Position numbers and translations under genes: made by a program
Notes under the pieces: generated by a model
Seen by the model: only the letters and a program-made list of their open reading frames with translations
Database searches by the model: none
Told to the model about the DNA's origin: nothing
Part shown: positions 1 to 64,000 of the stretch, piece by piece
Layout of the letters: every line of letters starts with the position of its first letter
Numbering within the stretch: the stretch's first letter is position 1
DNA from: Patescibacteria group bacterium
GTDB lineage: Bacteria > Patescibacteriota > Patescibacteriia > Patescibacteriales > JAQTRU01
Assembly (NCBI GenBank): GCA_041645555.1
Contig: JBAZPX010000001.1
Span: forward strand, 22,505 to 86,504
Length of the DNA: 64,000 bases
Reading direction: 5' to 3'

Positions 1-107
1 GGCCTATGAGCAATTTCTGGCGGGAAAGATACAATAATTTTCATGGGCGAGAAACAAATACGCTGGAGTTCCGTAAAAGGGGCTCCAGCGTAACAGGCTA
101 ACGCTGT

Positions 108-192
108 CCCCCTTAGCAAGGGGGATAAAGGGGGTTTAAGGTTTCGCCCGACCTCTCCCTTAAATCCCCCAACCCCCTTTGCCGAAAGGGGG
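108..192. repeat. cluster of C5/G5 short hairpins (cccccttagcaaggggg at 108-124; ccccctttgccgaaaggggg at 173-192)
   Basis: Perfect short palindromes read directly. Similar C-run/G-run hairpins recur at 23761-23790 and 48030-48053. Confidence 0.6.
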
Positions 193-236
193 CATATATT
201 TGCCTAAAATCAATAATTAAATTACAATAATAGTAT

Positions 237-914
237 ATGAGTTTTGAAAAACGCAGCAAAATAGAGACTGAAAAAGAGCCGAATATTAAAATTATTGGTT
301 CCAGCCAGGCACCCGAAGAATTAAAAGAAAATCCCTTTTTTAATGATTATCATTGGGGGATGGCTGATTGGGAAGAGGGAAAGTTATATTTGCCAGATAA
401 TTCCGATGAAGCTATAACTTTTTCCATCGCCTTTCATGAACTAGGGCATCTAGTAGATAAGGGAAGAATCAAGCCAAGCATTAAAAATTTTGAAGGAACC
501 TATCAAGAGGAATTAAGAGCCTGGGAAGAGGGCTGGAAATATTTAGAGAAATATCTTCCTAATTATTATGATGATCCAAAATCTATTGAAGATTTAAAAA
601 TTGTCGTGGAAAAAGTTAAACAAAAAATGATGGATATCGCTCTTTTGTCTAAGCCATTCTACCAAGAGCCAGGAGCGGACCAAAATCAAGAGTCAGAGGC
701 AGATGATAATGAACGAAGAAAATCTTTTTTAAAAACAGAACAAGGCCAGCGGATTAAAGCTGAAATTGATGGCTTAAAAGGATTTGTTGAAGAGACGCTT
801 GTTAGTTCAGGTAAAGAATCCTTTTTGAAAAAAATTGATTGGGACAGATTTATTAAGATTATTAAAATGGCTTTAATTGATATAGAAAAAGATAATAAAG
901 ATAATGCATCATAA
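237..914 (+). CDS. hypothetical protein with HExxH (HELGH) metallopeptidase-like motif
   Basis: 225-aa ORF with HELGH at aa 67-71 and no other family signature recognised. Its 3' end overlaps the next ORF by 11 nt. Confidence 0.5.
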   Translation: MSFEKRSKIETEKEPNIKIIGSSQAPEELKENPFFNDYHWGMADWEEGKLYLPDNSDEAITFSIAFHELGHLVDKGRIKPSIKNFEGTYQEELRAWEEGWKYLEKYLPNYYDDPKSIEDLKIVVEKVKQKMMDIALLSKPFYQEPGADQNQESEADDNERRKSFLKTEQGQRIKAEIDGLKGFVEETLVSSGKESFLKKIDWDRFIKIIKMALIDIEKDNKDNAS

Positions 915-2016
915 AAATATGGCCAAACCAGTAGTCTTTTCCGGAGTTCAGCCTAGCGGCAATTTGCATCTTGGCAATTATCTGGGTGCGATTGCCCAGT
1001 GGGTTTTAATGCAAGAAAAAAATCAATGCATTTTTTGCGTGGTTGATTATCATGCCATTACGGTTAAGCAGGAGCCGGAAGTGCTTAAGGAAAAAATTAT
1101 TGAAGTGGCTAAAATTTATTTAGCGTCAGGCATAGACCCGAAAAAATCAATTATTTTTCAGCAGTCTGATATTAGCGCGCATACGGAGTTGACTTGGATT
1201 CTAAATTGCGTCGCCAGGATGTCTGATTTATTTAGAATGACACAGTTTAAAGATAAGACAAAAGTTGATCTTGAAAAAATCATTGAAGAAGTAGAAAAAA
1301 GAATAATAGCCCAAAGTGAAACCCTTATTGTATCGTCAGAAATTAATAAATTAATCAAAGAATTATGTATTAGTTTAGGCAACATTCGCAAATCTGGTCT
1401 CGGGCTTTTTGATTATCCAGTTCTAATGGCCTCTGATATTTTGCTTTATAATACCGATGCGGTGCCGGTCGGAGAAGACCAGGCTCAGCACGTTGAACTT
1501 TGCCGAACTTTAGGGCGTAGGTTTAATTCGCAGTTCGGGGAGACTTTTAAAATCCCGGAAGTGGTTATTAGGAAAGAAGGGGCGCGGATTATGGGATTGG
1601 ACGACCCGAGTAAAAAAATGAGTAAGAGCGCGGAAAGCGAATATAATTATATTGGCTTAACGGATAAGCCGGAGGTAGCGGCTAAGAAAATTATGAAAGC
1701 CGTGACTGATTCAGGGCATGAAATTAAATATGACGAAAAAGCCAAACCGGCTATTTCTAACTTGTTAACTATTTATTCTTTACTAACTGATGAGCCCATG
1801 AAGAAACTGGAAGCTAAATACAAAGGCAAGGGCTATGGAGATTTTAAAAAAGACTTGGCCGAGGTAGTAAAGAAGTTCTTGACAGATTTTCAGGAAAGGT
1901 ATAAAAAGATTAGTGACAAAGAAGTAGAAAAGATTCTGGAAGACGGGGCGAAGAAAGCCGAATTAATAGCGAATGAGACTTTAAAAAGAGTAAAGGAGAA
2001 GATTGGAATTATTTAA
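904..2016 (+). CDS. trpS: tryptophan--tRNA ligase (class I) with an internal ~35-45 aa insertion
   Basis: Motifs SGVQPSGNLHLGNYLGA (HIGH-type), KMSKS, FDYPVLMASDILLY and QHVELCR. An alternative start at 922 (MAKPVVFSG) is equally plausible. Confidence 0.9.
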   Translation: MHHKNMAKPVVFSGVQPSGNLHLGNYLGAIAQWVLMQEKNQCIFCVVDYHAITVKQEPEVLKEKIIEVAKIYLASGIDPKKSIIFQQSDISAHTELTWILNCVARMSDLFRMTQFKDKTKVDLEKIIEEVEKRIIAQSETLIVSSEINKLIKELCISLGNIRKSGLGLFDYPVLMASDILLYNTDAVPVGEDQAQHVELCRTLGRRFNSQFGETFKIPEVVIRKEGARIMGLDDPSKKMSKSAESEYNYIGLTDKPEVAAKKIMKAVTDSGHEIKYDEKAKPAISNLLTIYSLLTDEPMKKLEAKYKGKGYGDFKKDLAEVVKKFLTDFQERYKKISDKEVEKILEDGAKKAELIANETLKRVKEKIGII

Positions 2017-2106
2017 AAAAGCGCAAAAACACAAAAACACCTGCCCGCCACGTATGTGCAGGCATCGAAGGTGGTAGAAAGCTAAAAAGGCTAAAATTAT
2101 TTAAAT

Positions 2107-2514
2107 ATGATAGAATCATTTCCGGGACAATTAAAGCCAAGAGAAATTCCTCCGGCAGAAGAAACTAGGGGGAAAGAACCCGGTGTTGAGGCCGATGAAA
2201 AAGAAAAAGACAGGGAGTTTTCTGAATTGGTTTTGGCAGCAAGAAAAAAAGCAGATGATATCTTAGAAGAGGCTTTTAGAAAAAGACGAGAGGGTAAACT
2301 AAAGGAAGATTTAGAATTGGAAAAAGAAGCATATAGGATATTTGCCGCTTTAAATATTTTAGAAGTAGAAATTCCTGAAAATATAAGAACAGCAGTAAAG
2401 GGACAGCTAGAAAAAAGTGGAATAAAAGGGTTTATCAGCGAAAACTCCGCAAGAGATTTCCTTGAGGGTGTGGTTGGAAATACGCAGAGAAAAGAAGAAG
2501 CTGAAGCTGCTTAA
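2107..2514 (+). CDS. hypothetical highly charged (E/K-rich) protein
   Basis: 135-aa ORF followed by an intrinsic terminator; no recognisable motif. Confidence 0.45.
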   Translation: MIESFPGQLKPREIPPAEETRGKEPGVEADEKEKDREFSELVLAARKKADDILEEAFRKRREGKLKEDLELEKEAYRIFAALNILEVEIPENIRTAVKGQLEKSGIKGFISENSARDFLEGVVGNTQRKEEAEAA

Positions 2515-2537
2515 TATTTTAAAATAAAATTTTTTAA

Positions 2538-2575
2538 ACAAAAAACACGCGATTAAATTTGCGTGTTTTTTGTTA
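2538..2575. terminator. bidirectional intrinsic terminator
   Basis: Hairpin aaaaaacacgc/gcgtgtttttt (2540-2550 / 2561-2571) with an A-run on one side and a T-run on the other. It sits between the convergent plus-strand CDS and the minus-strand 16S transcript. Confidence 0.65.
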
Positions 2576-2599
2576 TTTTATTTATTTTAGTGATTTCAA

Positions 2600-2617
2600 T
2601 GCTAGCAGGCGCCAATT
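2600..2617 (-). other. 3' strand of the 16S precursor processing stem
   Basis: 18 nt perfectly complementary to 4368-4385 on the other side of the 16S gene. This is the classic RNase III-type stem flanking rRNA. Confidence 0.7.
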
Positions 2618-2670
2618 CTCCAATTGCCTTTTACAGCAAAAGGATCGACTTTTCGATTTTCACCGAATAT

Positions 2671-2734
2671 CTCCCTAGAAAGGAGGCCCGCCTCGCTGAG
2701 ACAAGCTCAGCTTGGCGAGGCGGGTGATCCATCC
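2671..2734 (-). repeat. second copy of the 16S 3' terminus (anti-SD included), split by a 38-nt GC-rich palindrome
   Basis: 2671-2686 (ctccctagaaaggagg) plus 2725-2734 (tgatccatcc) together equal the contiguous 26 nt at 2781-2806. The insert at 2687-2724 is cccgcctcgc...gcgaggcggg. Confidence 0.8.
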
Positions 2735-2787
2735 AAATGGACTTCTCATCCGCGGGCTTCAATTCTAATGAGATTTTTTTCTCCCTA

Positions 2788-4277
<1,490 letters not shown>

Positions 4278-4367
4278 TTTTTTACTTGGTTTACTATCCA
4301 AGAGAAATTTTTTTACAAAAATTTCTGATATTTGAGCTCCCGGTAAAACCGGGTAAAAATTATCCGA

Positions 4368-4385
4368 AATTGGCGCCTGCTAGCA
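4368..4385 (-). other. 5' strand of the 16S precursor processing stem
   Basis: Perfect 18-nt complement of 2600-2617. Confidence 0.7.
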
Positions 4386-4557
4386 CCAAAATTTTAATTT
4401 GAATTGTTCACCAAAATTTAATAGATTGTTAAAGGGCTTTCTTTCCCGGGAAATTATTCCCGAGTAAGCAGCAAAAAAACAGGAATATTAAGCTTTTATT
4501 AATATTACTGTTTCTTCACCTCCTCTTTATTATTCTTTTGTATTTTTTCGTATCTTT

Positions 4558-4586
4558 ATATTAAATCATTTCCAGATTAATGTCAA
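4558..4586 (-). promoter_or_regulatory. candidate sigma70-type promoter for the 16S transcript
   Basis: The minus strand reads TTGACA (4586-4581), a 17-nt spacer, then TAATAT (4563-4558), about 280 nt upstream of the mature 16S 5' end. Confidence 0.3.
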
Positions 4587-4705
4587 GGGATCTTATGAAC
4601 ATTATATCAACAGCCGGTTAAGTAGGTAAAAAATTTTAAATTTTACCGCTTTTTTAAGATAAATAATTTAATCCCAGCCGAACAAAATTATTGCCCGTTT
4701 TGAGT

Positions 4706-4715
4706 GGGGGGGGGG
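4706..4715. repeat. G10 homopolymer tract
   Basis: Ten consecutive G read directly. The tract sits exactly at the AT-rich to GC-rich composition boundary and abuts a TTGACG hexamer. Confidence 0.9.
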
Positions 4716-4716
4716 T

Positions 4717-4745
4717 TTGACGCAAGGGCTTTTCCGTGATACAGT
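4717..4745 (+). promoter_or_regulatory. candidate promoter for the beta-helix gene
   Basis: TTGACG (4717-4722), a 17-nt spacer, then TACAGT (4740-4745). This would leave a leader of over 200 nt before the ATG at 4972. Confidence 0.25.
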
Positions 4746-4971
4746 GAAAAATGCTCTTTTACAATTCCTGCACGGAGGCTTTGAAATCAACGCCGCCTTT
4801 GCAGGCTATATAGAAACATATAAAATCCCACACTATCCTTACGTTAGTTGGCTCACTCTAAAGAGGGAGGACATATTGGCTTTGAGGAAATCGGTGCATT
4901 ATGGAAGAAGTCGGATAAGCACGGTAAGGTTACGCTATTTCACTACTTCACTCACCTGGAAGGAGTATATC

Positions 4972-7140
4972 ATGAAGGGGAAACTGTTTTTCAGCGTCAT
5001 CGCGCTGATGTTAGCGATGGCAGTCGTCGGTAATGTCTATGGCGCAGCCCTGCAGGTTGGGGTTGGTCAGACATATACGATGATTCAGCCTGCTATTGAT
5101 GCTGCCAGTCCTGGCGACATCGTCAATGTGGAGGGGGGGAATTACACCGAACAAATCACGATAACCAAATCTCTGAGTCTGATTGGTGCGGGTGAAACAA
5201 CGACAACCATCCTCGCTCCGGCCGTGCGAACCGGCTCGGTGGTGCACAATGGAACCACCCACGACTACCTCCTGGCTGCCTATGCCACTGGCGGTACGAT
5301 TGATGTGCGCGTCCAGGGCTTTACGCTCGACGTAAACAGTAAGAACAAGACGCCAGGCACAGCGCAGATTGACGGAGTGTTCTTCCGCGATGTCAACGGC
5401 GCGAATGCCGGTCTTTTTTCCAGCACGATTCATAATTTCGCCGCTGCGCCGGCCTATGAAGGTTTCGGGGTGGTTGTGTATGGCGGTTCTCTTTTAACTT
5501 TGAATGACAATGATGTCAGCGATTACACGCGGGACGGCATCAGTATCAATCGTAACGGCGGCTCGGGATCAAATCCAAACGTGACGATCAGCGGGAACGC
5601 TGTCACGGGTACAGTCTCGGCGGCCTTGAATGGCATCAGTATTTCCACTGTTACCGCAGGCGCCGTGACGGGTAATACCGTCACCGGAAATTCCGGCAAC
5701 ATTCCAATGACCTGGGCGAGCGGAGGCATTGTTATTTGGACGTCTACCGGGGTACCTATCACCGGCAACCATGTCGACGGCAATTTCTACGGCATTGACC
5801 TCTACAATGGCAGCCATGATATAACAATCTCCGGAAACGAACTGACGGGCAACATCAAACGCGGCATCAGCTTGGGCGGTAATAGCCTGGGAACCAGTGT
5901 CGGTACGGATAATAGTACCGTGTCGGGCAATACGATTATCGGGCCTGTCGGCGGAACCGATGACGTGGCTATTGGCGTGGCCAATGGCTCCACGGGCAAT
6001 ATGATCGGCGGTCCAAACCCGGCAGACGGAAACACTATTACGATGGCCACGGCCGGCACCGGGAATCTCTATGCGATTCATATGGATGGAAGCATGGGCG
6101 CCGGTAGCAACACCATAAAGAACAATACTATTATCGGCGGCAAGCGCGCTGTGCAGTTTGACGGACCTCCGGGCGTCACCGGTCTCACCACCGTGGCGAA
6201 CAACGCAATTTCCAGCCAAGAATTCGGCGGCATTACGGCTTACAATACCGGCGACCTGGCCATCACCAACAACACCTTAACCAACGCGGTTCGTCCGATT
6301 GAGTTTTTTGGGCCTCGCGACGTAACGATTTCCGGCAATACTATCAACGGCTCCACTTTTGACGCCATAAATGCCGGAAGCTATACCGGAACAGTCATAG
6401 TTTCGGATAAAAACAAATTTATCAGTTTGCCGGCAGGTCCTCTCGCTCTCAATAATCAAGGCGCGGCAACGATCAACGCCGCCAACAACTACTGGGGTTC
6501 GGCTGCTAGTCCCGACGCTCTTGTGAGCGGTACCGTGGATTTCGATCCATGGTATATCGACGGGGAGATGCTTAATCTCTCCGATGCCGTGGCTGACGCA
6601 GATGATATCGCTGTTGCAACGGCGGACCCTCCTCCATTTGTGAATGTGGCCGCCAGCGTAACGGTTGATATTGTCGGCGCGGTTGGCACTGGCACAATCG
6701 TGACGTCCGCTTATTCGGCTGACCCTGTAACATCCACAACATTTTCGACCGCGCTTCCGGGAAAAGCAGCGTTGAAGTATGTTGACGTGCAGGTAACGGG
6801 CCTCACTGGCGGAACCGCCGTGATTACTGTTGATTACAGTGACGCGGAAGTGTCCGCAAAGGGCCTTGATGAAAATACGTTAATCCTGTACGTATGGTAT
6901 GGTGGCGCTTGGAATGCTCCAGTCTCTAGCCCAGGCAGAGATGTTATTAACAATAAAGTCTGGGGAACGTTCAACGTGACCGATTTAACCGGAGCGCCTG
7001 CTGCGCCGGGAGGTAGTCCTCCTCTTTCTGCTGCTATACCTACGTTGAATGAATGGGGACTCATTATCTTTGGTTCCCTAATCCTCGTAATAGCTGTAAG
7101 GTCCATAAGGAGGAAACAGCGTTTTGTAAATATTGCATAA
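4972..7140 (+). CDS. secreted right-handed parallel beta-helix repeat protein with IPTL-CTERM-like C-terminal sorting tail
   Basis: GGAAGGAG RBS at 4958-4965, then ATG 4972 and signal peptide MKGKLFFSVIALMLAMAVVGNVYGA. There are many (I/V)xGN...N beta-helix turns. The C-terminus is IPTLNEWGLIIFGSLILVIAVRSIRRKQR. The track ORF start at 4717 is rejected as a read-through of the leader. Confidence 0.8.
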   Translation: MKGKLFFSVIALMLAMAVVGNVYGAALQVGVGQTYTMIQPAIDAASPGDIVNVEGGNYTEQITITKSLSLIGAGETTTTILAPAVRTGSVVHNGTTHDYLLAAYATGGTIDVRVQGFTLDVNSKNKTPGTAQIDGVFFRDVNGANAGLFSSTIHNFAAAPAYEGFGVVVYGGSLLTLNDNDVSDYTRDGISINRNGGSGSNPNVTISGNAVTGTVSAALNGISISTVTAGAVTGNTVTGNSGNIPMTWASGGIVIWTSTGVPITGNHVDGNFYGIDLYNGSHDITISGNELTGNIKRGISLGGNSLGTSVGTDNSTVSGNTIIGPVGGTDDVAIGVANGSTGNMIGGPNPADGNTITMATAGTGNLYAIHMDGSMGAGSNTIKNNTIIGGKRAVQFDGPPGVTGLTTVANNAISSQEFGGITAYNTGDLAITNNTLTNAVRPIEFFGPRDVTISGNTINGSTFDAINAGSYTGTVIVSDKNKFISLPAGPLALNNQGAATINAANNYWGSAASPDALVSGTVDFDPWYIDGEMLNLSDAVADADDIAVATADPPPFVNVAASVTVDIVGAVGTGTIVTSAYSADPVTSTTFSTALPGKAALKYVDVQVTGLTGGTAVITVDYSDAEVSAKGLDENTLILYVWYGGAWNAPVSSPGRDVINNKVWGTFNVTDLTGAPAAPGGSPPLSAAIPTLNEWGLIIFGSLILVIAVRSIRRKQRFVNIA

Positions 7141-7162
7141 GGTTGCGGGGTGAATATAATTC

Positions 7163-7197
7163 GGGGACTGTCCACAGGACGGCCCCCTTTTTTATGT
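7163..7197 (+). terminator. intrinsic terminator of the beta-helix gene
   Basis: 11-bp stem (7163-7173 / 7177-7187, one mismatch), a 3-nt loop, then TTTTTTT. Confidence 0.7.
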
Positions 7198-7278
7198 GTC
7201 AGACATAATATAAGGGAATTTCTAAAAATTCTAGAATATCTTGCGATGAACTACACGGGAACAGTTGTTGTGCTAGTT

Positions 7279-7388
7279 GGGGTTTACCCCGTTAGAAATA
7301 ACACCCTTTTGTTTTATTTAGTGGGTTGGATTTCAGAATGATTTCGGCGGGATTTAGCACCCCGCTGGAATTTCTAACGGGGTTTACT
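7279..7388. repeat. inverted repeat pair ccccgttagaaat / atttctaacgggg with flanking direct ggggtttac
   Basis: 13-bp perfect inverted repeat (7287-7299 / 7370-7382). ggggtttac occurs at 7279-7287 and 7379-7387. Confidence 0.6.
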
Positions 7389-7602
7389 TTATTTATTATT
7401 TTTGCTACAATAGAAGCATATTTACACTCTATAGTCGGGTGATTTTTATTGTTTTAACCCCGCACCACAAAAGGGTGCGGGGCGACCCCACTTCGTCCCT
7501 AGTGTCTAAGGACTTCGAGGGGCAAGGACGAAGCGACATAGAATCTAAAGTTTTAAGACAAGCCTCTATGCTTGGAATGGAGTCGCACTTAATTCTTGAT
7601 AT

Positions 7603-8181
7603 ATGGCAAAAGAATCAGAAAAAAACAAAATAAAAAAAGAGAAAAAAGGTAAAATAGCGGTAAGAGTGAATAAAGAAGGGGGGGAAAAAAAAGAAATTGG
7701 TTCAGCCGAAAAATTACCAGAGCCTCGGGAAATAAAAATTGATAAAGAAAGAAAAAAAATAATTATTCCCGGCCAGGAGGAAAAAATTGAGCGCGATAAA
7801 AAATTAATGATGTGGGCGGGAGTGAGTTTTTTTATGGTTTTAATTTCGGCTTTTTGGATTTTAAATATAAAAAGTATTTTTAAAGAGATGAAGGTGGCGA
7901 AAGAGAACCCCCAGAAATTTGAATGGGAAAAAATTACCAATGAGTTTGACCAGACAATTGAGCAAATAAAGGAAGGGCTCGTGGAATTAAAACAAGCAGG
8001 TGTCTTGAATAATATCTCTACTACCACCAAAGATAGCGTGAACACAAATAATTTTTTGCCGATTAGCGAAAATATAGGGTCTTCTTCGCCCGCGGAGGCA
8101 GAATCGGGAGAGGAAGGAAACCTCGAAGAGTTAAGGAGTAGGTTAAAAGAGCTGGAGGGAAAAATAGAAAATAAAAATTAG
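7603..8181 (+). CDS. hypothetical K/E-rich single-pass membrane protein
   Basis: 192-aa ORF with one hydrophobic segment (LMMWAGVSFFMVLISAFWILNI); no family motif recognised. Confidence 0.5.
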   Translation: MAKESEKNKIKKEKKGKIAVRVNKEGGEKKEIGSAEKLPEPREIKIDKERKKIIIPGQEEKIERDKKLMMWAGVSFFMVLISAFWILNIKSIFKEMKVAKENPQKFEWEKITNEFDQTIEQIKEGLVELKQAGVLNNISTTTKDSVNTNNFLPISENIGSSSPAEAESGEEGNLEELRSRLKELEGKIENKN

Positions 8182-8190
8182 AGTTAATAT

Positions 8191-11058
8191 ATGGCGATTA
8201 AGCAATCCACCTCTGCTAAAGCTACGGTGGACAAGAAAAACAAGAAGGCGAGAAAGCCCCACGCCTCCTCCTCCGTCAAGACTACGGAGGACAAGAAGGC
8301 TTTGCGGGGCAAGCACGAAAACAAGTTGCCTAAGCGGATAAAAAAAATAAAATCCGAAGGGTTGGTTAAGGCGGCAAAAAAAGTTGATAAGGAAACCCTT
8401 CGGCAAGCTTCCGCCGACGCTAAAGCTTTGGCGGACAAGCAGGGTGAAAAAGGAAAAGGGTTAAAAGAAGAAATAAAGAAGCCTGTTTCTGCCATGCCGG
8501 AGAAAGAAAGTAAAAAGGATAAAGAGCAGCCAGGCAAAGAAGTGGCCGAGGTAGCGGAGAAAGAAGGAGAGAAAACCATAAAATCCCAGGTCGTGGACGG
8601 CCGCAAAAAAACTGAATATGGCATGGTCATACCCCAGTCAATTGTGGGAGAAATGAGTACCTGCTATCTGGATTATGCCATGAGTGTAATTGTAAGCCGG
8701 GCTTTGCCCGATGTCCGAGACGGTTTAAAGCCGGTCCATCGGCGAATCCTTTATGCGATGTGGAGTATTGGGTTGAAAGCCGGGGCTAAATTTAGAAAGT
8801 CAGCGACCGTCGTCGGTGAAGTTTTAGGCAAATACCATCCGCATGGCGATTCTGCGGTTTACGAATCCATGGTTCGTATGGCTCAGGATTTTTCAATGCG
8901 GTATCAATTAGTCAGGGGACAGGGAAACTTTGGTTCTATGGATGGCGATGGTGCCGCGGCCATGCGTTATACCGAAGCTAAATTATCTTCAATCGCCGAA
9001 GAGCTTATTTTTGATATTGATAGAAATACTGTTGATTTTATTCCTAATTATGACGGGTCGCAAAAAGAACCAACCGTCCTGCCCGCAAAACTTCCTAATT
9101 TATTGTTAAACGGCGTAATGGGGATAGCGGTCGGTATGGCGACAAATATTCCTCCGCATAATTTAAAAGAATTGGTTGACGCCATAACTTATTTGATTGA
9201 CAAGCCGGCCGCCACCGTAGAAGATTTGATGCAGTTTGTTAAAGGGCCGGATTTTCCGACCGGCGGGATTATTTATAATAATAAAGATATTTTACAGGCC
9301 TATGCGACCGGCAAGGCCGGAATCGTTATGCGGGGCCGGGCCGAAATTACTGAAACTAAAGGTGGCAATTTCCATATTATCATTACGGAAATTCCTTATC
9401 AGGTGAATAAAGCCACTTTAGTGGAAAAAATCGCCGATTTAGTAAAAGACAAAAAGATTGAAGGCATAAAAGATCTGCGGGACGAATCGGATAAGGACGG
9501 CGTGAGAGTTGTGGTTGAGCTTAAAAAGGACGCTTATCCGAAGAAAATTTTAAACAGCTTATATAAGCATACTCAGCTGCAGGAAACTTTTCATGTCAAC
9601 ATGCTGGCTCTGGTAGACGGCATCCAGCCGAAGGTTTTAACTTTAAAAATGATTTTGGAAGAATATATCAAGCACCGGGAAGAAGTGGTAAGGCGCCGGA
9701 CCCAGTTTGATTTAGATCGGGCTCGCGCGCGCGCCCATATTTTAGAAGGCTTGATGATCGCTTTGAATAATATTGACGCGGTCATAAAAACGATTAAAGC
9801 TTCCCGCGACAAAGAAGTAGCCAAAGTGAGTTTAATGAAGAGGTTTAAACTTTCCGAACTGCAGGCCATTGCCATCCTAGAAATGAAATTGCAGAGTCTG
9901 GCTAATTTAGAGAGATTAAAAATAGAAGAAGAATTAAAAGAAAAGAGGAAACTTATAAAAGATTTAGAAGAAATTCTTAAATCCCAGGCAAAGATAAGAG
10001 GAATTATCAAAAATGAAATTAAAGATTTAGCGGATAAGTTCGGTGATGAGCGCAAAACTCAGATTGTGGCCCATGGCGTAAAAGATTTTAGCATAGAAGA
10101 TTTAGTGCCGAACGAGGAAACTATGGTTACGATGACCCGGGACGGCTATATAAAACGCCTGACCCCGGATACTTTTAAAGTCCAGGCGAGAGGCGGCAAG
10201 GGCGTAATCGGCTTAACGACCAAAGAAGAAGATACGGTTGAATTTATGTTTACCACCTTTACCCATAGCGACATTTTATTTTTCACTACCCGCGGAAGAG
10301 TGTTTCAGCTTAAAGCTCATGAAATTCCGCAGGCCTCCCGTACGGCCAAAGGCACGCCGGTTGTAAACTTTTTGCAGCTTTTGGGCGAGGAAAAAATAAC
10401 TTCGGTCCTGCCTTTGGATAAAATTTCTAACAGCAAGTTTTTATTCTTTGCGACGGAAAGAGGGTTAGTTAAGAAAGTAAAATTGGAAGCTTTTGCTAAT
10501 GTCCGCCGGTCGGGTTTAATTGCCATTAAGATAAAAGGGGAAGATAAATTAATCTGGGCCAAGCCAACCGGCGGCAATGACCATATCCAATTAATTACGG
10601 CCGGCGGGCAATCGGTGCGTTTTCAAGAATCCGATGTCCGCGATATGGGCCGCAATGCCGCTGGGGTGCGGGGGATCCGGCTCAAGAAAGATGATATTTT
10701 GATTGGTATGGGAATTATCAAGGGCGACAAAGAGAAGATGAAAAAATATCAGGTCTTAACCATAATGGAGCAGGGTTTTGGCAAACGGACAGCCTTAGGA
10801 TTTTATAAAGTTCAGGGCCGGGGCGGATCAGGAATTAAGACCGCCAAGGTGACAAGCAAGACCGGCAAGCTGGTTAACGCTTTTATAGTTAATACCGAAT
10901 CTATGGAAGAAAAAGATTTAATTGTGATTTCGGAGAAGGGGCAGGTGATAAGGCTGCCTTTCAAATCCGTTAACCAATTAGGCCGGGATACGCAAGGCGT
11001 AAGGCTGATGCGGTTTAAAGAGCAAAGTGATAAAGTGGCTTGCGTAACTTGGGTGTAA
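8191..11058 (+). CDS. gyrA: DNA gyrase subunit A with ~150-aa lysine-rich N-terminal extension
   Basis: Motifs [42 protein letters not shown] (catalytic Tyr) and C-terminal beta-pinwheel repeats. The conserved core begins near aa 155, so a downstream start (about 8650) cannot be excluded. Confidence 0.9.
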
Positions 11059-11138
11059 TATCGGATATCAGATTTTGGACTTCGGACTTTATTTTTTAAC
11101 ATTTAACATAATTAGGATAACTAACAAGGAGGTTCAGA

Positions 11139-11681
11139 ATGAAAACAACGATGGTTATGTTGTTAGCGGCCATTTTTATGGTCTTGGGAGTTTTCCCCGC
11201 TTCTAGCGACGTAAGCATTATTGTTTGGGCCGATCTTTCAAAGATAAAAACTGTATCCGAAAATAGTGTTTATTCGGAGGAAGTTATTTTTGAAGACGGG
11301 AAAGCGGTTTGGCAAGGGTATGGCAAGTTCTATTTTGCCTTCTATAATGAGAAGGCTCTAAAAGATTTAGTCCAAGACGATTCAACCAAAGTTTTTCTCG
11401 CTCCTTACGGAGAGGGAGTTGTACCTTCTTTTGGTAATCTGTACATTGTTTTAAAGAATATTTTCGGGAGCGTCGGAACCGAGACTTACGGCCTTGAGGC
11501 CGAGACTTTTTACGTCTGGCCGGTTAAGTTTCCGGCCCCGTTAATTAGATTGAAAGATTCAGACGGAGCGGTTAGCTACAAAGGCATCGCGCCTTTCGGG
11601 GACGGCGCGATAGAAACAATGAAGGCAAGCGGCCGGCGGATAACGAAGAATTTCTTTGCGTCTTTAAAAATGCGGAAATAA
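11139..11681 (+). CDS. hypothetical secreted protein
   Basis: AAGGAGG RBS at 11126-11132, an N-terminal signal-like hydrophobic segment and a downstream terminator. Confidence 0.6.
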   Translation: MKTTMVMLLAAIFMVLGVFPASSDVSIIVWADLSKIKTVSENSVYSEEVIFEDGKAVWQGYGKFYFAFYNEKALKDLVQDDSTKVFLAPYGEGVVPSFGNLYIVLKNIFGSVGTETYGLEAETFYVWPVKFPAPLIRLKDSDGAVSYKGIAPFGDGAIETMKASGRRITKNFFASLKMRK

Positions 11682-11694
11682 AAAGAGCTTTTTT

Positions 11695-11730
11695 GAAAAG
11701 AACTGTTCGAGGGCAGTTCTTTTTTATTTT
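11695..11730 (+). terminator. intrinsic terminator
   Basis: aagaactg / cagttctt stem followed by TTTTTATTTT. Confidence 0.65.
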
Positions 11731-11862
11731 GGGAGTTGTTGATAAATATATTGAAATATGCTACATTATTGCATCAATGCTCGTTAATAATATTCTTTAT
11801 TTTATATAGAAGAGTTATTCATTAATTCCTCTTCTTATATTTTCCCTTCCAAGGAGGGTGTC

Positions 11863-12516
11863 ATGAAGGCAGCCAAATTTCCGTCCATCATCGTTGTTAT
11901 CATCGCGGTTTTTTTCACGGCGACCGTTCAGCCGGAAAGTCTGAACGCCCAAGCGGAAAGTCTGAACGTGGTGATCAAGGGCCTGAACTCGGACGAGACC
12001 TATCTGGTCACGTCGGTACTCAAATCCCACAAACTTCCCATTTCCACCCCCGTGGTGATCGAAAAGAGAGTAATAAGGGCTGATTGGAACGGCAAGCAAA
12101 AAGAATTCGATTTGATCAAGGTGACTATTCAGACGAAAGTTGGAAAATTCGTCGGTAATGTGGATAGCAGGAACTATCCGCAAATTCCGGGCGAGGAGTA
12201 TTACGGGCTTCTCCAGTTGGCCTTGACGTACGCCTGCGTGGGTCCGGAAAGGGCTCGGCTTGAGGCGAAACTGGACGCCGTTTTTTCCAAGATCAGTGAA
12301 AAGGTGGCCAGAGAAGCAAAAGATCGGGGCTATTCCGTTGTTTTTCAGAAGCGGAACTGTGGAACCGCGGAAGTTATGTTCACAGTCAACGGGATTTGGT
12401 GTAAGGTTGACTATTGGCCGGAAGGTAATAAACCCCCCGCTTACTCCATGGTCCGGAACAATACAATAGAACCTGTGGCTGGATTGGATGCCATTTTCGC
12501 ATCCATCCCGAAATAG
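11863..12516 (+). CDS. hypothetical secreted protein, compositionally GC-richer than its neighbours
   Basis: AAGGAGGG RBS directly upstream, signal-like N-terminus (MKAAKFPSIIVVIIAVFFTATVQP) and a strong terminator downstream. The longer antisense ORF 11815-12555 is rejected. Confidence 0.6.
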   Translation: MKAAKFPSIIVVIIAVFFTATVQPESLNAQAESLNVVIKGLNSDETYLVTSVLKSHKLPISTPVVIEKRVIRADWNGKQKEFDLIKVTIQTKVGKFVGNVDSRNYPQIPGEEYYGLLQLALTYACVGPERARLEAKLDAVFSKISEKVAREAKDRGYSVVFQKRNCGTAEVMFTVNGIWCKVDYWPEGNKPPAYSMVRNNTIEPVAGLDAIFASIPK

Positions 12517-12537
12517 CTTGAATAAATCAAGCGACCC

Positions 12538-12582
12538 CCCGGAGAGTCCTCTCAAAAAGGATACTCTCCGGGTGTTTTTTTA
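12538..12582 (+). terminator. intrinsic terminator
   Basis: ccggagagt / actctccgg stem followed by GTGTTTTTTT. Confidence 0.7.
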
Positions 12583-12653
12583 TCCAAAATAGAAATAAAT
12601 TTCTAACAAGGTAAACCCTTGCGAAAGCCAGGTAATATTGATAAGATAAAAAC

Positions 12654-13754
12654 ATGCCAAGCCAATTAGCGACATTCTTATTAATAATTTTGATTCTCGG
12701 GGTAATCGCTATTATCCTTCTTTTACTGCGTAAAAAAACCGAAAACGGGGACGGAGAGAAACTCGTGACGATGATGGAAAAATTGTCGCAACTAGCTGAA
12801 CAGAACAAAGAATTGCGCCAAACAATGGACAGCAAATTATCGGAAACTCACCGGGCAACGCAGGAGCAGTTCGGCCAAGCTACGAAAATTATTCAGGGTA
12901 TCACCGGCCAGTCAGCCAAGCAAATCGCCGATGTCGTGGCGGGGCTTACAAAACTCGAAGAAACCAACAAGCAAGTGGTTAATTTTTCCGCGCAACTCCA
13001 AAATTTGCAGGATATTTTAAAAAATCCCAAACAGCGGGGAATTTTAGGCGAGTATTATCTTGAAACGCTTTTAAAGAATGTTTTGCCTCCGGGAAGCTAT
13101 CAAATGCAATATAAGTTTAAAAATGGAGACATAGTCGACGCGGTAGTTTTTGTCAAAGATAAAATTATTCCCATTGATTCTAAATTTTCTTTAGAAAATT
13201 ATAATCGCCTGGTGGAAGAAAAGAATGAAACCGAAAGAGCGCGACTGGAAAAGATATTCGTTAATGATTTAAAAATGCGCATTAAGGAAACGGCAAAATA
13301 TATAAAGCCGGGAGAAAAAACCATGGATTTCGCTTTCATGTTTATTCCGCACGAATCAATTTATTATGATTTATTGGTAAATAAAGTTGGCATGCTCCAT
13401 GACGAAGATACCAATAGTTTAATCCAGCGGGCCGCTGGGGAATATAAAGTAATTATTGTGTCGCCTACGTCATTTTTGGCTTATTTGCAAACCGTCATGC
13501 AGGGGCTTCGCGCTATGAAAATCGAAGAAAGCGCCCAAGAAATCAGGAAGGGAGTGGAAAAATTGGGCCGGCATTTGTACGGCTACGATGAATATTTTAA
13601 AAAGGTTGGTTCCAGCCTTTCAACCACCGTAAGCCACTATAATAACGCCCATAAACAGTTTAATTTAATTGACAAGGATGTGGCAAAAATAACTGGCGGA
13701 GAAGAAAAAATTGAGCCGATGATTTTAGACAAGCCAAAATCCGAAGAATTATAA
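12654..13754 (+). CDS. rmuC: DNA recombination protein RmuC
   Basis: N-terminal TM segment, coiled coil, then the RmuC-type core (RGILGEYYLETLL...DAVVF...IPIDSKFSLENY...FMFIPHESIYY). Confidence 0.85.
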   Translation: MPSQLATFLLIILILGVIAIILLLLRKKTENGDGEKLVTMMEKLSQLAEQNKELRQTMDSKLSETHRATQEQFGQATKIIQGITGQSAKQIADVVAGLTKLEETNKQVVNFSAQLQNLQDILKNPKQRGILGEYYLETLLKNVLPPGSYQMQYKFKNGDIVDAVVFVKDKIIPIDSKFSLENYNRLVEEKNETERARLEKIFVNDLKMRIKETAKYIKPGEKTMDFAFMFIPHESIYYDLLVNKVGMLHDEDTNSLIQRAAGEYKVIIVSPTSFLAYLQTVMQGLRAMKIEESAQEIRKGVEKLGRHLYGYDEYFKKVGSSLSTTVSHYNNAHKQFNLIDKDVAKITGGEEKIEPMILDKPKSEEL

Positions 13755-13765
13755 ATTGCAAAAAC

Positions 13766-14719
13766 ATGGAACCCAGAGAGATTAAAACTGAAAAAAATGC
13801 GGCGGAGGCAATTGTGGAGACAATTGCTTTTTTTGACTTATTCTCTTACCCCCTAACCGCTTTTGAGATTTGGAAATATATAAATATAAAATCCGAACTG
13901 GGCGAAGTTTTGGAAGTTTTAGAAAAACCCGCCTCTGTCCCGCTCGGCGGGACTACGGCGGGCAAGGACGGATTTTATTTTTTAGCTGGCCGGGCAGAGA
14001 TTATGAGGGAAAGAATGGCGAGATATAATTATACGGATAAAAAATTTAATCGGGCAATTTTACTCTCCAGAATTTTTAAATTTATTCCCTGGATAAAAAT
14101 GGTCGCGGTTGGGAATATCATCGGAGCGCATAACTTAAAAAAAGAAAGCGATATAGATCTGTTTATTATCACGGAGAAAAACCGGATTTGGCTAACCAGA
14201 TTTTTTTGCGTGCTAATAACAAAAACATTGGGGTTGCGTCCGAAACCCGAAGAAGCCAGGGATAAAATTTGCTTAAGTTTTTTTATTAGCGAGGAAGCGA
14301 TGAATTTAGAAAAGTTGATGCTGGCCGGCGGGCGAGATACATATTTTATTTATTGGCTGGCGGGGTTAGTACCGATTTATGACAAGGACGATATTTATAA
14401 TAAGTTTATAAAAGCCAACGTCTGGCTTAAAAATTATTTGCCTAATTGGATGGCCGGAGAAGTTAATTACCGGCGGGATGCCGGAAAAAGTTTTTCCCGG
14501 TTTTACCGCGATGTGGTTGATATGTTTTTCGGCGGGCTGGAAAGAAGAATTAAAGAAATTCAATTGGAAATAATGCCGAGACAAATAAAAGACATTATGA
14601 ATATGGACAGCCGGGTGGTGGTTGATGACAGAACAATAAAACTTCATGTTAATGACAGGAGAGAGGAATACGAAAATAAATTCAGAATTAAGAATAAAGA
14701 ATTAAGAATTAATTTATGA
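13766..14719 (+). CDS. hypothetical protein, possible Pol-beta-superfamily nucleotidyltransferase fold
   Basis: VGNIIGAHNLKKESDIDLFII resembles the G[GS]x9-13DhDh NTase motif. The 3' end carries a heptamer tract (agaatta/agaataa x4 at 14684-14711). Confidence 0.4.
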   Translation: MEPREIKTEKNAAEAIVETIAFFDLFSYPLTAFEIWKYINIKSELGEVLEVLEKPASVPLGGTTAGKDGFYFLAGRAEIMRERMARYNYTDKKFNRAILLSRIFKFIPWIKMVAVGNIIGAHNLKKESDIDLFIITEKNRIWLTRFFCVLITKTLGLRPKPEEARDKICLSFFISEEAMNLEKLMLAGGRDTYFIYWLAGLVPIYDKDDIYNKFIKANVWLKNYLPNWMAGEVNYRRDAGKSFSRFYRDVVDMFFGGLERRIKEIQLEIMPRQIKDIMNMDSRVVVDDRTIKLHVNDRREEYENKFRIKNKELRINL

Positions 14720-16119
14720 AAGTTGTAAGTAAAATCATAGAATATGGTCTGTATTTGTTGGTTTTTTTGCTGCCCTGGCAGACGCGCTGGATTATTAGGG
14801 CCGGGGAGACGGAATATACGACCTATAGTTTGTATGGAACAGATATAATTTTACTTATAGTTTTGTTATTGTTTGTTGTTCTGAAATGTCAAATGTCAAA
14901 TGTCAAATGTCAAACAAAATCCCAAATCCAAAATCCCAATTTTCAAATCAAAAAATTTTGGTACTTTGTGGGGTTGGTTGACTTATTTGTTTTTATTTCC
15001 ATATTTTTCGCGAATGATAAGTGGTTGGCTCTATATAAATACGGCTGGTTTTTGCTGGGAGTAGGGTTATTTTGGCTGATGACGAGCGCGAACTATAATA
15101 AGATAAAACTGATTTGGGCTTTGTTGGCGGGAATTTTTTTGCAGGCCGGTCTTGGTATCTGGCAATTTTTATCCCAATCAAGCTTTGCCAGTAAGTGGTT
15201 GGGAATGGCGCTCCATAATCCGGCTGAACTCGGTGTTTCGGTCGTGGAAACTTTTGGGAATAATGGAATAGGAGAAAGATGGCTTAGGACTTATGGGGGA
15301 CTGGATCATCCGAATATGCTGGGAGGAATTTTGGCGATAGGTGTTTTGCTTTTGATTGGATATCTGATCAAAAAATTTTCAATTTTCAATTTTCAATTTT
15401 CAAACAATTCTAAAATTTTCAATTTTCAAACAAATGCTAAATTATTGTATTATTTTATTATTTTATTATTTTTGTTAGCGTTGTTTTTTACTTTTTCCCG
15501 CGGAGCGTGGGCTGGGCTGTTGGCTGGAATATTTTTGTTATTATTTATATTTTTAATTAAAAAAGATTTTTTGAAGCAGAGGGAATTATTAAAGATAATT
15601 TTAGTCGGGGGAATTTTGATTTTTTTCTTGTTTAGCTTTTACGGCAATTTAGTTTTGACGCGCTTATCGCAAGACACTAGGCTGGAAATAAAATCAACCG
15701 AAGAAAGAATGGCGTCTTTTTCTGAAGCCAAGATTATTATAAAAGATAATTGGCTTTTTGGAACAGGAATCGGCAATTATACTTTAGCTTTGGAAAAAAA
15801 TAATCCCGGTCAAGAAAAATGGAATTATCAGCCGGTTCATAATGTGTTTATATTAGTCTGGGCGGAAGTGGGATTCTTGGGACTTTTAGGATTCTTGGGA
15901 CTTTTAGGATTCTTGGGATGGAGTTTGATGAGGAAGAAAAAATATTTTGGGTTGTCTATTCTTATCTCTTTAGTTATAATGATGATGGTTGACCATTGGT
16001 ATTGGAGTCTGCATTTCGGGATTTTATGGTTCTGGCTCTTGGCCGGACTGATGCTGACTAATACTGACCAAGGCGGACTCGGGCGGACTGACGCGGACTC
16101 TGGGCCTATTGCAAATTAA
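14716..16119 (+). CDS. O-antigen ligase / Wzy_C-family polytopic membrane protein
   Basis: Multiple TM segments and the FTFSRGAWAGLLAG Wzy_C-type loop motif. ATGA overlap with the upstream gene. Contains several in-frame simple-repeat tracts. Confidence 0.75.
   Translation: MKVVSKIIEYGLYLLVFLLPWQTRWIIRAGETEYTTYSLYGTDIILLIVLLLFVVLKCQMSNVKCQTKSQIQNPNFQIKKFWYFVGLVDLFVFISIFFANDKWLALYKYGWFLLGVGLFWLMTSANYNKIKLIWALLAGIFLQAGLGIWQFLSQSSFASKWLGMALHNPAELGVSVVETFGNNGIGERWLRTYGGLDHPNMLGGILAIGVLLLIGYLIKKFSIFNFQFSNNSKIFNFQTNAKLLYYFIILLFLLALFFTFSRGAWAGLLAGIFLLLFIFLIKKDFLKQRELLKIILVGGILIFFLFSFYGNLVLTRLSQDTRLEIKSTEERMASFSEAKIIIKDNWLFGTGIGNYTLALEKNNPGQEKWNYQPVHNVFILVWAEVGFLGLLGFLGLLGFLGWSLMRKKKYFGLSILISLVIMMMVDHWYWSLHFGILWFWLLAGLMLTNTDQGGLGRTDADSGPIAN
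14884..14950. repeat. heptamer tract (aaatgtc x4) followed by aaatccc/aaatcca words, inside the ligase ORF
   Basis: Read directly; encodes KCQMSNVKCQTKSQIQNPNFQ. Confidence 0.9.
15374..15430. repeat. heptamer tract (aattttc x4, then x2), inside the ligase ORF
   Basis: Read directly; encodes FSIFNFQFSNNSKIFNFQ. Confidence 0.9.
15871..15918. repeat. 18-nt tandem repeat ggattcttgggactttta x2.7 (GFLGLL x3)
   Basis: Read directly. The word gggattcttggga recurs at 21343-21355, with the variant gggattcttagga at 43746-43758. Confidence 0.9.
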
Positions 16120-16144
16120 ATAGGAATATTATAATATAAAATAA

Positions 16145-16439
16145 ATCGCACCTTATAGTGAGCCAGTCGGAGAGAAAACAAGAGTGATTCCCTTATGAAG
16201 CATCGGCGAGCGTCTTTAGCATCGCCTAAAAGCCGTGATGCGATCTCGGTCTTCTAATACGAGAAAATGGGGAACAGCCCAAACCAGTTAATATTCTGGG
16301 GTCGTAGGGTCCTTGGCTTTAGAGTTAAAAGTCGGGAGTGATCCCGGCCTCTACAGGGAGACCCTGAGTAGGAGACTTCGGTCTCTGAATTTGCCACGTT
16401 AAAGTGGTAAGGCTAAACGAGACTGGCTCTCTTGTTTTT
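16145..16439 (+). ncRNA. candidate structured non-coding RNA, class not recognised
   Basis: Lies in a 640-nt gene-free gap. TTGCAA-N15-TATAAT at 16109-16135. Closing helix 16160-16168 / 16421-16429. GUGA-capped hairpin 16331-16348, UUCG-capped hairpin 16371-16386 and hairpin 16394-16407. A terminator follows directly. The tetraloops only make sense on the plus strand. Confidence 0.45.
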
Positions 16440-16470
16440 GAGGCGTTCTGCTTGCGGAACGCCTCTTTTA
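16440..16470 (+). terminator. intrinsic terminator after the ncRNA candidate
   Basis: gaggcgttc / gaacgcctc stem followed by TTTTA. Confidence 0.55.
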
Positions 16471-16516
16471 ATTGTATTCTTGGTATAAGAGGGATTAGAG
16501 CGGACTGCACCACTTT

Positions 16517-16693
16517 GTCATTGCGAGGAAGGAGCCGGGGCGACTGACGAAGCAATCTCGGGTTAGCTGAAAAAACAAGATAATTAAGAATAAGCTATTT
16601 GTTAAAATTAATGTTGATAATAAGTGTTTAATTAAATTAAATGTTACACTTTTAAACCAGAGATTGCTTCGTCGTGCGACTCCTCGCAATGAC
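16517..16693. repeat. inverted pair of 'gtcattgcgagga...cgaagcaatctc' elements flanking ~100 bp of AT-rich DNA
   Basis: Left copy 16517-16559 and right copy (reverse complement) 16660-16693. A third copy lies at 31411-31463. Confidence 0.8.
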
Positions 16694-16761
16694 AGGAGGA
16701 AAGGGATTTCTCACATAATATAAATAGTATAATAGAATCTCAATAATCTTAATAAGAATTT

Positions 16762-18024
16762 ATGTATAAACAAAAAAAATTAAAAAACGGTTTAAATTTA
16801 ATAACCGTGCCCATGACCGGGACGAAAACCATAACGATTTTGGTAATGGTTAAAACCGGGTCTAAATATGAAAATAAGAAAAATAACGGCATTTCCCATT
16901 TTTTAGAGCACATGTTTTTTAAAGGAACGAGAAAGCGGCCGACGACTTTAGCGATTGCCGGCGAACTTGATAAAGTTGGAGCGGAATTTAACGCTTTTAC
17001 TTCAAAAGAATATACGGGCTACTTCGTAAAGGTTGATAGTTCAAAGATAAAATTGGCAGTTGATATTGTGAGCGACATGCTCTTAAACTCTAAATTCGAC
17101 CCAAAAGAAATTGAGCGGGAAAGAGGGGTAATTATTGAAGAAATAAATATGCGCCACGACAACCCCATGATCCATATTGAGGACGTTTTTGAAGAGTGCC
17201 TTTACGGCGACAGTCCGGCCGGCTGGGAAGTGATCGGGGAGAAAAAAACTGTCTTGAAACTATCTCGGCAGGATTTACTTAATTATATAAAATCGCAATA
17301 TGGAACGGGTAGCGTAATTATCTGCTTAGCCGGCAATATTAAGGGCGGTAGTGAAAAGTTAATCAGCCGTTATTTTTCCCGTTTAGGAAAAACAGATTTT
17401 AAAGATAAAGTAAAAATAAAAGAAAAGCAGGCAAAGCCGCAAATTAAGATTTATTATAAAAAAACCGGGCAGGCCAATATTTCTTTGGGGGTAAGAGGAA
17501 TTCCGGTCGGCCACAAGGATGAATTTATTTTAAAAGTTTTATCTATTATTTTGGGCGGATCAATGAGTTCCCGCCTGTTTACGGAATTAAGGGAAAGAAA
17601 GGGTCTCGCTTATTACGTCCGGACCCAGGCCGAGTTTTACACGGATAGCGGCTATTTAACCACGCAGGCCGGCGTGCCGGTCGGGAAAGTTACCGAAGCC
17701 ATAAAAATAATTTTAGCTGAATATAAAAAGCTGAAAGATGCCTTAGTGGGCGGCAAAGAATTAAAAAGAACTAAAGATTTAATCCGCGGCCGCTCGGTAA
17801 TAAAGCTAGAAGCGTCTGACGATATGGCCGGCTGGTATGCGGAGCGGGCAATTTTGGAAGGTAAGGTTTTACCGCCGGATAATTTTTTTAGAAAAATAGA
17901 CGAGGTAAAGGCCAAAGATATAAAGGCCGAAGCGAAAAAGATTTTTGTAAACAAATGTTTAAATTTAGCCATCATCGGGCCGTTTAAAGATAAAAAAAGA
18001 TTTGAGAGGATTTTAAAGTTTTAG
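16762..18024 (+). CDS. M16 (pitrilysin/insulinase) family zinc peptidase
   Basis: HFLEHMFFKGT (HxxEH inverted zinc motif) and the two-domain length typical of M16B. Confidence 0.85.
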   Translation: MYKQKKLKNGLNLITVPMTGTKTITILVMVKTGSKYENKKNNGISHFLEHMFFKGTRKRPTTLAIAGELDKVGAEFNAFTSKEYTGYFVKVDSSKIKLAVDIVSDMLLNSKFDPKEIERERGVIIEEINMRHDNPMIHIEDVFEECLYGDSPAGWEVIGEKKTVLKLSRQDLLNYIKSQYGTGSVIICLAGNIKGGSEKLISRYFSRLGKTDFKDKVKIKEKQAKPQIKIYYKKTGQANISLGVRGIPVGHKDEFILKVLSIILGGSMSSRLFTELRERKGLAYYVRTQAEFYTDSGYLTTQAGVPVGKVTEAIKIILAEYKKLKDALVGGKELKRTKDLIRGRSVIKLEASDDMAGWYAERAILEGKVLPPDNFFRKIDEVKAKDIKAEAKKIFVNKCLNLAIIGPFKDKKRFERILKF

Positions 18025-18142
18025 ATTTAGCAAGATGAAATATTAGAGGAGAGGCCTCTGGCGTTTCTCTTTTTTTATTTGCTGATTTAATGATTATTAG
18101 CTATGATTATAGTATGGACCCGCCTCCGTCCCGCAATTTTGC

Positions 18143-18203
18143 GGGGCTTCGGCGAGGAAAGCCCGCCTTCGTTTTTCAACTTAATTTAGGGGCTTCGGCG
18201 AGG
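18143..18203. repeat. direct repeat of ggggcttcggcgagg (two copies 46 bp apart) within a cluster of GC-rich palindromes
   Basis: Copies at 18143-18157 and 18189-18203, with adjacent hairpin ccgcaattttgcgg. Confidence 0.75.
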
Positions 18204-18219
18204 CAAGAAACCAAACAAA

Positions 18220-21200
18220 ATGGAACAGAATTTAATGGAAAATTTAAATAAGGAGCAACTGAAAGCCGTCCTTCACAAGGATGGTCCTTTGTTAATCGTG
18301 GCCGGAGCCGGCACAGGAAAAACCACGGTTATTACCCAGAGAATCGCCTATATTATTGAGCAAGGCTGGGCGAAATCAGATGAGATTTTAGCTTTAACTT
18401 TTACGGAAAAAGCGGCCGGAGAAATGGAAGAGCGGGTTGATAGATTATTGCCTATGGGCTATCTAGATTTATGGATTTCCACTTTTCATGGTTTTGGTGA
18501 GAGGATTTTAAAAGAGCACGGCTTAGACATCGGGCTGCCTAATGATTCCAAATTGCTTAATGAATTTGAACAATATTCTTTAGTGAAAAAAAATCTGGAT
18601 AAATTTGATTTGGATTATTACCGGCCGATGGGCAATCCGACAAAATTTATCCATGCTTTGATAAAACATTTTTCCCGGGCTAAAGACGAAGACATTAGCC
18701 CGGCGCAGTATTTGGAGTATGCCCAAGAACTTAAGGAAAATTTGGATGGAATGTTAAGTGGGAATAAAAAAGTCATCACCGCCAAGGCGGGACAGGAAAG
18801 TCAAAAGTCAAAAGTCAAAAGTCTTTCAAATAAGGATGATGTTGATAAAGAAATAGCGGCACAGGAAGTGGCACGGATAAACGAAGTGGCGAATGCTTAT
18901 CATATTTATCAGCAATTACTGCTGGATAGCAATGCTTTAGATTTTGGAGATTTAATAAATTATTGCTTAAAATTATTCCGCGACCGGCCGGCGATTTTAG
19001 AAAAATACCGGAAGCAATTTAAATATATTTTACTGGATGAATTTCAGGATACTAACTGGGCGCAGTATGAACTCATAAAAATGCTGGCTAGCCCGAAAAA
19101 TAATTTGGTGGTCGTTGGCGACGATGACCAGTCAATTTATAAATTCCGCGGAGCTTCGGTTTCCAATATTTTGCAGTTTAAAAAAGATTATCCGCAGGCC
19201 GAGCAGATTTTTTTGGTAAATAATTACCGCAATAAACAAAATATTCTGGATTTATCTTATAAATTCATAAAGCAGAATGACCCGAACAGATTAGAATACC
19301 AATTACAAAAAAGTCAAAAGTCAAAAGTCACCCGCCTACCGGCGAGGCAGGAAAGTCAAAAGTTGAATAAGGAGTTAATAGCTGACAATAAGGGAGAGGG
19401 AGTGATAGAGGTTATAGAAGGAAAGAATTTGACCGAAGAAATAAAGGCAGTAATTGAAAAAATTGCGGATTTAAAAATTAAAGATAAAAATTCTACCTGG
19501 GACGATTTTGCAATTTTAGTCCGGGCGAATGAAAGCGCTAAAGAAATTTGTTCCTTTTTAGCCGCGGCCCAACTGCCTTATCAGTTTCTATCTTCCCGCG
19601 GCCTCTATACCAAGCCGGTAATAATGGACTTAATTGCTTATTTAAAATTACTGGACGATTATCACGAAAGCATAGCCGCTTACCGCGTTTTAAATCTGCC
19701 GATTTTTAATTTTACTTACCATGAGTTGGTCAATTTTAATTATTGGGCCAGTAAAAAAGCCTGGTCGCTTTATGAAATTCTGCGCAATGTTTCCGTCTTA
19801 AATTTAGGCGCGGAAGTCCAAAAAAAAGCCGAGGCGGTTTTGGCTTTAATCGCCAAGCACACGGGCTTAACGCGGGAGAAAAATGTCAGTGAAGTTATTT
19901 TAGCTTTTCTTAATGACAGCGGTTATTTAAAATATTTATTAGCGCAGGACGAGCAAAAAAGCCGGGAGACGGCCGGCTACCTTAACCAGTTTATGAAAAG
20001 AGTGGGAGAATTTGAAAAAGGCAGTGATGATAAAAGCGTTAAGGCTTTTTTAGACCAACTGCAGATGGAAATTGACGCCGGGGAAGAGGGAACCATGCCG
20101 GTTGACTGGGAGGCCGGCCCGGAAACGATTAAAGTAATGACAGTCCATGGAGCCAAGGGCTTGGAATTTAAGTATGTTTTTATTGCCGGTTTAGTGGACA
20201 AGCGTTTCCCGACGATTGAAAGAAGCGAACAAATTGAAATTCCGGACGCCCTAGTTAAAGAAATTTTGCCGGAAGGCGATATTCATTTGGAAGAAGAGAG
20301 GCGATTGTTTTATGTGGCTATGACTCGGGCGAAAAATGATCTGTATTTTTCCTGGGCGTCGGATTATGGCGGAGCCCGGCTTAAAAAACCTTCCCGTTTT
20401 TTAACAGAATGTGGGCTTATAAAAGAAAGCCCCACTACGCCAAAGCGCAATATTCCCGACGAAGATATTTTAAGAAATAAACCGATTATGGCCAGAGATA
20501 AAACTATTAACTTCTCCGTGCCGTCGTATTTTTCTTATACCCAGCTAGCGGCTTTTTCAAATTGTCCTTACCAATACCGCTTTGCCCATATTTTAAGGGT
20601 TCCGGTCAGAGGTAAGCACGTCTTTTCTTTCGGCAAAACCCTGCATATTACTTTGCAGAAATTATTCAGTTTAATTGAAGAAAAAAAGAAACGCAAACAG
20701 ACGGATTTGTTCGGCGCTTCGGCAAACTCAGCCCAGGCAGATAAAAAAGATGTTAAGATTAGTTTGGAAGAAATTTTAAAACTATATGAGCAATCCTGGA
20801 TTAATGACTGGTATGAGAATAAAGCGCGGAAAGAGGAATATAAAAAGAAAGGCAAGGAAATTTTAAGACAGTTTTATGAAAAAAATAAAAATGACTGGCC
20901 GAATGCTATTTTCCTGGAAAAGGGTTTTAACACTAAAGTTAAAGTTGGCAATGAATTGTATACGGTGCGCGGGGTAATGGACAGGATTGATGAGACAAAC
21001 GGCCACCGCCAAGGCGGGGCAGGGAAAATAAAGATTATTGACTATAAAACCGGAAACCCGAAGGATAAACTGGTTTTTGAAGAAAAGTATCAGTTATTAA
21101 TTTATCAGCTGGCGGCGCAAGAACTTTTCCGCCAGGAAATTGATTCTTTAACTTTTTATTATTTAGATAATAACACCGAAGTTAAATTTTTAGGCAGCCA

Positions 21201-21336
21201 GGATGAGCTGGAAAAAACAAAAGAAAAAATTATCAATACGATTGCCGAAATAAAAAAAGGCGAATTCCCTCCCAAGCCGTCGGCGCTTTGTAAATTTTGC
21301 GACTTTTTCGATATCTGCGAATTTAGGAAGAGTTAA
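18220..21336 (+). CDS. UvrD/PcrA-type superfamily 1 helicase fused to a C-terminal PD-(D/E)xK, Cys-cluster (Cas4/AddB-like) nuclease
   Basis: Walker A AGAGTGKT, DEFQDTN and helicase motifs through VHGAKGLEF. The C-terminus has FSNCPYQYRF, RIDE...IIDYKTG and CKFCDFFDIC. Confidence 0.85.
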   Translation: MEQNLMENLNKEQLKAVLHKDGPLLIVAGAGTGKTTVITQRIAYIIEQGWAKSDEILALTFTEKAAGEMEERVDRLLPMGYLDLWISTFHGFGERILKEHGLDIGLPNDSKLLNEFEQYSLVKKNLDKFDLDYYRPMGNPTKFIHALIKHFSRAKDEDISPAQYLEYAQELKENLDGMLSGNKKVITAKAGQESQKSKVKSLSNKDDVDKEIAAQEVARINEVANAYHIYQQLLLDSNALDFGDLINYCLKLFRDRPAILEKYRKQFKYILLDEFQDTNWAQYELIKMLASPKNNLVVVGDDDQSIYKFRGASVSNILQFKKDYPQAEQIFLVNNYRNKQNILDLSYKFIKQNDPNRLEYQLQKSQKSKVTRLPARQESQKLNKELIADNKGEGVIEVIEGKNLTEEIKAVIEKIADLKIKDKNSTWDDFAILVRANESAKEICSFLAAAQLPYQFLSSRGLYTKPVIMDLIAYLKLLDDYHESIAAYRVLNLPIFNFTYHELVNFNYWASKKAWSLYEILRNVSVLNLGAEVQKKAEAVLALIAKHTGLTREKNVSEVILAFLNDSGYLKYLLAQDEQKSRETAGYLNQFMKRVGEFEKGSDDKSVKAFLDQLQMEIDAGEEGTMPVDWEAGPETIKVMTVHGAKGLEFKYVFIAGLVDKRFPTIERSEQIEIPDALVKEILPEGDIHLEEERRLFYVAMTRAKNDLYFSWASDYGGARLKKPSRFLTECGLIKESPTTPKRNIPDEDILRNKPIMARDKTINFSVPSYFSYTQLAAFSNCPYQYRFAHILRVPVRGKHVFSFGKTLHITLQKLFSLIEEKKKRKQTDLFGASANSAQADKKDVKISLEEILKLYEQSWINDWYENKARKEEYKKKGKEILRQFYEKNKNDWPNAIFLEKGFNTKVKVGNELYTVRGVMDRIDETNGHRQGGAGKIKIIDYKTGNPKDKLVFEEKYQLLIYQLAAQELFRQEIDSLTFYYLDNNTEVKFLGSQDELEKTKEKIINTIAEIKKGEFPPKPSALCKFCDFFDICEFRKS

Positions 21337-21430
21337 CGGTGGGATTCTTGGGATGTTTTTGGAGATTTCATTTTGTTATTCCCAATAATCCCAAAGATCT
21401 TGAGAATCTTAAGAATCTCAACAAAAAACT

Positions 21431-21898
21431 ATGGATATAATTTCCCACGCTTTGTGGACAAATCTAATCTTTAAAGAACTGCCGCTTGAGCAAAGAGGTA
21501 TGGCGGTTTTATTTGGGGTGCTGCCGGATCTTATCAGTTTTTCTTCTTTAACTATCAGACATTTTGTCAGAAAGACTCTTCATTTTGAAGCTCCGCCCCT
21601 GGCAACCATACCCAGATATGTTTTTAAACTTTATGATGTTACCCATAGTTTAGTTATTTGGCTGGCGATATTTTTAGTTTTAAAAATTTTAGGTTTAGAT
21701 CTGGTGCTGGTGGTTTTCTACGCCTGGGGGTTGCATATTCTCTTGGATATTTTTACCCATACAACCGCATTTTTCCCCACTCCCATTCTTTGGCCATTTT
21801 CCCGTTTCCATTTTTCCGGCACAAACTGGTCCAATAAATGGTTTATGCTTTTTAACTACGCGGTTTTGCTGTTTATGTATTTGGTGTTTTATTTTTAA
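21431..21898 (+). CDS. small polytopic membrane protein, possibly a YdjM/DUF457-like metal-dependent hydrolase
   Basis: 155 aa with four hydrophobic segments and conserved-looking His residues (SHALW, THS, HILLDIFTH). Weak assignment. Confidence 0.4.
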   Translation: MDIISHALWTNLIFKELPLEQRGMAVLFGVLPDLISFSSLTIRHFVRKTLHFEAPPLATIPRYVFKLYDVTHSLVIWLAIFLVLKILGLDLVLVVFYAWGLHILLDIFTHTTAFFPTPILWPFSRFHFSGTNWSNKWFMLFNYAVLLFMYLVFYF

Positions 21899-21900
21899 AA

Positions 21901-21960
21901 CTACGAATTACGAATTTATACGAATTTACGAATCGAATTTTGAGATTTGTGAATTCGGGA
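21901..21960. repeat. heptamer 'tacgaat' word tract
   Basis: ctacgaattacgaatttatacgaatttacgaat; the same word family as the palindrome at 42557-42646. Confidence 0.85.
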
Positions 21961-22013
21961 GAAAGTGGTAAGATTGGAATATAAAGAGTGTTGCGGAGCG
22001 TAGGAACTAAAAT

Positions 22014-22343
22014 ATGAGCAAGAAGATTGCATTCAAGAGCGATAGATTTAAAAAAAACAGAGGTGGATATTCCCGTTGGTTGTTGTTAAGCTGCGAAAAA
22101 TGTAAAAATCCCGTTTTGCTTTACCAAAAGGATGGTCCGGGAATTCTCAAACGTCTCTATATTAATAGAATCGTTGTTCCTAAAATTCTTGCAGACAAAA
22201 ATTTAACCTGTAAAAAATGTAAAAAGGTGCTTGGCATTTGGATAGTATATCAAAAAGAAAATCGGCCAGCCTATAGATTATTTGCTGGCACAATTGAGAA
22301 AAAAATTTTTAAGGGAAATAAGTTACCGAAAATTAATTTTTAG
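22014..22343 (+). CDS. hypothetical zinc-ribbon protein
   Basis: Two CxxC pairs (CEKCKN, CKKCKK) in a 109-aa basic protein. Confidence 0.45.
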   Translation: MSKKIAFKSDRFKKNRGGYSRWLLLSCEKCKNPVLLYQKDGPGILKRLYINRIVVPKILADKNLTCKKCKKVLGIWIVYQKENRPAYRLFAGTIEKKIFKGNKLPKINF

Positions 22344-22371
22344 TTCCGCGGGCGCTTAGATAAGATTAAAT

Positions 22372-23418
22372 ATGGCAAGCAAACAACCCCAAAATTTGAA
22401 GGAAAGAATAATAAATCCGGAAGAACTGGGCAATGACAAAGCTTTGGATTTAACTTTGCGGCCAAAAAGATTAGGCGAATATGTGGGGCAGGACAAAATT
22501 AAGGAAAGCTTAAAAATTACCATGGCCGCGGCGCAAGGGAGAGGCGAGCCGATTGAGCATGTGCTCTTGCATGGCCCGGCCGGTTTGGGGAAAACCACTT
22601 TAGCGCACGTTATTTCCAATGAACTGGGAACGAATATTAAAATTACTTCTGGGCCAGCCATTGAAAAGGGCGGGGATTTAGCGGCAATTCTTACTAATTT
22701 AAGCGAAGGCGATATTTTGTTTATTGACGAGATTCATCGCTTAAATAAAACCATTGAAGAAATTTTGTATCCGGCCATGGAAGATTACGCCCTGGATATT
22801 ATAATTGGCAAGGGGCCGTCCGCCCGGACTTTGCGCATTGATCTGCCGCATTTTACCATAATTGGCGCCACCACCAAAGTAAGTTTATTATCCTCTCCAT
22901 TGCGCGACCGATTCGGACTTACTTACCGCCTGGATTTTTACGGCCTGGAAGATATTAATAAAATTATAAGCCGGAGCGCTAATATTTTAGGAGTAAAAAT
23001 AAAGCCGGAAGCCGTTGCCATTATTTCCGGGCGCTCCCGCCGCACTCCCCGCATTGCCAACCGTTTGTTAAAAAGGGTCAGGGATTATTGCCAAGTCAAA
23101 GGAAACGGGGAAGTGGAAGACGGGACCTGCGAGGAAGCTTTTAAAATACTGGACGTTGATGAATTGGGGCTGGACTGGATTGACCGGAAAATTTTAGAAA
23201 CCATTATTGATAAATTTAACGGCGGGCCGGCCGGCTTAAATGCTATTGCCGCGTCTACGGGGGAAGAAATGGCGACAATTGAAGAAATTTATGAGCCATA
23301 TTTAATGCAGTTAGGTTTTATTGACCGTTCTCCCCGCGGCCGGATTGTCACCGATACCGGCTATAAGCATTTAGGCCGAAAAAGGGACGAGAATAATCCT
23401 GTGAGTTTACGAATTTAG
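22372..23418 (+). CDS. ruvB: Holliday junction branch migration helicase RuvB
   Basis: LRPKRLGEYVGQ, GPAGLGKTTLA, FIDEIHRL and RTPRIANRLLKRVRD. Confidence 0.93.
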   Translation: MASKQPQNLKERIINPEELGNDKALDLTLRPKRLGEYVGQDKIKESLKITMAAAQGRGEPIEHVLLHGPAGLGKTTLAHVISNELGTNIKITSGPAIEKGGDLAAILTNLSEGDILFIDEIHRLNKTIEEILYPAMEDYALDIIIGKGPSARTLRIDLPHFTIIGATTKVSLLSSPLRDRFGLTYRLDFYGLEDINKIISRSANILGVKIKPEAVAIISGRSRRTPRIANRLLKRVRDYCQVKGNGEVEDGTCEEAFKILDVDELGLDWIDRKILETIIDKFNGGPAGLNAIAASTGEEMATIEEIYEPYLMQLGFIDRSPRGRIVTDTGYKHLGRKRDENNPVSLRI

Positions 23419-23467
23419 AGTTGTATTAAATTGGCGGGAAAGCGTAAAGCCGCTCATCACGTTTAAT

Positions 23468-24628
23468 ATGAGGTTAAAAGATTTTGACTACAATTTACCA
23501 AAAAATTTAATTGCCCAAAAACCTATCAAACCGCGAGACCATTCGCGGCTTTTATTACTTTCTAGAAAAACAGGCAAGATAAATCATAAACATTTTTATG
23601 ATATTTTAGATTATTTAAAGCCGGGCGATGTTTTAGTTTTAAACAATTCTAAAGTAATGCCGGCCCGGTTGCTTGGCGAAAAGAAAGAAACCGGGGGAAA
23701 AATTGAAGTTTTTTTACTAAGGAAAAAAATCCCTCCGCCTACGCCAAGGCTTCGGCGGACAAGCCCAACCCCCCTTTTGAAAGAGGGTAATATTTGGCAA
23801 TGCCTTTTGGGCGGTAAAAGGAGAAGAGAGGGGCTAGAAATTAAATTTAGCCAAGGTTTAGAGTGCCGGGTTATTAAAGATAATAAAGATGGTACGTGGG
23901 AAATAAAATTCAGTAAAGGCGGAAAAAAATTTATGAAGGTGGTGGAAAAAATCGGATTAACGCCTTTGCCGCCTTATATAAAGAGGGCCGCCGGACGTCC
24001 GGCTGACAACAAAGATTATCAGACGGTTTATGCCGATGATAAAAAAATTGGTTCCGTAGCCGCTCCGACAGCCGGTTTTCATTTTACCGATGTCTTATTA
24101 AAGAAACTTAAGAAGAAAGGCGTATTATTAGAATATGTTACTTTGCATGTCGGTTTGGGGACATTCGCGCCGGTTAAAGTTGATGATATAAAGAAGCACA
24201 AGATGCATGCGGAATGGGTGGAAGCGGATAAAAAAACCATCGCTGATATTTGTTTAGCTAAATCCGAAGGCAGAAGAATAATAGCGGTTGGGACAACGAG
24301 CGCAAGGACGCTAGAGAGCATTTTTCAAAAATTTCCGAATTCCAGAATTTCCGAATTTCCGAATAAAAATCTGAAATCTGAAATCCCTGCCTTGCCGGCA
24401 GGCAGGTTAGATCTTAAATTAAATGGCTGGACGGATATTTTTATTTATCCCGGCTATAAATTCAAAGCCGTTGATGCTTTAATTACTAATTTCCATCTGC
24501 CGAAATCCACTCTTCTAATGCTGGTTTCGGCTTTGGCCGGAAAGAAAAATATTGACAAGGCTTATAGGCAGGCGATAAAAAAGGAATACCGGTTTTATAG
24601 CTATGGGGATGCGATGTTTATTTATTAA
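23468..24628 (+). CDS. queA: S-adenosylmethionine:tRNA ribosyltransferase-isomerase QueA, carrying two repeat-derived in-frame insertions
   Basis: DFDYNLPKNLIAQKP, PRDHSRLL, APTAGFHFT, GTTSARTLES, GWTDIFIYPGYKFK and ITNFHLPKSTLLMLV. Confidence 0.9.
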   Translation: MRLKDFDYNLPKNLIAQKPIKPRDHSRLLLLSRKTGKINHKHFYDILDYLKPGDVLVLNNSKVMPARLLGEKKETGGKIEVFLLRKKIPPPTPRLRRTSPTPLLKEGNIWQCLLGGKRRREGLEIKFSQGLECRVIKDNKDGTWEIKFSKGGKKFMKVVEKIGLTPLPPYIKRAAGRPADNKDYQTVYADDKKIGSVAAPTAGFHFTDVLLKKLKKKGVLLEYVTLHVGLGTFAPVKVDDIKKHKMHAEWVEADKKTIADICLAKSEGRRIIAVGTTSARTLESIFQKFPNSRISEFPNKNLKSEIPALPAGRLDLKLNGWTDIFIYPGYKFKAVDALITNFHLPKSTLLMLVSALAGKKNIDKAYRQAIKKEYRFYSYGDAMFIY

Positions 24629-24692
24629 GAAACAATGATGGCTAAGGGGTTTGATTTTTTTTGCGTTAAATGTTATAGTTATTATAGTTATA

Positions 24693-24808
24693 GAATAAAA
24701 TAATAAAATAATATAAAAATAAAATAATATAAAAAATATAGGAAGAAATTTTTATTTAAGAGGTTTCTGATTTATTTTGTTATTTTATTATTTTGTTTTT
24801 ATATTTTT
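24693..24808. repeat. AT-rich quasi-palindromic element (copy 1)
   Basis: Shares a 20-nt word (aatataaaaataaaataata, 24710-24729) and a 21-nt word (tattttattattttgttttta, 24781-24801) with 41815-41834 and 41877-41897. Confidence 0.8.
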
Positions 24809-24817
24809 AAAATTCCC

Positions 24818-25381
24818 ATGCTAAGAGGCTTTTTTAGTTTTATTTTTGAACTAATTAAAATCATCGTTATTTCTCTAGTAATCATAATTCCAATCAGGTA
24901 TTTTTTAGTCCAGCCATTTTACGTTAAGGGCGCTTCCATGGAACCTAATTTTTATGACCGTGAGTACCTGATTATTGATGAAATAAGTTATAGATTCAGC
25001 GATCCGGAGAGAGGAGATATTATCGTTTTTCGTTACCCCAAAAATCCGCAGGAATTTTTTATAAAAAGAATTATCGGCCTGCCGGGTGAAAAAATCCAGA
25101 TAAAAGACGGCCAGATCCATATTTCCAACAATAGCAATCCGGATAGTTTTGTTTTAGATGAATCGTATTTGACAAACGGCACTAAAACCTATAGTTTAAC
25201 AGAGGATATTGTAAGTTTAGGCGAAAAAGAATATTTTGTCTTAGGCGACAACCGCAATTCCTCAAAAGATTCCCGCAGTTTCGGGTCGGTTAACCGGAGC
25301 TTTGTAACGGGCAAGGTAGTGCTTCGCGGCTGGCCCTTTAGCCGGATTAGCTTATTTAAGTTACCCGCATATCAATATTAA
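24818..25381 (+). CDS. lepB: signal peptidase I
   Basis: GASMEPN (catalytic Ser), KRIIGLPGE (Lys box) and GDNRNSSKDSR. Confidence 0.88.
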   Translation: MLRGFFSFIFELIKIIVISLVIIIPIRYFLVQPFYVKGASMEPNFYDREYLIIDEISYRFSDPERGDIIVFRYPKNPQEFFIKRIIGLPGEKIQIKDGQIHISNNSNPDSFVLDESYLTNGTKTYSLTEDIVSLGEKEYFVLGDNRNSSKDSRSFGSVNRSFVTGKVVLRGWPFSRISLFKLPAYQY

Positions 25382-25382
25382 T

Positions 25383-26750
25383 ATGCCAAGAAGAAAAAAT
25401 ATAAGATTTCAAAATCCAAAAATTAAAGAGGTTAAGGAAAAAGAAAAAAGTGCCGGTGTTTTATTTTCCCGCCTGAAAGGAATGAAAGACATTCTTTTTG
25501 ACGAATATAAATATTGGGATTTGGTGATAAAGAAGGCGACGGAACTGGCCCGGGCGTATGGTTTTCGAAGAATTGAAACTCCGGTTCTGGAAAATACGAA
25601 ATTATACGAAAGGTCAACCGGCAAGAGCAGCGATATTGTCACTAAGGAAATGTACACTTTTATTGACAAAAACGGAGAGAAAATATCTCTGCGTCCGGAA
25701 GCCACGCCCAGCCTGGTAAGAGCTTATATTGAGCACGGGATGTTTAATCTGCCCCAGCCGGTTAAGATGTTTTGGCTGGGCCCGATTTTCAGGCACGATA
25801 AACCGCAGGCCGGCCGGTATCGTCAGGCTACTCAGTTTGATTTGGAAATATTCGGCGAAGAAGCGCCGGTAGCTGATGTTTTATTGATTTTGCTGGCTTA
25901 TAATTTCTTTTGCGAGTTGCAAGTTAATGTCCAGATTCAGATTAACAGCATTGGTTGTGAAGAATGCCGCAAAGAATATTTGGTGAAACTTCTTGAATTC
26001 TATAAAGAAAGGGGAAGAAGGTCTAAATTATGCGGCGATTGCAAGAAGAGATTGGTGAGAAATCCTTTACGGCTTCTGGACTGCAAAGAGGAAAAATGTC
26101 TGGAAGCCAGAGAAGAAGCCCCGCAAATAGTAGATTATTTATGTGATAGCTGCCGAGAGCATTTTATCAAAGTTTTGGAATATTTAGATGAACTGGATAT
26201 TAATTATAATTTAAATCCATACTTGGTGAGGGGGCTTGATTATTATAACCGGACGGTATTTGAAATTTGGGCAATTGAAGGAGAGGGGGCGACGCAGGGA
26301 AAACTGGCTTTGGGCGGCGGCGGCCGATATGACGGTTTAGTGAAATATATGGGCGGCCGGCCGACACCAGCCTGCGGGTTTGCAATAGGGATAGAGAGGA
26401 CAATTACAAAAATAAGAGAGAAAAATATTCCTTTAAAAAACGAAGAAGGCGATCTGATATTTCTCGCCCAGTTAGGAGAGCAAGCCAGGCGGAAAGCTTT
26501 TGCCATATTTGAAGAATTGCGCCGGGCCGGATTTAAAGTAAGGCAGGCTTTTACTAAAGATAGTTTAAAAGTTCAACTGGAAGAAGCCAACCGGATTGGA
26601 GCAAAGTTTAGCCTTATTTTGGGGCAGAAAGAAGTGATGGACGGGACTATTTTATTCCGAGATATGGATTCCGGGATTCAGGAGATTGTCAACCAGAAGA
26701 AAATAAAAGAGGATATAGAAAAAAAATTAAATTTAAATAAAGGAAAATAA
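25383..26750 (+). CDS. hisS: histidine--tRNA ligase
   Basis: GMKDILFDE, LRPEATPS, GPIFRHDKPQAGRYRQ and GGGGRYDGL, with a Cys-rich insertion domain. Confidence 0.93.
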   Translation: MPRRKNIRFQNPKIKEVKEKEKSAGVLFSRLKGMKDILFDEYKYWDLVIKKATELARAYGFRRIETPVLENTKLYERSTGKSSDIVTKEMYTFIDKNGEKISLRPEATPSLVRAYIEHGMFNLPQPVKMFWLGPIFRHDKPQAGRYRQATQFDLEIFGEEAPVADVLLILLAYNFFCELQVNVQIQINSIGCEECRKEYLVKLLEFYKERGRRSKLCGDCKKRLVRNPLRLLDCKEEKCLEAREEAPQIVDYLCDSCREHFIKVLEYLDELDINYNLNPYLVRGLDYYNRTVFEIWAIEGEGATQGKLALGGGGRYDGLVKYMGGRPTPACGFAIGIERTITKIREKNIPLKNEEGDLIFLAQLGEQARRKAFAIFEELRRAGFKVRQAFTKDSLKVQLEEANRIGAKFSLILGQKEVMDGTILFRDMDSGIQEIVNQKKIKEDIEKKLNLNKGK

Positions 26751-26787
26751 TAATCCCGAGCACTCGGGACTAGAACGGAGGTGTAAG

Positions 26788-27027
26788 GTGGCTGAATTTA
26801 AAAGAAAAAAGGGAGAAAGCTTTGAAAGTTTCTTAAGGAGATTTAATAAGGGTTTGAAACAGAGCGGTCGTCTTTTTGTTGCCCGCAAAAAACAGCATTT
26901 GGAACCGAGAAAAAATAAAAGGCAGCAGAAAGAGTATGCTTTGTCTAGTCTGCGCTTAAGAAAGGAAAAAGATTTTTTAAGGAAGACCGGGAAATTGGTT
27001 GAAGATAATTTTAAGAGAAGAGGATAA
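26788..27027 (+). CDS. rpsU: 30S ribosomal protein S21
   Basis: GTG start preceded by GGAGGTG. GESFESFLRRFNKGLKQSGRL...ARKKQHLEPRKNKRQQK matches the S21 pattern. Confidence 0.75.
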   Translation: MAEFKRKKGESFESFLRRFNKGLKQSGRLFVARKKQHLEPRKNKRQQKEYALSSLRLRKEKDFLRKTGKLVEDNFKRRG

Positions 27028-27054
27028 CTTATTTAAGAAAAATTATTTAAGTTT

Positions 27055-27525
27055 ATGCCTAGCCTATCGGAAAAAATTAATATAGACCTAAAAAGGGCCA
27101 TGCAGGGAAAGAATGAACTAACCATTTCTGTTTTGCGTATGCTTATTAGCGCCATCCGGAATAAAGAAATATCTTTGCGTCAGGGCGAAAAGATAGAATT
27201 GGCCGAGGAGCAAATTATTGAAGTTATAAAGTCTGAAATTAAGAAACGAAAAGATTCGGTTGAAGCTTATAGAGCGGGTAGCCGGCCGGATTTAGCCGAT
27301 AAAGAGAAAAAAGAAGAAGAAATTTTAGAGGCATATTTGCCACCGCAGATTGCTGACGGGGAACTAGAGAAAATCACCAGGGAAACCATTGCTTCGCTCG
27401 GAGAAGTTAGCCAGAAAGACTTCGGGAGAATAATGGGCCAGGTGATGGCTAAAGTCAAGGGCCAGACCGACGGAAATAAGGTAAGCGAAATAGTTAAGAA
27501 AATTTTAGGGGAGGATAAAAAATAA
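27055..27525 (+). CDS. GatB/YqeY domain-containing protein
   Basis: 156 aa with the YqeY-like pattern (IDLKRAMQ..., AYRAGSRPDLADKEKKE, EAYLP). Confidence 0.75.
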   Translation: MPSLSEKINIDLKRAMQGKNELTISVLRMLISAIRNKEISLRQGEKIELAEEQIIEVIKSEIKKRKDSVEAYRAGSRPDLADKEKKEEEILEAYLPPQIADGELEKITRETIASLGEVSQKDFGRIMGQVMAKVKGQTDGNKVSEIVKKILGEDKK

Positions 27526-27542
27526 TTTTGGTTTTAGGTAAT

Positions 27543-27586
27543 AAAAAAAGAAGGCGAGAATTTCTAATCCCGCCTTCTTTTTTTAT
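27543..27586. terminator. bidirectional intrinsic terminator
   Basis: agaaggcg / cgccttct stem flanked by an A-run and a T-run, between the convergent yqeY-like gene (+) and rel (-). Confidence 0.7.
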
Positions 27587-27587
27587 T

Positions 27588-29045
27588 TTAAAACTTTGGG
27601 AAAAAATTTTTAAGATTCTCTAAAGGATTTTTGGAATAATGCTTTATTTTATTGCGGGCGCTGGCGGTTTTAACGTATTTAAGCCAGGCTCGGTTCGGCC
27701 CTTTGCGGTTTTTTTCTATAATAATCTCCACTAAATCGCCGCTTTTTAATTCCTGGTCCAGGCTGGCGATTTTATCATTAATTATGGCTCCGACCGCCTT
27801 ATTGCCCACCTCCGAATGGACGGCATAGGCGTAATCGATCGGAGTGGATTTTTCCGGGAGTTCAAAGACATCGCCCTTGGGGGAAAAAACAAAAATCCGG
27901 TTGCTAAAAATATCAAACTTTATTTTTTTTATAAAATCGTTTGTATCCTCGGCTTCCCGCTGGATGTCTAAAATTTCTTTTATCCAGTAAGGCTGCCCCT
28001 CGTCCTTCCCGCCCCCTTTTTGCTTATAATGCCAATGGGCCGCAATTCCATAGAGGGCTTCATCATTCATTTCCTTGGTTCTAATCTGGAATTCTGTCGC
28101 TTTGCCCTCTGGCCCGAAGATAGTGGTATGCAGGCTTTTATAGCCGTTCGGTTTTGGGGAGGCGATATAGTCTTTAAAACGGTTAGCTTTCGGTTTCCAG
28201 AGAGCATGGATGATCCCCAAGGATTTGTAGCAGTCATTAACGGTCGGGACGATAATCCGGAGAGCAAAAACATCATAGATTTCGTTGAATTGCCTGTCTT
28301 TATTCTGCATTTTCTGGTAAATGCTGTAGAGATGCTTAAATCGGCTCTCTATTTCATATTTAATGTCCGCTTCATCCAATTTTTTCTTTAAGATATTTTT
28401 TATTTTTTGGATATACTGGTGGCGCTCCGCCTTTTTTTCCACTTCGTATTTGTATTCTAATTTTTTATATTCTTCCGGATAAAGATATTTAAAACAAATA
28501 TCTTCCATCTGCCATTTTAGGCTCCAGATTCCCAGTAAGCCGGCAATGGGAGCGTAAATTTCTAAAGTTTCTTTAGCGATCCGCAGGCGTTTTTCCGGAG
28601 GCAGAATTTCTAAAGTTCTTAAATTATGGAGCCGGTCGGCAAATTTAATTATGATAATCCTTAAGTCGCTCGCCATGGCTAAAAACATTTTTCTTAAACT
28701 TTCCCGGTATCTCTCAATGCCGCGGTATTTTATTTTACTTAATTTAGTAATTCCTTCGACCAAATAAGCGATTTCCTCGCCAAAATTTTTTTTAATATCA
28801 TCTAAAGTATATTCAGTGTCTTCCGGAATATCATGAAGGATGCCGGCAATAACCGTATTTAAATCCACCTTGATTTGCGCCAAAACAAAAGCGGTATGCA
28901 GGCAGTGCTCAATATAAAGTTCCCCGGTTCTTCTTTTTTGGTCGCCGTGGGCTTTAGCGGCAAAATCATAGGCCAATCTTAGCATATCCGTATCCGCTTT
29001 CGGGTTGTTTTCCCTCACTTTCTTTATTATTTGCTCAATTGTCAT
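27588..29045 (-). CDS. rel: bifunctional (p)ppGpp synthetase/hydrolase (RelA/SpoT homolog), short form ending after the TGS domain
   Basis: HD domain (HDIPEDT), synthetase domain (YKSLHTTIFG) and TGS (VFSPKGDVFELPEKSTPIDYAYAVHSEVG). At 485 aa it has no ACT-type C-terminus. Confidence 0.88.
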   Translation of the reverse strand: MTIEQIIKKVRENNPKADTDMLRLAYDFAAKAHGDQKRRTGELYIEHCLHTAFVLAQIKVDLNTVIAGILHDIPEDTEYTLDDIKKNFGEEIAYLVEGITKLSKIKYRGIERYRESLRKMFLAMASDLRIIIIKFADRLHNLRTLEILPPEKRLRIAKETLEIYAPIAGLLGIWSLKWQMEDICFKYLYPEEYKKLEYKYEVEKKAERHQYIQKIKNILKKKLDEADIKYEIESRFKHLYSIYQKMQNKDRQFNEIYDVFALRIIVPTVNDCYKSLGIIHALWKPKANRFKDYIASPKPNGYKSLHTTIFGPEGKATEFQIRTKEMNDEALYGIAAHWHYKQKGGGKDEGQPYWIKEILDIQREAEDTNDFIKKIKFDIFSNRIFVFSPKGDVFELPEKSTPIDYAYAVHSEVGNKAVGAIINDKIASLDQELKSGDLVEIIIEKNRKGPNRAWLKYVKTASARNKIKHYSKNPLENLKNFFPKF

Positions 29046-29154
29046 TTTTGTTTGCCATTTGGCTTTTATTTATGTTATAATAATATTAAATAACAAAACT
29101 GTGGAATAGTCAATCTAAAGATGAAATACTAAATTTAAAACAAAGCCTAAAAAA

Positions 29155-29289
29155 TTCCTAATTCACCTAATTTCTAATTCCTAATAAAATGTCAAATGCT
29201 AAATTTTAAAAAATATTTTTATAATTTGGCATTTTGGCATTAAGAATTTTAAATTTTATTAGTAATTAGGTGAATTAGAAATTAGAAAT
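29155..29289. repeat. large imperfect palindrome built from heptamer-like words in the divergent intergenic region
   Basis: ctaattcacctaat...ctaataaaatgtcaaatgctaaatt on one arm against aatttggcattttggcatt...attaggtgaattag on the other. Confidence 0.75.
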
Positions 29290-29297
29290 TTTAAAAA

Positions 29298-31379
29298 ATG
29301 ATGACTAAATTTAATAAAAATTTAATAGTCATAATATTTTTAATTTTTGCCAGTTTTACTGTGGCTAATTTTGTTTTTGCCCAGGTAGATTTAGGGATGG
29401 AATATGGGGCGCAAATAGGACTGTCCGACCAGGACCCGCGCATTACGATTGCCAAAGTTATCCAGGCGGCTTTGGGATTTTTAGGAATCATTGCGGTTGT
29501 TTTAATTATGTATGCCGGCTGGCTGTGGATGACTTCCGAAGGCAATGAAGAAAAAATTGAAAAAGCCAAAAGTATTTTAAAAAATGCTGTTATCGGCCTA
29601 GTAATTATTTTATCCTCTTTTGCCATTGCCAGCTTTATTTTAAATAAATTAATGGGAGCGACTGGTGGCAGGGGAGGAGGCGGAGACGGCGGCGATGGGG
29701 GAGGCCCTGGCGGCGGAGCCGGCGTGCTTGGTTCTTGCACCGTAGAAAGCGTTTATCCCGAACCGGACCGGAAAGAAGTGCCGAGAAATACTTCGATTAT
29801 CGTTACTTTTAGGGAGGAAATAGCTACTTCCACTATTTGCGCAGATACTAATGGCAATGGGCTTTTTTGCGATACCGCCGGTAACGGCGATGATATTATA
29901 ACCGACGGGAGAGTTATGATTTACAAGAGCGTTGATGGAGAAACCAGGGCGGATAAGTTTATCGGGGAAGTTAAAGTTTCCACAAAAGACAATAAGACTT
30001 TTGTTTTTACGCCGCGCGCTTATTTGGGTTCTCCGTCAGAAAGCATTTGGTACACGGTTTATCTAAGCAACGTCATAAAGAAAGTAGATGGCGGTAAAAT
30101 TTTTGATACTTGCGGCCGGGATTATCTGGAGTGGCAATTCCAGGTTAGCAACAAAATTGATTTAGAGCCCCCGCAAATAAAGGCGGCAGATAAGGGCGGA
30201 ATTTCGCCTAAGCCGGCAAGCACCAAGCCGAGAAATTCCGTTATCCAGATTAATTTTAACGAGGCCATTAACCCAATAACGGTTTCCGGGAGCGCTGAAG
30301 AAGTAAAAAATTATATAAGAATAGTAAATGCGGCCGCTTCCCCGGTTGCTTTCGACGGAGCTTGTACTAAAGACGCTGATTGTATTTCTTTTAAATGCAA
30401 TTTAAGTTCAAGAAAATGCGAAGGGACGAACGACTATTTAGAAGGAAGATTTATTGTTTCCAACCAATATCAAACGGTTGAGTTTATAAGCAACAACCAA
30501 TGCGGGGTTAATGGCTGCGGAGAGAAAATTTACTGTTTGCCGGGCGGTAGCAAGATAAAAGTGGAATTAAAAGCGGCCACTTTAATTAGCTGCGTGGATT
30601 GCGCTGCCCGTACTCCTTATAATACTTGTTCTAATGAATCCGTGCCAGAAAACGGTCATTGCCGAGACAAGGATGGGAAAAATTATCCGGCTTCGGATAC
30701 TGGTTTGCTGGACGGAGTAATGGATGTCGCTTTTAACTCTTTAGACGGCAACCGGGTTAAGGGCGCTGAAGGGCCGGTTACTTATTATGAGGAAAAGGAG
30801 AGCCCGGATACTGCCCAAGGCGATAATTATCAATGGTCTTTTTCAACCAGCGATGTAATTGATTTAAGCCCGCCGGAAATTATCGACATTTCCCAAATAA
30901 ACGCTTCTGACACAGAGCAGGATCTTTACCAAGGAGCTACCGGCGCTCATCTGGCTAATCCGATTTTAATTACTTTTGATAAGTTAATGATGTCTTCCAG
31001 CTTAATGCCGGGCAGTATTACGGTAAATAACGGACAGGAGGACGGGGATGTTATACATAAACGGATTAATTTAATTTCTGCAAAATCCACCCTTGATCCT
31101 CCTAAGCCAGATCCGGTATTGCCCGGATATCAGATAGGGAAAGAAGACATCCCTGAGGTTGGTCCTACCCAGACCCAGGCAGAGATAACGCATTCTATGT
31201 TTGGAGACTCAATTAAATATCGGGTCCAAGTGGGGTCAGGAGTAAAAGACTGGCTTCAGAATTGCTTTAAGCCGAGCGTCGGGCCGGGTTGCGCCGGGGC
31301 TCCTTCTTGCTGTCCGGACGCGGGGACGGCCATGAAGCCGGCCAGTACGCTTTCTGCAGACGGAAATTGCCTCCCATAG
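29298..31379 (+). CDS. surface protein: T4SS-pilin-like (VirB2/TrbC-type) two-TM N-terminal module, Gly-rich linker and SbsA/Big_5-like Ig domains with Cys-rich inserts
   Basis: Signal peptide ...FVFAQ, then ALGFLGIIAVVLIMYAGWLWMTSEGNEEKIEKAKSILKNAVIGLVIILSSFAIASFIL. The G/D linker is GGRGGGGDGGDGGGPGGGAG. Repeated V.S..P......VPRN..I.V.F..I-type Ig starts. Confidence 0.8.
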   Translation: MMTKFNKNLIVIIFLIFASFTVANFVFAQVDLGMEYGAQIGLSDQDPRITIAKVIQAALGFLGIIAVVLIMYAGWLWMTSEGNEEKIEKAKSILKNAVIGLVIILSSFAIASFILNKLMGATGGRGGGGDGGDGGGPGGGAGVLGSCTVESVYPEPDRKEVPRNTSIIVTFREEIATSTICADTNGNGLFCDTAGNGDDIITDGRVMIYKSVDGETRADKFIGEVKVSTKDNKTFVFTPRAYLGSPSESIWYTVYLSNVIKKVDGGKIFDTCGRDYLEWQFQVSNKIDLEPPQIKAADKGGISPKPASTKPRNSVIQINFNEAINPITVSGSAEEVKNYIRIVNAAASPVAFDGACTKDADCISFKCNLSSRKCEGTNDYLEGRFIVSNQYQTVEFISNNQCGVNGCGEKIYCLPGGSKIKVELKAATLISCVDCAARTPYNTCSNESVPENGHCRDKDGKNYPASDTGLLDGVMDVAFNSLDGNRVKGAEGPVTYYEEKESPDTAQGDNYQWSFSTSDVIDLSPPEIIDISQINASDTEQDLYQGATGAHLANPILITFDKLMMSSSLMPGSITVNNGQEDGDVIHKRINLISAKSTLDPPKPDPVLPGYQIGKEDIPEVGPTQTQAEITHSMFGDSIKYRVQVGSGVKDWLQNCFKPSVGPGCAGAPSCCPDAGTAMKPASTLSADGNCLP

Positions 31380-31410
31380 AATTTGATTCTAAACAATGGC
31401 ATTGTTTTTT

Positions 31411-31463
31411 GTCATTGCGAGGACCCCGTCCCGCTTTGGTGGGACGGGAGACGAAGCAATCTC
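31411..31463. repeat. third copy of the 'gtcattgcgagga...cgaagcaatctc' element
   Basis: Same termini as 16517-16559, but the internal hairpin differs (ccccgtcccgctttggtgggacgggag). Confidence 0.8.
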
Positions 31464-31570
31464 ACGAACTGAAAATTCTAGCTTAAATATTACTACTTTG
31501 TATTAATTTTTTATTCTGAAATACAAGGACTTAGTCGCCTCCATGACGACTAAGTCCCAGAACTCCCTTT

Positions 31571-34500
31571 ATGTCTAAGTTCAGGAAAAATTTAATAGTG
31601 ATAGTGTTTTTGATTATAGCCGGTTTTGTAACGGTTAATTTTGCTTTGGCGCAAGGCCTTGACGTTGGGATGGAATACGGGGAGCAAATAGGATTAGGCA
31701 GCGCTGACCCGCGAATAATGGCGGCTAATGTTATTAGAATTGCTTTAGGATTTTTAGGAATTATTGCGGTTGGTTTGATTATTTACGCCGGCTGGCTTTA
31801 TATGACCGCGGCCGGGCAGGAGGAAAAAATTGAAAAGGCTAAGAAAATTTTAATCAACGCGATCATCGGTTTAGTTATTATTTTATCAGCTTTTGCCATT
31901 GCCAGTTTTGTTTTAAACAGGTTTCTGGAAGCCACCACTCCCGGGGTTGATCTTAGCGGCGACGGCACGGATGATGACTGGAGCACGCCCGACGCTAGCT
32001 CCAATGAATTTTTTGTCAGTTCTATTTCGCCGTCTGGGGGTAATGTTATTAGGAATGCAAAAATAAGATTTAATTTTAATAAAACAGTTGACGCTACAAC
32101 CGTGAAGGAACTCACTTTAATCGTAAATGACAGTGAAGGTTCGGTTGCTGGCGCCCGGACAGTAAACGGCAGAACAATTGAGTTCGTGCCCGATTCTCCC
32201 TGCCCTGATAATCCATGCGGGGCAAAAAATTGTTTCACAAATGGTTTAGCTGTAACGGTAGAAGTGGTAAGTGGTGCGGGCGGAATTTTAAGTGTTGATG
32301 GAAAGGAAATAAATTGCAGCCTTGGCGCTACGTGTAAAATTGGTTTTACAGTTGGCAATGTTATTGATTGTGAAGACCCCACCGTGAACCTTTCTTTTGA
32401 TAACGGGCAGGTATGCGTAGGCGCTAATAATATAAGTGCTAATTCCACAGATGATTCTGGGGTAGCCAGCATTGAATTTTTTGCCGATGGAATCTCACTT
32501 ATTGATACCTCCGTTGATGACTCCAATCCCAATCCAGTATTTAATCCTAGTAGTAATAGTCCCTTTTCCGCTTCGGTTATTTGGGGTAGCGGCACATATA
32601 CGGTCGGGAAAGAGGTGGTTTTTAAAGCCACAGCTTTTGATTTAGATGATCATAGTAAAAATGATGAAAAATCAACAAAATTACGGCCCGCGCATTGCTG
32701 TAATGGGACTTTGGATACAGATGCTGCCATTAAAGAAGATGGAGTAGATTGTGGGGGCAAAGATTGCGCTAGTTGCGAAGGTGCGGCTTGCGGCATTAAA
32801 ATGAGTAGTGGATGCAGTGCTGCTGATTCGAGCAATTGCGATAATAGCCGATGTTCTTCAAATTTTTGTAATTGCGGCACCTATCCGAATGTTTCTGATA
32901 GTGAAAGTTGCCAAACAAAAGGTTATACCGCGGCAGTTGCAAATAAATGCTGTGTTTGTGAAAATGCGCCCAGAATTGACTGGATAACTCCAATAGGAGG
33001 ATTTTGTAAAGGAAGTCCTGATACACCCTGTCAGAGTAATGACGATTGCACTAGTCCAGATACTTGCGATACGAATGCTCCTAATGGAGCTTTTGGCAAC
33101 TTCGTAACTATTGGCGGAAAATATTTTGGCAGTACCAAAGGAAAAGCAACTTTTCTTGGTGGCGTTGGAGATAGTGACAATAAAGAAGCCTCTTTATGTA
33201 ATGATAAAAGTTGGCAAGACGGTCAAATAACCGTCATCGTGCCCACAGGAGCGGTTAACGGGCCGATTAAAGTAACGGAAGCGGGAGCTAGCGGGTATGA
33301 AGATACTACGGACAATGAGCGGGGAGCTTTTATCCCTTCCTTTGTAGTAAATAATATAGCCCGGCCAGGAATTTGCAGTCTGGATACGAATCGCGGAATA
33401 ATGAATAAAGAAATTACTTACCAGGGCGTAAATTTATTGGCTGGCAAAGCTTATTTTGGCGCGATGGCAAAAAAAATATCCGCCTTAGATTCTAAGTTTG
33501 CCGTTGCTGATAGTGGGAAGGCCAAGGTGCCGAATATTAAGACTGGAAAAACTGCCACTTTTGTTTTAAATGACGGCCTAGCCAGCAATTACTTGGATTT
33601 TACAAAAGACCCAGAACCCTATGTCGGCCCGAAAATTGATTCTTTTGAACCCGTTTCCGGAGCGCCCGGGCAATATGTGACAATTCGCGGAAGCGGTTTT
33701 GGCGGAATGCAGGGAGCGAGTAAAGTTTATTTTGGCGATGTGGCGACCGGTAAAGAAGCTAGTTATCAGTTCCCGAAAATTTGCGCTGACAGTATTTGGA
33801 GTGATAAACAAGTGATAGTTAAAGTACCGGTTGATTCAGCAAACAGTTTTATAAATATGGAAATTGTCAGAGTCAGCGAGAAGAAAACTTATCCCATATC
33901 CTCTAAAGATCAATTTACAGTTAATAGCGCTCCCTTAACCCCGAGTTTATGTAAAATTGACCCGACGATGGGGCCAACCAATAGTTCAGTAAGTTTATGG
34001 GGAGAAAATTTTGGCGACAAAGCGACCGGTTTGGTTAGATTTTATTCCAATAGAGATAAGACGGGTATAACAGACTGGGCTATAGATAACTCTGCGAGCG
34101 GTACTATTAAACCATATAAAATTACAACTACAGTTCCCCAAGAAGCGCAAACCGGCCCTGTTCAAGTTGTTCAGGATACGCTTGTTGGCAATAGCTTAAA
34201 TTTTACAGTTGGCAGTTGCGCGAGTAATGACGACTGCGCGGGAAATGCGACTGATAAATTTTGTTGCCCAGCTGGCAGCAGCGAAGCCGGCAAATGCAAA
34301 GAAAATATAAAAGACGATTGTTATATTACTGTTGCCAGCTCGGTTTATGAGTGGGAGTTTTCTACGGGAGATAATACTCCTCCCGTTACCCCTTATTACA
34401 GTTGTCTGGGGAAGAGCAAGGCAACCGGCAAATGCGATTCTGGCGGGACTTGCCCCAATTCACCCGGCAAGTGCTCGTTTTATGGAGGGGGAGCTCAGCA

Positions 34501-37500
34501 AACAGTAGTAGATTGCAGCGATGCCTATTGTAGCAGTGTACGCGACGGATGGACTTATAATAGTGTTTTAAATAAATGTATTGATCCCGTTCAAGGCGAA
34601 TGTGATTTAAATGATCCTTCAGCTACAGACGCTTTGGGCAATAAAGTAGCGGCTTATTGCGCTAAATATAATAGCGGTAATTATTGGCATATTGATACTA
34701 AAAATTGCCCTGACGGTTGGACAAAAATTTCCGGAGATAAATGCGTTGACATGGATTCAACTTGCAGATTATGCAGCTCTAGTTCTGTTTGCCTGGACGA
34801 TAAGTCTGGCGACCCTAAAAAAGGGCTATGCGCCATTAACCAAGATATCTGTCCAAGCGGTTATACTTGCAACGCCACTAGTAATAAATGTGAATTAAAA
34901 GACTGCGGCGATGGATATTGCAATGACGTACGCGCTGATTGTGATTCTAGATGTACTTACAATAGTACTTTAAATAAATGTGCTACTACTGACATCTGCG
35001 ATTTAAACGATCCCCTTTTAACTAAAGATATTGAAGGCAAGAAAATAGTGGCTTATTGCGCTGAATATAGCAGTATTGGCCGCTGGCACATTGATACTAA
35101 ATTAAATTGCCCTTCTTCTGACTGGACAAAAATTGGCGATAAATGCGTTAATACAAAGTTAAACTGCGGAGTATGCGGCTCTGGTTTTGCTTGCCTGGAC
35201 GACAAGTCTGGCGACCATAAAAAAGGGCTATGCGCCATTAACCAGGATGTCTGCCCGGGCGGTTTCACTTGCAACGCTACTAGTAATAAATGCGTACCAA
35301 CTAATACGACAGGTTGTGAATGTTGCTGTCGCCTGGATAATAGCAAAGAAGATTGTTGCGCGCCTTTAACCTGCGAGGGGAATTGCGGCAGCGATGTTTC
35401 CGGCACAGATACTGATACTTATGGGCGTTGTTCTGGTTGCGCTAACGTCAGCACAGATCAGACATTACGTGATGCGGCTTGCAATTGCGCAGGACATAGC
35501 GGAAAAATTTGCGATGCCAGTGCCCCGGGCGGTGTTTGCCGAGATTGCGAGGGGCTGTCTAAAACAGAGTGTTCATCTCATTCTACTTGTTGTGTTGATG
35601 CTATGAATGGAGAAATCTGCCGAGGCGGGACAGGCAATCCCAGTATAATTGATTATGATAATTTAGCTTATTGCGAATATTATCAATGCGAGGCCAGCGG
35701 TGATGCTTGCGATCCAACCAATAATCCGGTAGCCAGTTCAACCAGAAGTGTTTACGGAACAGAAATAGAATGCGGAGAAAAATGTTCAGGAGTAAGCCGG
35801 CCGGGTGAAACATGTTTGGCAGAAAGCGCTCCCTCAACCTGCAGTTCGGTTTATGGCAGTTGCGGAACCGGTTACGGTTGTATGGCAACGACTGATGATG
35901 TTTGCGGTACCTGCTGTTGCAACCCGAAGACGCCAGAGGTTAATCCCAATGGTTTAATTTGCGTTCCGAACAAATTGCCTTGTACTAGCGACACTGGCGA
36001 CCGCGGACTTTATTGCGGCTGTCAAGAAGACAAGGATTGCGGTTCGGAAGAATCAGCCGGCTGCTCTTCTGATACCTGCTGCCGGACAAAGCCAACAGTT
36101 TTAAACACTTATCCTGCGGACACCGGCGTTTGCCGCAACACTTTGATTTCCGCTTCTTTTGATCAAAAAATGGATATCGCGAGTTTCTCCGGCAATATAG
36201 TCGTGGTAGGAGATTATGAGGATAGCGTTTGCCCAACTGGCACCCAATATTTAGCTTTAAATAAGGGAGCGGTCGTCAAAAAGAATATAGCCGCCAGTTT
36301 TTATCAGAAAATTTTATCAATTCTGGCTAAAGCCGTACGGCCTTTATTCGGCGGGAAAGTTTTAGCCGGCACAACCGACCCAAACCATAATTATTGCTCC
36401 CTTGCCGGAAAAGTGAGCGGAATTGATAAGGCGGACGGAACCTCTGACTTAATTTTTAGTCTTAATAAGCCGTTGGACCCAACCCGGAAGTATTATGTGA
36501 TAATAAAAGGAGACGAGGGTTTTGATAGCAGCAAGGGGGTGCTTTCTAATTGGGGAATCGGCCTGAACGAAGAGGATATAGAAACTTTTAGCGGTAAAAC
36601 TTTTACCAAGGCAAAAATTTGGTCATTCACGACCGGTAATGAAATCTGCCAGTTGGAAAGCGTAAAAATAGTCCCGGAGAGCTATGTATTCCAAAAAGCC
36701 GGTGCTATTGGCAGTTGGGATTTTGAGGCCAAGCCATATTCTTCAGGCGGTCAAATTATAAATTCCGTTACTGGGTATAGCTGGGGATGGAACTGGAGCT
36801 CTGATAATGAAAAGATAGTTAGTGTTGTTAATTCTAGTAATTCTATCCAGACAGCAACAGCCCAGAATATTAAAGACGGGAAAACATTTATTAAAGCGAC
36901 CGCTACCATTACCGAAGATATAGTAAATACACCCAGCACTAAGGATAAGGTTAAAACCGGCCAGGCAGAAGTGTATGTGTTTTTATGTGAAAATATTTGG
37001 CCGCCGATAATTAGTGGCACTTGGGCGCCATGGCGTGATGAAGGCACGAATTGCTTATCCAGCACCGGTGATTGCGCCAATACCAATTATGAACTTTATT
37101 ACTGCCGCGATAAAGGGGCGGCTGGTTCGGCTGATGATTTGCCGGCAATTTTGAGCGACACAATTATCAGAGGAGCTAGTTTGATGTGTGTTGGCGATAC
37201 TGGGAATTGCAGTAGTTTGGGGGCTACTTGCGGCTCTTTAGGAAAATGCCAGTATGATATTTTAAAGGAAGCTTATTTCTTTAGGGAAGAGACGCCGGGC
37301 ATGGCTTCTGATGTATTATTATCAGGAGCAGCTTTGCCGCGAGGGAAAACGGTTAAACTAACTTGGCATAAACTCGGCCGATGTGATAATGGTGAAAGTT
37401 GCGGAGTTGGTTTAACCTCGCCTTGCTCTGACGGCAGCGAATGCGTAAAAGATACCAGCGTAAGCGGTTATAAAATTTATTATGGCGCAGACAGAAATAA

Positions 37501-38206
37501 TTTTAACGCTCCCATAAATGTTAATAATGCGGACACTCTTTCAGTAGAACTCGGGCAAGGCGCTGCCGCCCCTTTTAACATTACTGATTTAAATAATGGC
37601 GATAGTTATTATTTTGCCGTGACGGCTTATTACGGCGATGTAGCCAGCAATATAGAGAGCGCGCTTTCTAACGTAATTGAAATTAAGGTAGAAGATACAA
37701 TAGGCCCGGCGGCTCCGACAATGACTCTAACCCCGGGAGATAAAAAAGTAGTAGTAAGTTGGGTCGATGGTAGCGGAGAGGCAGTTAATTTTAGGGTTTA
37801 TTATAAGGCAACTTCAGATTGTAGCGCCGCGACAAATTTTGGCGATTCGCAAGTAGCAATTAAGAGCCCGGTGACTATTTCTGGTTCTGGCTTAAATAAT
37901 GAAGCAGTTTATTGTTTTGGCTTAGTGGCTTATGATGCGGAGAACAATGAAGGCGAGAAGGCTATCGGCTCGGCCGCTCCGACTCGTTTTGAGAAAGACA
38001 AAATTTGTGATGGAGACATAATTTACGAAGAAACAACCCACCATACCACAAAAGAGTGCCTGGATATGTGTATTGCCAAAGATGCTCCCTGTTGCCAGAT
38101 AAATAATCCGCCCGTTGATGGTTACTGCTATGCCAGGAAAGGCGCGGTTGTTGTTTCGCCGGAAGAATATATTAATATTTGGGCGCGGGAGAAATCTTCT
38201 TATTAA
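31571..38206 (+). CDS. giant (2211 aa) Cys-rich surface protein: T4SS-pilin-like N-terminal module plus Ig-like, four IPT/TIG-like, Big_2-like and two FN3-like domains and long Cys-rich arrays
   Basis: N-terminal 120 aa are paralogous to 29298-31379 (ALGFLGIIAVGLIIYAGWLYMTAAGQEEKIEKAKKILINAIIGLVIILSAFAIASFVL). IPT-like segments at about aa 466-572, 598-668, 684-764 and 789-880. FN3-like at about aa 1915-2137. Uninterrupted ORF. Confidence 0.85.
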   Translation: MSKFRKNLIVIVFLIIAGFVTVNFALAQGLDVGMEYGEQIGLGSADPRIMAANVIRIALGFLGIIAVGLIIYAGWLYMTAAGQEEKIEKAKKILINAIIGLVIILSAFAIASFVLNRFLEATTPGVDLSGDGTDDDWSTPDASSNEFFVSSISPSGGNVIRNAKIRFNFNKTVDATTVKELTLIVNDSEGSVAGARTVNGRTIEFVPDSPCPDNPCGAKNCFTNGLAVTVEVVSGAGGILSVDGKEINCSLGATCKIGFTVGNVIDCEDPTVNLSFDNGQVCVGANNISANSTDDSGVASIEFFADGISLIDTSVDDSNPNPVFNPSSNSPFSASVIWGSGTYTVGKEVVFKATAFDLDDHSKNDEKSTKLRPAHCCNGTLDTDAAIKEDGVDCGGKDCASCEGAACGIKMSSGCSAADSSNCDNSRCSSNFCNCGTYPNVSDSESCQTKGYTAAVANKCCVCENAPRIDWITPIGGFCKGSPDTPCQSNDDCTSPDTCDTNAPNGAFGNFVTIGGKYFGSTKGKATFLGGVGDSDNKEASLCNDKSWQDGQITVIVPTGAVNGPIKVTEAGASGYEDTTDNERGAFIPSFVVNNIARPGICSLDTNRGIMNKEITYQGVNLLAGKAYFGAMAKKISALDSKFAVADSGKAKVPNIKTGKTATFVLNDGLASNYLDFTKDPEPYVGPKIDSFEPVSGAPGQYVTIRGSGFGGMQGASKVYFGDVATGKEASYQFPKICADSIWSDKQVIVKVPVDSANSFINMEIVRVSEKKTYPISSKDQFTVNSAPLTPSLCKIDPTMGPTNSSVSLWGENFGDKATGLVRFYSNRDKTGITDWAIDNSASGTIKPYKITTTVPQEAQTGPVQVVQDTLVGNSLNFTVGSCASNDDCAGNATDKFCCPAGSSEAGKCKENIKDDCYITVASSVYEWEFSTGDNTPPVTPYYSCLGKSKATGKCDSGGTCPNSPGKCSFYGGGAQQTVVDCSDAYCSSVRDGWTYNSVLNKCIDPVQGECDLNDPSATDALGNKVAAYCAKYNSGNYWHIDTKNCPDGWTKISGDKCVDMDSTCRLCSSSSVCLDDKSGDPKKGLCAINQDICPSGYTCNATSNKCELKDCGDGYCNDVRADCDSRCTYNSTLNKCATTDICDLNDPLLTKDIEGKKIVAYCAEYSSIGRWHIDTKLNCPSSDWTKIGDKCVNTKLNCGVCGSGFACLDDKSGDHKKGLCAINQDVCPGGFTCNATSNKCVPTNTTGCECCCRLDNSKEDCCAPLTCEGNCGSDVSGTDTDTYGRCSGCANVSTDQTLRDAACNCAGHSGKICDASAPGGVCRDCEGLSKTECSSHSTCCVDAMNGEICRGGTGNPSIIDYDNLAYCEYYQCEASGDACDPTNNPVASSTRSVYGTEIECGEKCSGVSRPGETCLAESAPSTCSSVYGSCGTGYGCMATTDDVCGTCCCNPKTPEVNPNGLICVPNKLPCTSDTGDRGLYCGCQEDKDCGSEESAGCSSDTCCRTKPTVLNTYPADTGVCRNTLISASFDQKMDIASFSGNIVVVGDYEDSVCPTGTQYLALNKGAVVKKNIAASFYQKILSILAKAVRPLFGGKVLAGTTDPNHNYCSLAGKVSGIDKADGTSDLIFSLNKPLDPTRKYYVIIKGDEGFDSSKGVLSNWGIGLNEEDIETFSGKTFTKAKIWSFTTGNEICQLESVKIVPESYVFQKAGAIGSWDFEAKPYSSGGQIINSVTGYSWGWNWSSDNEKIVSVVNSSNSIQTATAQNIKDGKTFIKATATITEDIVNTPSTKDKVKTGQAEVYVFLCENIWPPIISGTWAPWRDEGTNCLSSTGDCANTNYELYYCRDKGAAGSADDLPAILSDTIIRGASLMCVGDTGNCSSLGATCGSLGKCQYDILKEAYFFREETPGMASDVLLSGAALPRGKTVKLTWHKLGRCDNGESCGVGLTSPCSDGSECVKDTSVSGYKIYYGADRNNFNAPINVNNADTLSVELGQGAAAPFNITDLNNGDSYYFAVTAYYGDVASNIESALSNVIEIKVEDTIGPAAPTMTLTPGDKKVVVSWVDGSGEAVNFRVYYKATSDCSAATNFGDSQVAIKSPVTISGSGLNNEAVYCFGLVAYDAENNEGEKAIGSAAPTRFEKDKICDGDIIYEETTHHTTKECLDMCIAKDAPCCQINNPPVDGYCYARKGAVVVSPEEYINIWAREKSSY
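34511..35299 (+). repeat. tandem duplication of a ~130-aa Cys-rich module inside the giant gene
   Basis: aa ~981-1110 and ~1111-1243 align (YC..VR..C.YNS.LNKC...CDLNDP...AYCA.Y.....WHIDTK.NCP..WTKI.DKCV....C..C.S...CLDDKSGD.KKGLCAINQD.CP.G.TCNATSNKC). Confidence 0.85.
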
Positions 38207-38282
38207 GATTTAAGGTTAAGTTTAGTAAATTTATAATCAAAATTAACGATTAATTTGCGAGCGAAAATTTTAAGCGCCGAGT

Positions 38283-40943
38283 ATGAATTATTTAAAGAAA
38301 AAAGAATATAGAATTTTTTTTCTGGGAATATTAATCCTTGGTTTTTTCGCCTTTGGCTTCCTAAAAGACACAAGGCCTCCTTTGGTTTTTGCCCAATCGG
38401 GAAAAACAAGCAGCTCGGACGCGATTGCTATCCGGGTTATTACCAATCCCGACCATATTAGCATTTCCCGCTGGTACAGCGAACAGGGCTTTAAGGGGTC
38501 GCCAGAAAGATTAATCGTTGATGGCTATGAAGCCCTTCGCGACGGCCGGACGGTTTATGTTAATGCCGCTAATATTGACGATAAGGGCGATAGCGACCCG
38601 GCTAATGATGCGCTTTTTACCAATATTTATCTGATTTCATATAATCAGGAAGCGGAAGCCGCGACCAAGAGTATTTTAGACCAAATCATTTCTCATTGGA
38701 AGTTTAACACCAATATTGCCGATCCCGAGCAAAAGGCTAAAATTATTCGCGACGCCAAGAGATTATCAAGTTTGGCAGAAATAAAAACGGCGGCGGAAAA
38801 TTATAAAGAAGATAAGGGTTATTATCCGAAATTATCCGCCGGCACTTATTTGGCGGGTAAAACGATTTCCACCTGGCCGAGCTGGCAGCAAACTTTGGCT
38901 AAAGAATTAGGAGTGGGCCTGCCGACCGACCCGATAAATAAGTTAAGCGTTTGTCCGGGATATGATTCTGCCACTTGTTGGAAAGAGTCAACCAAATCAT
39001 TCGCCGATCCGACGCCGGATAATAGTATATTTAATTTACCGGTTAGTTGCAGTATAACAACAACGAAAGCCTGCTCGGTTGATGCGGATTGCCCCCCGGA
39101 AGAATATTGCAATAATAATAGCCATGCCTTTGTCTACACGGCCAAGGCTGACGGCTCAGAGTATAATGTCTGCGCTATTATGGAATCCGGTTTAATAACG
39201 ACTTTAGGGGCAGGGGCTTGCGCCGGCAGCGCAGTAGAAACCGTGCAACACGGGGGAACGGCTACCAATCATCCCCCGACAATTACTTGCGATAATTTAG
39301 TTGGAAATCCGAACAAACCGTTTAAGGGATATATTAATGCGAGCGATCCTGACGGAGATACGCTTAATTGGAGTATAACCCCTACCTCAACACCGGCGAA
39401 CTGGACAGGTGCTGGGTGGTCGTCGTTTCCCGAGTTGAAGACAACCGCTGATCCTAATCAGAAGGAAATTTCCGCTGCGACAGCCGGAAACAAAGGAATT
39501 TATGATTTTATAGCGACGGTTAGCGATAACAGAAGCGGAAGCGCCACAAAAACCTGTTATATCAGTACTATTGGTTCTGCCCGACCGGTTATTACTCCTA
39601 TAGCTGACAAAGAAATTGTTATTGGCAAGACTTTAGATTTTACGATTTATGCTACTGATCCGGGCGGAAATTATCCCTTTCCACCCTTTAGTTTTGATAC
39701 TTCCTTAATAAGTTGCGCTATTACTAACGGGCATGACTGCCGTATCCAGAGTCCAATTGGTACTGCTTTTTCCCTTACTGAAGACGGCGGAGATAATATG
39801 TATAAAAATTATCCCATTTCCGTAAATGCGGTTAATTCCAAAGGTGATTCCTCTCCATCTCAATCTTTTAATTTAAAAGTAATTAATCATAAGCCGGTAG
39901 TCAGTATTCCTTCTACCTGTTTAACTAAAGTAAGAATAAAAAATGCTTATAATTCTTGCCCGGTTAGCGCAACCGATCCTGACAGCCATACGATTGCCTC
40001 TTTCTCTTTTCTTCCGGGGTTGCCAGCTGGAATGACTGGTAATACTTCAACCGGTGAAATTTCCGGCACCCCAGCCGCCGGTTCCGGCGGAACCTATAAT
40101 ATTTCCGTTACGACCACTGACCAATACGGCGCCGTTAGCAAGCCAAAAATTCTTACCTTAAAAGTTAACACTTATTGCGGGGACGGCGAGTGGCAAGCGA
40201 CAAACGGGGAAGGAGTGGCTGAAAAATGCGACGGCTCTAGTAATATTGCCGCTACTTACGTTGGCAGTTCTTTTAATAAGCAATATGCTTGCGATAGTAA
40301 TTGCCGATATACCGGAGGCTGGTGCGGAGACGGAGCGGCCCAGACCGACAAAGGGGAAGCATGCGATAAGACCGATAAAATTGCCGCCACTCCCGCCGAA
40401 AGCTCTATTAGCAAGCAATATACTTGCAATAACACTTGCCAATTTATCGGCGGTTATTGCGGAGATAGCGCGAAAAACGGACCAGAGGTTTGTGATAAAA
40501 GCGGTGCTAGCCAAGATTGCTCATCCGAATTTTCAAGTCTTCCTGCGCACTGTAGCAGCATGCAGATTGAAGGAACTCAAACCTGTAATAGCAATTGTGC
40601 GAAATGGGACGATTGTGTTGCAGCGGATCCAGTCCCGGAAGGTAAAACATCTACAGATTGTAATTTCACCAGTGCAACAATGAATGGTTATGCTTGTTGT
40701 GGGCTAACAAGTTGCGAAAAAGATGGATGTGACTGTTGTGGAAGAAAATGTGGAGCTGAAACTCCGCCTGGTTATAATAATATTCAATGGTTGGATCCAT
40801 GTGCACCCCGAACAACAGGAACATCAGGCTGCACAACAAATGCTTCTGATTACAGTTGTAAGATAAATCAAAGCACGTCTGATCCCAAAAACTGGATTAT
40901 AACAACAAACCATACGACAGCTAAATATCAATGCTGGAAGTAA
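38283..40943 (+). CDS. 886-aa secreted protein with cadherin-like/He_PIG-type Ig domains and CGDG-type Cys-rich repeats
   Basis: Signal peptide. Segments NHPPTITCDN...ASDPDGDTLNWSITP, PVITPIADKEIVIGKTLDFTIYATDPGGN and SATDPDSHTIASFSFLPGLPAGMTGNTSTGEISGTP. Three repeats: YCGDGEWQ...EKCDGS, WCGDGAAQTDKGEACDKTD and YCGDSAKNGPEVCDKSG. Confidence 0.8.
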   Translation: MNYLKKKEYRIFFLGILILGFFAFGFLKDTRPPLVFAQSGKTSSSDAIAIRVITNPDHISISRWYSEQGFKGSPERLIVDGYEALRDGRTVYVNAANIDDKGDSDPANDALFTNIYLISYNQEAEAATKSILDQIISHWKFNTNIADPEQKAKIIRDAKRLSSLAEIKTAAENYKEDKGYYPKLSAGTYLAGKTISTWPSWQQTLAKELGVGLPTDPINKLSVCPGYDSATCWKESTKSFADPTPDNSIFNLPVSCSITTTKACSVDADCPPEEYCNNNSHAFVYTAKADGSEYNVCAIMESGLITTLGAGACAGSAVETVQHGGTATNHPPTITCDNLVGNPNKPFKGYINASDPDGDTLNWSITPTSTPANWTGAGWSSFPELKTTADPNQKEISAATAGNKGIYDFIATVSDNRSGSATKTCYISTIGSARPVITPIADKEIVIGKTLDFTIYATDPGGNYPFPPFSFDTSLISCAITNGHDCRIQSPIGTAFSLTEDGGDNMYKNYPISVNAVNSKGDSSPSQSFNLKVINHKPVVSIPSTCLTKVRIKNAYNSCPVSATDPDSHTIASFSFLPGLPAGMTGNTSTGEISGTPAAGSGGTYNISVTTTDQYGAVSKPKILTLKVNTYCGDGEWQATNGEGVAEKCDGSSNIAATYVGSSFNKQYACDSNCRYTGGWCGDGAAQTDKGEACDKTDKIAATPAESSISKQYTCNNTCQFIGGYCGDSAKNGPEVCDKSGASQDCSSEFSSLPAHCSSMQIEGTQTCNSNCAKWDDCVAADPVPEGKTSTDCNFTSATMNGYACCGLTSCEKDGCDCCGRKCGAETPPGYNNIQWLDPCAPRTTGTSGCTTNASDYSCKINQSTSDPKNWIITTNHTTAKYQCWK

Positions 40944-40952
40944 GTTAACTTT

Positions 40953-41807
40953 ATGTTTAACAAAAAAACAAAAATTATTATTTTGGGAGTTATCATATTA
41001 TTTTTGTTGGTCGCTTTAATTTTTTGGTTAAAAATGAAAGACAAGGGCGCAATAAACAATGATACGCAAAGCGGCCAAAAAGTTGAAAATAGCGGAAATG
41101 AAAATAAGGTGGCAGAAGAGGCGGTTATTAAAAAAAATCTAGAGGGATTAAAGAATAACCATCCGGAATTTAGTGCTTCGCAATTAGAATCTTATAGCAA
41201 TATAGCAATAGAAGGAAATAACATAGAGCCATGTTTAGGCAAAGACGATGAAGGTGACTGTATTTCAGCAGTAGCATTTTTAACAGAGAGACATGATTTT
41301 TGTAGCCATGGTTTTGAAAATATTGAAGACAAAGACAAAAAAATTAAATGTGCAAATGAAGTTTTAAATAAAACTGCCACGGCAGAGATTGATAAATGCC
41401 TTTCCCTTGAGATTGTTGATTTTAAAATAAATTGTTTATCAGGTATTTTTGGAGGATACGAAAAGCCGGAAGATTGTTCAGACCTTGGAGATGAAAAAAT
41501 AAGGGGAACGTGCGAAGATAACGCTTATTATTGGATGTCTGTTTGGCAGGGAGATAAAAAATTATGCGATAATATTAAAGAGGAATATTTAAAAAATTAT
41601 TGTGCTGGAACCGGAAATTTAACTGCTGAAGAAATAGACAGCGACAGCAATAGTGATATTGATAGCGATAATGACGGTTTAACTGATAAAGACGAAACTA
41701 TATATGGCACTGACCCGGAAAAAGCCGATACGGACGGCGATGGTTTTTCGGACGGGGATGAGGTAAAAAACGGGTATAATCCTTTAGGGGAGGGAAAGTT
41801 GAAATAA
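40953..41807 (+). CDS. single-pass membrane protein with Cys-containing domain and C-terminal thrombospondin-type-3-like Ca-binding repeats
   Basis: N-terminal TM. The C-terminus is DSDNDGLTDKDETIYGTDPEKADTDGDGFSDGDEVKNGYNPLGEGKLK. Confidence 0.7.
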   Translation: MFNKKTKIIILGVIILFLLVALIFWLKMKDKGAINNDTQSGQKVENSGNENKVAEEAVIKKNLEGLKNNHPEFSASQLESYSNIAIEGNNIEPCLGKDDEGDCISAVAFLTERHDFCSHGFENIEDKDKKIKCANEVLNKTATAEIDKCLSLEIVDFKINCLSGIFGGYEKPEDCSDLGDEKIRGTCEDNAYYWMSVWQGDKKLCDNIKEEYLKNYCAGTGNLTAEEIDSDSNSDIDSDNDGLTDKDETIYGTDPEKADTDGDGFSDGDEVKNGYNPLGEGKLK

Positions 41808-41809
41808 TT

Positions 41810-41898
41810 AAAATAATATAAAAATAAAATAATAAAATAACAAAATAACATAAAAAAGTGAATTAATTTTTTATATTATTTTATTATTTTGTTTTTAA
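41810..41898. repeat. AT-rich palindromic element (copy 2), terminator-like
   Basis: 41833-41858 pairs with 41866-41891 (24 of 26). Shares 20- and 21-nt words with 24693-24808. Confidence 0.8.
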
Positions 41899-41911
41899 GA
41901 ACTTTAAGAAT

Positions 41912-42553
41912 ATGTTTGACGATTTAAATCAAAAAACTAATAAAATTGAGGATATTTTTTCCGAAACGGAAAAAGGGGGAAAACCCAATATCCTAAAGCC
42001 GGCCGGGTCAACTCCTGTCCCGCCGCCAATCCCTGGAGCCGGGATAAGAGAAGGGGGAGAGGGGAAGAAAGAAGGGGTGAAAAAAATCCTTATTTTTGCT
42101 ATACTGATCGTAGCAGTAGTCTTAATTATTTTTGGTATTTTCTGGGTTTTAAAAAAGATTGATACGACTTTAAATACGGGGACGGGAGAGCAAGCGCAGG
42201 AAGAAAATTTAACAGGAGCGGGAGTCCCTAATATCCCGGCAGAAAACCAAGCCCCGGAGCCAGCACCGACAGAACCGCCTTCTCCGGCTGAAAGTATGTT
42301 TTTCCCGCCGAGCATAGCCGGGCCGATTGACAGCGACCAGGACGGTTTGACGGACGAAGAAGAGGTAACCCTTGGGACTGATATTAATAATACTGACACT
42401 GACAGCGACGGCTTATTTGACCGAGAAGAGGTAAGGGTTTATAAAACTAACCCCTTGGTTGCCGATACGGATGGAGACGGCTATTCGGACGGAGATGAAG
42501 TTAAGAATGGCTATAATCCGGCCGGTCCGGGCAAGCTGTACGAAATACAATAA
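41912..42553 (+). CDS. single-pass membrane protein with Pro-rich spacer and TSP3-like repeats
   Basis: TM segment ILIFAILIVAVVLIIFGIFWVL. The C-terminus is DSDQDGLTDEEE...DTDSDGLFDREE...DTDGDGYSDGDEVKNGYNPAGPGKLYEIQ. Confidence 0.7.
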   Translation: MFDDLNQKTNKIEDIFSETEKGGKPNILKPAGSTPVPPPIPGAGIREGGEGKKEGVKKILIFAILIVAVVLIIFGIFWVLKKIDTTLNTGTGEQAQEENLTGAGVPNIPAENQAPEPAPTEPPSPAESMFFPPSIAGPIDSDQDGLTDEEEVTLGTDINNTDTDSDGLFDREEVRVYKTNPLVADTDGDGYSDGDEVKNGYNPAGPGKLYEIQ

Positions 42554-42556
42554 AGT

Positions 42557-42646
42557 CTACGAATTACAAATCAGTACGAATTTACGAATACGGTATAAAA
42601 CGTTTTAATAAGAATTCGTAAATTCGTAAAAAATTCGTAATTCGTA
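42557..42646. repeat. ~35-bp-arm palindrome built from 'tacgaat' heptamer words, terminator-like
   Basis: ctacgaattacaaatcagtacgaatttacgaat pairs against attcgtaaattcgtaaaaaattcgtaattcgtag. Confidence 0.85.
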
Positions 42647-42728
42647 GGGAATTAATATCCACAACCGTACTAGCTTGAAAATTAATTAAAACTATAATAT
42701 TTCTTAAGTCGTGTAACTTATAAAAAAT

Positions 42729-43736
42729 ATGTTTGGTTTATTTAAAAAACAAAAGGAAGGCGCTCCGAAAGAAGAGAACAAAATTCCCGATAAAGGCGGC
42801 GAAGAAGAGATGGAAAAAAGGATGGGAGAGGAAGTCGCTATTCACACGATGCCGGAAAAATTCAGGCAAGACAGTTTAAAAACGAACAAAGCCAAGCAGA
42901 CTGGAATTTTTGTGATGGTCGGAGGTTTTATATTTATAATAGTTATCGGGTTTTTGCTTTATTTATTTATTTTTAAATCTCCGGGCGAAAAACAAGTTGC
43001 GCCGGCTCCCGAAGACCAAACTTATACCTCGGAGCCTCAGGATGAAGAAATCGTGGCGAGTGTTCCAGAAGAAGTTCCCCCGGTTACCATGCCGGAAGAC
43101 TTAAGCGGTTTAGAAGAAGTCGCTACCTCTACTGCCCCAATCGAAGGAGAGCTTTTAGCTACTTCTACGCCAGCCGAGGAAATTACCCTGGAAGACGGGG
43201 ATGGCGACGGTTTATCCAGTAAAGAAGAAGCTTTGGTGGGTACTAGTGATGGAAGCGTCGATAGTGACGGCGACAGCTATTCGGATTTTCAGGAAATAAT
43301 GAATCTGTATAATCCGGCCGGTAGCGGCAAGCTAGCTGATAATCCCAATGTTGGTAAATATATAAACGGAACATTCAATTATAATGTGCTTTATCCGGTA
43401 AATTGGTCAAGAACCTCTGTCGGCGGCGATGATTCAATTATGTTTAAATCAGAAGATAACCAGTTTATTCAGATAATTGTCCAGCCAAATACCGACAAGC
43501 AATCTATTCAAGATTGGTATGCGCAGCAATTTGCGGCCGAAACCGTGGGATTAGAGCAGGAAGTTAGCGGGACCGGCTGGTCTGGCATAAGAAGCGCAGA
43601 CGGTTTAATTGTTTATTTAACTGATAGCAGCCGCAACTACCTTTTTGTTTTGTCATATAATGTCGGTCCAAGAGGAATTTTGGATTATAAAAATATTTTT
43701 GCCGTGATAGTTGAAAGTTTGGCAATCGGGGGATAG
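42729..43736 (+). CDS. single-pass membrane protein with TSP3-like repeats followed by an extra ~130-aa C-terminal domain
   Basis: TM segment GIFVMVGGFIFIIVIGFLLYLFIF. DGDGDGLSSKEE...DSDGDSYSDFQEIMNLYNPAGSGKL is followed by a beta-rich domain. Confidence 0.7.
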   Translation: MFGLFKKQKEGAPKEENKIPDKGGEEEMEKRMGEEVAIHTMPEKFRQDSLKTNKAKQTGIFVMVGGFIFIIVIGFLLYLFIFKSPGEKQVAPAPEDQTYTSEPQDEEIVASVPEEVPPVTMPEDLSGLEEVATSTAPIEGELLATSTPAEEITLEDGDGDGLSSKEEALVGTSDGSVDSDGDSYSDFQEIMNLYNPAGSGKLADNPNVGKYINGTFNYNVLYPVNWSRTSVGGDDSIMFKSEDNQFIQIIVQPNTDKQSIQDWYAQQFAAETVGLEQEVSGTGWSGIRSADGLIVYLTDSSRNYLFVLSYNVGPRGILDYKNIFAVIVESLAIGG

Positions 43737-43787
43737 AAATAGAATGGGATTCTTAGGATAATTATGATTTTTGGGAAATAAAATTTT

Positions 43788-44219
43788 ATGTCCGTTGAGA
43801 TAAATAACAGGATGAAAAATAAAATTGATTTATCCTTGATAAGAAAAGTGGCAGAGAAATTTTTACGGGCGCATAAAAAAATTGATTATAGCGTTTCCAT
43901 CGCCTTTGTGGGAGACGAAAAAATTAAAGAGTTAAATAAAAAATATCGGAAGATTGACCGGGTGACGGATGTTCTTTCTTTTGCCGGCGAAGAAAAATTT
44001 TTAGGCGAGATAATAATTGATTATAGCCAGATTAAAAGGCAAGCGGAAAAGTTTGGCAATAAACCAAAGAATGAATTGATATTTATTTTAGTTCATGGAT
44101 TATTACATTTATTGGGATATGATGACAGGACGGAAGCGGGGCGGAAAAAGATGGAGAAACTGGGAAATAAGTTTATAACTTTCAACTCCGTATATGATAA
44201 AGATAAAAAGATTATATAA
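43788..44219 (+). CDS. ybeY: rRNA maturation endoribonuclease YbeY
   Basis: HGLLHLLGYDD zinc motif in a 143-aa protein. Confidence 0.85.
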   Translation: MSVEINNRMKNKIDLSLIRKVAEKFLRAHKKIDYSVSIAFVGDEKIKELNKKYRKIDRVTDVLSFAGEEKFLGEIIIDYSQIKRQAEKFGNKPKNELIFILVHGLLHLLGYDDRTEAGRKKMEKLGNKFITFNSVYDKDKKII

Positions 44220-44556
44220 AAGCTTTACTTATGCTTTCCGGGGCTTGTTTAAGACATTGCGGGAAGAACAGAATTTACAAATTCAAAGCGTAGCCGGTTT
44301 AGTAGTTATAATTTTTGGTTGGTATTTTAAAATTGAAAATTGGGAATGGCTAATCTTGATTTTTGTTATTGGCTTGGTAATTCTAATGGAATTAATAAAT
44401 AGCGCCGTTGAGAGGATAACTGATGTTTTAAAGCCAAGATTAGATAATTATGTAAAAGAGATAAAAGATATTATGGCGGCAGCGGTAATGCTCGCTTCAG
44501 CAATAGCGGTAATTGTCGGCCTGATTATCTTTTTGCCCTATTTTTTAAACTATTAA
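44194..44556 (+). CDS. dgkA: diacylglycerol/undecaprenol kinase family protein
   Basis: 120 aa with three TM segments. FTYAFRGL and ELINSAVERITD match the prokaryotic DAGK pattern. Confidence 0.8.
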   Translation: MIKIKRLYKSFTYAFRGLFKTLREEQNLQIQSVAGLVVIIFGWYFKIENWEWLILIFVIGLVILMELINSAVERITDVLKPRLDNYVKEIKDIMAAAVMLASAIAVIVGLIIFLPYFLNY

Positions 44557-44561
44557 TCTTA

Positions 44562-45374
44562 ATGAAAAACTTTTTTAAAAAAACCTTAAAATTTATTTCT
44601 TCCCGGTTAGTTTACTTGGCTATTGGTATTTTTTTAGCCATCTCAATCACTTATGTCTATGCCGCCTGGGATACTGCTAAAACCGGGGGTTCGGGTCAGG
44701 TTGGCCAGGGCAATTGGAACTCCTTAGTTAACGAAATCCATAATAAATGTGGCAGTAACTGCGATGCTACAGCCTCCGCCGCTACGGCTTCTGGCAATAA
44801 TTTAACGGAAAATAATTGGAATAATTTAATTGATCTGGCAAATAATACCTTAGTGGATTGTACTGATAATAACGGAGGAAAATGTTTTATTAACCAAACT
44901 TCCAAAAGTGCCTTAGATCTTGACTTAGTGGCTGGAAATATTAAAAACGGAGTTAATATTTTCGGTGTTGGCGGAACTTTAGTCTCTCAAGTGGCGCCGA
45001 CAGATTGCGCCGGTTCAGAGAATATTGGCAAGGGCTGCGGAGGAGGTATTTTCATCGGTAGTAATCTAGTAATTAGCCCTGGCGTAAAAGACGCTGCGGC
45101 TTTTAGTTCCAGTCTTTGTAGTGGAACTTATAATGGTTTTTCAAACTGGAGGTTACCAACTCTAGCCGAACTAAGTACGGGCGTTTTGCATACTAGCTAT
45201 AGCCATTGGCTTAATAGTAATTATGAGGTTTATTTACAATCAAGCCAGTATAACGGCCCATTTCAGGGCAATATGAAATGTAACCCAATTACCGGAGACT
45301 GTGTAACGTTGCCTTTCCAATGTGCTATGCTCCCATGCTTAGAGCGTTATAGATGCGTTAGAGAAATTAATTAG
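44562..45374 (+). CDS. secreted protein, conserved-leader family member A1, DUF1566/Lcl-C-like C-terminal domain
   Basis: Leader MKNFFKKTLKFISSRLVYLAIGIFLAISITYVYA|AWDTAKTGGSGQ. The shared central region has LVAGNIKNGVNIFGVGG. The C-terminus has SNWRLPTLAEL. Confidence 0.7.
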   Translation: MKNFFKKTLKFISSRLVYLAIGIFLAISITYVYAAWDTAKTGGSGQVGQGNWNSLVNEIHNKCGSNCDATASAATASGNNLTENNWNNLIDLANNTLVDCTDNNGGKCFINQTSKSALDLDLVAGNIKNGVNIFGVGGTLVSQVAPTDCAGSENIGKGCGGGIFIGSNLVISPGVKDAAAFSSSLCSGTYNGFSNWRLPTLAELSTGVLHTSYSHWLNSNYEVYLQSSQYNGPFQGNMKCNPITGDCVTLPFQCAMLPCLERYRCVREIN

Positions 45375-45405
45375 TTGGTTTTTGCCTTATTTTACCGATT
45401 GAATT

Positions 45406-45939
45406 ATGAAAAATATTTTCAAAAAATCCTTAAAATTTATCTCTTCCCGATTGCTTTATTTAGTTATTGGAATTTTGTTGGCAATCAGCGCGACTTATGT
45501 TTACGCCACCTGGGATAGCGCTAAAACCGGCGGCTCAGGACAATTAACAGAAGCGAATTGGAATGAGTTGGTGACGATGATTCAAAATAATCTTGGGGCC
45601 GGAGCGTCGAAAGGTTGTAAAATGTATAAATTTAGTGGTGCAAACGGAACACAAAATTTTGTAACAGTTGTGGATGTCCCTAGTGGTGCCGGAACGTTAT
45701 TAAATCTTAATATGGATGGATATTCAGACTCTTTAATACAAATAACTGTTGATGGAACAGTTTATACGGGGCAATCAGTAGCTAGTCCTTCAAATTTGGT
45801 TTTGCAGGGAAATGGTTTAGGGGCGGTAACTTCTCCGGCTACGTTAATGATCCCTTTTAAAACTTCCTTAAAGGTCGAATTTAGAATGACGGCAGTTAGT
45901 GGGGCAAGATATATTTATGGAAATTATTGTCTCCAGTAA
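45406..45939 (+). CDS. secreted protein, conserved-leader family member B1, unrelated C-terminal domain
   Basis: The first ~190 nt are highly similar to 46059-46248. The C-terminal ~110 aa are unique. Confidence 0.7.
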   Translation: MKNIFKKSLKFISSRLLYLVIGILLAISATYVYATWDSAKTGGSGQLTEANWNELVTMIQNNLGAGASKGCKMYKFSGANGTQNFVTVVDVPSGAGTLLNLNMDGYSDSLIQITVDGTVYTGQSVASPSNLVLQGNGLGAVTSPATLMIPFKTSLKVEFRMTAVSGARYIYGNYCLQ

Positions 45940-46058
45940 ATGATAAAAAAGGAGTCTTAAATTAGGTCAACTCTATTTTTTGGGTTCACTCTTATTAAAA
46001 GGAAAAGGCTGACCGCAGCATAAATTATTCTCTTTGCCTTATTTTTAAATATAATTTT

Positions 46059-46535
46059 GTGAAAAATATTTTCAAAAAATCCTTAAAATTTATCTCTTCC
46101 CGTTTGTTTTATTTGGTTATCGGAATTTTTTTGGCAATCAGCGCAACTTATGTCTATGCCACTTGGGATACGGCTAAAACCAGCGGCTCGGGGAAACTAA
46201 CAGAAGCAAATTGGAATGAATTAGTGACAATGGTTCAATCTGACTTGAGCGCTCTCAACGCCAAAGTTGATAATATGTCGTCTTCTGGCGCGCCATATAT
46301 CAATTGGAACGATTGCGAAGTAAAGACTGCCTACTGCACGCAGTTCGGGAATTCTAATGTGTGCTGTTCAAGCGGTTACACCCTTGTGACCTCAAACTGT
46401 TCCGTGAGCGGGACTGACGTAAGCAACCATACTGGTTCTTGTAACTTTTCTTCCACTAGCTGTCTTTATCTTCAGTGCGAGTTCTACTCGAAAACGACCG
46501 GTTCAATAAAATGTTGCAAATATGTTACGCCGTAG
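46059..46535 (+). CDS. secreted protein, conserved-leader family member B2, Cys-rich C-terminal domain
   Basis: GTG start and the same leader as B1. The C-terminus has about 10 Cys. Confidence 0.65.
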   Translation: MKNIFKKSLKFISSRLFYLVIGIFLAISATYVYATWDTAKTSGSGKLTEANWNELVTMVQSDLSALNAKVDNMSSSGAPYINWNDCEVKTAYCTQFGNSNVCCSSGYTLVTSNCSVSGTDVSNHTGSCNFSSTSCLYLQCEFYSKTTGSIKCCKYVTP

Positions 46536-46622
46536 ATGAAAATAATTTGTTTTTTGTCTAGGGGCTGACTATGGTCCAAATTATTAAATTATTCCTTTTG
46601 CTTTATTTTTATATTAAATATT

Positions 46623-48014
46623 ATGAAAGAATATTTTAAATTAAAAACTTGGTTGATAGTGATAGTTATGCTTATAATCGGGATTAGTTCGGCGGCTTTA
46701 ATTACCTATTTTGAGTTTAAAGATAGCGAAGAAGTCGCTCAAGCCGAAAGCGGCAATAATGTCATTGGTTATGCTTGGAGCGAGGGAGTCGGCTGGATTA
46801 GTTTTAATTGTTCCAATACTGACTCCTGCGCGACAGTTGACTACGGAGTCAATATTGATTCGGAAACGGGAAATATTTCCGGTTATGCCTGGAGTCCTAA
46901 TATCGGCTGGATTAGTTTTAACAGAAAAACTTGTAATGGCGGGGTTAATATGGGCCAAGCTTGCACGACAAATGGTGATTGCCCTGGCGGCAATCAGTGC
47001 CGAGATGACGCTCCAGGCACTACCGGAGCCCCTCCAGCCGAGCCGTTTTTGTCCGATGAAGATATTGTAGCTAGCTATGACAGTACTACAGGAAATATAA
47101 CTGGTTGGGCGAAAATTTTGGTTTTAGAGGACGATGGCTGGATAAATTTTAATAATCCCAATGAGGGAGGGTTGCCTTTAGACTTTCCGGTAGATTTGCC
47201 TGTAGATTTTGAGGGAACTAGTTTCGGCGTTTCCATAGCTTCCAGCACAAGTGAATTTAGCGGTTGGGCCTGGAATGGGGGAGTAGATGGCGCTGGTATC
47301 GGTTGGATTAGCTTTAATTGCGCTGATACGGGCGCCGGCGGCTGCAGCGGGCATGAATATAAAGTCTCTTCTTCGTTGAATGTTGCCCCCCAAGCGGCTA
47401 ATCCAACTGCTCCGAACTGGACTTATGAGCAGGCCTGCTCCCTTTACGCCAAACAGGCGTTCCTGCGCTGGGAATTTAGCGACCCTGATGCGGGTTCTTC
47501 GCAAGCCGCTTATCAAATAATCATTGATACAGACAGCAATCCGAATAATCCCCTTATTGATACCGGAAAGATAGAAGAGAGCGTCAGCCAATATTCAGCC
47601 ACTTCGACCTTGTTGGCTTATGACGAGACTTATTATTGGTGGGTAAGGGTTTGGGATAATTTAAATATTGCTTCAGAATTGACGGCTGGTCCGACGTTTA
47701 CCACCTATAAACACGAATTACCAGACGTAGCTTTTGCCTGGGTGCCGGAGAGTCCCAGTAAAGATGAGGGGGTAAAATTTACCCACAGTTCGACTAGCTA
47801 TGGCGAAACCACCATAACTGATTTATTGTGGACAGCGCCTAAGGCCTCGATTAATGATCCGGCCACTTCTACGCCAACTATTATTTTCAATTCTTCCGGA
47901 AATCAGGAAGTGACCTTAAAAGTAACTGATAGTGATGGCTATTATTGCAGTCTGGCTAAAACCTTAAAGGTAAATGTAACTCTGCCAGGATGGAAAGAAG
48001 TGAAGCCCCAATAA
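46623..48014 (+). CDS. membrane-anchored protein with four G(Y/W)AW...GWI(S/N)FN repeats, an FN3-like region and a PKD-like domain
   Basis: GYAWSEGVGWISFNCSN, GYAWSPNIGWISFN, GWAKILVLEDDGWINFN and GWAWNGGVDGAGIGWISFNC. The C-terminus has VTLKVTDSDGYYCS (PKD-type). Confidence 0.7.
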   Translation: MKEYFKLKTWLIVIVMLIIGISSAALITYFEFKDSEEVAQAESGNNVIGYAWSEGVGWISFNCSNTDSCATVDYGVNIDSETGNISGYAWSPNIGWISFNRKTCNGGVNMGQACTTNGDCPGGNQCRDDAPGTTGAPPAEPFLSDEDIVASYDSTTGNITGWAKILVLEDDGWINFNNPNEGGLPLDFPVDLPVDFEGTSFGVSIASSTSEFSGWAWNGGVDGAGIGWISFNCADTGAGGCSGHEYKVSSSLNVAPQAANPTAPNWTYEQACSLYAKQAFLRWEFSDPDAGSSQAAYQIIIDTDSNPNNPLIDTGKIEESVSQYSATSTLLAYDETYYWWVRVWDNLNIASELTAGPTFTTYKHELPDVAFAWVPESPSKDEGVKFTHSSTSYGETTITDLLWTAPKASINDPATSTPTIIFNSSGNQEVTLKVTDSDGYYCSLAKTLKVNVTLPGWKEVKPQ

Positions 48015-48159
48015 ATACCTCCCCCCCGCCCCCTCGCCTAATTAGAAGAGGGGAAATAAAGGGGTGGGGTGCATTTCACTATAGCAAAAGCCCCATTTTT
48101 GGGGTTTTTGTTTTTAGGGTAAATATGGTAAAATTAAAATAGAATTTATATAAAAATTT

Positions 48160-48723
48160 ATGCTTTTAGTTAAGAAATTTAAAAGTGAGGCTGGGTTTAC
48201 TTTGATAGAACTAATAGTGAGTATTTCTATCATCGCTTTAATTTCCGGAGTTTTTTTAGCTAATTACCATTCAACCAATAAGCAGTCTGAATTGACAATG
48301 ACGGCGCAAAAATTAGTAAGCGATATAAGATTGGCGCAGAGTTATAGTTTGGGATCGAAAGAATATGGCGGCAGCGTACCCAGCGGCGGCTGGGGAGTGC
48401 ATTTTGATAAGGCCTCTTCTCCGGGAAGCTATAAAATTTTTGCCGACAGCAATGGCAACAAGGCGTACGATAGTGGAGAGGATGATAAAGACAAGGGCGG
48501 GCAAACCGTTAATTTGCCGGCTGGCGTCAGGATAGCCGAAATAAATACGGGCGCTTTAATAGATTTAATTAATATTACTTTTCTTCCTCCCGACCCGACC
48601 ACCAATATTTGGGACGGAGCCGATAGTTATAATATCGCGCAAATAAAGCTAGAAGGAGAAACTGAGGGCTTAATGAAAATTATTGCCGTTAATTTTTTCG
48701 GACTAGTAGAGGTGATGGATTAG
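48160..48723 (+). CDS. type IV pilin-like protein (prepilin N-terminal cleavage/methylation motif), FimT/GspH-like
   Basis: KSEAG|FTLIELIVSISIIALISGVFL with Glu at +5. LVSDIRLAQSYSL resembles the GspH/FimT helix. Confidence 0.8.
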   Translation: MLLVKKFKSEAGFTLIELIVSISIIALISGVFLANYHSTNKQSELTMTAQKLVSDIRLAQSYSLGSKEYGGSVPSGGWGVHFDKASSPGSYKIFADSNGNKAYDSGEDDKDKGGQTVNLPAGVRIAEINTGALIDLINITFLPPDPTTNIWDGADSYNIAQIKLEGETEGLMKIIAVNFFGLVEVMD

Positions 48724-48752
48724 GTTATTTTAATTAGGTTCGCCTAAAAATT

Positions 48753-49256
48753 ATGACGACATTTTTTAAAGGACAATCAGGTTTTTCAATTCTTGAGATA
48801 GTTGTGGCTTTTTCTATTATTACCATCGGGTTAGTCGGGGTGTTGTCCTTAACTGCCCAAAATGTCCAGGTAGAATATACAAACAAGAACAATTTGGTTG
48901 CTTCGCAACTGGCTCAGGAAGGGCTGGAACTTATAAGAAATATCAGGGATAATAACTGGCTGGTCGGGAATAGTTGGGATAATAGTATTACCCCGGGCAC
49001 TTATATAGTGGATTATTCCGGTAATATTAGTAGTGTGGCGGGCATAGGAGAGGCGAGATTACAACAAAGAAACGATATTGGCGAGGAAGATTATTATTGG
49101 CACGAAGCAAGCGATCCAGATTCTTTGTTCAGCCGTTTAATTACCATTACCCAGACTTCCCCAGAATTATTAAATGTTTCCTGCCTAATCCAATGGGAAG
49201 ATAGAGGACAAACTTTTCAGTACGTGGCTGACACTATTTTATATGACTGGCGGTAG
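48753..49256 (+). CDS. type IV pilin-like minor pilin (PilV/GspI-like)
   Basis: GQSG|FSILEIVVAFSIITIGLVGVL with Glu at +5. Confidence 0.75.
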   Translation: MTTFFKGQSGFSILEIVVAFSIITIGLVGVLSLTAQNVQVEYTNKNNLVASQLAQEGLELIRNIRDNNWLVGNSWDNSITPGTYIVDYSGNISSVAGIGEARLQQRNDIGEEDYYWHEASDPDSLFSRLITITQTSPELLNVSCLIQWEDRGQTFQYVADTILYDWR

Positions 49257-49402
49257 AGCGCATAGCGCAAATTTTAAATAACAAATTTTAAATTTTAAAT
49301 TACGACGGATATTAAAATTAAGCAATTAAAATTTAGTCATTTAAAATTAAAGCAAAATTATATTACTGTTGTTCCGTAATAAAATATAATTATTGTCTTA
49401 GT

Positions 49403-49978
49403 ATGTTTAGAAATATAATAAAAAATAAAAAAGGCGTGACCCTACTGGAGTTGACGGTGTCAGTGGCCATATTTTCCGTGGTTATGCTTTCGGCGACAGA
49501 GATTTTCAGGCTGGTGATTGAAAGTCAGCGTAATGCCATTGCTTCCCAGAATACCCAGGAAAGCATGAGATACGCTTTTGAAACCATGGCTAAAGAAATT
49601 AGAACCGCCACTTTAAGCAATAATGACTGCGAATCCTCATTCAGCCCGCCGGCCATAGCCGTAAATAAAGTTTATAATACTGCCACCAACAGCGAGGGCG
49701 ATATCTTATATTTTAAAAATAAAGACGGCGTCTGCGTGGCCTACTATTTGGAAGATGAGGCCCTGAAAGTTATCAGGGGAGAGAATATAGCCTCCACTAC
49801 TCCCGGCAAGATTAAAGTAACCAATCTGGACTTTAAAGTCATTGACGATTTAATCGGCGCTTTTCACAGCCAGCAGCCATTAGTGACTATGCAAATGGAC
49901 ATTGAAGCCGTTGGCAAGGAAATGCATAAACAAACCATGAAGATACAGACAACCATATCATCAAGGTATTATGAATGA
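49403..49978 (+). CDS. type IV pilin-like minor pilin (PilW/GspJ-like)
   Basis: KNKKG|VTLLELTVSVAIFSVVML with Glu at +5. Confidence 0.75.
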   Translation: MFRNIIKNKKGVTLLELTVSVAIFSVVMLSATEIFRLVIESQRNAIASQNTQESMRYAFETMAKEIRTATLSNNDCESSFSPPAIAVNKVYNTATNSEGDILYFKNKDGVCVAYYLEDEALKVIRGENIASTTPGKIKVTNLDFKVIDDLIGAFHSQQPLVTMQMDIEAVGKEMHKQTMKIQTTISSRYYE

Positions 49979-50042
49979 CGAATTTTAGATTTAAGAATTA
50001 CAAACTTTAAATTATTTTTCCCGTTTAAATCTTTATAAATAG

Positions 50043-50966
50043 ATGAATAATATTTTTAAGGAAAATAATGGCACAGCGCTTCTAATGACCTTGCTCATCC
50101 TGACAAGTATTTTAGTGGTAACTTTGGGGGCGGCCAGTTTAATCATCCCCGGCATAAAGATGAGCCGGACGCAGGAACAATCAACCAAAGCTTTTTTTGC
50201 CGCCGAAGCCGGAGTGGAAAAAGCTTTATGGGAGGTAAGAAAAAATAGTTATGCTATTCCTGAGGTTGATACTGATAATGTTTTTTCCGGCAGCTTAGGC
50301 AACAATAGCGCTTATCAGGCGGATTGTGCCCTCTCTCTTCCGCAGGTAACCTTTACTTCTACCGGCAGTTACCGACAAACCAGGAGAAGTGTAGCGGTTA
50401 ATTTTGAGGTTTCGGGAGAGTATGGCGGAGGATGTATGCCTGATTGTGTGGGGAAATTATGCGGCGTTGACGATGGTTGCGGCGACATTTGCCCTTCAAG
50501 CTGCATCTCTTCCCCTGGCTGCAGTTCTGCAGTTCTGTTAAATGCCAGTATTGCCAGCGGTTCTTGCTGCGAAGGAGAGTGTTATGAATGTGATGAGGGT
50601 TATAGTTGGGATGGGGAAGCTTGTGTTCAAACCAATCCGGACGAGGGTTGCGTTGCCGATTGCCTGGGAAAATCGTGCGGAGATGATGATGGTTGCGGCA
50701 ATGCCTGTCCCGCCAGTTGCGCGTTTCTTCCCGGATGCAGAGCCGATGCGGTTGCTAACTCGAATATAGCGGCTGGTTCTTGCTGCGAAGGAGGGTGCTA
50801 TAAATGTGATGAGGGCTATAGTTGGGATGGAAATAGTTGCGTTGCCGGGGTTTTTGATGCCGCTACTTTTGATGGCTGGTGCTGGGATTGTCCGGAATAT
50901 ACTTATCCGGACCCGCAAGACCCTCTTTTCGGGGACATAAAAGAATATATTGATTCTAGATTTTAA
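50043..50966 (+). CDS. PilX/GspK-like minor pilin with a duplicated Cys-rich module
   Basis: KENNG|TALLMTLLILTSILVV with no Glu at +5, as in the PilX_N/GspK type. Two ~70-aa Cys-rich repeats at nt 50430-50645 and 50646-50852. Confidence 0.65.
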   Translation: MNNIFKENNGTALLMTLLILTSILVVTLGAASLIIPGIKMSRTQEQSTKAFFAAEAGVEKALWEVRKNSYAIPEVDTDNVFSGSLGNNSAYQADCALSLPQVTFTSTGSYRQTRRSVAVNFEVSGEYGGGCMPDCVGKLCGVDDGCGDICPSSCISSPGCSSAVLLNASIASGSCCEGECYECDEGYSWDGEACVQTNPDEGCVADCLGKSCGDDDGCGNACPASCAFLPGCRADAVANSNIAAGSCCEGGCYKCDEGYSWDGNSCVAGVFDAATFDGWCWDCPEYTYPDPQDPLFGDIKEYIDSRF

Positions 50967-50989
50967 CATTTATTATTTATTTTAAAAAT

Positions 50990-51664
50990 ATGAAAGGAAT
51001 GATTAACAAAGAAATAAAAACTAAAAATGGAATTTTAATTATTATCGCCGCTACCTTAATGATATTAAGCGGGATTTTACTTACTAACATTGATTTAATT
51101 TTCGGTGCCGGAACGGGAGATGCCGACACTTTAGACAGTATGGATTGGTCTGGTGACGATTGCAGCGGCGTGGATTGCAATATAAAGGATTATATTGACG
51201 CCAAAAGCACGCCCTGCGCTTCTCAAGGTTCACAAAGTTGTTATGCAACAGGGACATACTATGCCGGCACGACTCAAACAGTTAGTAATGTTGCGACTGC
51301 ACAGTCCGCGGGATATTATGCCGCTTTTAATCTCGCTACTGTGGATGCTGATTTAACAGCTGGTAATATTAAAAACGGAATTAATATTTTTGGAGTGGCG
51401 GGAAGTGTAGTGGCCAAGGATCCACTAGCTTCATCTCAATGTTTTCAAACTATGACGGACGATAGAACGTGCCGTAATGGTGCTACCAATGGACAAACAT
51501 CCGCCGCTTATTGCATTGCAAGGGGGTTCACTTCTGGCTATTCCATTAAGAATGATTACTATACTAATGGTTGCTTAAATATGTATTGGAATGCAAACAC
51601 CGGAACTTTTAATTGGTCATGCAATACAACATACGGATGGAATGTAAGCACTTATTGCAATTAA
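50990..51664 (+). CDS. membrane-anchored/pilin-like hypothetical protein
   Basis: KTKNG|ILIIIAATLMILSGILL. Shares LTAGNIKNGINIFGVAG with the A1/A2 family. Confidence 0.55.
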   Translation: MKGMINKEIKTKNGILIIIAATLMILSGILLTNIDLIFGAGTGDADTLDSMDWSGDDCSGVDCNIKDYIDAKSTPCASQGSQSCYATGTYYAGTTQTVSNVATAQSAGYYAAFNLATVDADLTAGNIKNGINIFGVAGSVVAKDPLASSQCFQTMTDDRTCRNGATNGQTSAAYCIARGFTSGYSIKNDYYTNGCLNMYWNANTGTFNWSCNTTYGWNVSTYCN

Positions 51665-51694
51665 CAAAATATTACGTTTTTAATTATTTCAAAT

Positions 51695-55031
<3,337 letters not shown>

Positions 55032-55060
55032 CAGTTAACTTTTAACAATTAACAACTTTG

Positions 55061-56512
55061 ATGGAGTTGAATAAATTAACAATTAAAGAGGCTAGCCAAA
55101 AATTAGCCAAAGGCGAGATAACCTCGGTGGAATTAACTAAGGCCTGTTTGGCGCGCATAAAGGAAGCCGATAAAAAAATCAAAGCTTGTTTAACGGTTTG
55201 CGAAAAAGAGGCTTTAGCTGAAGCTAAGGAAGCTGATAAGCGGCGAGCTAAGGGCGAAAGAAATGATTTGTTAGGTATCCCTTATATAGCCAAAGATAAT
55301 ATTTTAACTAAGGGCATAAAAACCACGGCAGCTTCAAAAATTTTAGAAAATTATATTGCGCCTTTTGACGCTACGATCATAAAAAAATTGAAAGAAGCCG
55401 GAGCCGTACTGCTAGCTAAGTCTAATTTAGACGAATTTGCCCATGGCGCTTCTACGGAAAATTCCGCTTTTGGCCCGACTCATAATCCCTGGGATTTGTC
55501 TAGAGTCCCGGGCGGGTCTTCCGGCGGTTCAGCCGCAGCTGTGGCCGCAGATATGTGCCTTTTCGCTTTAGGAACGGATACTGGAGGTTCAATCAGGTGC
55601 CCGGCCAGTTTTTGCGGGGTAGTTGGCCTAAAACCGACTTATGGCCGCAGCTCCCGTTTTGGCCTTATAGCCATGACTTCCTCGACCGATGTGCCCGGGC
55701 CAATAACTAAAACAATAGAAGACGCGGCTATAGTTTTAGAAGCGATTGCCGGCCATGATAAAAATGACGCCACGACTCCGGACGTGGCAGTCCCGGCTTA
55801 TGAGAAATTCTTAGGCAAAAGTCTAAAGGGCTTAAAAATCGGCCGGCCCGAAGAATATTTTGGTCAAGGCGTGGAAAGGGGTGTCAAAGAAATGGTAGAA
55901 AAAGCTATGGCCAAATTAGAGGAATTGGGAGCAGAAATTGTGCCCATAAAACTTCCTTATGCCAAATACGGCATTCCGGTTTATTATATAATCACTCCTT
56001 CGGAAATCAGTTCTAATTTAGCCCGTTTTGACGGCATCCGTTATGGCTTTTCTTCCGAACAAGTAAAAGATTTAAAAGAAGTTTATGCCAAAAGCCGGGG
56101 AAAAGGATTTGGGCCGGAAGCCAAGCGCCGGATAATGCTTGGCACCTATGTTTTGTCCGCCGGCTATTATGACGCTTATTATTTAAAAGCGCAGAAAGTG
56201 AGGACGAAAATAAAAGAAGAGCTGGACTTTGAATTGAAAAAATTAGACGCGATTATTACCCCGACCCAGCCCAGCCCGGCTTTTAAAATCGGCGAGCAAT
56301 CAGACGACCCTTTAAAAATGTATTTAGAAGATATTTTTGTCACGGGCGCCTCTTTAGCCGGTCTGCCGGCTATATCTGTCCCTTGCGGGTTTTCCGGAGG
56401 CTTGCCCGTTGGTATGCAGTTAATCGGAAAAAGATTTGATGAAGGAATGATTTTAAATATTGCCAACGCCTACGAGAAGGCAGTTGATTGGAAAAAGAAA
56501 CCGGAACTTTAA
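55061..56512 (+). CDS. gatA: Asp/Glu-tRNA(Asn/Gln) amidotransferase subunit A
   Basis: Amidase signature GGSSGGSAAAVAA...GTDTGGSIRCPASFCG. The ATG at 55061 is one codon inside the track ORF. Confidence 0.92.
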   Translation: MELNKLTIKEASQKLAKGEITSVELTKACLARIKEADKKIKACLTVCEKEALAEAKEADKRRAKGERNDLLGIPYIAKDNILTKGIKTTAASKILENYIAPFDATIIKKLKEAGAVLLAKSNLDEFAHGASTENSAFGPTHNPWDLSRVPGGSSGGSAAAVAADMCLFALGTDTGGSIRCPASFCGVVGLKPTYGRSSRFGLIAMTSSTDVPGPITKTIEDAAIVLEAIAGHDKNDATTPDVAVPAYEKFLGKSLKGLKIGRPEEYFGQGVERGVKEMVEKAMAKLEELGAEIVPIKLPYAKYGIPVYYIITPSEISSNLARFDGIRYGFSSEQVKDLKEVYAKSRGKGFGPEAKRRIMLGTYVLSAGYYDAYYLKAQKVRTKIKEELDFELKKLDAIITPTQPSPAFKIGEQSDDPLKMYLEDIFVTGASLAGLPAISVPCGFSGGLPVGMQLIGKRFDEGMILNIANAYEKAVDWKKKPEL

Positions 56513-56590
56513 GAATTCTTGTTAAATTGCTAAATAGTTTAGTTTTAAAATACGTAAATTGAACAGTTAAACGAAATTTTGTTTTTTACA

Positions 56591-56923
56591 ATAAAATATT
56601 TTGAGGGGGTTAAAAAAGGAGGAAACAATGAAACAAGGAAAAAATCTGCAAAAAAGATTTACCATTGATACTGTATGGGTATATGCAAAAGTATGGTTCA
56701 AATTTTCTTTTTGACCGATTATATTACTATTGGCCGTTTATCATTTCGGTATGCCCTTCGGGTTGCCTTTAAAATTAGGCATCTTACTCGGAGGGATGGC
56801 GCTCCTATTCATAACGTCTGGAGCGCTAATTAATTTCATATACTACATCGGGAACATAAAAATTCCAAGAATCTTATAACCCCTAGGGGAATGCAAATTC
56901 CCCTCCCCCTCAAAGTATTTTAT
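56591..56923. mobile_element. 333-bp unit bounded by 19-bp terminal inverted repeats (MITE-like), containing two mini-ORFs
   Basis: ataaaatattttgaggggg (56591-56609) against the reverse complement of 56905-56923 (ataaaatactttgaggggg), with 1 mismatch. Inside lie an AAGGAGG RBS plus a 28-codon ORF (56628-56714) and a 42-codon hydrophobic ORF (56751-56879). Confidence 0.45.
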
Positions 56924-56996
56924 GGTGTTGCCTATTTGGTAAACGTTATCTGCTGATAGAAATTAAAATCTGAAATCCGAAATCCGAAATTAATTT

Positions 56997-57081
56997 GGAG
57001 AGGTCGCCTAGTGGCCGATGGCGCGCGCTTGGAAAGCGCGTATACCGCAAGGTATCGAGGGTTCGAATCCCTCTCTCTCCG
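56997..57081 (+). tRNA. tRNA-Ser (anticodon GGA), class II with long variable arm
   Basis: Hand-folded. Acceptor GGAGAGG/TCTCTCC, 3-bp D stem with GG in the loop, anticodon loop UUGGAAA, variable arm ATACC-GCAA-GGTAT and T arm GAGGG-TTCGAAT-CCCTC. Discriminator G; CCA is not encoded. Confidence 0.9.
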
Positions 57082-57109
57082 CCGTAGAAAGGTTTTATTG
57101 GATAAATTC

Positions 57110-57649
57110 ATGAGCACGAGAAAATTATTAAGAAAATGGAAGTATCCATTAATATTTCTAGGTATAGTAATTTTATTCGTTTTAGGTTGGAGATTTCGCC
57201 CCAGTGCGATCGATTTTGGGCCTTTTGAATTAGCGCCAATACCAAATAATACTGAGACAATAGAAAGGCCATACTTAGGTATTACAGAGATAAAAATTAA
57301 GGAAATGTCACCAACAAATCTAGTCATTGAAAGTACTCTAAAAAATACTGGCACAATTCCTGCGAATAACATCAAAATTTTACCTTATTACACCATTAAT
57401 GGGAAAGAGAAAACCAATCTTTTAATAGAAAACTTGCCCACATATCTTATGCCACAACCCAGTTATGCTACATATATTTTGAGAATTGGGGGACATAATT
57501 TTAGCCAACTTGATCTGAAAAATGTTTTTATTTTGACCTTAAAAATCAGTTATGATGGACTTACAACCAGCGATTATACAACTACCGTGAGTGCAAAATA
57601 TAACTCCGTCGATAGAGCATTTGATATAACTGGTGGGGATATTGATTAA
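57110..57649 (+). CDS. hypothetical membrane-anchored protein within the tRNA-flanked segment
   Basis: ATG at 57110 (MSTRKLLRKWKYPLIFLGIVILFVLGW...). The track ORF start at 57011 overlaps the tRNA and is rejected. Confidence 0.55.
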   Translation: MSTRKLLRKWKYPLIFLGIVILFVLGWRFRPSAIDFGPFELAPIPNNTETIERPYLGITEIKIKEMSPTNLVIESTLKNTGTIPANNIKILPYYTINGKEKTNLLIENLPTYLMPQPSYATYILRIGGHNFSQLDLKNVFILTLKISYDGLTTSDYTTTVSAKYNSVDRAFDITGGDID

Positions 57650-57788
57650 TCCTCCGCCCAAGTACTTAATTCTAAGACAAAAAATGTACTAAAATACGCT
57701 TGCGGGATTTGAGTCTGCGGATACCTAACTTGAATGTCCGGCACATGATGAAATGATGCCTAGAGCCCCATTTCGGCACCGAGGAGTT

Positions 57789-57807
57789 TTCGAATCCCTC
57801 TCTCCGC
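57789..57807 (+). repeat. duplicate of the tRNA-Ser 3' end (att-like direct repeat)
   Basis: ttcgaatccctctctccgc against tRNA positions 57062-57082 (ttcgaatccctctctctccgc). It is identical apart from a 2-nt tc deletion. Confidence 0.8.
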
Positions 57808-57829
57808 TTTTAAACTATCCCTGCTTTTA

Positions 57830-57838
57830 TGTTATAAT
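57830..57838 (+). promoter_or_regulatory. extended -10 promoter element (TGtTATAAT)
   Basis: tgttataat read directly, about 40 nt upstream of the ATG at 57880. Confidence 0.4.
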
Positions 57839-57879
57839 TTAATTACAGAGCTAACTCTGCAATTAATTGTTTTTGCCTT

Positions 57880-58086
57880 ATGGCGCGCAAGAAACTAGAA
57901 GAAAGAAATATAAGAAAATTGGCTAAAGTTGGCGGGAAAAGAACCTATAGCCCTACTTTGCCGATTGAGGCAGTCAGGGAATTTGGCTGGAAGGAAGGCC
58001 AGAAGGTGGTTGTTGAAGTGGACAAAAAGAGGCAAAGGTTTATAATAAAAGACTGGCCCGTCTCATCGGCGGACAAGAGGAAATAA
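57880..58086 (+). CDS. AbrB/SpoVT-type (MazE-like) DNA-binding domain protein
   Basis: 68 aa. GGKRTYSPTLPIEAVREFGWKEGQKVVVEVDKKRQRFIIKDW fits the swapped-hairpin AbrB pattern. No toxin partner is adjacent. Confidence 0.6.
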   Translation: MARKKLEERNIRKLAKVGGKRTYSPTLPIEAVREFGWKEGQKVVVEVDKKRQRFIIKDWPVSSADKRK

Positions 58087-58090
58087 TCAT

Positions 58091-59173
58091 ATGAAATTGC
58101 TTATTTTAACGCAAAAAGTCGATATTGATGATGATATTTTGGGGTTTTTTCATGATTGGATAAAAGAATTTGCCAAGCATTGCGAGAGGGTTACAGTAGT
58201 TTGTTTGCAGCGGGGTAGGTATGAACTTCCAAAAAATGTAAGAGTATTGTCTTTGGGCAAAGACGAATTTTTACGTTTAGGCAAATATTCTGGTTTTATC
58301 CGCAAGTTAGTGGCTACCCTCAGATTTTATAACTGTATAATCCAGGAAAGAAAAAAATATGATAAGGTTTTTGTGCATATGAATCCGGAGTACATCGTTT
58401 TGGGAGGAATTTTTTGGAAATTAGGCGGAAAAAAAATTGCTTTATGGTATACGCATAAAGCGGTTGATTTAAAGCTAAAGTTAGCCGCCAAATTAGCTGA
58501 TATTATTTTTACGGCGTCAGAAGAAAGTTTTCGGCTGCCAAGCAGAAAAGTAAAAATTGTTGGTCATGGAATAAATATAGAAAGATTCCAAGTCCAATCC
58601 CGGGCGCCCGGGGTTGAAATAATAAATAATAATAAGTTTATAATTATTACGGTAGGAAGAATTTCGCCGGTCAAGGATTATGAGACAATGATTAAAGCGA
58701 TTTATATTCTGAATAACCAAGGAATTAAAAATATCGAATTAGATATTATTGGCGCAGTGGTCTTAAAAAATCAGGAGAGTTATCTTAATGCCCTAAAAGA
58801 TATGGTTGAAAAAATGCAGTTAGCCGAAAAAGTAAAATTTTTAGGTTCAATTCCGCACTATAAAATTCCGGAATACCTGGGGAAAAGCGATTTGTTTATT
58901 AATCTTAGTAAAACAGGGAGCGTTGACAAAGCCGTGCTTGAAGCTATGGCTTGCGGCTGTTTGCCCCTCTCTAGCAACGAATCTTTTAAAAAGATAATAC
59001 CAGACGAACTAATTGTGGCTAAAAATAATCCGGAGAAATTAGCGGAGAAAATAAGGGAAATAATAGGAAAGCAGAAAGAGGAAAGAGATAGAATTACCCA
59101 AAAATTAAGGCAGATTGTGATGGGAAATCATAATTTAAATAATTTAATAAAGACTATAGTAAAAGAGATTTAA
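58091..59173 (+). CDS. glycosyltransferase family 4 (GT-B, Glycos_transf_1)
   Basis: GRISPVKDYE and EAMACGCLPLSSN (E-x7-E type) motifs. Confidence 0.8.
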   Translation: MKLLILTQKVDIDDDILGFFHDWIKEFAKHCERVTVVCLQRGRYELPKNVRVLSLGKDEFLRLGKYSGFIRKLVATLRFYNCIIQERKKYDKVFVHMNPEYIVLGGIFWKLGGKKIALWYTHKAVDLKLKLAAKLADIIFTASEESFRLPSRKVKIVGHGINIERFQVQSRAPGVEIINNNKFIIITVGRISPVKDYETMIKAIYILNNQGIKNIELDIIGAVVLKNQESYLNALKDMVEKMQLAEKVKFLGSIPHYKIPEYLGKSDLFINLSKTGSVDKAVLEAMACGCLPLSSNESFKKIIPDELIVAKNNPEKLAEKIREIIGKQKEERDRITQKLRQIVMGNHNLNNLIKTIVKEI

Positions 59174-59174
59174 T

Positions 59175-59819
59175 ATGGAATTAGAAGAAGCTATAAAAGG
59201 GAGAAGGAGCGTCCGAAAGTTTTCTGATAAAGAATTAGAAAAAGGAATTTTAGAAAGAATTATTAAGGCCGGAAATTGCGCCCCCAGCCATTGTAATACC
59301 CAGGGATGGAAATTTATATTTGTGGATGATCATAAGATAAAAGAAAAAATATATGCGGCGGGCGGTTCTTATGCGATAAAAGACGCCCCCTATGGAATTT
59401 TAGTTTTATACAACACGGCTTTAAGCGATAATTTAGAATATCGGGATTGGATTCAAAGCAGTGCGGCGGCTATCCAAAACATGTTATTGACTATTTATAA
59501 TCTGGGATTGGGCGCTTGCTGGATTTGTCATCTGCCCAATAAAAGAACCTTAAGGAAAATTTTCAATATTCCAAAAAATTATTCTCCTATCGCTTATATA
59601 ATTTTCGGTTATCCGAAAGAAGGGCTTCACGAGATGCCGCGGAAGCATGAGATAAATGAAGTTTTAGCTATTAATAAATTTATTTGGCCCAAAGAAAATG
59701 TTCCGGCTAAAATTTATCTAAAGAGAGTCTCTAAAAGAATATACTTTATTCTGCCCTCCTTTATAAAAAAATTAATTATGCCTTTAACCGATAAATTTGT
59801 TAAAAAATTTCATAATTAA
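59175..59819 (+). CDS. nitroreductase family protein
   Basis: RRSVRKF, APSHCNTQGW and QNMLLTIYNLGLGACWI. Confidence 0.75.
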   Translation: MELEEAIKGRRSVRKFSDKELEKGILERIIKAGNCAPSHCNTQGWKFIFVDDHKIKEKIYAAGGSYAIKDAPYGILVLYNTALSDNLEYRDWIQSSAAAIQNMLLTIYNLGLGACWICHLPNKRTLRKIFNIPKNYSPIAYIIFGYPKEGLHEMPRKHEINEVLAINKFIWPKENVPAKIYLKRVSKRIYFILPSFIKKLIMPLTDKFVKKFHN

Positions 59820-59823
59820 ACAT

Positions 59824-60759
59824 ATGAAAATAAAAAAAATTTCAATTATTATTCCGGTTTACAATGAAGAAAAATCCGTGACCCAGCTGCATCAAGAAAT
59901 TATAGAGGTAATGGGTAGATCAAATTATTCTTATGAGATTATTTTTGTTGATGATGGGTCAAGCGACAGAACTCTTATGGAATTAAAGAAATTATCCCCC
60001 CTTACGGTTATTTCTTTTACCAGAAATTTTGGCAAATCCCAGGCTTTGCAGGCTGGTTTTAATGAAGCCAGCGGCGATTATATCATTACGCTTGACGGTG
60101 ATTTGCAAGATGACCCGAAAGAGATACCTAACTTTATTAGATTATTGGAAGACGGCTCGGATTTAGTTTGCGGTTGGAAATATAAAAGATTAGACAGTTT
60201 CAGAAGAAGACTTGTTTCTAAAATTGCCAATAGCATGACTAAATATTTTACCAGGACCTCGGTGCACGATATGAATTGTTGTTTTAAAGGATATAAGCGG
60301 GAAGTAATTAGAGAATTGCATTTATTCGGGGATATGCACAGGTATATTCCGGCTATTGTTTCTAATTTGGGTTTTATTATTAGCGAAGTAAAGGTTAATC
60401 ATCGTCCTCGGATGCACGGAAAATCAAAATATGGTTTGAAGAGATTATTAAATGGGTTATTTGATTTTATTACCTTGCTGTTCTTGCGGCGGTTTACTGA
60501 TCGGCCGATGTATTTTTTCGGTTTTTACGGCTTGATCCTTTTTCTTATCGGATTTGCCATTTTATTTTACCTTAGTTGGATAAAAATTTTTCAGGGAGTT
60601 TTAATTGGTAGCCGGCCATTATTATTTTTGGGCATACTTATGGTTTTTGTGGGTGTACAGTCATTTTCCTCGGGCTGCCTCAGTGAATTAGTGATTCGCC
60701 AAGGCAATTCTAACAAAAAAAATTATATTATAAAAAAGAAGATAAAAAATGAAAAATAA
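59824..60759 (+). CDS. GT2 polyprenyl-phosphate glycosyltransferase (ArnC/GtrB/DPM1-like) with two C-terminal TM helices
   Basis: ISIIIPVYNEE, DDGSSDRT and DGDLQDDP (DxD). ATG 59824 is preferred over the track start at 59797. Confidence 0.82.
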   Translation: MKIKKISIIIPVYNEEKSVTQLHQEIIEVMGRSNYSYEIIFVDDGSSDRTLMELKKLSPLTVISFTRNFGKSQALQAGFNEASGDYIITLDGDLQDDPKEIPNFIRLLEDGSDLVCGWKYKRLDSFRRRLVSKIANSMTKYFTRTSVHDMNCCFKGYKREVIRELHLFGDMHRYIPAIVSNLGFIISEVKVNHRPRMHGKSKYGLKRLLNGLFDFITLLFLRRFTDRPMYFFGFYGLILFLIGFAILFYLSWIKIFQGVLIGSRPLLFLGILMVFVGVQSFSSGCLSELVIRQGNSNKKNYIIKKKIKNEK

Positions 60760-60768
60760 AGGATTTGT

Positions 60769-62406
60769 ATGTCAATTATTGAAAATAATATTTTTTTAAA
60801 AACAGTCTTGGCGAATACCCCGCGTCTCTTAGGACAGTTAAACCGCAATCCTCTGTCTCTCTCTTATGGCTCTTTTGACCGGGCTTATTGGCATTATCGC
60901 ACTAATGATATAAGTAATATTCGGTATCAGGAAGCTGTTTTAACTTTGGCCTTGCTTTATACTTACGATTTTACCGGCAATATCTATTATAAGAATAAAC
61001 GCTTATTGGAGTGGATTAATGCTTCTCTAGAGTTTACTTTGTCGATCCAAAATAAAGACGGGTCCTTTAATGAGTGGTATCTTAATGAACGGTCTTATGT
61101 CGGCACTTCTTTTGCTTCCGCGGCCTTAGCCGAAGTCCTTATCATATTGGGGGAGGACAATATAAGAGAATATGGAAAAATTTTAAATCGGTTGGATAGA
61201 GCGGCAGATTGGATTACAAAACATACTGAAGAATTAGTTTTTAACCAACTGGCCGGAAGCGTTTTAGCTTTAGCCAGGATTGCTAAATTAACTGGCAACG
61301 ATAACTATTGGCTCGCCAGTCGGAAAAAATTAGCTATAATTGAAAAAAATCAGTCGCCAGAAGGATGGTGGAGCGAATATGGCGGACCGGATATTGGTTA
61401 TTTATCTTTAATGGTTGATTATTTAGTTAAATATTATCAAATAGAGAAGTTGGAGAGTGTTTTAGCTGTTTTAAAAAATGCCAGCGCTTTTTTAGTTAAC
61501 TTCCTGCATCCGAATCTAACCAGCGGCGGAGAATATATGTCCCGCAATACAGAATATATAATTCCTTCTGGTTTCGCTTATCTTTCTGAACTGGACAGAA
61601 ATGCGAAAATTATTACGGCTTTTAACTCCAGTTCCTTAGAAGCAGGCACCGGTTTAGGCCCGACCAGTCTTGACGACAGATACCTTTGCTATATTCTTTA
61701 TAATTGGCTGCAAGCGGGAATTTTTTTGGGCAGAAGTAATAATGGACCCGGCGTTGATATTAAAAATTATTTGAAAGATAGAAGATTTGATATATTTTTT
61801 AAAGATTCCAGTTTAAGAGTTAAGCAAAACGATAAATATTATTTTGTGGCTAATTTATATAAAGGCGGCACCTTTAGGTTATATGCAGCCGGGAAGGAAT
61901 GTCTTGATTCGGGAGTTGAAATTAAATATAAGAAGCAAAGATTAACTGCCAACGTGCTCGATTACAGCAACAAAATTGAAAATAAAGCAGATTCTCTAGA
62001 AGTAAGAGGTACCTTGAAGCCCGTGAAAGAACCGCTTATGAAAACACCGATAATGATTTTATTTAAATCATTCCAATTGATATTTGGCCGAGCAGACGGA
62101 CTGCAAATATTTTTGAAGGATTTCTTAAGGAACGAAATGATTACCCACAAGAAAAAAAATTCGGCCGGAATTTTATTTAAGCGTAAATTTATTATTGCCG
62201 AAAACAGCATTGCCATAGAAGATGAAGTGGGGGAGCGGATTTTAGAAAAAGATTTTTATTGCGGCCTAAAAGATTCTTATAATTTTATTCCCAGTTCTAA
62301 ATATTTTACTGTTCAAGAAATAAACAATAAAAGTGGTCTAGACGGCAAACAATATTTTTCCGCCCAAAAAGGAAGTTCCCTGCGACGTATTTGTAATTTT
62401 GACTAA
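60769..62406 (+). CDS. hypothetical protein, possible alpha/alpha-toroid fold
   Basis: QNKDGSFNEWY and QSPEGWWSEYGG resemble QxxDGxW prenyltransferase/terpene-cyclase-type repeats. The functional call is weak. Confidence 0.5.
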   Translation: MSIIENNIFLKTVLANTPRLLGQLNRNPLSLSYGSFDRAYWHYRTNDISNIRYQEAVLTLALLYTYDFTGNIYYKNKRLLEWINASLEFTLSIQNKDGSFNEWYLNERSYVGTSFASAALAEVLIILGEDNIREYGKILNRLDRAADWITKHTEELVFNQLAGSVLALARIAKLTGNDNYWLASRKKLAIIEKNQSPEGWWSEYGGPDIGYLSLMVDYLVKYYQIEKLESVLAVLKNASAFLVNFLHPNLTSGGEYMSRNTEYIIPSGFAYLSELDRNAKIITAFNSSSLEAGTGLGPTSLDDRYLCYILYNWLQAGIFLGRSNNGPGVDIKNYLKDRRFDIFFKDSSLRVKQNDKYYFVANLYKGGTFRLYAAGKECLDSGVEIKYKKQRLTANVLDYSNKIENKADSLEVRGTLKPVKEPLMKTPIMILFKSFQLIFGRADGLQIFLKDFLRNEMITHKKKNSAGILFKRKFIIAENSIAIEDEVGERILEKDFYCGLKDSYNFIPSSKYFTVQEINNKSGLDGKQYFSAQKGSSLRRICNFD

Positions 62407-62408
62407 CT

Positions 62409-64000
62409 ATGCCCAATTTTTATAATTTTTTTAAAAAAAACCTGATAATTCTGATTATATTATCATTTATACTTATAGGTTCAACAGGAATTTTTTATAA
62501 TTATTCTTTGCCTCTTGTAGTTGCGGATGAAGTTATTATTATGCCAGCTACGCTCAAGATGATTGCCGGGCAAACCTTAAGGCCGGATTTTCCCTCTTTT
62601 TATCATATGGCGATTCCCGCCTATATCTATTTGCCTTTTTTTCTTATATTTTTGGTATTTTTAAGATTATCGGGCTTATTTGGCAGTTTGGGAGAATTAG
62701 AAACTTTCGGCCTTATTAATTATGACAAATTATTGCCTCTAGCCAGATTTATCTCAGTTATCTTGGGCGCAATTTCAATCTATATACTCTATAAAATATG
62801 CCTAAAACTATTTAAAGATAAATTTGTTGCTCTCACCGCTTCTTTTTTGCTGGCTACCAGCCTGATGTTTGTCCAATTATCTCATTTTGGCCGAGTCTGG
62901 CTGCCGCAAGTGTTTACGATTCTGGTCGCTTTTTTTTGCATTATCGGACTGTATGAAAAACCATTGCTCAGGATTAAAGATTATCTCTGGGCAGCGCTGT
63001 TTATCGGGATTTCTTTCGGCACGCACTTTGTCGGTTTATTGGTTTATTTCCCCTTTTTAGTAATCCACTATTTTAGAAACAGAGGCAGAAAATTAACGGA
63101 TATTTTTTTAAAAAATAGGAATTTTTTACTATCCAATTTTCTTCTTATTATTATTGCCATTTTTATTTATTTTCTTAACCCTTATGGGTTTATAAATTAT
63201 GGCGGTCGGGCCATAAATGCGTTTTCAAACCTCGGCGATACAGTTAGCGCGGAAGGCGGGGAAAGTTTTTTGGCAAAAATTACTTATCATGGCAAAACAC
63301 TTTTGGATCATGAGCCAATATTAATAATATTATTTATTCCAAGCTTATTTTTACTTTGGCTGAAAAAGAGGAATATTTTTTTCATCCTTAGCTCATTTAT
63401 TTTTGGCTATTACCTTATCATCAGTTTTGCAATCGGAGGAGCGCCGCGTTTTATTTTGCCAGTTATCCCTTTTATAGCTATGGTAGTCGCTTATGGCCTG
63501 AATTATTTCTACAAGAGTGAAATTTTTACCCGGCAGATCAAGATTGCAATCTTAGTTCTTATCCTTTCTTCTTTATTATATGCGCCACTTTTATGGGATT
63601 ATAAACTAATTCAGCCCAGTACCAGGATTCTAGCCAAAGGTTGGATATATAAGAGTTTATCGGAAGACACAAAAATTATTAATCTTGACAGCTATTTTTC
63701 TTTAAATGAAAATCGGAAGACTATTGAGGATTTAAAGCGATATAATTCCGCGGATGTTACGAAAAAACGGAATTTTTTGCTCTCTCTTGATGAAACAGAA
63801 TATCCTCGGCCTAATTATTATATTTTTGAAGCGGCTGGATTTGAAAATATTCCAGAGGAAATTTCAGACAAAGATTTTGATTATATTGTTATGAGCTGGT
63901 GGAATAATGATGACTATAAAATTTGGCATAAGAAAATATCCAGTCTGATCGGCGACAAAAAAGTCGAGTTGATAAAAAGGTTTCCTAAAGATGCCGCCGA
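62409..64000 (+). CDS. polytopic membrane glycosyltransferase, GT39/ArnT/PMT-like (3' end beyond the window)
   Basis: Frame read by hand from ATG 62409 to the window end without a stop. It has many hydrophobic segments and follows the GT2 polyprenyl-P transferase. It is missing from the ORF track because it has no stop codon in the window. Confidence 0.6.
   Translation, partial: MPNFYNFFKKNLIILIILSFILIGSTGIFYNYSLPLVVADEVIIMPATLKMIAGQTLRPDFPSFYHMAIPAYIYLPFFLIFLVFLRLSGLFGSLGELETFGLINYDKLLPLARFISVILGAISIYILYKICLKLFKDKFVALTASFLLATSLMFVQLSHFGRVWLPQVFTILVAFFCIIGLYEKPLLRIKDYLWAALFIGISFGTHFVGLLVYFPFLVIHYFRNRGRKLTDIFLKNRNFLLSNFLLIIIAIFIYFLNPYGFINYGGRAINAFSNLGDTVSAEGGESFLAKITYHGKTLLDHEPILIILFIPSLFLLWLKKRNIFFILSSFIFGYYLIISFAIGGAPRFILPVIPFIAMVVAYGLNYFYKSEIFTRQIKIAILVLILSSLLYAPLLWDYKLIQPSTRILAKGWIYKSLSEDTKIINLDSYFSLNENRKTIEDLKRYNSADVTKKRNFLLSLDETEYPRPNYYIFEAAGFENIPEEISDKDFDYIVMSWWNNDDYKIWHKKISSLIGDKKVELIKRFPKDAA

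Follow-up and report, generated by a model that had tools for sequence, protein, structure and literature searches.

The 16S rRNA gene considered here raises the question of why a second copy of the 16S 3' terminus, including the anti-Shine-Dalgarno (anti-SD) sequence, lies in the trailer of the gene, and whether this copy serves as a ribosome tail. The gene is located in a 64-kb stretch of Patescibacteria DNA, which was analyzed at its full length and is called the window. This stretch belongs to a metagenomic contig of an uncultured, Parcubacteria-like bacterium (ena:ERZ27249422:k141_110349), and the TrpRS encoded on it has 100% identity to a protein from an NCBI "Patescibacteria group bacterium" MAG. 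It is single and unlinked, with no 23S or 5S gene in the window. It belongs to the conserved gene order ClpP-TrpRS-small ORF-16S (opposite strand)-GyrA. Since this order is conserved, related loci could be fetched through the neighboring proteins, by a trpS route and a 135-aa ORF route. Additional relatives came from one JGI metagenome that was scanned for the junction of the second copy (R2b in Table 1) with the trailer. The bidirectional terminator is common to the 16S unit and the convergent 135-aa ORF. The leader also contains a boxA-like motif, assigned by the E. coli consensus.

The second copy is real. A repeat search recovered it as two exact pieces, 2670-2686 being identical to 2780-2796 (17 nt, 100%) and 2723-2735 to 2795-2807 (13 nt, 100%). 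The repeat is thereby refined to 28 nt, TGGATGGATCACCTCCTTTCTAGGGAGA in RNA sense, from the 26 nt of the original prediction. The contiguous 28-nt sequence is found once in the window, with no contiguous second copy and 0 expected in shuffles. In RNA sense, helix 45 is followed by TGGATGGATCACCTCCTTTCTAGGGAGA (R1, 2807-2780), AAAAAATCTCATTAGAATTGAAGCCCGCGGATGAGAAGTCCATT (S, 2779-2736), TGGATGGATCAC (R2a), CCCGCCTCGCCAAGCTGAGCTTGTCTCAGCGAGGCGGG (P, 38 nt), CTCCTTTCTAGGGAGA (R2b, to 2670), and TATTCGGTGAAAATCG. The two halves of the repeat overlap by 2 nt (GG on the plus strand), the final 2 nt of R2a being shared ambiguously with P and R2b, which leaves a 2-nt ambiguity in where P is inserted. 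The split by a 38-nt palindrome thus holds, but its position exactly between AGGAGG and TGATCC, as originally proposed, is one of three equivalent placements. Both copies lie inside the precursor, as had been claimed. The processing stem that encloses them is also real, but it is longer than the 18 bp first described (Table 1).

Table 1. Coordinates of the 16S transcription unit and of the inserted block (window positions)
Feature	Position	Strand	Basis or remark
Bidirectional intrinsic terminator	2537..2574	.	16-bp stem, T runs on both sides
Processing helix, 3' arm	2593..2617	-	Inverted repeat I1, 25 nt, 88%; 26 bp in cofold; kept in relatives
Conserved ancestral trailer (T)ATTCGGTGAAAATCGAAAAGTCGATCC... 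with small variable hairpin	2618..2669	-	Family-wide; 96% identical to L004
Whole module (S + R2a + P + R2b), 110 nt	2670..2779	-	Predicted self-contained Y-shaped fold
R2b, 3' half of second copy (CCTCCTTTCTAGGGAGA)	2670..2686	-	100% identity to 2780-2796; adjoins ancestral trailer
P, 38-nt GC-rich palindrome CCCGCCTCGC...GCGAGGCGGG	2687..2724	.	Splits the second copy
R2a, 5' half of second copy (TGGATGGATCACC)	2723..2735	-	100% identity to 2795-2807
Spacer S, 44 nt: A6 run, then TCTCATTAGAATTGAAG-CCCGCGGA-TGAGAAGTCCA-TT	2736..2779	-	Predicted to pair with both R2 halves
R1, intact copy TGGATGGATCACCTCCTTTCTAGGGAGA	2780..2807	-	Last 19 nt of 16S (anti-SD CCUCC) and first 9 nt of trailer
16S rRNA gene	2789..4277	-	Rfam RF00177, 1450.7 bits, model positions 1-1533
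Processing helix, 5' arm	4368..4392	-	Partner of 2593-2617
boxA-like GCCCTTTAACAA in the 16S leader	4426..4437	-	Read from sequence
Candidate 16S promoters	4558-4586 and 4601-4630		Promoter scan

The first copy probably supplies the mature 16S 3' end. The RF00177 alignment reaches model position 1533 and ends at window position 2789, which sets the division of R1 between gene and trailer given in Table 1. Helix 45 and the 16S body lead without a break into R1, and the same sequence terminates the 16S of all relatives. The second copy was rejected as a genuine terminus because it is preceded by S, not by helix 45 and the 16S body, and is split by P.

Comparison with relatives identifies the extra sequence as an insertion. 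In about a dozen related Patescibacteria lineages, there is one 16S end only, and it adjoins ATATTCGGTGAAAATCGAAA, the trailer that lies 3' of copy 2 in the window. The sequence GGATGGATCACCTCCTTTCTAGGGAG continues directly into ATATTCGGTG(A)AAATCGAAA in the L004 type (16S 97.5% identical to that of the window), in the L014 type (99.3-99.6%), and in about 10 further lineages of the family. Since the 16S/trailer junction of these relatives is uninterrupted, the window carries a 110-nt insertion after the mature 3' end. This insertion is lineage-specific and is absent from the inferred ancestor and from sister lineages. The R2b/trailer junction, GGGAGA|TATTCGG, is the family-wide 16S/trailer junction. 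The split copy is thus the one that adjoins the ancestral trailer, and the intact copy retains the ancestral junction with the gene body. A palindrome invading the original 3' end, followed by rescue through duplication, had been suggested as the origin of this arrangement. Such a sequence of events is unneeded, as one 110-nt block suffices. The order of events is also not demonstrable, because no intermediate was found: neither a duplication without P nor a single-copy P appeared in the scan of one JGI metagenome and the two synteny routes.

Ribosomal RNA regions are prone to chimeric assembly, and in one related contig (L044) the upstream part of the 16S looks mosaic, with 91% identity to the window. 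An assembly artefact or chimera might account for such an arrangement, but it can be dismissed for practical purposes. The module arrangement is base-for-base identical in 12 independent assemblies from varied samples, assemblers, and k-mer sizes, namely ERZ27249422, ERZ27247322, Logan SRR8449827, JGI Ga0100394, JGI 3300025805, JGI 3300008008, ERZ909571, and five ERZ272933xx samples. In each of them, the module is contiguous with lineage-specific trailer SNPs located 45-55 nt away.

The module is known in two backgrounds only, the species of the window and L020/P0123-type strains. The trpS gene and small ORF of the latter share about 85% DNA identity with those of the window and about 95% with those of L014-type strains, which lack the module. 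Between the two backgrounds, the 110 nt of the module contain 0 differences, the adjacent trailer contains 2, and the terminator region contains several together with a 12-nt indel. Invariance over 110 nt between flanks of about 85% identity requires either recent transfer or purifying selection. The rRNA locus itself is nearly uniform among relatives (97-99.6% identity), and recombination appears to occur in it. L020 combines genes that are 95% identical to the L014 type with a trailer of the window type. L053 pairs the small ORF and trailer of the P0123 type with a different 16S 3' part. This contig, a single one of 1 kb, encodes an identical small-ORF protein and has a nearly identical trailer, but the module is absent. 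Its junction reads GGGAGA-AAA-TTCGG, whereas the family consensus is GGGAGA-TA-TTCGG. L053 may represent an empty site or one that lost the whole hairpin by deletion. Whichever its origin, the contig suggests that the module is dispensable in that background and that rRNA segments recombine here. Absence of the module from many relatives likewise means that it is not generally required.

The module is predicted to form one compact structure. With the U that follows it, the module makes up a 111-nt segment (2669-2779) whose predicted folding energy is -49.0 kcal/mol (z -4.53), and 0 of 200 dinucleotide shuffles were as stable. The predicted shape is a three-way junction, in which one arm joins the 5' part of S to R2b, another joins its 3' part to R2a, and P is the third. 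P has a perfect 10-bp outer stem, folds in isolation at -25.1 kcal/mol, and is the most stable 44-nt hairpin of the window. Cofolding of leader and trailer gives -151.2 kcal/mol with the module and -100.6 kcal/mol without it. All other predicted pairs are identical in the two cofolds, including the 26-bp helix, and the module thus behaves as an independent domain of the precursor. The antisense strand folds equally well (-53.8 kcal/mol against -49.0 kcal/mol for the sense strand). This equality argues for a palindrome at the DNA level rather than a structure tuned to the RNA strand, and an RNA-strand-specific structure was rejected on these grounds. A permissive Rfam search of 2520-2830 gave chance-level matches only, besides the 16S end; with no covariance-model match in this interval, group I and group II introns and self-cleaving ribozymes were also rejected. 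Two points here were absent from the original prediction: the 44-nt spacer is partly an inverted copy of the repeat, and spacer, split copy, and palindrome form one structure.

The spacer deserves separate consideration. The 22 nt of S past the A-run match the reverse complement of R2b and the edge of P at 17 of 22 positions, a score equaled by 17 of 5000 shuffles (p ~0.003). In its remainder, S reads like CCCGC-GGA, a P in collapsed form, and then like R2a in weak inverted form. The junctions of the spacer are palindromic, GGGAGA-A6-TCTC on one side and TCCA-TT-TGGA on the other. With moderate support, S may be read as an imperfect inverted version of the 16S terminus, which would give the locus a direct-inverted-direct layout. 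No other copy of S was found in the window or the related loci. S also has no significant similarity to the upstream 16S, the trailer, or the leader in either orientation; a simple tandem duplication of neighboring sequence was rejected because S matches nothing nearby.

Could the second anti-SD nevertheless act in the cell? It might provide a second functional 3' end, at which some 16S molecules would stop, or serve as a decoy or regulatory anti-SD, both of which had been proposed. In the latter role it might titrate SD-like sequences such as the one in the leader. Both copies are transcribed within the processing helix, and the leader contains an SD-like 13-mer, AAAGAGGAGGUGA (4516-4528), that is complementary to the 16S tail. 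P followed by CUCCUUUCU also scores as terminator-like, and the inner part of P with CTCCTTTCTA passes a simple terminator scan. However, the 3' arm of the conserved processing helix and a far better terminator (2537-2574) are located downstream of P. The second CCUCC is separated from GAUCAC by the cut at GAUCAC|CUCC, and the predicted fold leaves no part of copy 2 unpaired. SD motifs are found upstream of 4 of 32 long ORFs, where 2.3 are expected with crude start calls; SD use so near the background makes a decoy anti-SD unlikely. In its strong form (GAGGAGG), the leader motif is confined to the window and the L004/L005 lineage; L027 and L037 have a weaker one (CAGGAGG, CAGGAGGCA), and L030 and more distant lineages have none. 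Because of this patchy distribution, it was rejected as a conserved partner of the anti-SD. A working second tail or decoy is highly improbable.

We instead favor, with a probability of roughly 55%, a palindromic duplication-insertion at the DNA level, which arose by fold-back or template-switch copying in discarded spacer, was spread by recombination, and provides no second working ribosome tail. According to this explanation, the 16S gene would end normally with R1, and a 110-nt block would have been placed between ...CUAGGGAGA and UAUUCGG... of the conserved trailer. The block would consist of an A-run with a rough inverted copy of the terminus, then a direct copy of the terminus that a GC-rich hairpin interrupts midway. 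Copying of this kind may have accompanied replication, or the repair of a double-strand break, at the end of the rRNA gene. Template switching is able to make hairpins in RNA genes in one step (PMC8794818), and fold-back template switching yields direct-inverted-direct triplications (PMC4689423). Homologous recombination in the rRNA locus, which is nearly invariant, would then have carried the block from one close relative to another. As part of the pre-16S transcript, it would form an independent domain flanked by the mature end on one side and the leader-trailer helix on the other. It would be removed along with the rest of the trailer, leaving the second anti-SD without a function of its own. 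The insertion itself, with its structure, its distribution, and its absence from many relatives, is what the analysis shows, and from there we infer the mutational mechanism, the spread by recombination, and the removal during maturation.

What triggered the copying is a matter of speculation. The 16S of the window has no intron at position ~1400, and relatives carry a LAGLIDADG/group II-like intron there, at GTACTCAC|CGCCCGTC. This position corresponds to the insertion site 16IS9 (PMC11270868). Homing-endonuclease introns at this site in relatives make break-induced repair near gene ends a plausible, although speculative, trigger.

The nested hairpin P would derive from a class of GC-rich palindromes that is often gained and lost in this clade. 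Frequent gain and loss of such short palindromes is directly seen: the trpS gene of the L014 and L020 types contains an in-frame 18-nt CCTGCCCGCGCAGGCAGG that trpS of the window lacks, and several GC-rich palindrome indels distinguish the intergenic DNA of close relatives. Hairpins starting with CCCGCCTC are found in frame in the ORF at 13766-14719 and in a spacer at 18119. The claim that P shares the palindrome style of the window has a basis in this sense, as the naming of a mutational class, but P itself has no second copy. Short-query BLAST and a stem-pattern scan found none in the window or in 55 related loci (~0.4 Mb), and CCCGCCTCGC is not enriched in the window (4 matches, 3.2 expected). 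P as a member of a dispersed repeat family (REP/BIME, RPE-like, or MITE) was rejected because P and S are single-copy in the 64-kb window and the 55 related loci. A MITE reading of the module as a whole fails as well, since terminal inverted repeats and a short target-site duplication are missing and the flanking repeat is the 28-nt rRNA terminus. Large hairpin insertions of other kinds are present in the L014-type trailer and the L004 leader, which indicates that the trailer is a spacer tolerant of extra self-contained hairpins.

Several observations sit less comfortably with the preferred explanation. The inverted similarity of S is moderate (17/22), and shuffled S attains the fold energy of the module in 20 of 1000 cases (2%). 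R2 is identical to R1 at 28 of 28 positions while S differs at about 28% of positions. Such unequal divergence is not predicted by a single old triplication followed by neutral drift. A further complication comes from a sister lineage, represented by L027 and L037, which belong to the L014 type and carry a mirror-image module at the 5' end of the 16S. There, the ancestral leader is followed by AGAGAGTTTGA, a GC-rich hairpin CCCCGCCCCTCACGAGGAGCGGGG in place of TCCTGGCTCAGGA, TGAACGCTGGCG, a spacer holding inverted copies of both halves, and the intact AGAGAGTTTGATCCTGGCTCAG. According to Rfam, the 16S of L027 and L037 starts at the inner copy. This 5' module of 97 nt is predicted to fold into a Y shape at -38.3 kcal/mol (z -6.6). 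In both modules, it is the outer copy, beside the ancestral flank, that a GC hairpin interrupts, and the inner one is whole. The two share no sequence, and no further module was found among the loci collected. This mirror image suggests a non-random process, unlike a one-off copying slip. The identity of R2 beside an imperfect S, the invariance of the module, and the recurrence at the 5' end keep two rival explanations alive, one based on rRNA maturation and the other on selfish spread.

In the first of these, the module would be a functional pre-rRNA element, a mimic of the terminus in a three-way junction that could assist or control 16S 3' maturation. It might do so by providing a double-stranded cleavage site near the mature end, by blocking a 3' exonuclease, or by transiently binding a factor, which might recognize GAUCACCUCC or the cleavage context CCUUUCU|AGGGAG. 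Such a role would fit a modular and very stable structure that is invariant in 12 assemblies and two backgrounds with about 85% flanking identity. It would also fit the extent of the repeat, which covers the mature-end junction and goes beyond the anti-SD alone, and the 5' module of L027 and L037 follows the same logic. However, the element is missing from about a dozen lineages and from L053, whose neighboring protein is identical, and it folds without strand asymmetry. An invariant module has no substitutions from which covariation could be read, and recombination in an rRNA locus of 97-99.6% identity explains the invariance equally well. On balance, a function in maturation seems unlikely.

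The second rival is a small selfish or mobile module that would land in the termini of rRNA genes and bring a replacement terminus, as integrative elements do at tRNA 3' ends. Its spread would rely on recombination or on co-conversion as introns home, and relatives have homing-endonuclease introns at position 1400, about 140 nt from the site. The module is identical in divergent backgrounds, and its presence varies among contigs with the same small-ORF protein and near-identical trailers. L053 misses the whole 111-nt unit, and its junction is unlike the product of recombination between R1 and R2. The arrangement of an outer GC hairpin and an inner restored terminus is common to the 3' and 5' modules. 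However, these two modules are unrelated in sequence, and neither S nor P nor the module recurs in the 64 kb and about 0.4 Mb of related loci. Terminal inverted repeats, a short target duplication, and a nearby recombinase are all lacking, and a genome-wide scan for the architecture gave no match. An integrative element with att duplication was rejected, as only 44 nt separate R1 and R2, with no recombinase gene between them. We therefore regard a mobile module as rather improbable.

The two modules can also be viewed together, as "terminus-mimic modules" at the ends of Patescibacteria 16S genes. Their shared design would be a copy of an rRNA terminus that is split by a GC hairpin, with its halves paired to inverted copies, and an intact terminus restored beside the gene body. 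Such modules may constitute a recurrent element not described before, either selected in pre-rRNA maturation or moving as a selfish block between rRNA loci, an idea that we offer only tentatively.

No equivalent had been known to the original prediction, and a broad search agrees with it. Among 185,579 species-representative genomes scanned for GGATCACCTCCTT-N35-65-GGATCAC-N10-40-CCTCCTT, there were 3 matches, with about 2 chance matches estimated by hand, and none has the same architecture. Two of them are 7+7-nt coincidences in a Chelatococcus spacer, and the third is not rRNA. Terminal duplications are not mentioned in a survey of rRNA insertions in the candidate phyla radiation (CPR), which covered only insertions of at least 100 bp (PMC11270868).

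If the block is a copying scar, it is a clean natural case of fold-back or template-switch copying that builds a large structured RNA domain in one or a few steps. It would also mean that Patescibacteria rRNA loci freely take up and exchange such insertions. If the 3' module and its mirror image at the 5' end are functional or selfish, they would represent a new class of pre-rRNA element. In practice, a second GGATCACC...CCTCCTT located 3' of the gene may mislead 16S end-calling, primer design, and spacer analysis.

The locus can be compared with several known systems. Integrative elements that enter a tRNA or tmRNA gene restore its 3' end, and a partial copy is left behind, displaced. The locus is similar in having an intact end beside the gene body and a displaced duplicate further out. 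It differs in that only 44 nt lie between the repeats, no integrase is present, and the outer repeat is interrupted. GC-rich palindromic insertions are found in AT-rich genomes, as in yeast mitochondrial GC clusters and Rickettsia palindromic elements. These resemble the GC-rich hairpins of the present genome (~40% GC), which are gained and lost and are tolerated in frame and in RNA loci. However, P is unique in the available sequence, which revealed no conserved multi-copy family. Intervening sequences of rRNA replace the loops of mature helices and are removed by RNase III without religation, which fragments the rRNA. Like them, the module is a dispensable, patchily distributed, self-paired extra stem-loop of pre-rRNA. 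It is not within a mature helix, however, and starts 10 nt past the modeled mature 3' end.

Inverted triplications are closer in layout. Tandem inversion duplications (TIDs) in Salmonella were reportedly described by Kugelberg et al. in 2010. Tandem inversion duplications and ODIRA triplications (PMC4689423) share with the locus three copies, of which the middle one is inverted, and palindromic junctions. With units of kilobases, they differ from the 28-nt unit of the locus, whose copies have diverged to unequal degrees and whose third copy contains an extra hairpin. Template-switch hairpins of rRNA genes (Monttinen & Loytynoja 2022, PMC8794818) are likewise lineage-restricted reverse-complement copies of adjacent sequence that at once form a stem in an rRNA unit. 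Quasipalindrome template switching in bacteria is comparable. The block discussed here is much larger (110 nt) and also comprises a direct copy, in which an unrelated GC hairpin is nested. Since the inverted copy is imperfect (17/22), it falls short of a clean one-step template switch.

Insertion sequences and introns in CPR rRNA genes are said to have been reported by Brown et al. in 2015. The insertions surveyed by Tsurumaki et al. (2024, PMC11270868), who also mention rRNA intervening sequences, come from the same phylum and from similarly insertion-rich rRNA loci, and relatives of the window carry an insertion at position 1400. Those insertions lie inside mature rRNA and are mostly introns. 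In contrast, the present block is located outside the mature 16S, bears no intron or ribozyme signature, and duplicates the gene end.

Hairpin insertions at the 16S locus are polymorphic within populations, as is seen from a comparison of the related loci L004 and L005. These two loci encode an identical TrpRS, and their leaders differ by a highly structured insertion of 112 nt (-54 kcal/mol), which is located in the leader hairpin CCCGGTTTTACCGGG. A further insertion difference between them is found near 16S position ~65. The trailer of the L014-type loci carries its own insertion of ~200 nt, made up of direct and inverted TCGGAT-rich repeats, the repeats starting at the conserved ATATTCGG. 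It forms another hairpin expansion, independent of the module and located at the same site. The module is the 110-nt insert 3' of the 16S gene of the window in which a second copy of the 16S end is split by the palindrome P.

In a sister lineage (L027 and the same region of L037), a mirror-image module lies at the 5' end of the 16S gene. It is arranged as a split pseudo-copy, a spacer with inverted copies, and the intact terminus. The outer pseudo-copy of the 5' terminus consists of AGAGAGTTTGA ... TGAACGCTGGCG, with a GC-rich hairpin in place of the native TCCTGGCTCAGGA. A Y-shaped fold is predicted for this 5' module (-38.3 kcal/mol, z -6.6). In the window, the 16S gene begins with a plain 5' end.

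GC-rich palindromes are also found in genes and spacers. In trpS (tryptophanyl-tRNA synthetase) of L020 and L014, an 18-nt palindrome, CCTGCCCGCGCAGGCAGG, is inserted in frame as six codons, and it is absent from trpS of the window. Two nested GC-rich hairpins of the window both start with CCCGCCTC, the same 8-mer as the start of P.

Coordinates of features in the window and in related loci
Feature	Locus	Coordinates	Strand	Context
Site equivalent to the CCTGCCCGCGCAGGCAGG insertion	window	~1833		trpS
Site equivalent to the relatives' intron	window	2919/2920		16S
Site equivalent to the 5' module	window	4278-4300		16S 5' end
Site equivalent to the 112-nt difference	window	~4343		16S leader
AT-rich hairpin with U-run	window	4474-4516		16S leader
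SD-like AAAGAGGAGGTGA	window	4516-4528	minus	16S leader
Beta-helix gene	window	4717-7140
Hairpin with CCCGCCTC	window	13928-13963		in frame, 12 codons, within ORF 13766-14719
Hairpin with CCCGCCTC	window	18119-18158		intergenic spacer
Mirror-image 5' module	L027	~6890-7000	minus	16S 5' end
~200-nt insertion	L014	5370-5600		16S trailer
IS	L045	527-2121		directly after the shared terminator

The 16S leader of the window contains a Shine-Dalgarno (SD)-like AAAGAGGAGGTGA, which is complementary to the 3' tail of 16S and lies ~25-35 nt past the likely transcription start. An AT-rich hairpin carrying a U-run follows closely. This type of leader motif is common to the window and the L004/L005 lineage, is weaker in L027/L037, and is missing from the compared leaders of L030 and more distant relatives. 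SD motifs occur only at background frequency 5' of the ORFs of at least 200 aa across the window (n=32). Despite this, strict conservation throughout the family is seen for the anti-SD and for the CUAGGGAGAUAUUCGG that follows it. The conservation of the trailer probably reflects its pairing with the leader (GGUGAAAAU / AUUUUUACC).

The surroundings of the locus also vary. In L045, from one strain of the P0123 type, an IS with a DDE_Tnp_1 transposase takes the place of the 16S trailer side on the contig. A gene for an 807-aa beta-helix (NosD-like) surface-type protein lies between 16S and a 192-aa ORF / gyrA in the window, and is not present in the syntenic region of L004.

The 16S gene of the window has no intron at E. 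coli position ~1400. Its closest relatives (L004, L014, and L044 types) have a LAGLIDADG-encoding, group II-like intron between GTACTCAC and CGCCCGTC, with two different intron types among them. Because of this intron, the Rfam 16S end coordinates are wrong in these loci. In L044, the exon 5' of the intron shares just 91% identity with the window, and the 3' exon, module, and trailer share 97-100%. Either the rRNA gene of L044 is mosaic, or the assembly is a chimera joined via the shared mobile intron. The intron site of the relatives corresponds to 16IS9 in PMC11270868.

Follow-up and report, generated by a model that had tools for sequence, protein, structure and literature searches.

Introduction

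In the exosortase/PEP-CTERM and archaeosortase/PGF-CTERM systems, a tripartite protein tail is recognized by a polytopic membrane transpeptidase. Phase variation by promoter-associated homopolymeric tracts is known in Neisseria, Haemophilus, and Bordetella. Among the IPTL-CTERM proteins (TIGR04174, PF18203), the S-layer protein mela_00855 has been described in Methylomirabilis lanthanidiphila (PMC8671808).

We analyzed a 64-kb stretch of DNA (the window) from a Patescibacteria group bacterium, which contains a gene for a protein of the IPTL-CTERM type. It resembles the described proteins in its signal peptide, IPTLxxWG motif, hydrophobic helix, and basic cluster, in a tail scoring above the curated HMM cutoff, and in a passenger domain that is predicted to be surface-exposed. 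It differs from them in its Patescibacterium host, in the lack of an exosortase nearby, in its recent insertion as a single gene, and in the mosaic build of the passenger. The reading that we consider likely is a promoter-to-terminator cassette of approximately 2.5–2.6 kb, which carries a foreign, mosaic β-helix surface gene and is unaccompanied by an exosortase. The host belongs to the tiny-celled, groundwater-type Patescibacteria, and has this single foreign surface-protein gene beside its 16S rRNA gene.

Results

Composition and borders of the inserted segment

A preliminary description of the locus had pointed to a GC-rich segment at 4706–7197 with long antisense ORFs, and measurement bore this out. 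The GC content was 52.4% in 4706–7197 and 53.3% in the coding sequence, as compared with 40.1% in the window minus the 16S gene and the insert. The tetranucleotide correlation between the insert and the rest of the window was 0.12 (mean 0.89, sd 0.11), the minimum of the 64 kb, which makes the segment its strongest outlier. The antisense ORFs were found as well (140, 216, and 113 aa) and follow trivially from the high GC; the whole insert contains a single ORF of its own. The G10 tract, the TTGACG hexamer, and the terminator that had been named in the same description were all found.

The gene itself deviates from the 44 other ORFs of the window both in GC (0.533 vs. 0.400 ± 0.042) and in GC3 (0.571 vs. 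0.394 ± 0.065). Codon usage differs likewise between gene and window: the fractions were 0.29 vs. 0.03 for Leu CTC, 0.12 vs. 0.44 for TTA, and 0.43 vs. 0.14 for Ile ATC. Because these differences are synonymous, the compositional shift amounts to more than an amino-acid bias. This bears on the explanation that the gene is native and owes its high GC merely to a Gly/Ala/Thr-rich β-helix. G, A, T, and V are abundant in the protein and K and E scarce, and the gene of its homologue P0010 likewise stands out by its tetranucleotides from a genome whose GC matches, so that part of the signal is compositional. However, both GC3 and the choice among synonymous codons deviate, and the gene is missing from five syntenic relatives. 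We give a native origin almost no credence.

The last homology to insert-free relatives (L088–L091) lies in the left junction zone at 4667–4705 (coordinates refer to the plus strand of the window unless stated otherwise), within which a degenerate copy of a spacer hairpin motif occupies 4667–4683. The inserted DNA then starts with the G10 homopolymer at 4706–4715. On the right side, an AT-rich junction zone (7198–7282) matches nothing in the relatives that lack the insert; the insert may run up to approximately 85 bp past the terminator, to 7282 at most. Homology restarts at the native spacer hairpin (7283–7387, arms TTTACCCCGTTAGAAAT and ATTTCTAACGGGGTTTAC). This motif was considered as a genome-wide repeat or insertion target and rejected, since its copies in the window are only local. 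The 16S rRNA gene (2789–4277, minus strand) is divergent from the inserted gene, and its predicted promoters (4558–4630, minus strand) lie in the flank that is conserved with the relatives, so the insertion leaves them intact. The insert carries no integrase or transposase, and neither convincing flanking repeats nor a target-site duplication were found at its borders. Searches for phage or plasmid relatives returned none.

Empty sites and junctions in other assemblies

A metagenome scan with p192, the protein encoded between the 16S rRNA gene and gyrA, yielded five contigs with an empty site (L088, L089, L090, L091, and L093; 16S 98–99.4% identical). All five retain the order TrpRS–p135–16S–p192–GyrA and have 100–330 bp where the window has 4685–7282 (approximately 2.5 kb). 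Species-representative genomes (GyrA 76–81% identical) have not kept the 16S–gyrA synteny and therefore offer no empty site, and an exact look-up of the p192 protein did not find an insert-free allele of the same strain. The five empty sites, together with the foreign composition and codon usage, strongly support the horizontal gain of the gene by a Falkowbacteria-like member of the Patescibacteria. Horizontal acquisition was one of two readings that the preliminary description had offered.

The other was that the segment joins unrelated DNA, either as a chimera made in assembly or as a poly-G artefact of two-colour sequencing. The composition jumps sharply at the poly-G run, and two short contigs start there (L004 and L005 begin 9–10 nt before the tract); both observations speak for such an artefact. 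Against this, L001–L005 are 100% identical to the window over both junctions, the length of the G tract excepted. The window and contigs L001, L002, and L003 cross the left junction with identical sequence, and all six assemblies cross the right one, where L003–L005 end at 7389–7393. The six were produced by MEGAHIT, Logan, and JGI from at least two sequencing runs, although some may share read sets. In addition, the G run does not end a contig but lies within unique flanking sequence, and an equally clean insertion of a homologous cassette is found in a second genome. The artefact reading did not survive these comparisons, and we attach very little credence to it.

Promoter, leader, and G tract

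A consensus scan found a sigma-70-like promoter with a TG extension at 4717–4745 (TTGACG-17-TACAGT, 9/12 matches). The −35 hexamer TTGACG (4717–4722) and the −10 hexamer TACAGT (4740–4745) are separated by a 17-bp spacer. The predicted promoter stands directly 5′ of a conserved leader, and the block of homology with L006, the contig of a Kaiserbacteria-like cassette, begins at approximately 4739. We infer that the promoter at 4717–4745 is used. The 5′ leader (4739–4825) shows 84% nucleotide identity to the Kaiserbacteria-like cassette. A leader hairpin at 4767–4805 has one compensatory and one G-U change, which is weak structural support given that two sequences were compared. The whole leader folded no better than shuffled controls (z = −1.0), and an Rfam search of it found no known RNA.

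GenBank annotates the protein (MFA4833239.1) from TTG 4717 and already names it IPTL-CTERM. We excluded this start, an in-frame extension of 85 codons, on the evidence of the P0010 homologue, the Shine-Dalgarno sequence, and the signal peptide, which agree on ATG 4972 as the start of the coding sequence (4972–7140). The Shine-Dalgarno sequence GGAAGGAG (4958–4965) lies 6 nt 5′ of this ATG. Transcription would end at an intrinsic terminator, GGGGACTGTCC-ACA-GGACGGCCCC followed by a T run (7163–7194), which is homologous to the terminator after P0010. Its hairpin (7163–7186) with T6 has a folding energy of −16.8 kcal/mol.

In the assembled sequences, the tract counts ten G residues (G10) in the window, L001, and L003, and nine (G9) in L002, L004, and L005. 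G10 vs. G9 was the sole difference over 2.7–22 kb among the six assemblies. G10 is the only G/C run of at least 8 nt in the window, and runs of at least 9 nt occur once in 1.45 Mb of mostly Patescibacteria loci. The tract marks the left junction and is probably unstable in length.

It had been suggested that the tract could act as a slipped-strand on/off switch. As a contingency locus, it would switch or tune the transcription of the surface protein through changes in length. The locus resembles homopolymeric phase variation in having an approximately 10-nt G/C run by the promoter of a surface gene, with lengths that may differ between samples. The G10/G9 difference fits slippage, the tract abuts the best sigma-70-like promoter, runs of this length are rare in these genomes, and two contigs break at it. 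Unlike the known systems, however, the tract ends 1 nt 5′ of the −35 hexamer and lies outside both the −35/−10 spacer and the ORF, so that a change of its length leaves the promoter spacing unaltered. The homologous L006 cassette has no such tract, and a one-base change at a 10-nt homopolymer may be a sequencing or assembly error. The part of the suggestion that concerns slippage is compatible with the data; a switching role appears unlikely.

Architecture of the encoded protein

The 722-residue protein was predicted to be a secreted β-helix protein with an IPTL-CTERM tail. Its Sec signal peptide, MKGKLFFSVIALMLAMAVVGNVYG followed by AA (4972–5043), takes the form MKGKLFF...VYG with the cut before AA. 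Its identity to the P0010 signal peptide is 75% (BLASTP), and AlphaFold models a helix at residues 2–22. Residues ~27–495 (5050–6456) form a right-handed parallel β-helix according to Pfam, AlphaFold, and Foldseek. PF13229 (Beta_helix) scored 65.7 bits (cutoff 25.9, 5e-18) and PF05048 (NosD) 47.6 bits (cutoff 23.6, 1.9e-12). TIGR04247, the profile of the nitrous oxide reductase maturation protein NosD, scored 58.5 bits, far below its cutoff of 300, which indicates that only the repeats are shared with NosD. The pLDDT exceeds 90 for most of residues 30–480. These results confirm the signal peptide and the β-helix repeats that had been proposed at the outset.

The fold agrees by HMM and Foldseek with β-helix (CASH/NosD-like) polysaccharide enzymes, namely PL6 alginate lyases, the AlgE4, AlgE6, and AlgG epimerases, inulin fructotransferase, and GH28 enzymes, and with phage tailspikes. 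Foldseek aligned the protein with PL6 lyases, AlgE epimerases, and tailspikes at E-values of 2e-7 to 1e-4; the matches have low TM-scores (0.2–0.3) and are generic to β-helices. In contrast to those enzymes, the protein has no significant sequence match to a solved structure in the PDB. It would be glycan-directed, with a putative carbohydrate-binding or carbohydrate-processing β-helix.

The β-helix is followed by an 'NYWG...DPWY' stalk module (residues ~500–688, 6469–7035), which is modelled with low confidence and is common to P0010 and P0088. Residues 689–722 (7036–7137) make up the sorting tail, which reads IPTLNEWG-LIIFGSLILVIAV-RSIRRKQR, i.e., motif, hydrophobic helix, and basic cluster, with a terminal helix at residues 694–719 in the AlphaFold model. 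TIGR04174 scored 26.5 bits over the full-length protein and 33.0 bits when the tail was scored by itself, in both cases above its cutoff of 20.5. PF18203 scored 18.8 bits for the whole protein, below its cutoff of 20.8, and 25.4 bits for the isolated tail. The tail had at first been assigned to IPTL-CTERM, and the HMM shows this assignment to be correct. The accompanying statement that the domain is known mainly from Proteobacteria turned out to be too narrow: the stalk with the IPTL module also occurs in unrelated metagenomic bacteria, and an IPTL-CTERM protein in Methylomirabilis.

Mosaic origin and a second cassette

The two ends of the protein match P0010 from the Kaiserbacteria-like contig L006, with 75% identity over residues 1–72 and 67% over residues 450–722, but with a different core. 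Besides the leader, the terminator is also common to the P0010 cassette. For the C-terminal part, the profile search also modelled the P0010 core, and the majority of its matches fell on that β-helix; hence only matches that cover profile positions ~290–540 were counted. No candidates came from a search in which the 58-aa tail was the sole query. The stalk is 67–68% identical to those of P0010 and P0088. It is more distant in archaeal proteins, including a Bathyarchaeia cluster, where the same stalk bears PEF-like or other tails. The core (residues 35–450) is nearest to Dehalococcoidia-like, Chloroflexi-like, and unassigned proteins, with 52–67% identity to P0002–P0007. At the nucleotide level, the core was 75–79% identical to L094 and L095, which were the best matches found; near-identical donor DNA was not among them. 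The alignments demonstrate a mosaic gene, in which the leader and signal peptide as well as the stalk, tail, and terminator have a common ancestry with the Kaiserbacteria-like cassette, and the core stems from another, Dehalococcoidia-like protein lineage.

The P0010 cassette occupies 9836–11729 of L006, between an AAA ATPase gene and the gene 3′ of P0010, which codes for a PduO adenosyltransferase. These two genes are 11–14 bp apart in L101–L106, where the cassette is lacking. By this comparison, the cassette in the co-occurring Kaiserbacteria-like genome is an independent insertion.

Search for an exosortase partner

In all three non-Patescibacteria relatives with available downstream DNA (L097, L098, and L099), an exosortase gene stands directly downstream of the IPTL-tailed gene. 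In L097 and L098 it is then followed by the gene of a SEC-C-motif membrane protein. The adjacent exosortases (beside P0123, P0203, and P0088) are PF09721 proteins of 167–179 aa that score 55–61 bits on exo_archaeo (cutoff 23). Their scores of 110–117 bits for XrtM and 60–68 bits for XrtH are just under both cutoffs, and the subtype can therefore be given as XrtM/XrtH-like only. The inserted gene shares with these systems the type of tail and a stalk and tail that are homologous to the adjacent substrates. Unlike in these systems, its cassette contains neither the enzyme gene nor that of the SEC-C-motif membrane protein. What follows the gene is the terminator, the native spacer, and p192, which has no family matches.

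Exosortases were absent from the 64-kb window, from 21.6 kb around P0010, and from 1.55 Mb of collected loci, and tblastn with the three exosortases of the relatives gave no match. The polytopic membrane proteins of the window are Wzy_C, YdjM-like, and PMT_2 proteins. These searches show that the exosortase gene did not travel with the cassette and that none lies nearby in the window or in L006. The earlier remark that the tail has no obvious processing partner accordingly stands for the 64 kb, where none was found while relatives have an adjacent one.

The tail could nevertheless be a working exosortase substrate, cleaved at IPTL by an unlinked exosortase or archaeosortase of the host, which would attach the protein to the envelope. 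Both Patescibacteria copies have kept the whole tail, with scores over the threshold, and the same stalk carries other tails in archaea, as if tails were matched to the sorting system of the host. Together, these two observations hint at a matched host enzyme, which would favour processing over a passive anchor. On the other side are the negative searches listed above and the position of the enzyme next to its substrate in the relatives. The papers searched also contained no link between exosortases and Patescibacteria/CPR, and a search on XrtH likewise returned nothing relevant. On balance, we consider processing by an unlinked enzyme possible, but somewhat unlikely.

Discussion

The cassette, with predicted promoter, leader, coding sequence, and terminator, was inserted between the 16S rRNA promoter region and p192–gyrA. 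According to the mechanism that we propose, the protein would be exported via Sec. Its C-terminal hydrophobic helix and basic cluster would hold it in the cytoplasmic membrane with the β-helix exposed at the surface, where it may attach to or cut a polysaccharide that belongs to a host cell or is present in the environment. Processing by an exosortase would require an unlinked enzyme encoded elsewhere in the genome. We infer that the protein is anchored at the surface without processing.

A broader scenario combines several of the above elements. Patescibacteria would trade surface cassettes, the tails would be sortase-independent anchors or be cleaved by an unrecognized CPR enzyme, and slippage of the G tract would tune expression at this locus. 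We regard this combination as decidedly unlikely. If it were true, the junctional G tract would provide the Candidate Phyla Radiation with its first described contingency locus; otherwise, the locus represents an ordinary horizontal acquisition, already labelled by automated annotation.

The empty sites, the second insertion, and the mosaic passenger document a recent gene gain in an ultra-small bacterium with a reduced genome, and show that genes for surface proteins are passed among these organisms in the form of single expression units. They also raise the question of whether exosortase-type sorting operates in Patescibacteria or whether the tails serve as mere membrane anchors once they are parted from the enzyme. 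Should the G tract turn out to vary and to regulate expression, it would indicate that cell-surface functions undergo phase variation in episymbiotic bacteria.

Gene structure and protein architecture

By GyrA, the nearest species-level genomes to this Patescibacteria (CPR) genome (40% GC over the window) are Candidatus Falkowbacteria MAGs, at 76–81% identity. Divergent from the complete 16S rRNA gene (2789–4277, minus strand) runs a single long plus-strand ORF. Its coding sequence for a 722-aa protein (4972–7140, plus strand) is preceded by GGAAGGAG (4958–4965, plus strand) and encodes a typical N-terminal Sec signal peptide. The GenBank entry (MFA4833239.1, 'IPTL-CTERM sorting domain-containing protein') starts at TTG 4717, 85 codons ahead, and the frame is open throughout this stretch (4717–4971). 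We rejected this start because the start of the homologue P0010, GGAAGGAG, and the signal peptide all fit 4972; the GenBank call is probably over-extended.

Pfam searches detected Beta_helix (5e-18) and NosD repeats (1.9e-12) in the protein; the NosD equivalog model gave 58.5 bits, far under its cutoff of 300. The AlphaFold model (32 homologues, mean pLDDT 77.5) contains a confident right-handed beta-helix at residues ~27–495, a poorly modelled stalk at ~530–690, and a terminal helix at 694–719. The signal peptide and parallel beta-helix repeats read from the sequence in the preliminary description were thus recovered. No sequence match to any solved structure was found. Foldseek against the PDB returned PL6 alginate lyases, mannuronan C5-epimerases, inulin fructotransferases, GH28 enzymes, and phage tailspikes, with E-values of 2e-7 to 1e-4 and low TM-scores (0.2–0.3). 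Taken together, the HMM, AlphaFold, and Foldseek results suggest a secreted beta-helix that binds or processes glycans.

The tail, IPTLNEWG-LIIFGSLILVIAV-RSIRRKQR, scored 26.5 bits with the TIGR04174 IPTL_CTERM model (cutoff 20.5), as anticipated in the preliminary description. Similarity was also seen to the recognition part of the NCBI 'midcut-by-XrtH' model, with a score under that model's cutoff. By the curated HMM, the protein qualifies as a bona fide IPTL-CTERM member, and the GenBank pipeline already labels it so. The family had been described as mainly proteobacterial; this is too narrow, as a Methylomirabilis S-layer protein carries the domain (PMC8671808).

Composition and insertion site

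The coding sequence has a GC content of 53.3%, against 40.1% for the window without the 16S gene and the insert segment. GC3 is 0.571, whereas 44 other ORFs have 0.394 ± 0.065. Tetranucleotide correlation against the remaining window reaches its minimum at the gene (0.12; mean 0.89, sd 0.11). Synonymous codon choice is shifted as well (CTC 0.29 vs 0.03, ATC 0.43 vs 0.14, gene vs others), and amino-acid bias alone is therefore insufficient to explain the compositional shift. The GC-rich segment seen by eye was confirmed by this profile, and the many long antisense ORFs remarked on with it result from the high GC content.

A chimeric or misassembled insert had been put forward as one explanation. 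We found the exact protein on five other contigs (L001–L005) from ENA (MEGAHIT), Logan, and JGI assemblies, which are 100% identical to the window across the region. The right junction is covered by all five contigs and the left one by L001, L002, and L003. At least two sequencing runs (SRR8449827, SRR8449812) lie behind these assemblies, some of which probably reuse the same reads. Assembly chimerism was rejected on these grounds. L003–L005 end at 7389–7393, on a ~50-nt stretch identical in insert-free relatives, which would create an assembly-graph branch if the relatives co-occur in the sample.

JGI metagenomes queried with the adjacent p192 protein yielded five such relatives (L088, L089, L090, L091, L093), with 98–99.4% identity in 16S and 87–90% in GyrA. 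The gene order TrpRS–p135–16S–p192–GyrA is complete in L088 and L089, and the three shorter contigs keep the 16S–p192(–GyrA) portion. The beta-helix gene is missing from all five; they have 100–330 bp at the site, as compared with ~2.5–2.6 kb in the window. In the alignments, left homology is clear to ~4617 and weaker to ~4685; it resumes at 7283 with a hairpin motif (TTTACCCCGTTAGAAAT) that belongs to the native spacer. These limits place the G tract (4706–4715) at the left border of the foreign sequence or within about 20 nt of it, in agreement with the suggestion that the insert starts there. The right edge falls after the terminator (7197) and no later than 7282. The 16S promoters, predicted at 4558–4630 (minus strand), are inside the conserved flank and undisturbed. 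The empty site in five relatives and the deviant GC3 and codon use strongly support the horizontal acquisition proposed in the preliminary description.

Unlike mobile islands, the insert lacks their usual marks. It contains no integrase or transposase, and neither a tRNA target nor convincing flanking direct repeats were found at it. No phage or plasmid was found to bear a relative.

The 16S–p192 spacer carries a palindromic motif (TTTACCCCGTTAGAAA / TTTCTAACGGGGTAAA) in one to several copies across the lineage (window 7283–7387 and 4667–4683; L088 9538–9580; L089 7507–7740). To the left of the insert is a degenerate copy, to its right an intact inverted pair; the window has no further copies.

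Other differences from the relatives were also observed. Their 16S genes contain ~940–1000 bp insertions near model positions 82–133 (L088 6789–7730; L089 4432–5426), with an additional ~135 bp near positions 1403–1422 in L089–L093 (L089 6697–6831). These resemble rRNA insertions common in CPR and are absent from the window 16S. Between gyrA and rmuC (11139–12516) are two genes for small secreted proteins, p180 and p217 (the latter with a GC of 0.50 and a GC3 of 0.61). Neither is present in L008, p217 alone occurs in L088, and p180 alone in L090; the region may be a second variable islet. Elsewhere in the window, four paralogous secreted proteins (44562–46535, 51695–52663) have nearly identical N-termini and divergent Cys-rich C-termini, and their genes adjoin type IV pilin-like genes. 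An N-terminal Mbov_0395/TrbC-like pilin domain is common to two large proteins (693 and 2211 aa; 29298–38206).

Mosaic origin and the related cassette

In full-length searches, the beta-helix core (residues ~35–450) was 52–67% identical to Dehalococcoidia, Chloroflexi, and unassigned metagenome proteins, which carry assorted other C-terminal domains; their best nucleotide identity was 75–79%. The closest relative of both gene ends is P0010 (539 aa), whose beta-helix is of another, Pel9A-like type. It shares 75% identity with residues 1–72 and 67% with residues 450–722, including the tail. P0010 is encoded on a 693-kb contig of 48% GC (locus L006), whose neighbour proteins cluster with Candidatus Kaiserbacteria. 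This contig comes from run SRR8449827, as does one copy of the window sequence.

The L006 cassette (1,894 bp, 9836–11729) consists of a promoter, the conserved leader, P0010 with its IPTL tail, and a terminator. It lies between AAA-ATPase and PduO adenosyltransferase genes, which are 11–14 bp apart in the related Kaiserbacteria contigs L101–L106 (empty site L101 7918–7930). Its terminator is homologous to that of the window gene (hairpin at 7163–7186, plus strand, followed by a T run). The 87-nt leader (window 4739–4825, L006 9881–9965) is 84% identical in nucleotides, conserved like the coding ends. A 13-bp leader hairpin (4767–4805) keeps its pairing through one compensatory and one G–U change between the two sequences available; the leader had no Rfam match. 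The empty sites in both lineages and the shared cassette ends indicate that related promoter-to-terminator cassettes were inserted independently in two Patescibacteria lineages of the same community. The window copy swapped its core, either after insertion or before.

The putative window promoter comprises TTGACG (4717–4722), a 17-bp spacer, and TACAGT with a TG extension (4740–4745), on the plus strand. Because a sigma-70-like promoter lies just 5' of the conserved leader in both genomes, this promoter beside the G tract is plausibly the one used.

G tract

The G10 run at 4706–4715, adjoining TTGACG as first described, is the only G/C run of at least 8 in the window; runs of at least 9 occurred once in 1.45 Mb of other collected loci. 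The tract is G10 in the window, L001, and L003 and G9 in L002, L004, and L005. Besides a GyrA low-complexity indel, this is the sole difference among the six assemblies over the shared 2.7–22 kb. Two contigs start 9–10 nt ahead of the tract. The G9/G10 difference fits slipped-strand heterogeneity but may also reflect a homopolymer error. The GyrA change is an indel/replacement in the lysine-rich N-terminal extension (window 8395–8462, L001 13424–13443), giving 955 and 939 aa in different assemblies of one strain.

The tract had been proposed as a regulatory on/off switch. Although the adjoining promoter is plausibly in use, the tract precedes the −35 hexamer and is outside the −35/−10 spacing, and its length therefore leaves that spacing unchanged. 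The L006 cassette lacks such a tract. A switch is possible but unsupported, and we consider it unlikely.

Sorting tail and exosortase partner

A profile search found the 'NWWG...PW plus stalk' module in many proteins, with differing tails. The IPTLNEWG tail occurs in the window protein, P0010, P0088, P0089, P0123, and P0203, with tail HMM scores of 18–39 bits (P0088 under the cutoff). A second stalk group has a PEF-like tail with weak arch_PEF_CTERM matches, and a third tail type belongs to a group including Bathyarchaeia proteins.

In all three non-Patescibacteria IPTL-tailed members with downstream DNA (P0123, P0203, and P0088), the next gene encodes a 167–179-aa exosortase-family protein with a PF09721 match (L097 12931–13470; L098 441–968; L099 831–1334). 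These scored 55–61 bits on exo_archaeo (cutoff 23); the best subtype matches were XrtM (110–117, cutoff 125) and XrtH (60–68, cutoff 86). The subtype seems to fall outside the curated models. A polytopic SEC-C-motif protein follows the exosortase in L097 and L098. The arrangement is a trio of IPTL-tailed stalk protein, small exosortase, and polytopic protein ending in the SEC-C metal-binding motif (L097 12931–14167; L098 441–1650; L099 831–1334).

The window protein differs from these closest relatives in lacking the arrangement of substrate next to its exosortase: neither Patescibacteria cassette contains the exosortase or SEC-C-motif gene. Within the 64 kb, polytopic membrane proteins are limited to a Wzy_C ligase, a YdjM-like protein, and a PMT_2 glycosyltransferase, and tblastn with the three exosortases found no match in the window or in 1.55 Mb of collected loci. 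The earlier remark that no processing partner is obvious holds for these loci, and the absence is demonstrated locally only. It is well supported that this gene was acquired recently and singly by horizontal transfer, that its passenger domain is a mosaic, and that its sorting tail is orphaned.

Proposed mode of action

The protein combines a signal peptide, beta-helix, stalk, and C-terminal transmembrane helix followed by a basic cluster. Processing of the tail by an exosortase would need an unlinked enzyme, and we regard this as a less probable, tentative alternative. The remaining probability falls to other outcomes, such as a passenger gene without function, with decay disfavored by an intact ORF identical in six assemblies and by preserved expression signals. 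Membrane anchoring without processing has, in our judgement, about an even chance of being correct. After Sec export, the C-terminal helix would then act as a stop-transfer anchor, and the beta-helix would be exposed at the surface of a cell with a single membrane; there it may bind or cleave a polysaccharide.

Follow-up and report, generated by a model that had tools for sequence, protein, structure and literature searches.

A strongly diverged segment resembling 23S rRNA domain I in the 3' untranslated region of an O-antigen-ligase-family gene of a Patescibacteria group bacterium

We show here that a segment of about 292 bp (~16147-16438, plus strand) in a 64-kb window of a Patescibacteria group bacterium genome (the window is the whole stretch of DNA analysed, 64,000 nucleotides) is homologous to domain I of the bacterial 23S rRNA, of which it appears, from covariance model alignments, to be a strongly diverged partial copy running from the 3' strand of helix H11 to just past the closure of H14. 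The segment is confined to this species, where it is placed between the stop codon of an O-antigen-ligase-family (Wzy_C) gene and the terminator belonging to that gene. We regard it, with slightly more than even confidence, as a passenger derived from a bacterial large subunit (LSU) rRNA and devoid of a ribosomal role. The original prediction had described this DNA as a structured RNA of unrecognised class, a description that the homology to the LSU family, which had not been among the families checked at the time, does not bear out. The segment is an oddity and not a new class of RNA, and no relatives of it were found.

Homology to domain I of the bacterial 23S rRNA

In a cmscan search of a slice of ~300 nt, positions 16150-16417 (plus strand) matched the family LSU_rRNA_bacteria (RF02541) at model positions 198-470 of 2925, with 39.2 bits and E=1e-10. 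A second, untruncated alignment covered 16250-16416 (plus strand, model positions 236-469; 32.3 bits, E=2.6e-8). Model positions 198-470 correspond to the part of 23S domain I that goes from H11 (3' strand) to H22. Both scores are below the gathering score of 50 bits, and these E-values establish homology without making the segment an rRNA gene; the cmscan comparison with Rfam proposed in the original prediction gave a significant match to a known family, although one that stays under the gathering score. The segment accounts for ~270 of the ~2,900 nt of an LSU rRNA, far from a complete gene of ~2.9 kb with domains I-VI and the peptidyl-transferase centre.

Rfam scans of ~300 nt run with laxer filters than scans of longer stretches. 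At the gathering threshold, Rfam gave no LSU match for the segment in the whole 64-kb window, and at E<=10 only chance-level matches appeared on 16050-16800 (751 nt). These blank standard scans, which at first seemed to speak for novelty, are a filter effect. They also serve as a warning, since default-filter Rfam scans missed an LSU-like segment that reaches E=1e-10 at ~300 nt, and diverged rRNA-derived segments may be overlooked routinely and mistaken for new RNAs.

The conserved blocks follow one another in rRNA order (AGAAAACAAGAGUGAUUCCC, GGCGAGCG, GGGGAACAGCCCAAACC, GGGGUCGUAGGG, CCCUGAGUAGG, CUGAAU, AAGGCUAAA), and the first of them (J11/12-H12) is identical to an Arthrobacter 23S rRNA at 24 of 25 positions. 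The junction nucleotides are the best-kept parts of the segment, with the sequences GAUUCCC, GGCGAGCG, GGGGAAnAGCCCAAACC, GGGGUnGUnGG, GAGUAGG, CUGAAU and AAGGCUAAA all retained. The relationship also holds in the reciprocal direction: in four of five LSU rRNAs, the best match of a covariance model derived from the core of the segment fell on the homologous domain I site (E between 7e-4 and 0.02), and in the fifth (L023) it fell near that site, with E=0.13.

Similarity to LSU rRNA was found nowhere else. Four control slices of similar size, among them the two flanks (15860-16150 and 16466-16765), gave zero LSU matches, and Rfam found no further LSU match elsewhere in the 64-kb window. A scan of the other structured gaps (1-240 and 56640-56996) for rRNA-like pieces was likewise negative, so that the idea of a 23S gene scattered in pieces is without support. 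The likeness of the segment to LSU rRNA is detected by covariance models only and not by sequence searches: its local alignment to the Escherichia coli 23S rRNA is not significant (29 of 200 shuffles scored as well), and nhmmer with four real LSU rRNA sequences did not detect it. The extent of the divergence can be seen in the score per position, 0.15 bit/nt for the segment versus 0.97 bit/nt for the 16S rRNA of the same organism, whose gene is canonical and unlinked to any 23S gene.

Predicted fold and end-to-end pairings

Positions 16140-16470 (plus strand) fold with a minimum free energy of -121 kcal/mol (z = -3.8; 0 of 100 shuffles were as good), the minus strand of the same stretch has z = -3.2, and the GC content of the segment is 0.52 versus 0.41 across the window. 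The segment can adopt an rRNA-like fold in which all drawn pairs (73 of 73) are canonical, some of them G-U pairs that fit the plus strand only. The helices come in the order of 23S domain I (H12, H13, H14, H16, H18, H21, H22), and the alignments, the drawn pairs and the reciprocal model agree on the canonical domain I helix order, pairing and junction sequences.

The equivalent of H13 (16189-16273, plus strand) has a 5-bp base, UCCCU/GGGGA, and keeps the conserved GGCGAGCG, which a branched insertion of ~57 nt (hairpins 16200-16241 and 16245-16263) buries in pairing. H14 (AGCC/GGCU; 16276-16414, plus strand) encloses H16, H18, H21 and H22. According to the RF02541 alignments H16 is shortened (16284-16299, plus strand) and H21 is cut to 6 bp plus a UUCG loop (GGAGAC-UUCG-GUCUCU; 16371-16386, plus strand). 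H18 is simplified (16306-16365, plus strand), with H19/H20 missing, and ends in a tip hairpin with a GUGA loop (GUCGGGA-GUGA-UCCCGGC; 16331-16348, plus strand), while in H22 (16393-16408, plus strand) the loop GUUAAA replaces GGACCA. The real bacterial 23S sequences compared here have an open H13 loop (GGCGAGCGAA), the H22 loop GGACCA and the helices H19-H20, all of which the segment lacks. Compared with bacterial 23S domain I, then, it shares helix order, junction sequences, strand and canonical pairs, but it is without H19-H20, its H16 and H21 are shortened, its H22 loop is changed and its H13 loop is branched; in addition, it sits in the 3' untranslated region of a protein gene, and its H11 3' strand pairs downstream.

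This downstream pairing closes the structure. On its 5' side, the closing helix P1 is formed by AGUGAGCCAGUC (16157-16168, plus strand), a stretch homologous to the H11 3' strand of the rRNA, whose normal partner is missing from the segment; a downstream stretch, GACUGGCUCUCU (16421-16432, plus strand; found by repeat search), pairs with it instead. P1 has 9 bp (16160-16168 with 16421-16429) and, if one mismatch is allowed, reaches 12 nt (16157-16168 with 16421-16432). An alternative pairing of 10 bp joins AAAACAAGAG (16175-16184, plus strand), which belongs to the J11/12-H12 block, to CUCUUGUUUU (16429-16438, plus strand; repeat search). The two helices cross, overlapping by 1-4 nt, so that on their predicted geometry both cannot fully form. 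In shuffled sequences, perfect end-to-end complementarity of at least 9 bp occurred in 0.4-0.6% of cases and of at least 10 bp in ~0.1%. Read as its reverse complement, the 3' tail reproduces both 5' blocks with their order exchanged and a GAG shared at the joint. Template switching during insertion would leave such a pattern; selection for closure is equally possible.

The architectural part of the original prediction stands. Sequence reading and the repeat search recovered the long-range helix (16160-16168/16421-16429), the competing 10-bp pairing and the hairpins capped by GUGA and UUCG, together with the smaller plus-strand hairpins (16205-16226, 16245-16263, 16284-16299, 16394-16407). The terminator is present as well, the fold is more stable than that of shuffles as given by its z of -3.8, and the plus strand has a real multi-helix, RNA-type architecture.

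Insertion site and search for relatives

The neighbouring genes code for RmuC, an unknown protein, the O-antigen-ligase-family protein, an M16 peptidase and a UvrD-like helicase-nuclease; none of the genes near the segment is ribosomal or related to ribosome assembly. Protein genes lie on both sides, the ligase-family ORF ending at 16119. We obtained nine loci of relatives (L001-L009) through homologs of the M16 peptidase (71-91% identical), and the segment is absent from all nine syntenic loci, where the gap between ligase and peptidase measures 20-360 nt and has no similarity to it. In the closest relative (L005), a homologous terminator follows directly after the stop codon of the ligase-family gene. 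Given this empty site and the absence from the other relatives, we infer that the ~292 bp are a species-specific insertion into the 3' untranslated region of the ligase-family gene. On the right, the insert ends where the ancestral terminator begins, and its left edge is approximate (16120-16150).

The terminator scan places an intrinsic terminator at 16440-16470 (plus strand), with an 11-bp stem (16440-16465) followed by TTTTAATTGT. It is homologous to positions 1827-1864 of the L005 locus (score 38 versus 18.8 +/- 3.7 in shuffles, 0 of 300 as high) and, judged from this alignment, is ancestral to the ligase-family gene and outside the insert. A terminator and promoter belonging to the RNA itself, as originally proposed, are therefore unsupported. 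The promoter-like TTGCAA-N15-TATAAT does exist (16109-16135, plus strand), but it is weak: the promoter scan did not report it, its spacer of 15 nt is outside the 16-18 range, and its -35 box is inside the upstream ligase-family ORF. A similar TTATAAT stands at the corresponding position in the closest relative, which does not have the RNA; this likeness is not statistically significant.

The inverted repeats of 9-12 bp lie inward of the estimated ends by 10-13 nt and 6-9 nt, and no duplication was recognised at the edges. GCGGACTG, present on both sides, was considered as a target-site duplication and set aside, its left copy being part of a coding tandem repeat; the right copy is in a stretch that aligns loosely with the L005 spacer (by eye, at about half of the positions) and is possibly ancestral. 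Public contigs of the same strain are identical in the segment and thus show zero variation, and two assemblies break within it, at 16286. As the original prediction said, there is no credible ORF in the gap; those present are all of 47-76 aa, and the public contigs have none annotated there. Looked up by exact match, the ligase-family protein and two antisense ORFs had no record.

No donor of the segment was identified in the searches made, nor any homolog with conserved structure and covariation in the syntenic loci, in pattern scans of genomes, metagenomes and viral contigs, or in BLAST searches of phages and plasmids. A pattern of the conserved blocks retrieved only genuine LSU rRNAs and one chance match from 185,579 species genomes and the JGI metagenomes, five scans of viral contigs gave chance matches or nothing, and BLAST found nothing in phages and only a 25-nt match to a real 23S rRNA in plasmids. 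A second copy was not found either in the 64-kb window or in ~85 kb of the loci L001-L009 (BLAST, nhmmer and covariance model). The exact 24-mer starting at 16286 had no match in the metagenome collection, nor did it retrieve the JGI contig of the organism itself. Conservation in relatives, which would be expected of the RNA originally proposed, thus fails in nine of nine syntenic loci and in the wider searches. This absence of relatives is weak evidence, since the pattern searches required exact matches at 23 chosen positions, metagenome-assembled genomes are often without rRNA genes, and the organism's own JGI contig is outside the collection.

Origin, possible role and the rest of the gap

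As an rRNA-derived passenger, the segment would most likely stem from the capture or duplication of an rDNA-like sequence and would lack a conserved function, other than, at most, that of a stabilising structure in the 3' untranslated region. Plus-strand transcripts would contain it as the 3' end of the ligase-family mRNA, or would start at the weak promoter-like site, and would stop at the ancestral terminator. The RNA would fold by itself into the rRNA-like structure because its orphaned ends pair through P1. It would probably take no part in the ribosome, considering that the H22 GGACCA loop and H19-H20 are lost and that the GGCGAGCG of H13 is buried. Against a passenger speaks the fact that every helix is intact despite the distance from all the LSU rRNAs seen here, including the H13 extension and the GUGA-capped tip of H18, which are missing from real 23S rRNAs. 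Long neutral decay in place would break pairs; hence, either the donor was already like this or selection is acting. The complementarity between the two ends (9 bp with P ~0.005 and 10 bp with P ~0.001 in shuffles) counts against a passenger too, since an RNA that folds on its own would require it. Among known cases, orphan or partial rRNA gene fragments are comparable in being pieces of rDNA outside an rRNA operon with the rest of the gene missing. They are usually close copies of the organism's own rRNA that decay without keeping the structure, whereas the segment, very distant from every LSU rRNA seen here, has kept its helices unbroken and gained a new closing one.

The same observations leave some room, in our opinion clearly the smaller share, for a functional free-standing RNA that mimics rRNA, that is, a paralog of the 23S domain I junction with an evolved closing helix that acts in trans. 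Its helices have stayed intact through deep divergence, new well-formed helices with GNRA and UUCG caps have appeared, the junction nucleotides are the best kept, the end-to-end pairing is very improbable by chance, the GC content is above the genome level, and a promoter-like site upstream and a terminator downstream frame it. Nevertheless, the segment is missing from all nine syntenic loci without a homolog elsewhere, it occurs once, there is no ribosomal or assembly gene nearby, the terminator is borrowed and the promoter weak. H19-H20, which carry the contacts with uL4 and uL24 in the 23S rRNA, are deleted. A role such as that of a decoy or binding platform for a ribosomal protein or assembly factor, with two conformations through the 10-bp pairing, is equally tentative. 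The full scenario, in which the junction enclosed by H14 was copied out, remodelled (helices trimmed, H13 extended, ends joined) and kept in a CPR bacterium as an autonomous non-ribosomal RNA, a putative decoy or platform, seems to us doubtful. If true, it would reveal an rRNA-derived class of non-coding RNA hidden by standard Rfam filters. Should expression and conservation of the segment be established, a large rRNA sub-domain would have been recruited outside the ribosome, with a bearing on the origin of structured RNAs by duplication of parts of existing ones. The rRNA-mimicking leaders of ribosomal-protein operons (L1, L10, L20, S15) also reproduce rRNA structure outside the ribosome. However, such mimics are tens of nucleotides long, of convergent origin and located in the 5' untranslated region of the gene they regulate, whereas the segment is a homologous whole sub-domain of 270 nt in the 3' untranslated region of an envelope gene, with no ribosomal gene in its neighbourhood.

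It is rather improbable that the segment is a small, non-autonomous, MITE-like element derived from rDNA and mobilised through terminal inverted repeats. Like MITE and REP insertions, it is a discrete, species-specific piece of ~290-bp with inverted repeats of 9-12 bp near both ends, and a palindromic repeat element has also entered this intergenic region, with other palindromic elements there in relatives; two assemblies break inside it at 16286. However, multiple copies are expected of such elements and the segment is single-copy as far as visible, both in the 64-kb window and in the ~85 kb of relatives' loci. The inverted repeats stop short of the very ends, no target-site duplication was recognised (the flanking GCGGACTG being a coding tandem repeat on the left and possibly ancestral on the right), and the interior is a multi-branched rRNA fold and not a simple foldback.

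A truly new class of structured RNA, unrelated to known families, is very improbable. The silence of Rfam (both at the gathering threshold and, for the 751-nt stretch, at E<=10) and the blindness of nhmmer with four real LSU rRNAs would agree with it, but the matches under laxer filters (E=1e-10 and 2.6e-8) have blocks and helices co-linear with LSU rRNA, and the reciprocal covariance model lands on the same site in real LSU rRNAs; unless the alignments are artefactual, these results refute it. The original prediction was right in that the region is none of RNase P, tmRNA, SRP RNA, 6S RNA, T-box, TPP or cobalamin element (Rfam, ARAGORN), and neither these RNAs nor any riboswitch had an Rfam match even at E<=10. 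In the window, ARAGORN found only a tRNA-Ser and no tmRNA.

We give just as little credit to the idea that the segment regulates the downstream M16 peptidase gene in cis, as a riboswitch or attenuator leader. The segment is upstream of that gene on the same strand and combines two mutually exclusive pairings with a terminator, but the terminator, which is that of the upstream gene, has a stem that neither pairing reaches, ~290 nt (repeat element included) separate the segment from the peptidase start codon, and the orthologous peptidase genes have no such leader, nor was there a riboswitch match. Least probable of all is a separately encoded piece of a split 23S gene that is assembled into the ribosome: the segment is a complete sub-domain closed by a helix, as processing stems are, in a genome whose 16S gene is unlinked to a 23S gene, but its score over 268 nt is only 39 bits, against a canonical 16S, its H13 and H22 loops are altered and H19-H20 missing with respect to the bacterial 23S rRNAs compared, and close relatives do without it at this locus. 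The 23S rRNAs of CPR bacteria have been reported to lack only H9, H63, H78 and H98, so that the region of the segment (H16-H22) is not among the known losses (PMC9297842).

The second half of the gap is filled by a palindromic repeat element (16516-16694), separate from the rRNA-like segment. Hence, the 640-nt gap, originally described as unusually long and gene-free, is not a single long RNA gene but is made of two insertions and a short ancestral spacer, and a false lead is closed: the "unknown RNA" gap is an rRNA-like fragment plus a palindromic repeat. Relatives carry other palindromic elements at the same intergenic site. In the element at 16516-16694, two copies of a ~45-nt unit face each other in inverted orientation across an AT-rich loop; a solo copy of this unit is found at 31411-31463.

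Similarity to domain I of 23S rRNA

The gap at 16120-16761, between the end of a Wzy_C (O-antigen-ligase family) gene at 16119 and the start of an M16 peptidase gene at 16762, carries on its plus strand a segment of about 292 bp (16147-16438) within what had been predicted to be a structured RNA of unrecognised class. Rfam searches of the whole window at the gathering threshold, and of 751 nt at E<=10, returned no relevant match. When the scan was limited to 16150-16440, which makes the filters of the tool laxer, the segment matched LSU_rRNA_bacteria (RF02541; 39.2 bits, E=1e-10, model positions 198-470), and scanning 16105-16475 yielded an untruncated alignment to RF02541 at 16250-16416 (32.3 bits, E=2.6e-8, model 236-469). 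The supposedly unrecognised class thus has a significant match to a known family. No LSU match was obtained with any of four slices of equal size taken as controls from the flanks and from other structured gaps. As a methodological by-product, a significant rRNA match was hidden by default filters.

The RF02541 alignment is co-linear from the 3' strand of 23S helix 11 (H11) through H22 and AAGGCUAAA. After the H11 strand come J11/12 and H12 (AGAAAACAAGAGUGAUUCCC, identical to Arthrobacter 23S at 24 of 25 positions), the base of H13 with GGCGAGCG, GGGGAACAGCCCAAACC with H14, H16 and then GGGGUCGUAGGG, H18 and then CCCUGAGUAGG, H21 and then CUGAAU, and finally H22, followed by AAGGCUAAA. All 73 pairs of the rRNA-like structure drawn on the fragment are canonical, several G-U pairs being compatible with the plus strand only. 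In the reciprocal test, the fragment core (16264-16420) was made into a covariance model and searched against five LSU rRNAs. Its top match fell on the homologous site of domain I in four (L022, E=7e-4; E. coli, 9e-4; L015, 2.5e-3; L017, 0.02), and the fifth (L023) matched near that site with E=0.13. Sequence-only methods miss the similarity to LSU rRNA, which is why the fragment seemed unrecognisable. We consider its identity as an rRNA-derived segment well supported.

The H16 hairpin (16284-16299, CCAG-UUAAUAUU-CUGG) shares its 8-nt loop with hairpin 1386-1401 in domain III of E. coli 23S (1445-1460 in our E. coli sequence, L014; CAGG-UUAAUAUU-CCUG), the stems being unlike; the common loop may be a coincidence or a shared loop motif.

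Scans with an exact 24-mer and with a pattern of the best-conserved blocks, using the short H21 spacing of the fragment, found only genuine LSU rRNAs (an Ignavibacteria 23S, another bacterial 23S, an organelle-like LSU and a eukaryote-type LSU contaminant) and one chance match. No relatives appeared in viral, phage and plasmid collections. This absence is suggestive, not conclusive, since such scans recover exact matches only, rRNA genes are missing from many MAGs, and not even the organism's own JGI contig is in the metagenome collection. Two short contigs of an Actinoplanes solisilvae assembly (L015, NZ_RJAC01000067.1; L016, NZ_RJAC01000119.1) carry eukaryote-type LSU rDNA (CCCGTCTTGAAACACGGACCAAGGAGT), probably a contamination.

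Folding and departures from genuine 23S rRNA

Sequence reading and a repeat search recovered every structural element of the original prediction: the 9-bp long-range helix (16160-16168 with 16421-16429), 12 nt long if one mismatch is allowed; the competing 10-bp pairing (16175-16184 with 16429-16438); the GUGA-capped (16331-16348) and UUCG-capped (16371-16386) hairpins; four smaller hairpins (16205-16226, 16245-16263, 16284-16299 and 16394-16407); and the terminator (16440-16470), which a terminator scan gave as an 11-bp stem followed by a T-run. The promoter-like TTGCAA-N15-TATAAT (16109-16135) is there as sequence, but its spacer is short, it lies partly within the upstream ORF and the scan did not call it. 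The predicted folding energy of the plus strand is -121 kcal/mol (z = -3.8), and GC content peaks at 0.52 in the segment region versus 0.41 in the window.

Lacking an upstream partner in the segment, the 3' strand of H11 pairs with a stretch just beyond the closure of H14, forming a helix that joins the ends (P1, 16157-16168 with 16421-16432). Among shuffles, about 0.5% reached perfect end-to-end complementarity of at least 9 bp and about 0.1% of at least 10 bp; the segment contains one pairing of 9 bp and one of 10 bp. Read as its reverse complement, the 3' tail is AAAACAAGA followed by GAGCCAGUC, the two 5' blocks in swapped order with GAG in common. Since the two helices cross and overlap, full formation of both is impossible.

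The fragment is homologous to 23S domain I and would work like it. By its score, completeness and conserved loops it does not qualify as an rRNA gene. It scores only about 0.15 bit per nt, versus 0.97 for the organism's own 16S. It lacks H19-H20, its H18 is capped by the new GUGA hairpin, H21 is reduced to 6 bp and UUCG, H16 is shortened, the H22 loop reads GUUAAA where the genuine bacterial 23S sequences compared have GGACCA, and the H13 loop motif GGCGAGCG is buried inside an approximately 57-nt branched extension. H9, H63, H78 and H98 are the only losses reported in a survey of CPR rRNAs (PMC9297842), so these changes are not the normal CPR condition. Nor does the segment resemble r-protein leaders, short elements located in the 5' UTR of the operon to which they belong. 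Ordinary rRNA pseudogenes are usually close copies that decay, and the segment differs from these as well.

Origin and possible role of the segment

Nine syntenic loci were retrieved from relatives through M16 peptidase homologs (71-91% identity). Gene order is conserved: RmuC, an unknown gene, the Wzy_C gene, the M16 peptidase and a UvrD-like helicase. Their ligase-to-peptidase gaps measure 20-360 nt and show no similarity to the segment, so the conservation by which the original prediction was to be checked is absent from these loci. In the closest relative (L005), a terminator homologous to that at 16440-16465 (similarity score 38; shuffles 18.8 +/- 3.7) stands within about 15 nt downstream of the ligase-family stop codon. 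This empty site indicates an insertion of the segment, in this lineage, that separated the stop codon from the terminator belonging to that gene. Judging from this comparison, the terminator, previously assigned to the RNA itself, was not brought by the segment, and probably neither was the -10 box.

The locus is not an assembly artefact, because it is identical in four public contigs. Two of these (L011 and L013, from two sources, JGI 3300028028 and Logan SRR8449812, which may represent one sample) have an identical peptidase gene and start exactly at 16286, inside the rRNA-like segment. The shared start suggests a graph branch, caused by a variant or by a k-mer common with other sequence such as real 23S.

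On balance, we lean towards a passenger: rDNA-like sequence would have been captured or duplicated into the 3' UTR of the upstream gene, where it would be transcribed together with that gene and fold independently, the ribosome making no use of it. The segment is species-specific and without family in the collections scanned, its terminator is borrowed and its neighbours are unrelated genes. These points weigh against the main rival, a functional free-standing rRNA mimic, which we regard as unlikely, although every helix is unbroken in spite of divergence, the new helices are well formed and the ends are joined. A MITE-like element is improbable. A leader of the peptidase gene is highly improbable, and so is a truly new RNA class, given the RF02541 match. 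Least credible is a piece of a split 23S gene.

Neighbouring genes and other structured elements

The window comes from a Patescibacteria (CPR) genome, the homologs of the flanking peptidase being named Patescibacteria or Falkowbacteria by their sources. It contains one tRNA and one 16S rRNA gene (2789-4277, minus strand, 1450 bits); no 23S, 5S or tRNA adjoins the latter, so the rRNA genes of this genome are unlinked. The 3' part of the Wzy_C gene has a tandem repeat with an 18-nt unit (GGATTCTTGGGACTTTTA, about 15872-15925), of which public contig L010 probably has one copy fewer, being 18 nt shorter from 15500 to 15990 (461 vs 467 aa). The C-terminal tail holds three copies of a 10-nt unit (GCGGACTS, 16073-16100); the corresponding place in L005 is taken by another 10-nt repeat (ACGAAT...). 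A 47-nt non-coding block (18072-18118) upstream of the UvrD-like helicase-nuclease gene shows 84-96% identity across all nine relatives and probably represents a conserved promoter or leader. Relatives have an additional gene between peptidase and helicase (acetate kinase or a 223-aa protein) that this genome lacks.

The second half of the gap is occupied by a palindromic repeat element (16516-16694) unrelated to the rRNA-like segment, in which a unit of about 45 nt (GTCATTGCGAGGA...GACGAAGCAATCTC) forms an inverted pair flanking an AT-rich loop. A solo unit lies at 31411-31463, and related pieces are intergenic in two relatives (L001, about 9956-10074; L003, about 9566-9712). L001 and L006 have a different palindromic element in the same ligase-peptidase spacer. 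A long, very stable hairpin at 105-195 (-89 kcal/mol for 2-201, z = -8), in which runs of G and of C abound, gave only chance-level microRNA-type matches in Rfam and is probably another palindromic repeat element. Upstream of tRNA-Ser(GGA), region 56713-56912 is structured (z = -5.1), with no Rfam match at E<=1. The tRNA aside, 56513-58090 contains no long ORF that was considered a gene; the tRNA itself is covered by two ORFs (147 and 212 aa) that overlap each other.

Follow-up and report, generated by a model that had tools for sequence, protein, structure and literature searches.

Is a membrane-enzyme gene studded with heptanucleotide repeats a phase-variation switch, or simply a place where repeat DNA that occurs throughout the genome happens to be tolerated? 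The question is raised by a single ORF in a 64,000-nucleotide stretch of DNA from a Patescibacteria group bacterium (this whole stretch is referred to below as the window), for which an initial annotation had proposed a contingency locus, while allowing that the tracts might instead reflect a genome-wide repeat phenomenon landing in loop regions. Direct inspection of the sequence and TRF recovered every listed tract inside one membrane-protein ORF, 14716–16119 (Table 1). As we will argue, the second explanation is the better one: with a probability of roughly 60%, a genome-wide repeat phenomenon has been sinking into permissive loops, and the tracts are repeat DNA that the gene tolerates and translates while selection maintains the frame.

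On the basis of profile and structure predictions, the host gene encodes a Wzy_C protein with a WaaL fold. Its product matches Pfam PF04932 over residues 248–394 (E 2e-20; 73.4 bits against a curated cut-off of 31.7), and the AlphaFold2 model (pLDDT 82.5, pTM 0.85), which contains 12 TM helices, has WaaL (7TPG_B) as its best PDB match (E 1.8e-7, TM-score 0.52/0.58). Low-confidence segments of the model lie at residues 72–74, 222–230, and 453–467, with pLDDT below 50 at 222–230 and 453–467. A long loop spans residues 309–376, where an alignment of 70 sequences shows no variation at R316, E324, E330, and R331 and almost none at R322 and H375; the loop therefore corresponds to the periplasmic loop of the WaaL family (family described in PMC10920833). 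The predicted structure accordingly shows the family features of 12 TM helices and a long extracytoplasmic loop with conserved Arg and His, and the protein is a putative ligase or polymerase of an undecaprenyl-PP-linked glycan. No glycan gene cluster was found among the neighboring genes, which are syntenic housekeeping genes rather than part of a glycan island. No exact match to the protein was found in public assemblies, the sole near-identical relative of the window being P0001/L001. No Rfam family was assigned to a structured region at 16157–16470.

Table 1. Coordinates of the host gene, its repeat tracts, and related repeats elsewhere in the window.
Feature	Coordinates	Strand	Context
Wzy_C-family (WaaL-fold) polytopic membrane glycosyltransferase gene (predicted)	14716..16119	+	467 aa; single ORF hosting all tracts of the initial annotation
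AATTAAG-type heptamer array	14679..14712	+	TRF: 4.9 copies, 88% matches; directly 5' of the Wzy start codon
(AAATGTC)x4.4, exact	14884..14914	+	Loop 1: cytoplasmic end of TM2 and TM2–TM3 linker
AAATCCC / AAATCCA / AATTTTC words	14917..14950	+	Degenerate second array of loop 1
AATTTTC module: (AATTTTC)x4.3, AAACAATTCTAA, (AATTTTC)x2, AAACAAATGC	15370..15439	+	Cytoplasmic TM6–TM7 linker (loop 2)
ATTATTTT x4, period 8, T-rich	15441..15472	+	Encodes first half of TM7 (LLYYFIILLFLL)
Exact 18-nt unit x2.7 (GFLGLL x3)	15871..15918	+	Inside TM10
GGCGGACTCG-type 10-nt repeat (GCGGACT x3 at 16073, 16083, 16093)	16072..16105	+	Lineage-specific cytoplasmic C-terminal tail
(AAAGTCA)x3.9 adjoining GC hairpin	18797..18823	+	Variable linker of UvrD/AddA-like helicase gene (18220–21336)
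(AAAAGTC)x3.1, GC hairpin CCCGCCTACCGGCGAGGCAGG, AAAGTCA again	19309..19360	+	Second variable linker of UvrD/AddA-like helicase
TTCCGAA-type and AAATCTG heptamer arrays, then GC hairpin CCTGCCTTGCCGGCAGGCAGG	24333..24406	+	Inside QueA gene (23468–24628)
Palindrome, arms of heptamer-word arrays (AATTCCT / AATTAGA; inner arms AAATGTC-AAATGCT)	29153..29290	.	Intergenic
Palindrome of TACGAAT / ATTCGTA arrays	42557..42647	.	Intergenic, 3' of ORF 41912–42553

The tracts differ in unit, regularity, and apparent coding role. The loop-1 AAATGTC array is read through all three frames in turn, giving KCQMSNVKCQ. In the degenerate array that follows it, TRF calls a period-7 repeat at 14917–14939 (3.3 copies, 87% matches), and in L009, L018, L007, L035, and L132 the TGG TGG with which TM3 begins follows AAAATCC/AAAATAC arrays orthologous to 14917–14950. 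The loop-2 module holds exact AATTTTC units at 15374–15403, with the two further units at approximately 15417–15430 after AAACAATTCTAA, and encodes KKFSIFNFQFSNNSKIFNFQTNAK; at the adjacent ATTATTTT site, relatives carry the T-rich heptamers TACTTTT, ATACTTT, and TACTTCT. The C-terminal tail (48–51 nt) is absent from L004 and L132. Its GCGGACT word is not enriched overall (7 matches in the window against 3.8 expected, a count reached by 8 of 100 shuffles), only the triple at 10-nt spacing being unusual; GGCGGAC, in turn, is enriched (12 versus 4.4, reached by 0 of 100 shuffles). The AATTAAG-type array just upstream encodes the C-terminal tail of the preceding ORF (13766–14719), and at the equivalent position L002/L003 have AAAATGC heptamers around a GC hairpin. 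We note in passing that this array and the ATTATTTT repeat were absent from the initial annotation. A search for inverted repeats in the window's Wzy arrays found none at 14860–14980 (loop 1) and only weak ones at 15350–15480; in-frame palindromes of the kind known from Rickettsia are rejected as a description of these arrays, loop 1 having no inverted repeats.

Chance is excluded for the period-7 class. Counting exact tandems with 2.5 copies or more, the window has 8 of period 7 where dinucleotide shuffles have 0.07; there are none of period 6 or period 9, and a single 18-mer, against 0 in shuffles. Across a comparison set of approximately 140 related Falkowbacteria-type loci (1.19 Mb), we counted 116 tracts of period 7, 5 of period 6, 12 of period 8, and 3 of periods 9–12, with the 677 kb from closer relatives contributing 103 of the period-7 tracts and the 515 kb from more distant ones the other 13. 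At least 60 different heptamer units are represented, and the commonest, AATTTTC, accounts for 13 of the 116 tracts. The period-7 excess is a genome-wide and clade-wide phenomenon, and the suggestion that such repeats land in loops agrees with the location of the tracts in cytoplasmic linkers. Their distribution is far from even: array density in the approximately 140 loci is 0.60/kb for the Wzy gene, 0.19/kb between genes, and 0.03/kb for the remaining ORFs, an excess for the Wzy gene of about 20-fold over those ORFs and of 3-fold over intergenic DNA. As a control we considered nine ORFs with at least 6 TM helices (10.4 kb), which, after removal of one apparent truncated Wzy copy, amount to approximately 9 kb with 1 tract, too small a sample to test permissiveness as the sole cause.

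The same class of repeat occurs elsewhere in the window (Table 1), and the report of like word tracts in housekeeping genes holds for the linkers of a UvrD/AddA-like helicase and for QueA. Heptamer-coded peptides occupy equivalent variable linkers in four orthologues of the helicase. Likewise, inverted-repeat analysis bore out the existence of intergenic palindromes built from heptamer words, both examples in Table 1 included; that at 29153–29290 has 51-nt arms that are 75% complementary.

Where the arrays fall within the Wzy protein is strikingly restricted. Tracts cluster at query residues 55–76, 225–251, 396–406, and 454–455, and across the approximately 140 loci arrays always occur at these four shared sites, mixed with GC-rich hairpins and MITE-like palindromes. 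A topology prediction had been suggested to see whether the tracts lie in loops, and the 12-TM AlphaFold2 model indeed places those of the window in cytoplasmic linkers, in the tail, or at cytoplasm-proximal helix ends. The tract-bearing linkers are assigned to the cytoplasm because they are net positive and have no acidic residues. Antigenic variation of exposed loops is rejected, all array sites being cytoplasmic according to the AlphaFold2 topology, the WaaL fold, and the linker charge.

Judging from the reading frame, the arrays are translated as part of the Wzy ORF, and they bear the marks of a frame filter. On the coding strand, 53 of 63 Wzy-gene units contain no stop in any frame, versus 11 of 63 on the opposite strand; for intergenic units the corresponding figures on the two strands are 8/25 and 14/25. 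Array lengths in the Wzy gene are concentrated at 29–33 nt (44 arrays), with a further 17 at 21–28 nt and none reaching 40 nt; the peak agrees with a seed to which 3 units (21 nt) have been added. Of the 25 intergenic tracts, only 2 have 4.1–4.7 units. The heptamer arrays of the window have 4.3–4.4 units, and the maximum among the approximately 140 loci is 5.6.

Comparisons between strains bear directly on whether the arrays switch. The initial annotation had named invariance of repeat number, across deep coverage and across related genomes, as what would refute a contingency locus, and among close relatives such invariance is seen. We found no heptamer copy-number change between the window and the near-identical L001 assembly, and none in the close pairs compared (86–99.9% identity) apart from L032/L035 (86% identity), in which whole loop segments differ; L002 and L003, at 4% divergence, have 55 substitutions and 0 indels across four arrays. 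The invariance does not extend to distant relatives, which differ by 3 units (21 nt). The AAATGTC array is identical in the window, L001, and L004 (78% aa identity), L132 and L084 have 1.4 copies, and a clean indel of exactly 21 nt at this array separates L004 from L132. The 18-mer is the only tract that varies between strains: L001/P0001 lacks exactly one 18-nt unit (window 15871–15888) in a gene that is otherwise identical. Array DNA is also better conserved than the rest of the Wzy gene, with approximately 61 nt of loop 1 identical between the window and L004, whose genes share 79% identity overall. Loop content is also replaced wholesale between Wzy genes that are 92–95% identical. Copying of modules between the loops of one gene is seen too: a 57-nt module, of which the window's loop-2 AATTTTC module is a variant, occurs twice in one Wzy gene in L002, L003, and L026, as copies that are 96–100% identical.

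Two natural alleles, in L041 and L050, are broken within their loop-1 arrays while the remainder of each gene is intact; addition of one AATTTCC unit restores a full-length ORF in L041 (532 aa), and removal of one TTAATTC unit does so in L050 (555 aa). These make up the Wzy genes broken at arrays, 2 among approximately 140 loci, each of the two strains being represented by its broken allele, and 0 of 118 full-length protein clusters look split. The broken genes of L076 (at approximately aa 308) and L134 (at approximately aa 115, a 1-nt indel on a 1.2-kb contig) were left out of this count, as their breaks lie outside arrays.

To account for these patterns, we propose that a Falkowbacteria-like subclade of the Patescibacteria carries a lineage-specific load of micro-repeats, comprising short heptanucleotide arrays of many different units, often accompanied by GC-rich hairpins and small palindromes. 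Four cytoplasmic segments of the Wzy protein (the TM2–TM3 linker, the TM6–TM7 linker, the TM10–TM11 turn, and the C-terminal tail) would be almost unconstrained, and repeat DNA may accumulate and turn over there, with arrays also forming the adjoining helix ends. New arrays would arise through replication slippage or template switching and through short-range copying of ready-made modules between loops, and would presumably be neutral once in place. Transcription and translation would turn them into low-complexity linker peptide, with K/N/Q/S-rich linkers from A-rich units and hydrophobic helix ends from T-rich ones, and purifying selection on the reading frame would filter the survivors, leaving units without a stop in any of the three frames and arrays built of a seed and three further units (21 nt). 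Slips of one unit would inactivate the Wzy gene, but rarely, and the tracts would therefore be a by-product that is tolerated, an incipient switch at best rather than a device tuned for phase variation. The 18-mer is probably an ordinary in-frame length polymorphism of TM10.

Some observations run counter to such a sink. Arrays are denser in the Wzy gene (0.60/kb, rising to 0.91/kb within the heptamer-rich clade) than between genes, which a purely neutral sink does not obviously predict. The strong conservation of array DNA between divergent genes points to lateral exchange, or to a role at the DNA level for which the sink has no place. Growth by single-unit slippage to 4.x units within an ORF needs null intermediates, and would be easier if the OFF state were tolerated; L041 and L050 are otherwise intact null alleles of the kind required.

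The contingency locus originally proposed would work by a one-unit slip in the loop-1 or loop-2 array that shifts the frame and turns the enzyme OFF, with a second slip restoring it, so that an episymbiotic bacterium could vary a surface glycan reversibly; selection for switchability would then concentrate arrays in the Wzy gene. That concentration over other ORFs and intergenic DNA is observed, and dozens of lineages repeat it at the same sites; unit length is not divisible by three, the units lie inside the ORF, the first array is near the 5' end of a glycan-enzyme gene, the L041 and L050 alleles are each one unit from a full-length ORF, and units that are stop-free in all frames would tolerate local frame changes. 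We nevertheless consider a dedicated switch unlikely, given that arrays reach at most 5.6 units where the Haemophilus influenzae hmw1A switch has 13–24 (PMC8262952), that copy number is invariant in L001 and the close pairs, L002/L003 among them, that array DNA is better conserved than the remaining gene, and that broken arrays and split proteins are so rare. In addition, the array sites collect hairpins and palindromes that are unable to act as switches, like arrays occur in the helicase and QueA genes, and the Wzy gene is syntenic with housekeeping genes outside any glycan island. The repeats might alternatively be the footprints of very small mobile elements, whereby GC-rich hairpins or 57-nt AATTTTC modules insert in A/T-rich targets and duplicate approximately 7 nt, tandem heptamers are left behind by cycles of insertion and excision or by hopping over short distances, and the Wzy loops are where insertions survive. 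In 9 genomes the Wzy gene carries the 57-nt module, placed at loop 1, at loop 2, or at site 3, and the site differs in genomes whose Wzy genes are 48–77% identical to the window's. Hairpins lie inside arrays with one heptamer on both flanks in the window (19309–19360 and 18779–18823) and in L012, L005, L035, L002/3, L047, and L085, and hairpin segments are present or absent, or replaced, between near-identical sequences (gyrA 8396–8461 versus L001, L084 versus L132, and L114 versus L120). In a GC-island test for target-site duplications that is noisy in its generic form and suggestive only when restricted to hairpins, 18 of 152 hairpin-type islands have a word of 7 nt or more common to their flanks, against a mean of 6.7 and a maximum of 14 in 300 permutations. 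These signs are offset by the fact that no transposase or other mobilizing gene is linked to the hairpin or module elements, that no filled/empty site pair with n versus n+1 units was found, and that insertion into an existing array explains the flanking repeats equally well; the window's own Wzy arrays have no hairpin, and 14 of 15 AATTTTC module copies lie in one gene, which is odd for free transposition. A scan of viral contigs gave no match to the module. We regard an origin from mobile elements as quite improbable.

The arrays might also be selected for a function of their own, whether in the mRNA, as translational pausing after TM2, TM6, and TM10 that aids membrane insertion or as sites for a heptamer-reading single-strand-binding protein, or as positively charged cytoplasmic linkers. 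Recurrence immediately after particular TM helices, conservation of array DNA above that of the flanking gene, and K-rich linkers that obey the positive-inside rule all speak in favor of such a role, as does the reported binding of heptamer repeats by cold-shock proteins (reviewed in PMC4679880). Units and peptides are nonetheless wholly different between lineages, and the array sites accept unrelated GC-rich inserts. Moreover, the paired module copies are 476 or 1021 nt apart and are thus read in different frames, by which peptide-level selection for the 57-nt module is rejected. A selected function strikes us as very improbable. A combination of ideas is also conceivable, if doubtful: a frame-robust hypermutable system of an uncultivated episymbiont, in which slips switch the glycan enzyme OFF and a net 3 units restore it, its arrays seeded by undescribed GC-hairpin micro-elements that duplicate approximately 7 nt. 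If this is true, the Candidate Phyla Radiation would have its first described contingency-type mechanism as well as its first described invasion of coding regions by micro-repeats.

Returning to the preferred reading of tolerated repeat DNA in permissive loops, several consequences follow. Annotators should be cautious, as non-triplet repeats in a surface-polysaccharide gene resemble a contingency locus but here behave as translated filler. A load of heptanucleotide repeats and hairpins specific to one Patescibacteria clade is now documented, and repeat DNA can apparently supply the coding sequence of linkers and even of some transmembrane-helix segments, so that membrane proteins encoded by very small genomes could change quickly in length. 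Together with the two one-unit-out alleles, the 21-nt quantization also offers a handle on slippage rates in unculturable organisms.

Among known systems, the closest precedent for translated repeats is the Rickettsia palindromic elements (RPE), reportedly found by Ogata et al. 2000 as repeats in frame within ORFs. The Wzy arrays resemble RPE in being short repeated DNA, translated in frame as part of conserved proteins wherever the structure permits an insertion. The window's arrays are, however, direct tandem repeats of approximately 30 nt that share no common consensus, and the likeness extends to palindromic structure only in relatives: elements of approximately 100 nt lie in frame in the Wzy loops of L025, L120, and L041, and in-frame palindromic repeats, absent from the window's Wzy arrays, are present in L050 as well. 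The small dispersed repeats (SDR) of Nostoc punctiforme, said by Elhai et al. 2008 (Genome Res 18:1484; cited in PMC3116915) to be hairpin-forming sequences of 20–30 nt that behave as mobile DNA, reportedly share their genome with abundant heptamer tandem repeats. In the present, unrelated organisms the association of hairpins with arrays is seen directly, and mobility is putative.

The LOS genes of Haemophilus, with their tetranucleotide tracts, are simple-sequence contingency loci of the kind known from host-adapted bacteria. With such loci the Wzy gene shares a non-triplet unit, a surface glycan or protein gene, and a one-unit slip that would change expression; two natural alleles are one unit out of frame. 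Unlike them, it shows no copy-number polymorphism among close relatives, its arrays lie in cytoplasmic linkers and employ many different units, and like arrays are found in housekeeping genes. The H. influenzae genes hmw1A and hmw2A offer a closer match in period, carrying an (ATCTTTC)n heptanucleotide tract (PMC8262952), although the arrays here have 3–5.6 units against 13–24 in hmw1A.

A general excess of heptamers was described by Mrazek et al. 2007, as summarized in PMC4679880 and PMC4692102. Lineage-specific heptanucleotide long SSRs include the STRR of heterocystous cyanobacteria, TAACTGA of marine Beggiatoaceae, and GGGAATC of Xanthomonas. A targeted full-text literature search found no report of a heptanucleotide-repeat or hairpin load in Patescibacteria. 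The repeats described here share with these SSRs the period of 7, restriction to a lineage, inverted pairs that form intergenic hairpins, turnover of length and sequence between relatives while position is kept, and a proposed generator in polymerase slippage with a 7-nt register. Those SSRs are mainly intergenic and usually comprise one or a few units per genome, whereas dozens of AT-rich units occur here; TAACTGA is untranslatable in forward orientation, whereas the present arrays are apparently translated in all three frames; and the densest sites here lie inside an ORF, quantized by 21 nt.

All of the repeat tracts listed by the initial annotation are present in the window, inside a single ORF encoding a 467-aa product with a Pfam Wzy_C match of 73 bits, and we add two further arrays to that list (see table). 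Counting exact repeats of at least 2.5 copies, we find 8 period-7 tandems in the 64-kb window as against 0.07 in dinucleotide shuffles, so that the tracts are not a product of chance; no exact tandems of this copy number occur in the window at period 6 or at periods 9-17. The excess extends to related loci: across 1.19 Mb of sequence surrounding the orthologue in 81 genomes and in the window, a count of exact tandems with 2.7 or more copies gives 116 at period 7, 5 at period 6, 12 at period 8, and 3 at periods 9-12. Closer relatives hold 103 of the 116 in 677 kb, and more distant ones 13 in 515 kb. Units are diverse (the most frequent, AATTTTC, makes up 13 of 116), and copy number reaches at most 5.3. 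The genome-wide repeat phenomenon that the initial annotation had raised as an alternative finds support here. Heptanucleotide-repeat excess is known from other bacteria (Mrazek 2007, as summarised in PMC4679880 and PMC4692102); targeted full-text literature searching found no report of one in Patescibacteria, and the homologues of this protein are annotated as Patescibacteria or Falkowbacteria.

Coordinates of repeat arrays, modules, hairpins, and neighbouring features in the window and in related loci (L numbers) carrying the orthologous Wzy_C gene
Feature	Locus	Position	Remarks
Wzy_C ORF	window	14716-16119	+ strand
AATTAAG-type array	window	14679-14712	directly 5' of Wzy_C start codon; added here
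(AAATGTC)x4.4	window	14884-14914	Wzy_C ORF, loop 1
AAATCCC/AAATCCA words	window	up to 14950	Wzy_C ORF
(AATTTTC)x4.3	window	15374-15403	Wzy_C ORF; two more units near 15417-15430
ATTATTTT x4	window	15441-15472	Wzy_C ORF; added here
Exact 18-mer x2.7	window	15871-15918	Wzy_C ORF, TM10
GCGGACT	window	16073, 16083, 16093	Wzy_C ORF, C-terminal tail
Paired 57-nt modules	L002	5509-5565, 5985-6041	
Paired 57-nt modules	L003	3185-3241, 3661-3717	
Paired 57-nt modules	L026	8982-9038, 10003-10059	
MITE-like palindrome	L025	3683-3796	loop 1
Insert of ~100 codons	L050	~11210-11520	site 3
UvrD/AddA-like helicase-nuclease	window	18220-21336	
UvrD/AddA-like helicase-nuclease	L004	8859-12059	
UvrD/AddA-like helicase-nuclease	L020	5190-8375	
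UvrD/AddA-like helicase-nuclease	L028	5619-8795	
gyrA ORF	window	8191-11058	replaced segment 8396-8461
Hairpin-family copy	window	23735-23765	inside QueA
Hairpin-family copy	L012	271-295	Wzy loop 1
Hairpin-family copy	L002	5303-5333	immediately 5' of Wzy start
Hairpin-family copy	L003	2979-3009	immediately 5' of Wzy start
GC-richer segment	window	~16157-16470	between Wzy_C and M16 peptidase genes
16S rRNA gene, complete	window	2789-4277	- strand

An AlphaFold2 model of the Wzy_C protein (70 homologues; pLDDT 82.5, pTM 0.85) has 12 transmembrane helices; of the solved structures, the O-antigen ligase WaaL matches it best (7TPG_B, E 1.8e-7). The long loop 309-376, counterpart of the WaaL periplasmic loop (PMC10920833), contains invariant R316, E324, E330, and R331 and near-invariant R322 and H375. 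Counting helices from this loop, and relying on the model, homology, and the positive-inside rule, we infer that the TM2-3 linker (57-80; loop 1), the TM6-7 linker (222-236; loop 2), the TM10-11 turn (407-409; site 3), and the C-terminal tail are cytoplasmic; all four carry net positive charge and no acidic residues. The heptamer-coded peptides (KCQMSNVKCQ... and KKFSIFNFQFSNN...) form cytoplasmic linkers in this topology, as the suggestion that the tracts fall in loops had anticipated (the 18-mer lies instead in TM10), and model confidence is lowest in these linkers. The tail encoded by GCGGACT words is lineage-specific, L004 and L132 being without it.

Arrays are densest in the Wzy_C gene (0.60/kb, versus 0.19/kb in intergenic DNA and 0.029/kb in other ORFs; controls from other polytopic membrane proteins are too few to be informative), where they occur only at query residues 55-76, 225-251, 396-406, and 454-455, corresponding to the four cytoplasmic segments. 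The array at these sites differs in nearly every lineage, and many lineages also have GC-rich hairpins or ~100-nt palindromes there, all in frame. The half of TM7 adjoining an array is coded in relatives by T-rich heptamers or octamers; in the window, as in L018, L020, L035, L014, and L008, T-rich period 7/8 tandems (units ATTATTTT, TACTTTT, ATACTTT) encode its first half, so that part of a membrane helix is built by non-triplet repeats.

Nine genomes have a 57-nt module, (AATTTTC)4-AAACAATTTTCAATTnnnnAATTTTCAAA, at loop 1, loop 2, or site 3, and in three of them it occurs twice within one Wzy_C gene (copies 96-100% identical). Start-to-start spacings of 476 or 1021 nt place the paired copies in different reading frames, so the modules are copied as DNA and are not under selection as peptide; the pairs indicate intragenic copying of DNA modules. 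Loop content is replaced wholesale between genes 92-95% identical overall (L084/L132, L114/L120). A ~100-nt MITE-like palindrome (gtcattgcgagcg...cgctcgcaatgac) is translated in frame in loop 1 of L025, L120, L028, and L095; L114 lacks it, although the L114 and L120 genes are 95% identical. L050 has an in-frame insert at the TM10-11 turn besides a break in loop 1.

Housekeeping genes carry arrays too, as initially noted. Two genes downstream of Wzy_C lies a UvrD/AddA-like helicase; four orthologues of it, the window's among them, have heptamer-coded peptides in the same variable linkers (~aa 190, 365, and 750), which separate helicase blocks that are highly conserved. QueA contains heptamer arrays and a GC hairpin. 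In gyrA, 66 nt with a GC-rich hairpin (CTTCCGCCGACGCTAAAGCTTTGGCGGACAAGC) stand in place of 18 nt in L001, an otherwise identical contig; this +48-nt, in-frame replacement in the N-terminal tail of GyrA makes the hairpin insert a strain-level polymorphism in an essential gene. Related copies of a hairpin family, CCGCC(T/G)ACGC(T/C)AA(A/G)GCTT(C/T)GGCGG(A/G)CAAGC, usually have heptamer flanks.

In the window as a whole, the + strand carries nearly all of the long ORFs, and besides the 16S gene no 23S or 5S rRNA gene was detected anywhere in the 64 kb. The 640-nt gap following Wzy_C holds a GC-richer segment with a closing stem GAGCCAGTC/GACTGGCTC, an MFE of -121 kcal/mol (z -4.3), and a terminator hairpin at its end; Rfam has no family that matches this segment even at E<=1. 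It is missing from L002, where the flanking genes abut, and is a candidate unclassified structured RNA.

The best-supported account of the arrays, to which we give a probability of roughly 0.6, is that the Wzy_C segments act as a permissive sink. Heptamer arrays and hairpins, a load particular to this lineage, would arise by slippage and short-range module copying, build up where the sequence of a conserved protein is unconstrained, and be translated there. Selection would keep the frame, accounting for stop-free units and 21-nt quantisation, and one-unit slips would now and then inactivate the gene. Units stop-free in all three frames number 53 of 63 on the Wzy_C coding strand and 11 of 63 on the opposite strand (for intergenic units the two strands give 8 and 14 of 25). 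Within the gene, arrays show a bimodal length distribution (29-33 nt, n=44; 21-28 nt, n=17; >=40 nt, n=0), fitting a seed of 1.3-1.7 units plus three units (21 nt); of 25 intergenic arrays, only 2 fall in the range of 4.1-4.7 units. One such three-unit step can be observed directly: AAATGTC numbers 4.4 units in L004, whose array the window shares, versus 1.4 in L132/L084, exactly 21 nt apart.

The initial annotation had proposed a contingency locus, and a genuine phase-variation role appears unlikely. It draws support from the array density, which exceeds even that of intergenic DNA, and from the null intermediates that a stepwise route to 4.x units requires: in 2 of ~140 non-redundant loci (L041, L050) the gene is split exactly in the loop-1 arrays, and adding one AATTTCC unit (L041) or removing one TTAATTC unit (L050) restores the full-length ORF, the remaining gene being intact. 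No split genes are apparent among 118 full-length protein clusters of homologues. Against such a role, the suggested strain comparison showed unchanged unit numbers. L001, the one near-clonal comparison for the window's strain, has two substitutions in 21.4 kb beside the replaced gyrA segment and identical heptamer arrays throughout, the only structural differences being that segment and one 18-nt unit (in frame, GFLGLL). No heptamer copy-number change was seen among close pairs at 87-99.9% identity; L002 and L003 differ by 55 substitutions and 0 indels over four arrays, and among pairs above 85% identity repeat-region indels are confined to L032/L035 (86%), in which entire segments of the loops differ. 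The window and L004, whose genes are 79% identical, share ~61 nt of loop 1 without a difference, so conservation is higher, not lower, in the arrays than in the rest of the gene. The longest Wzy_C arrays have 5.6 units, versus 13-24 in the documented H. influenzae hmw1A switch (PMC8262952), and the helicase and QueA arrays also speak against this role. Quite improbable, in our assessment, is that the GC hairpins are micro-mobile elements that either generate heptamers on insertion or insert at existing ones: they often lie within arrays with the same heptamer on both flanks, and in 18 of 152 hairpin-type GC islands the two flanks have a word of 7 nt or more in common (6.7 expected), but no filled/empty site pair was found among the loci compared.

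The Wzy_C gene departs from SSR contingency loci in at least two of four testable respects, tract length and unit-number polymorphism among close strains. Its arrays resemble STRR, TAACTGA, and GGGAATC in working as other lineage-specific heptanucleotide repeats do, but here there are many units and density is highest inside an ORF. Rickettsia palindromic elements are translated in frame at permissive sites, a property that the present arrays share; unlike those elements, the window Wzy_C arrays are not palindromes.
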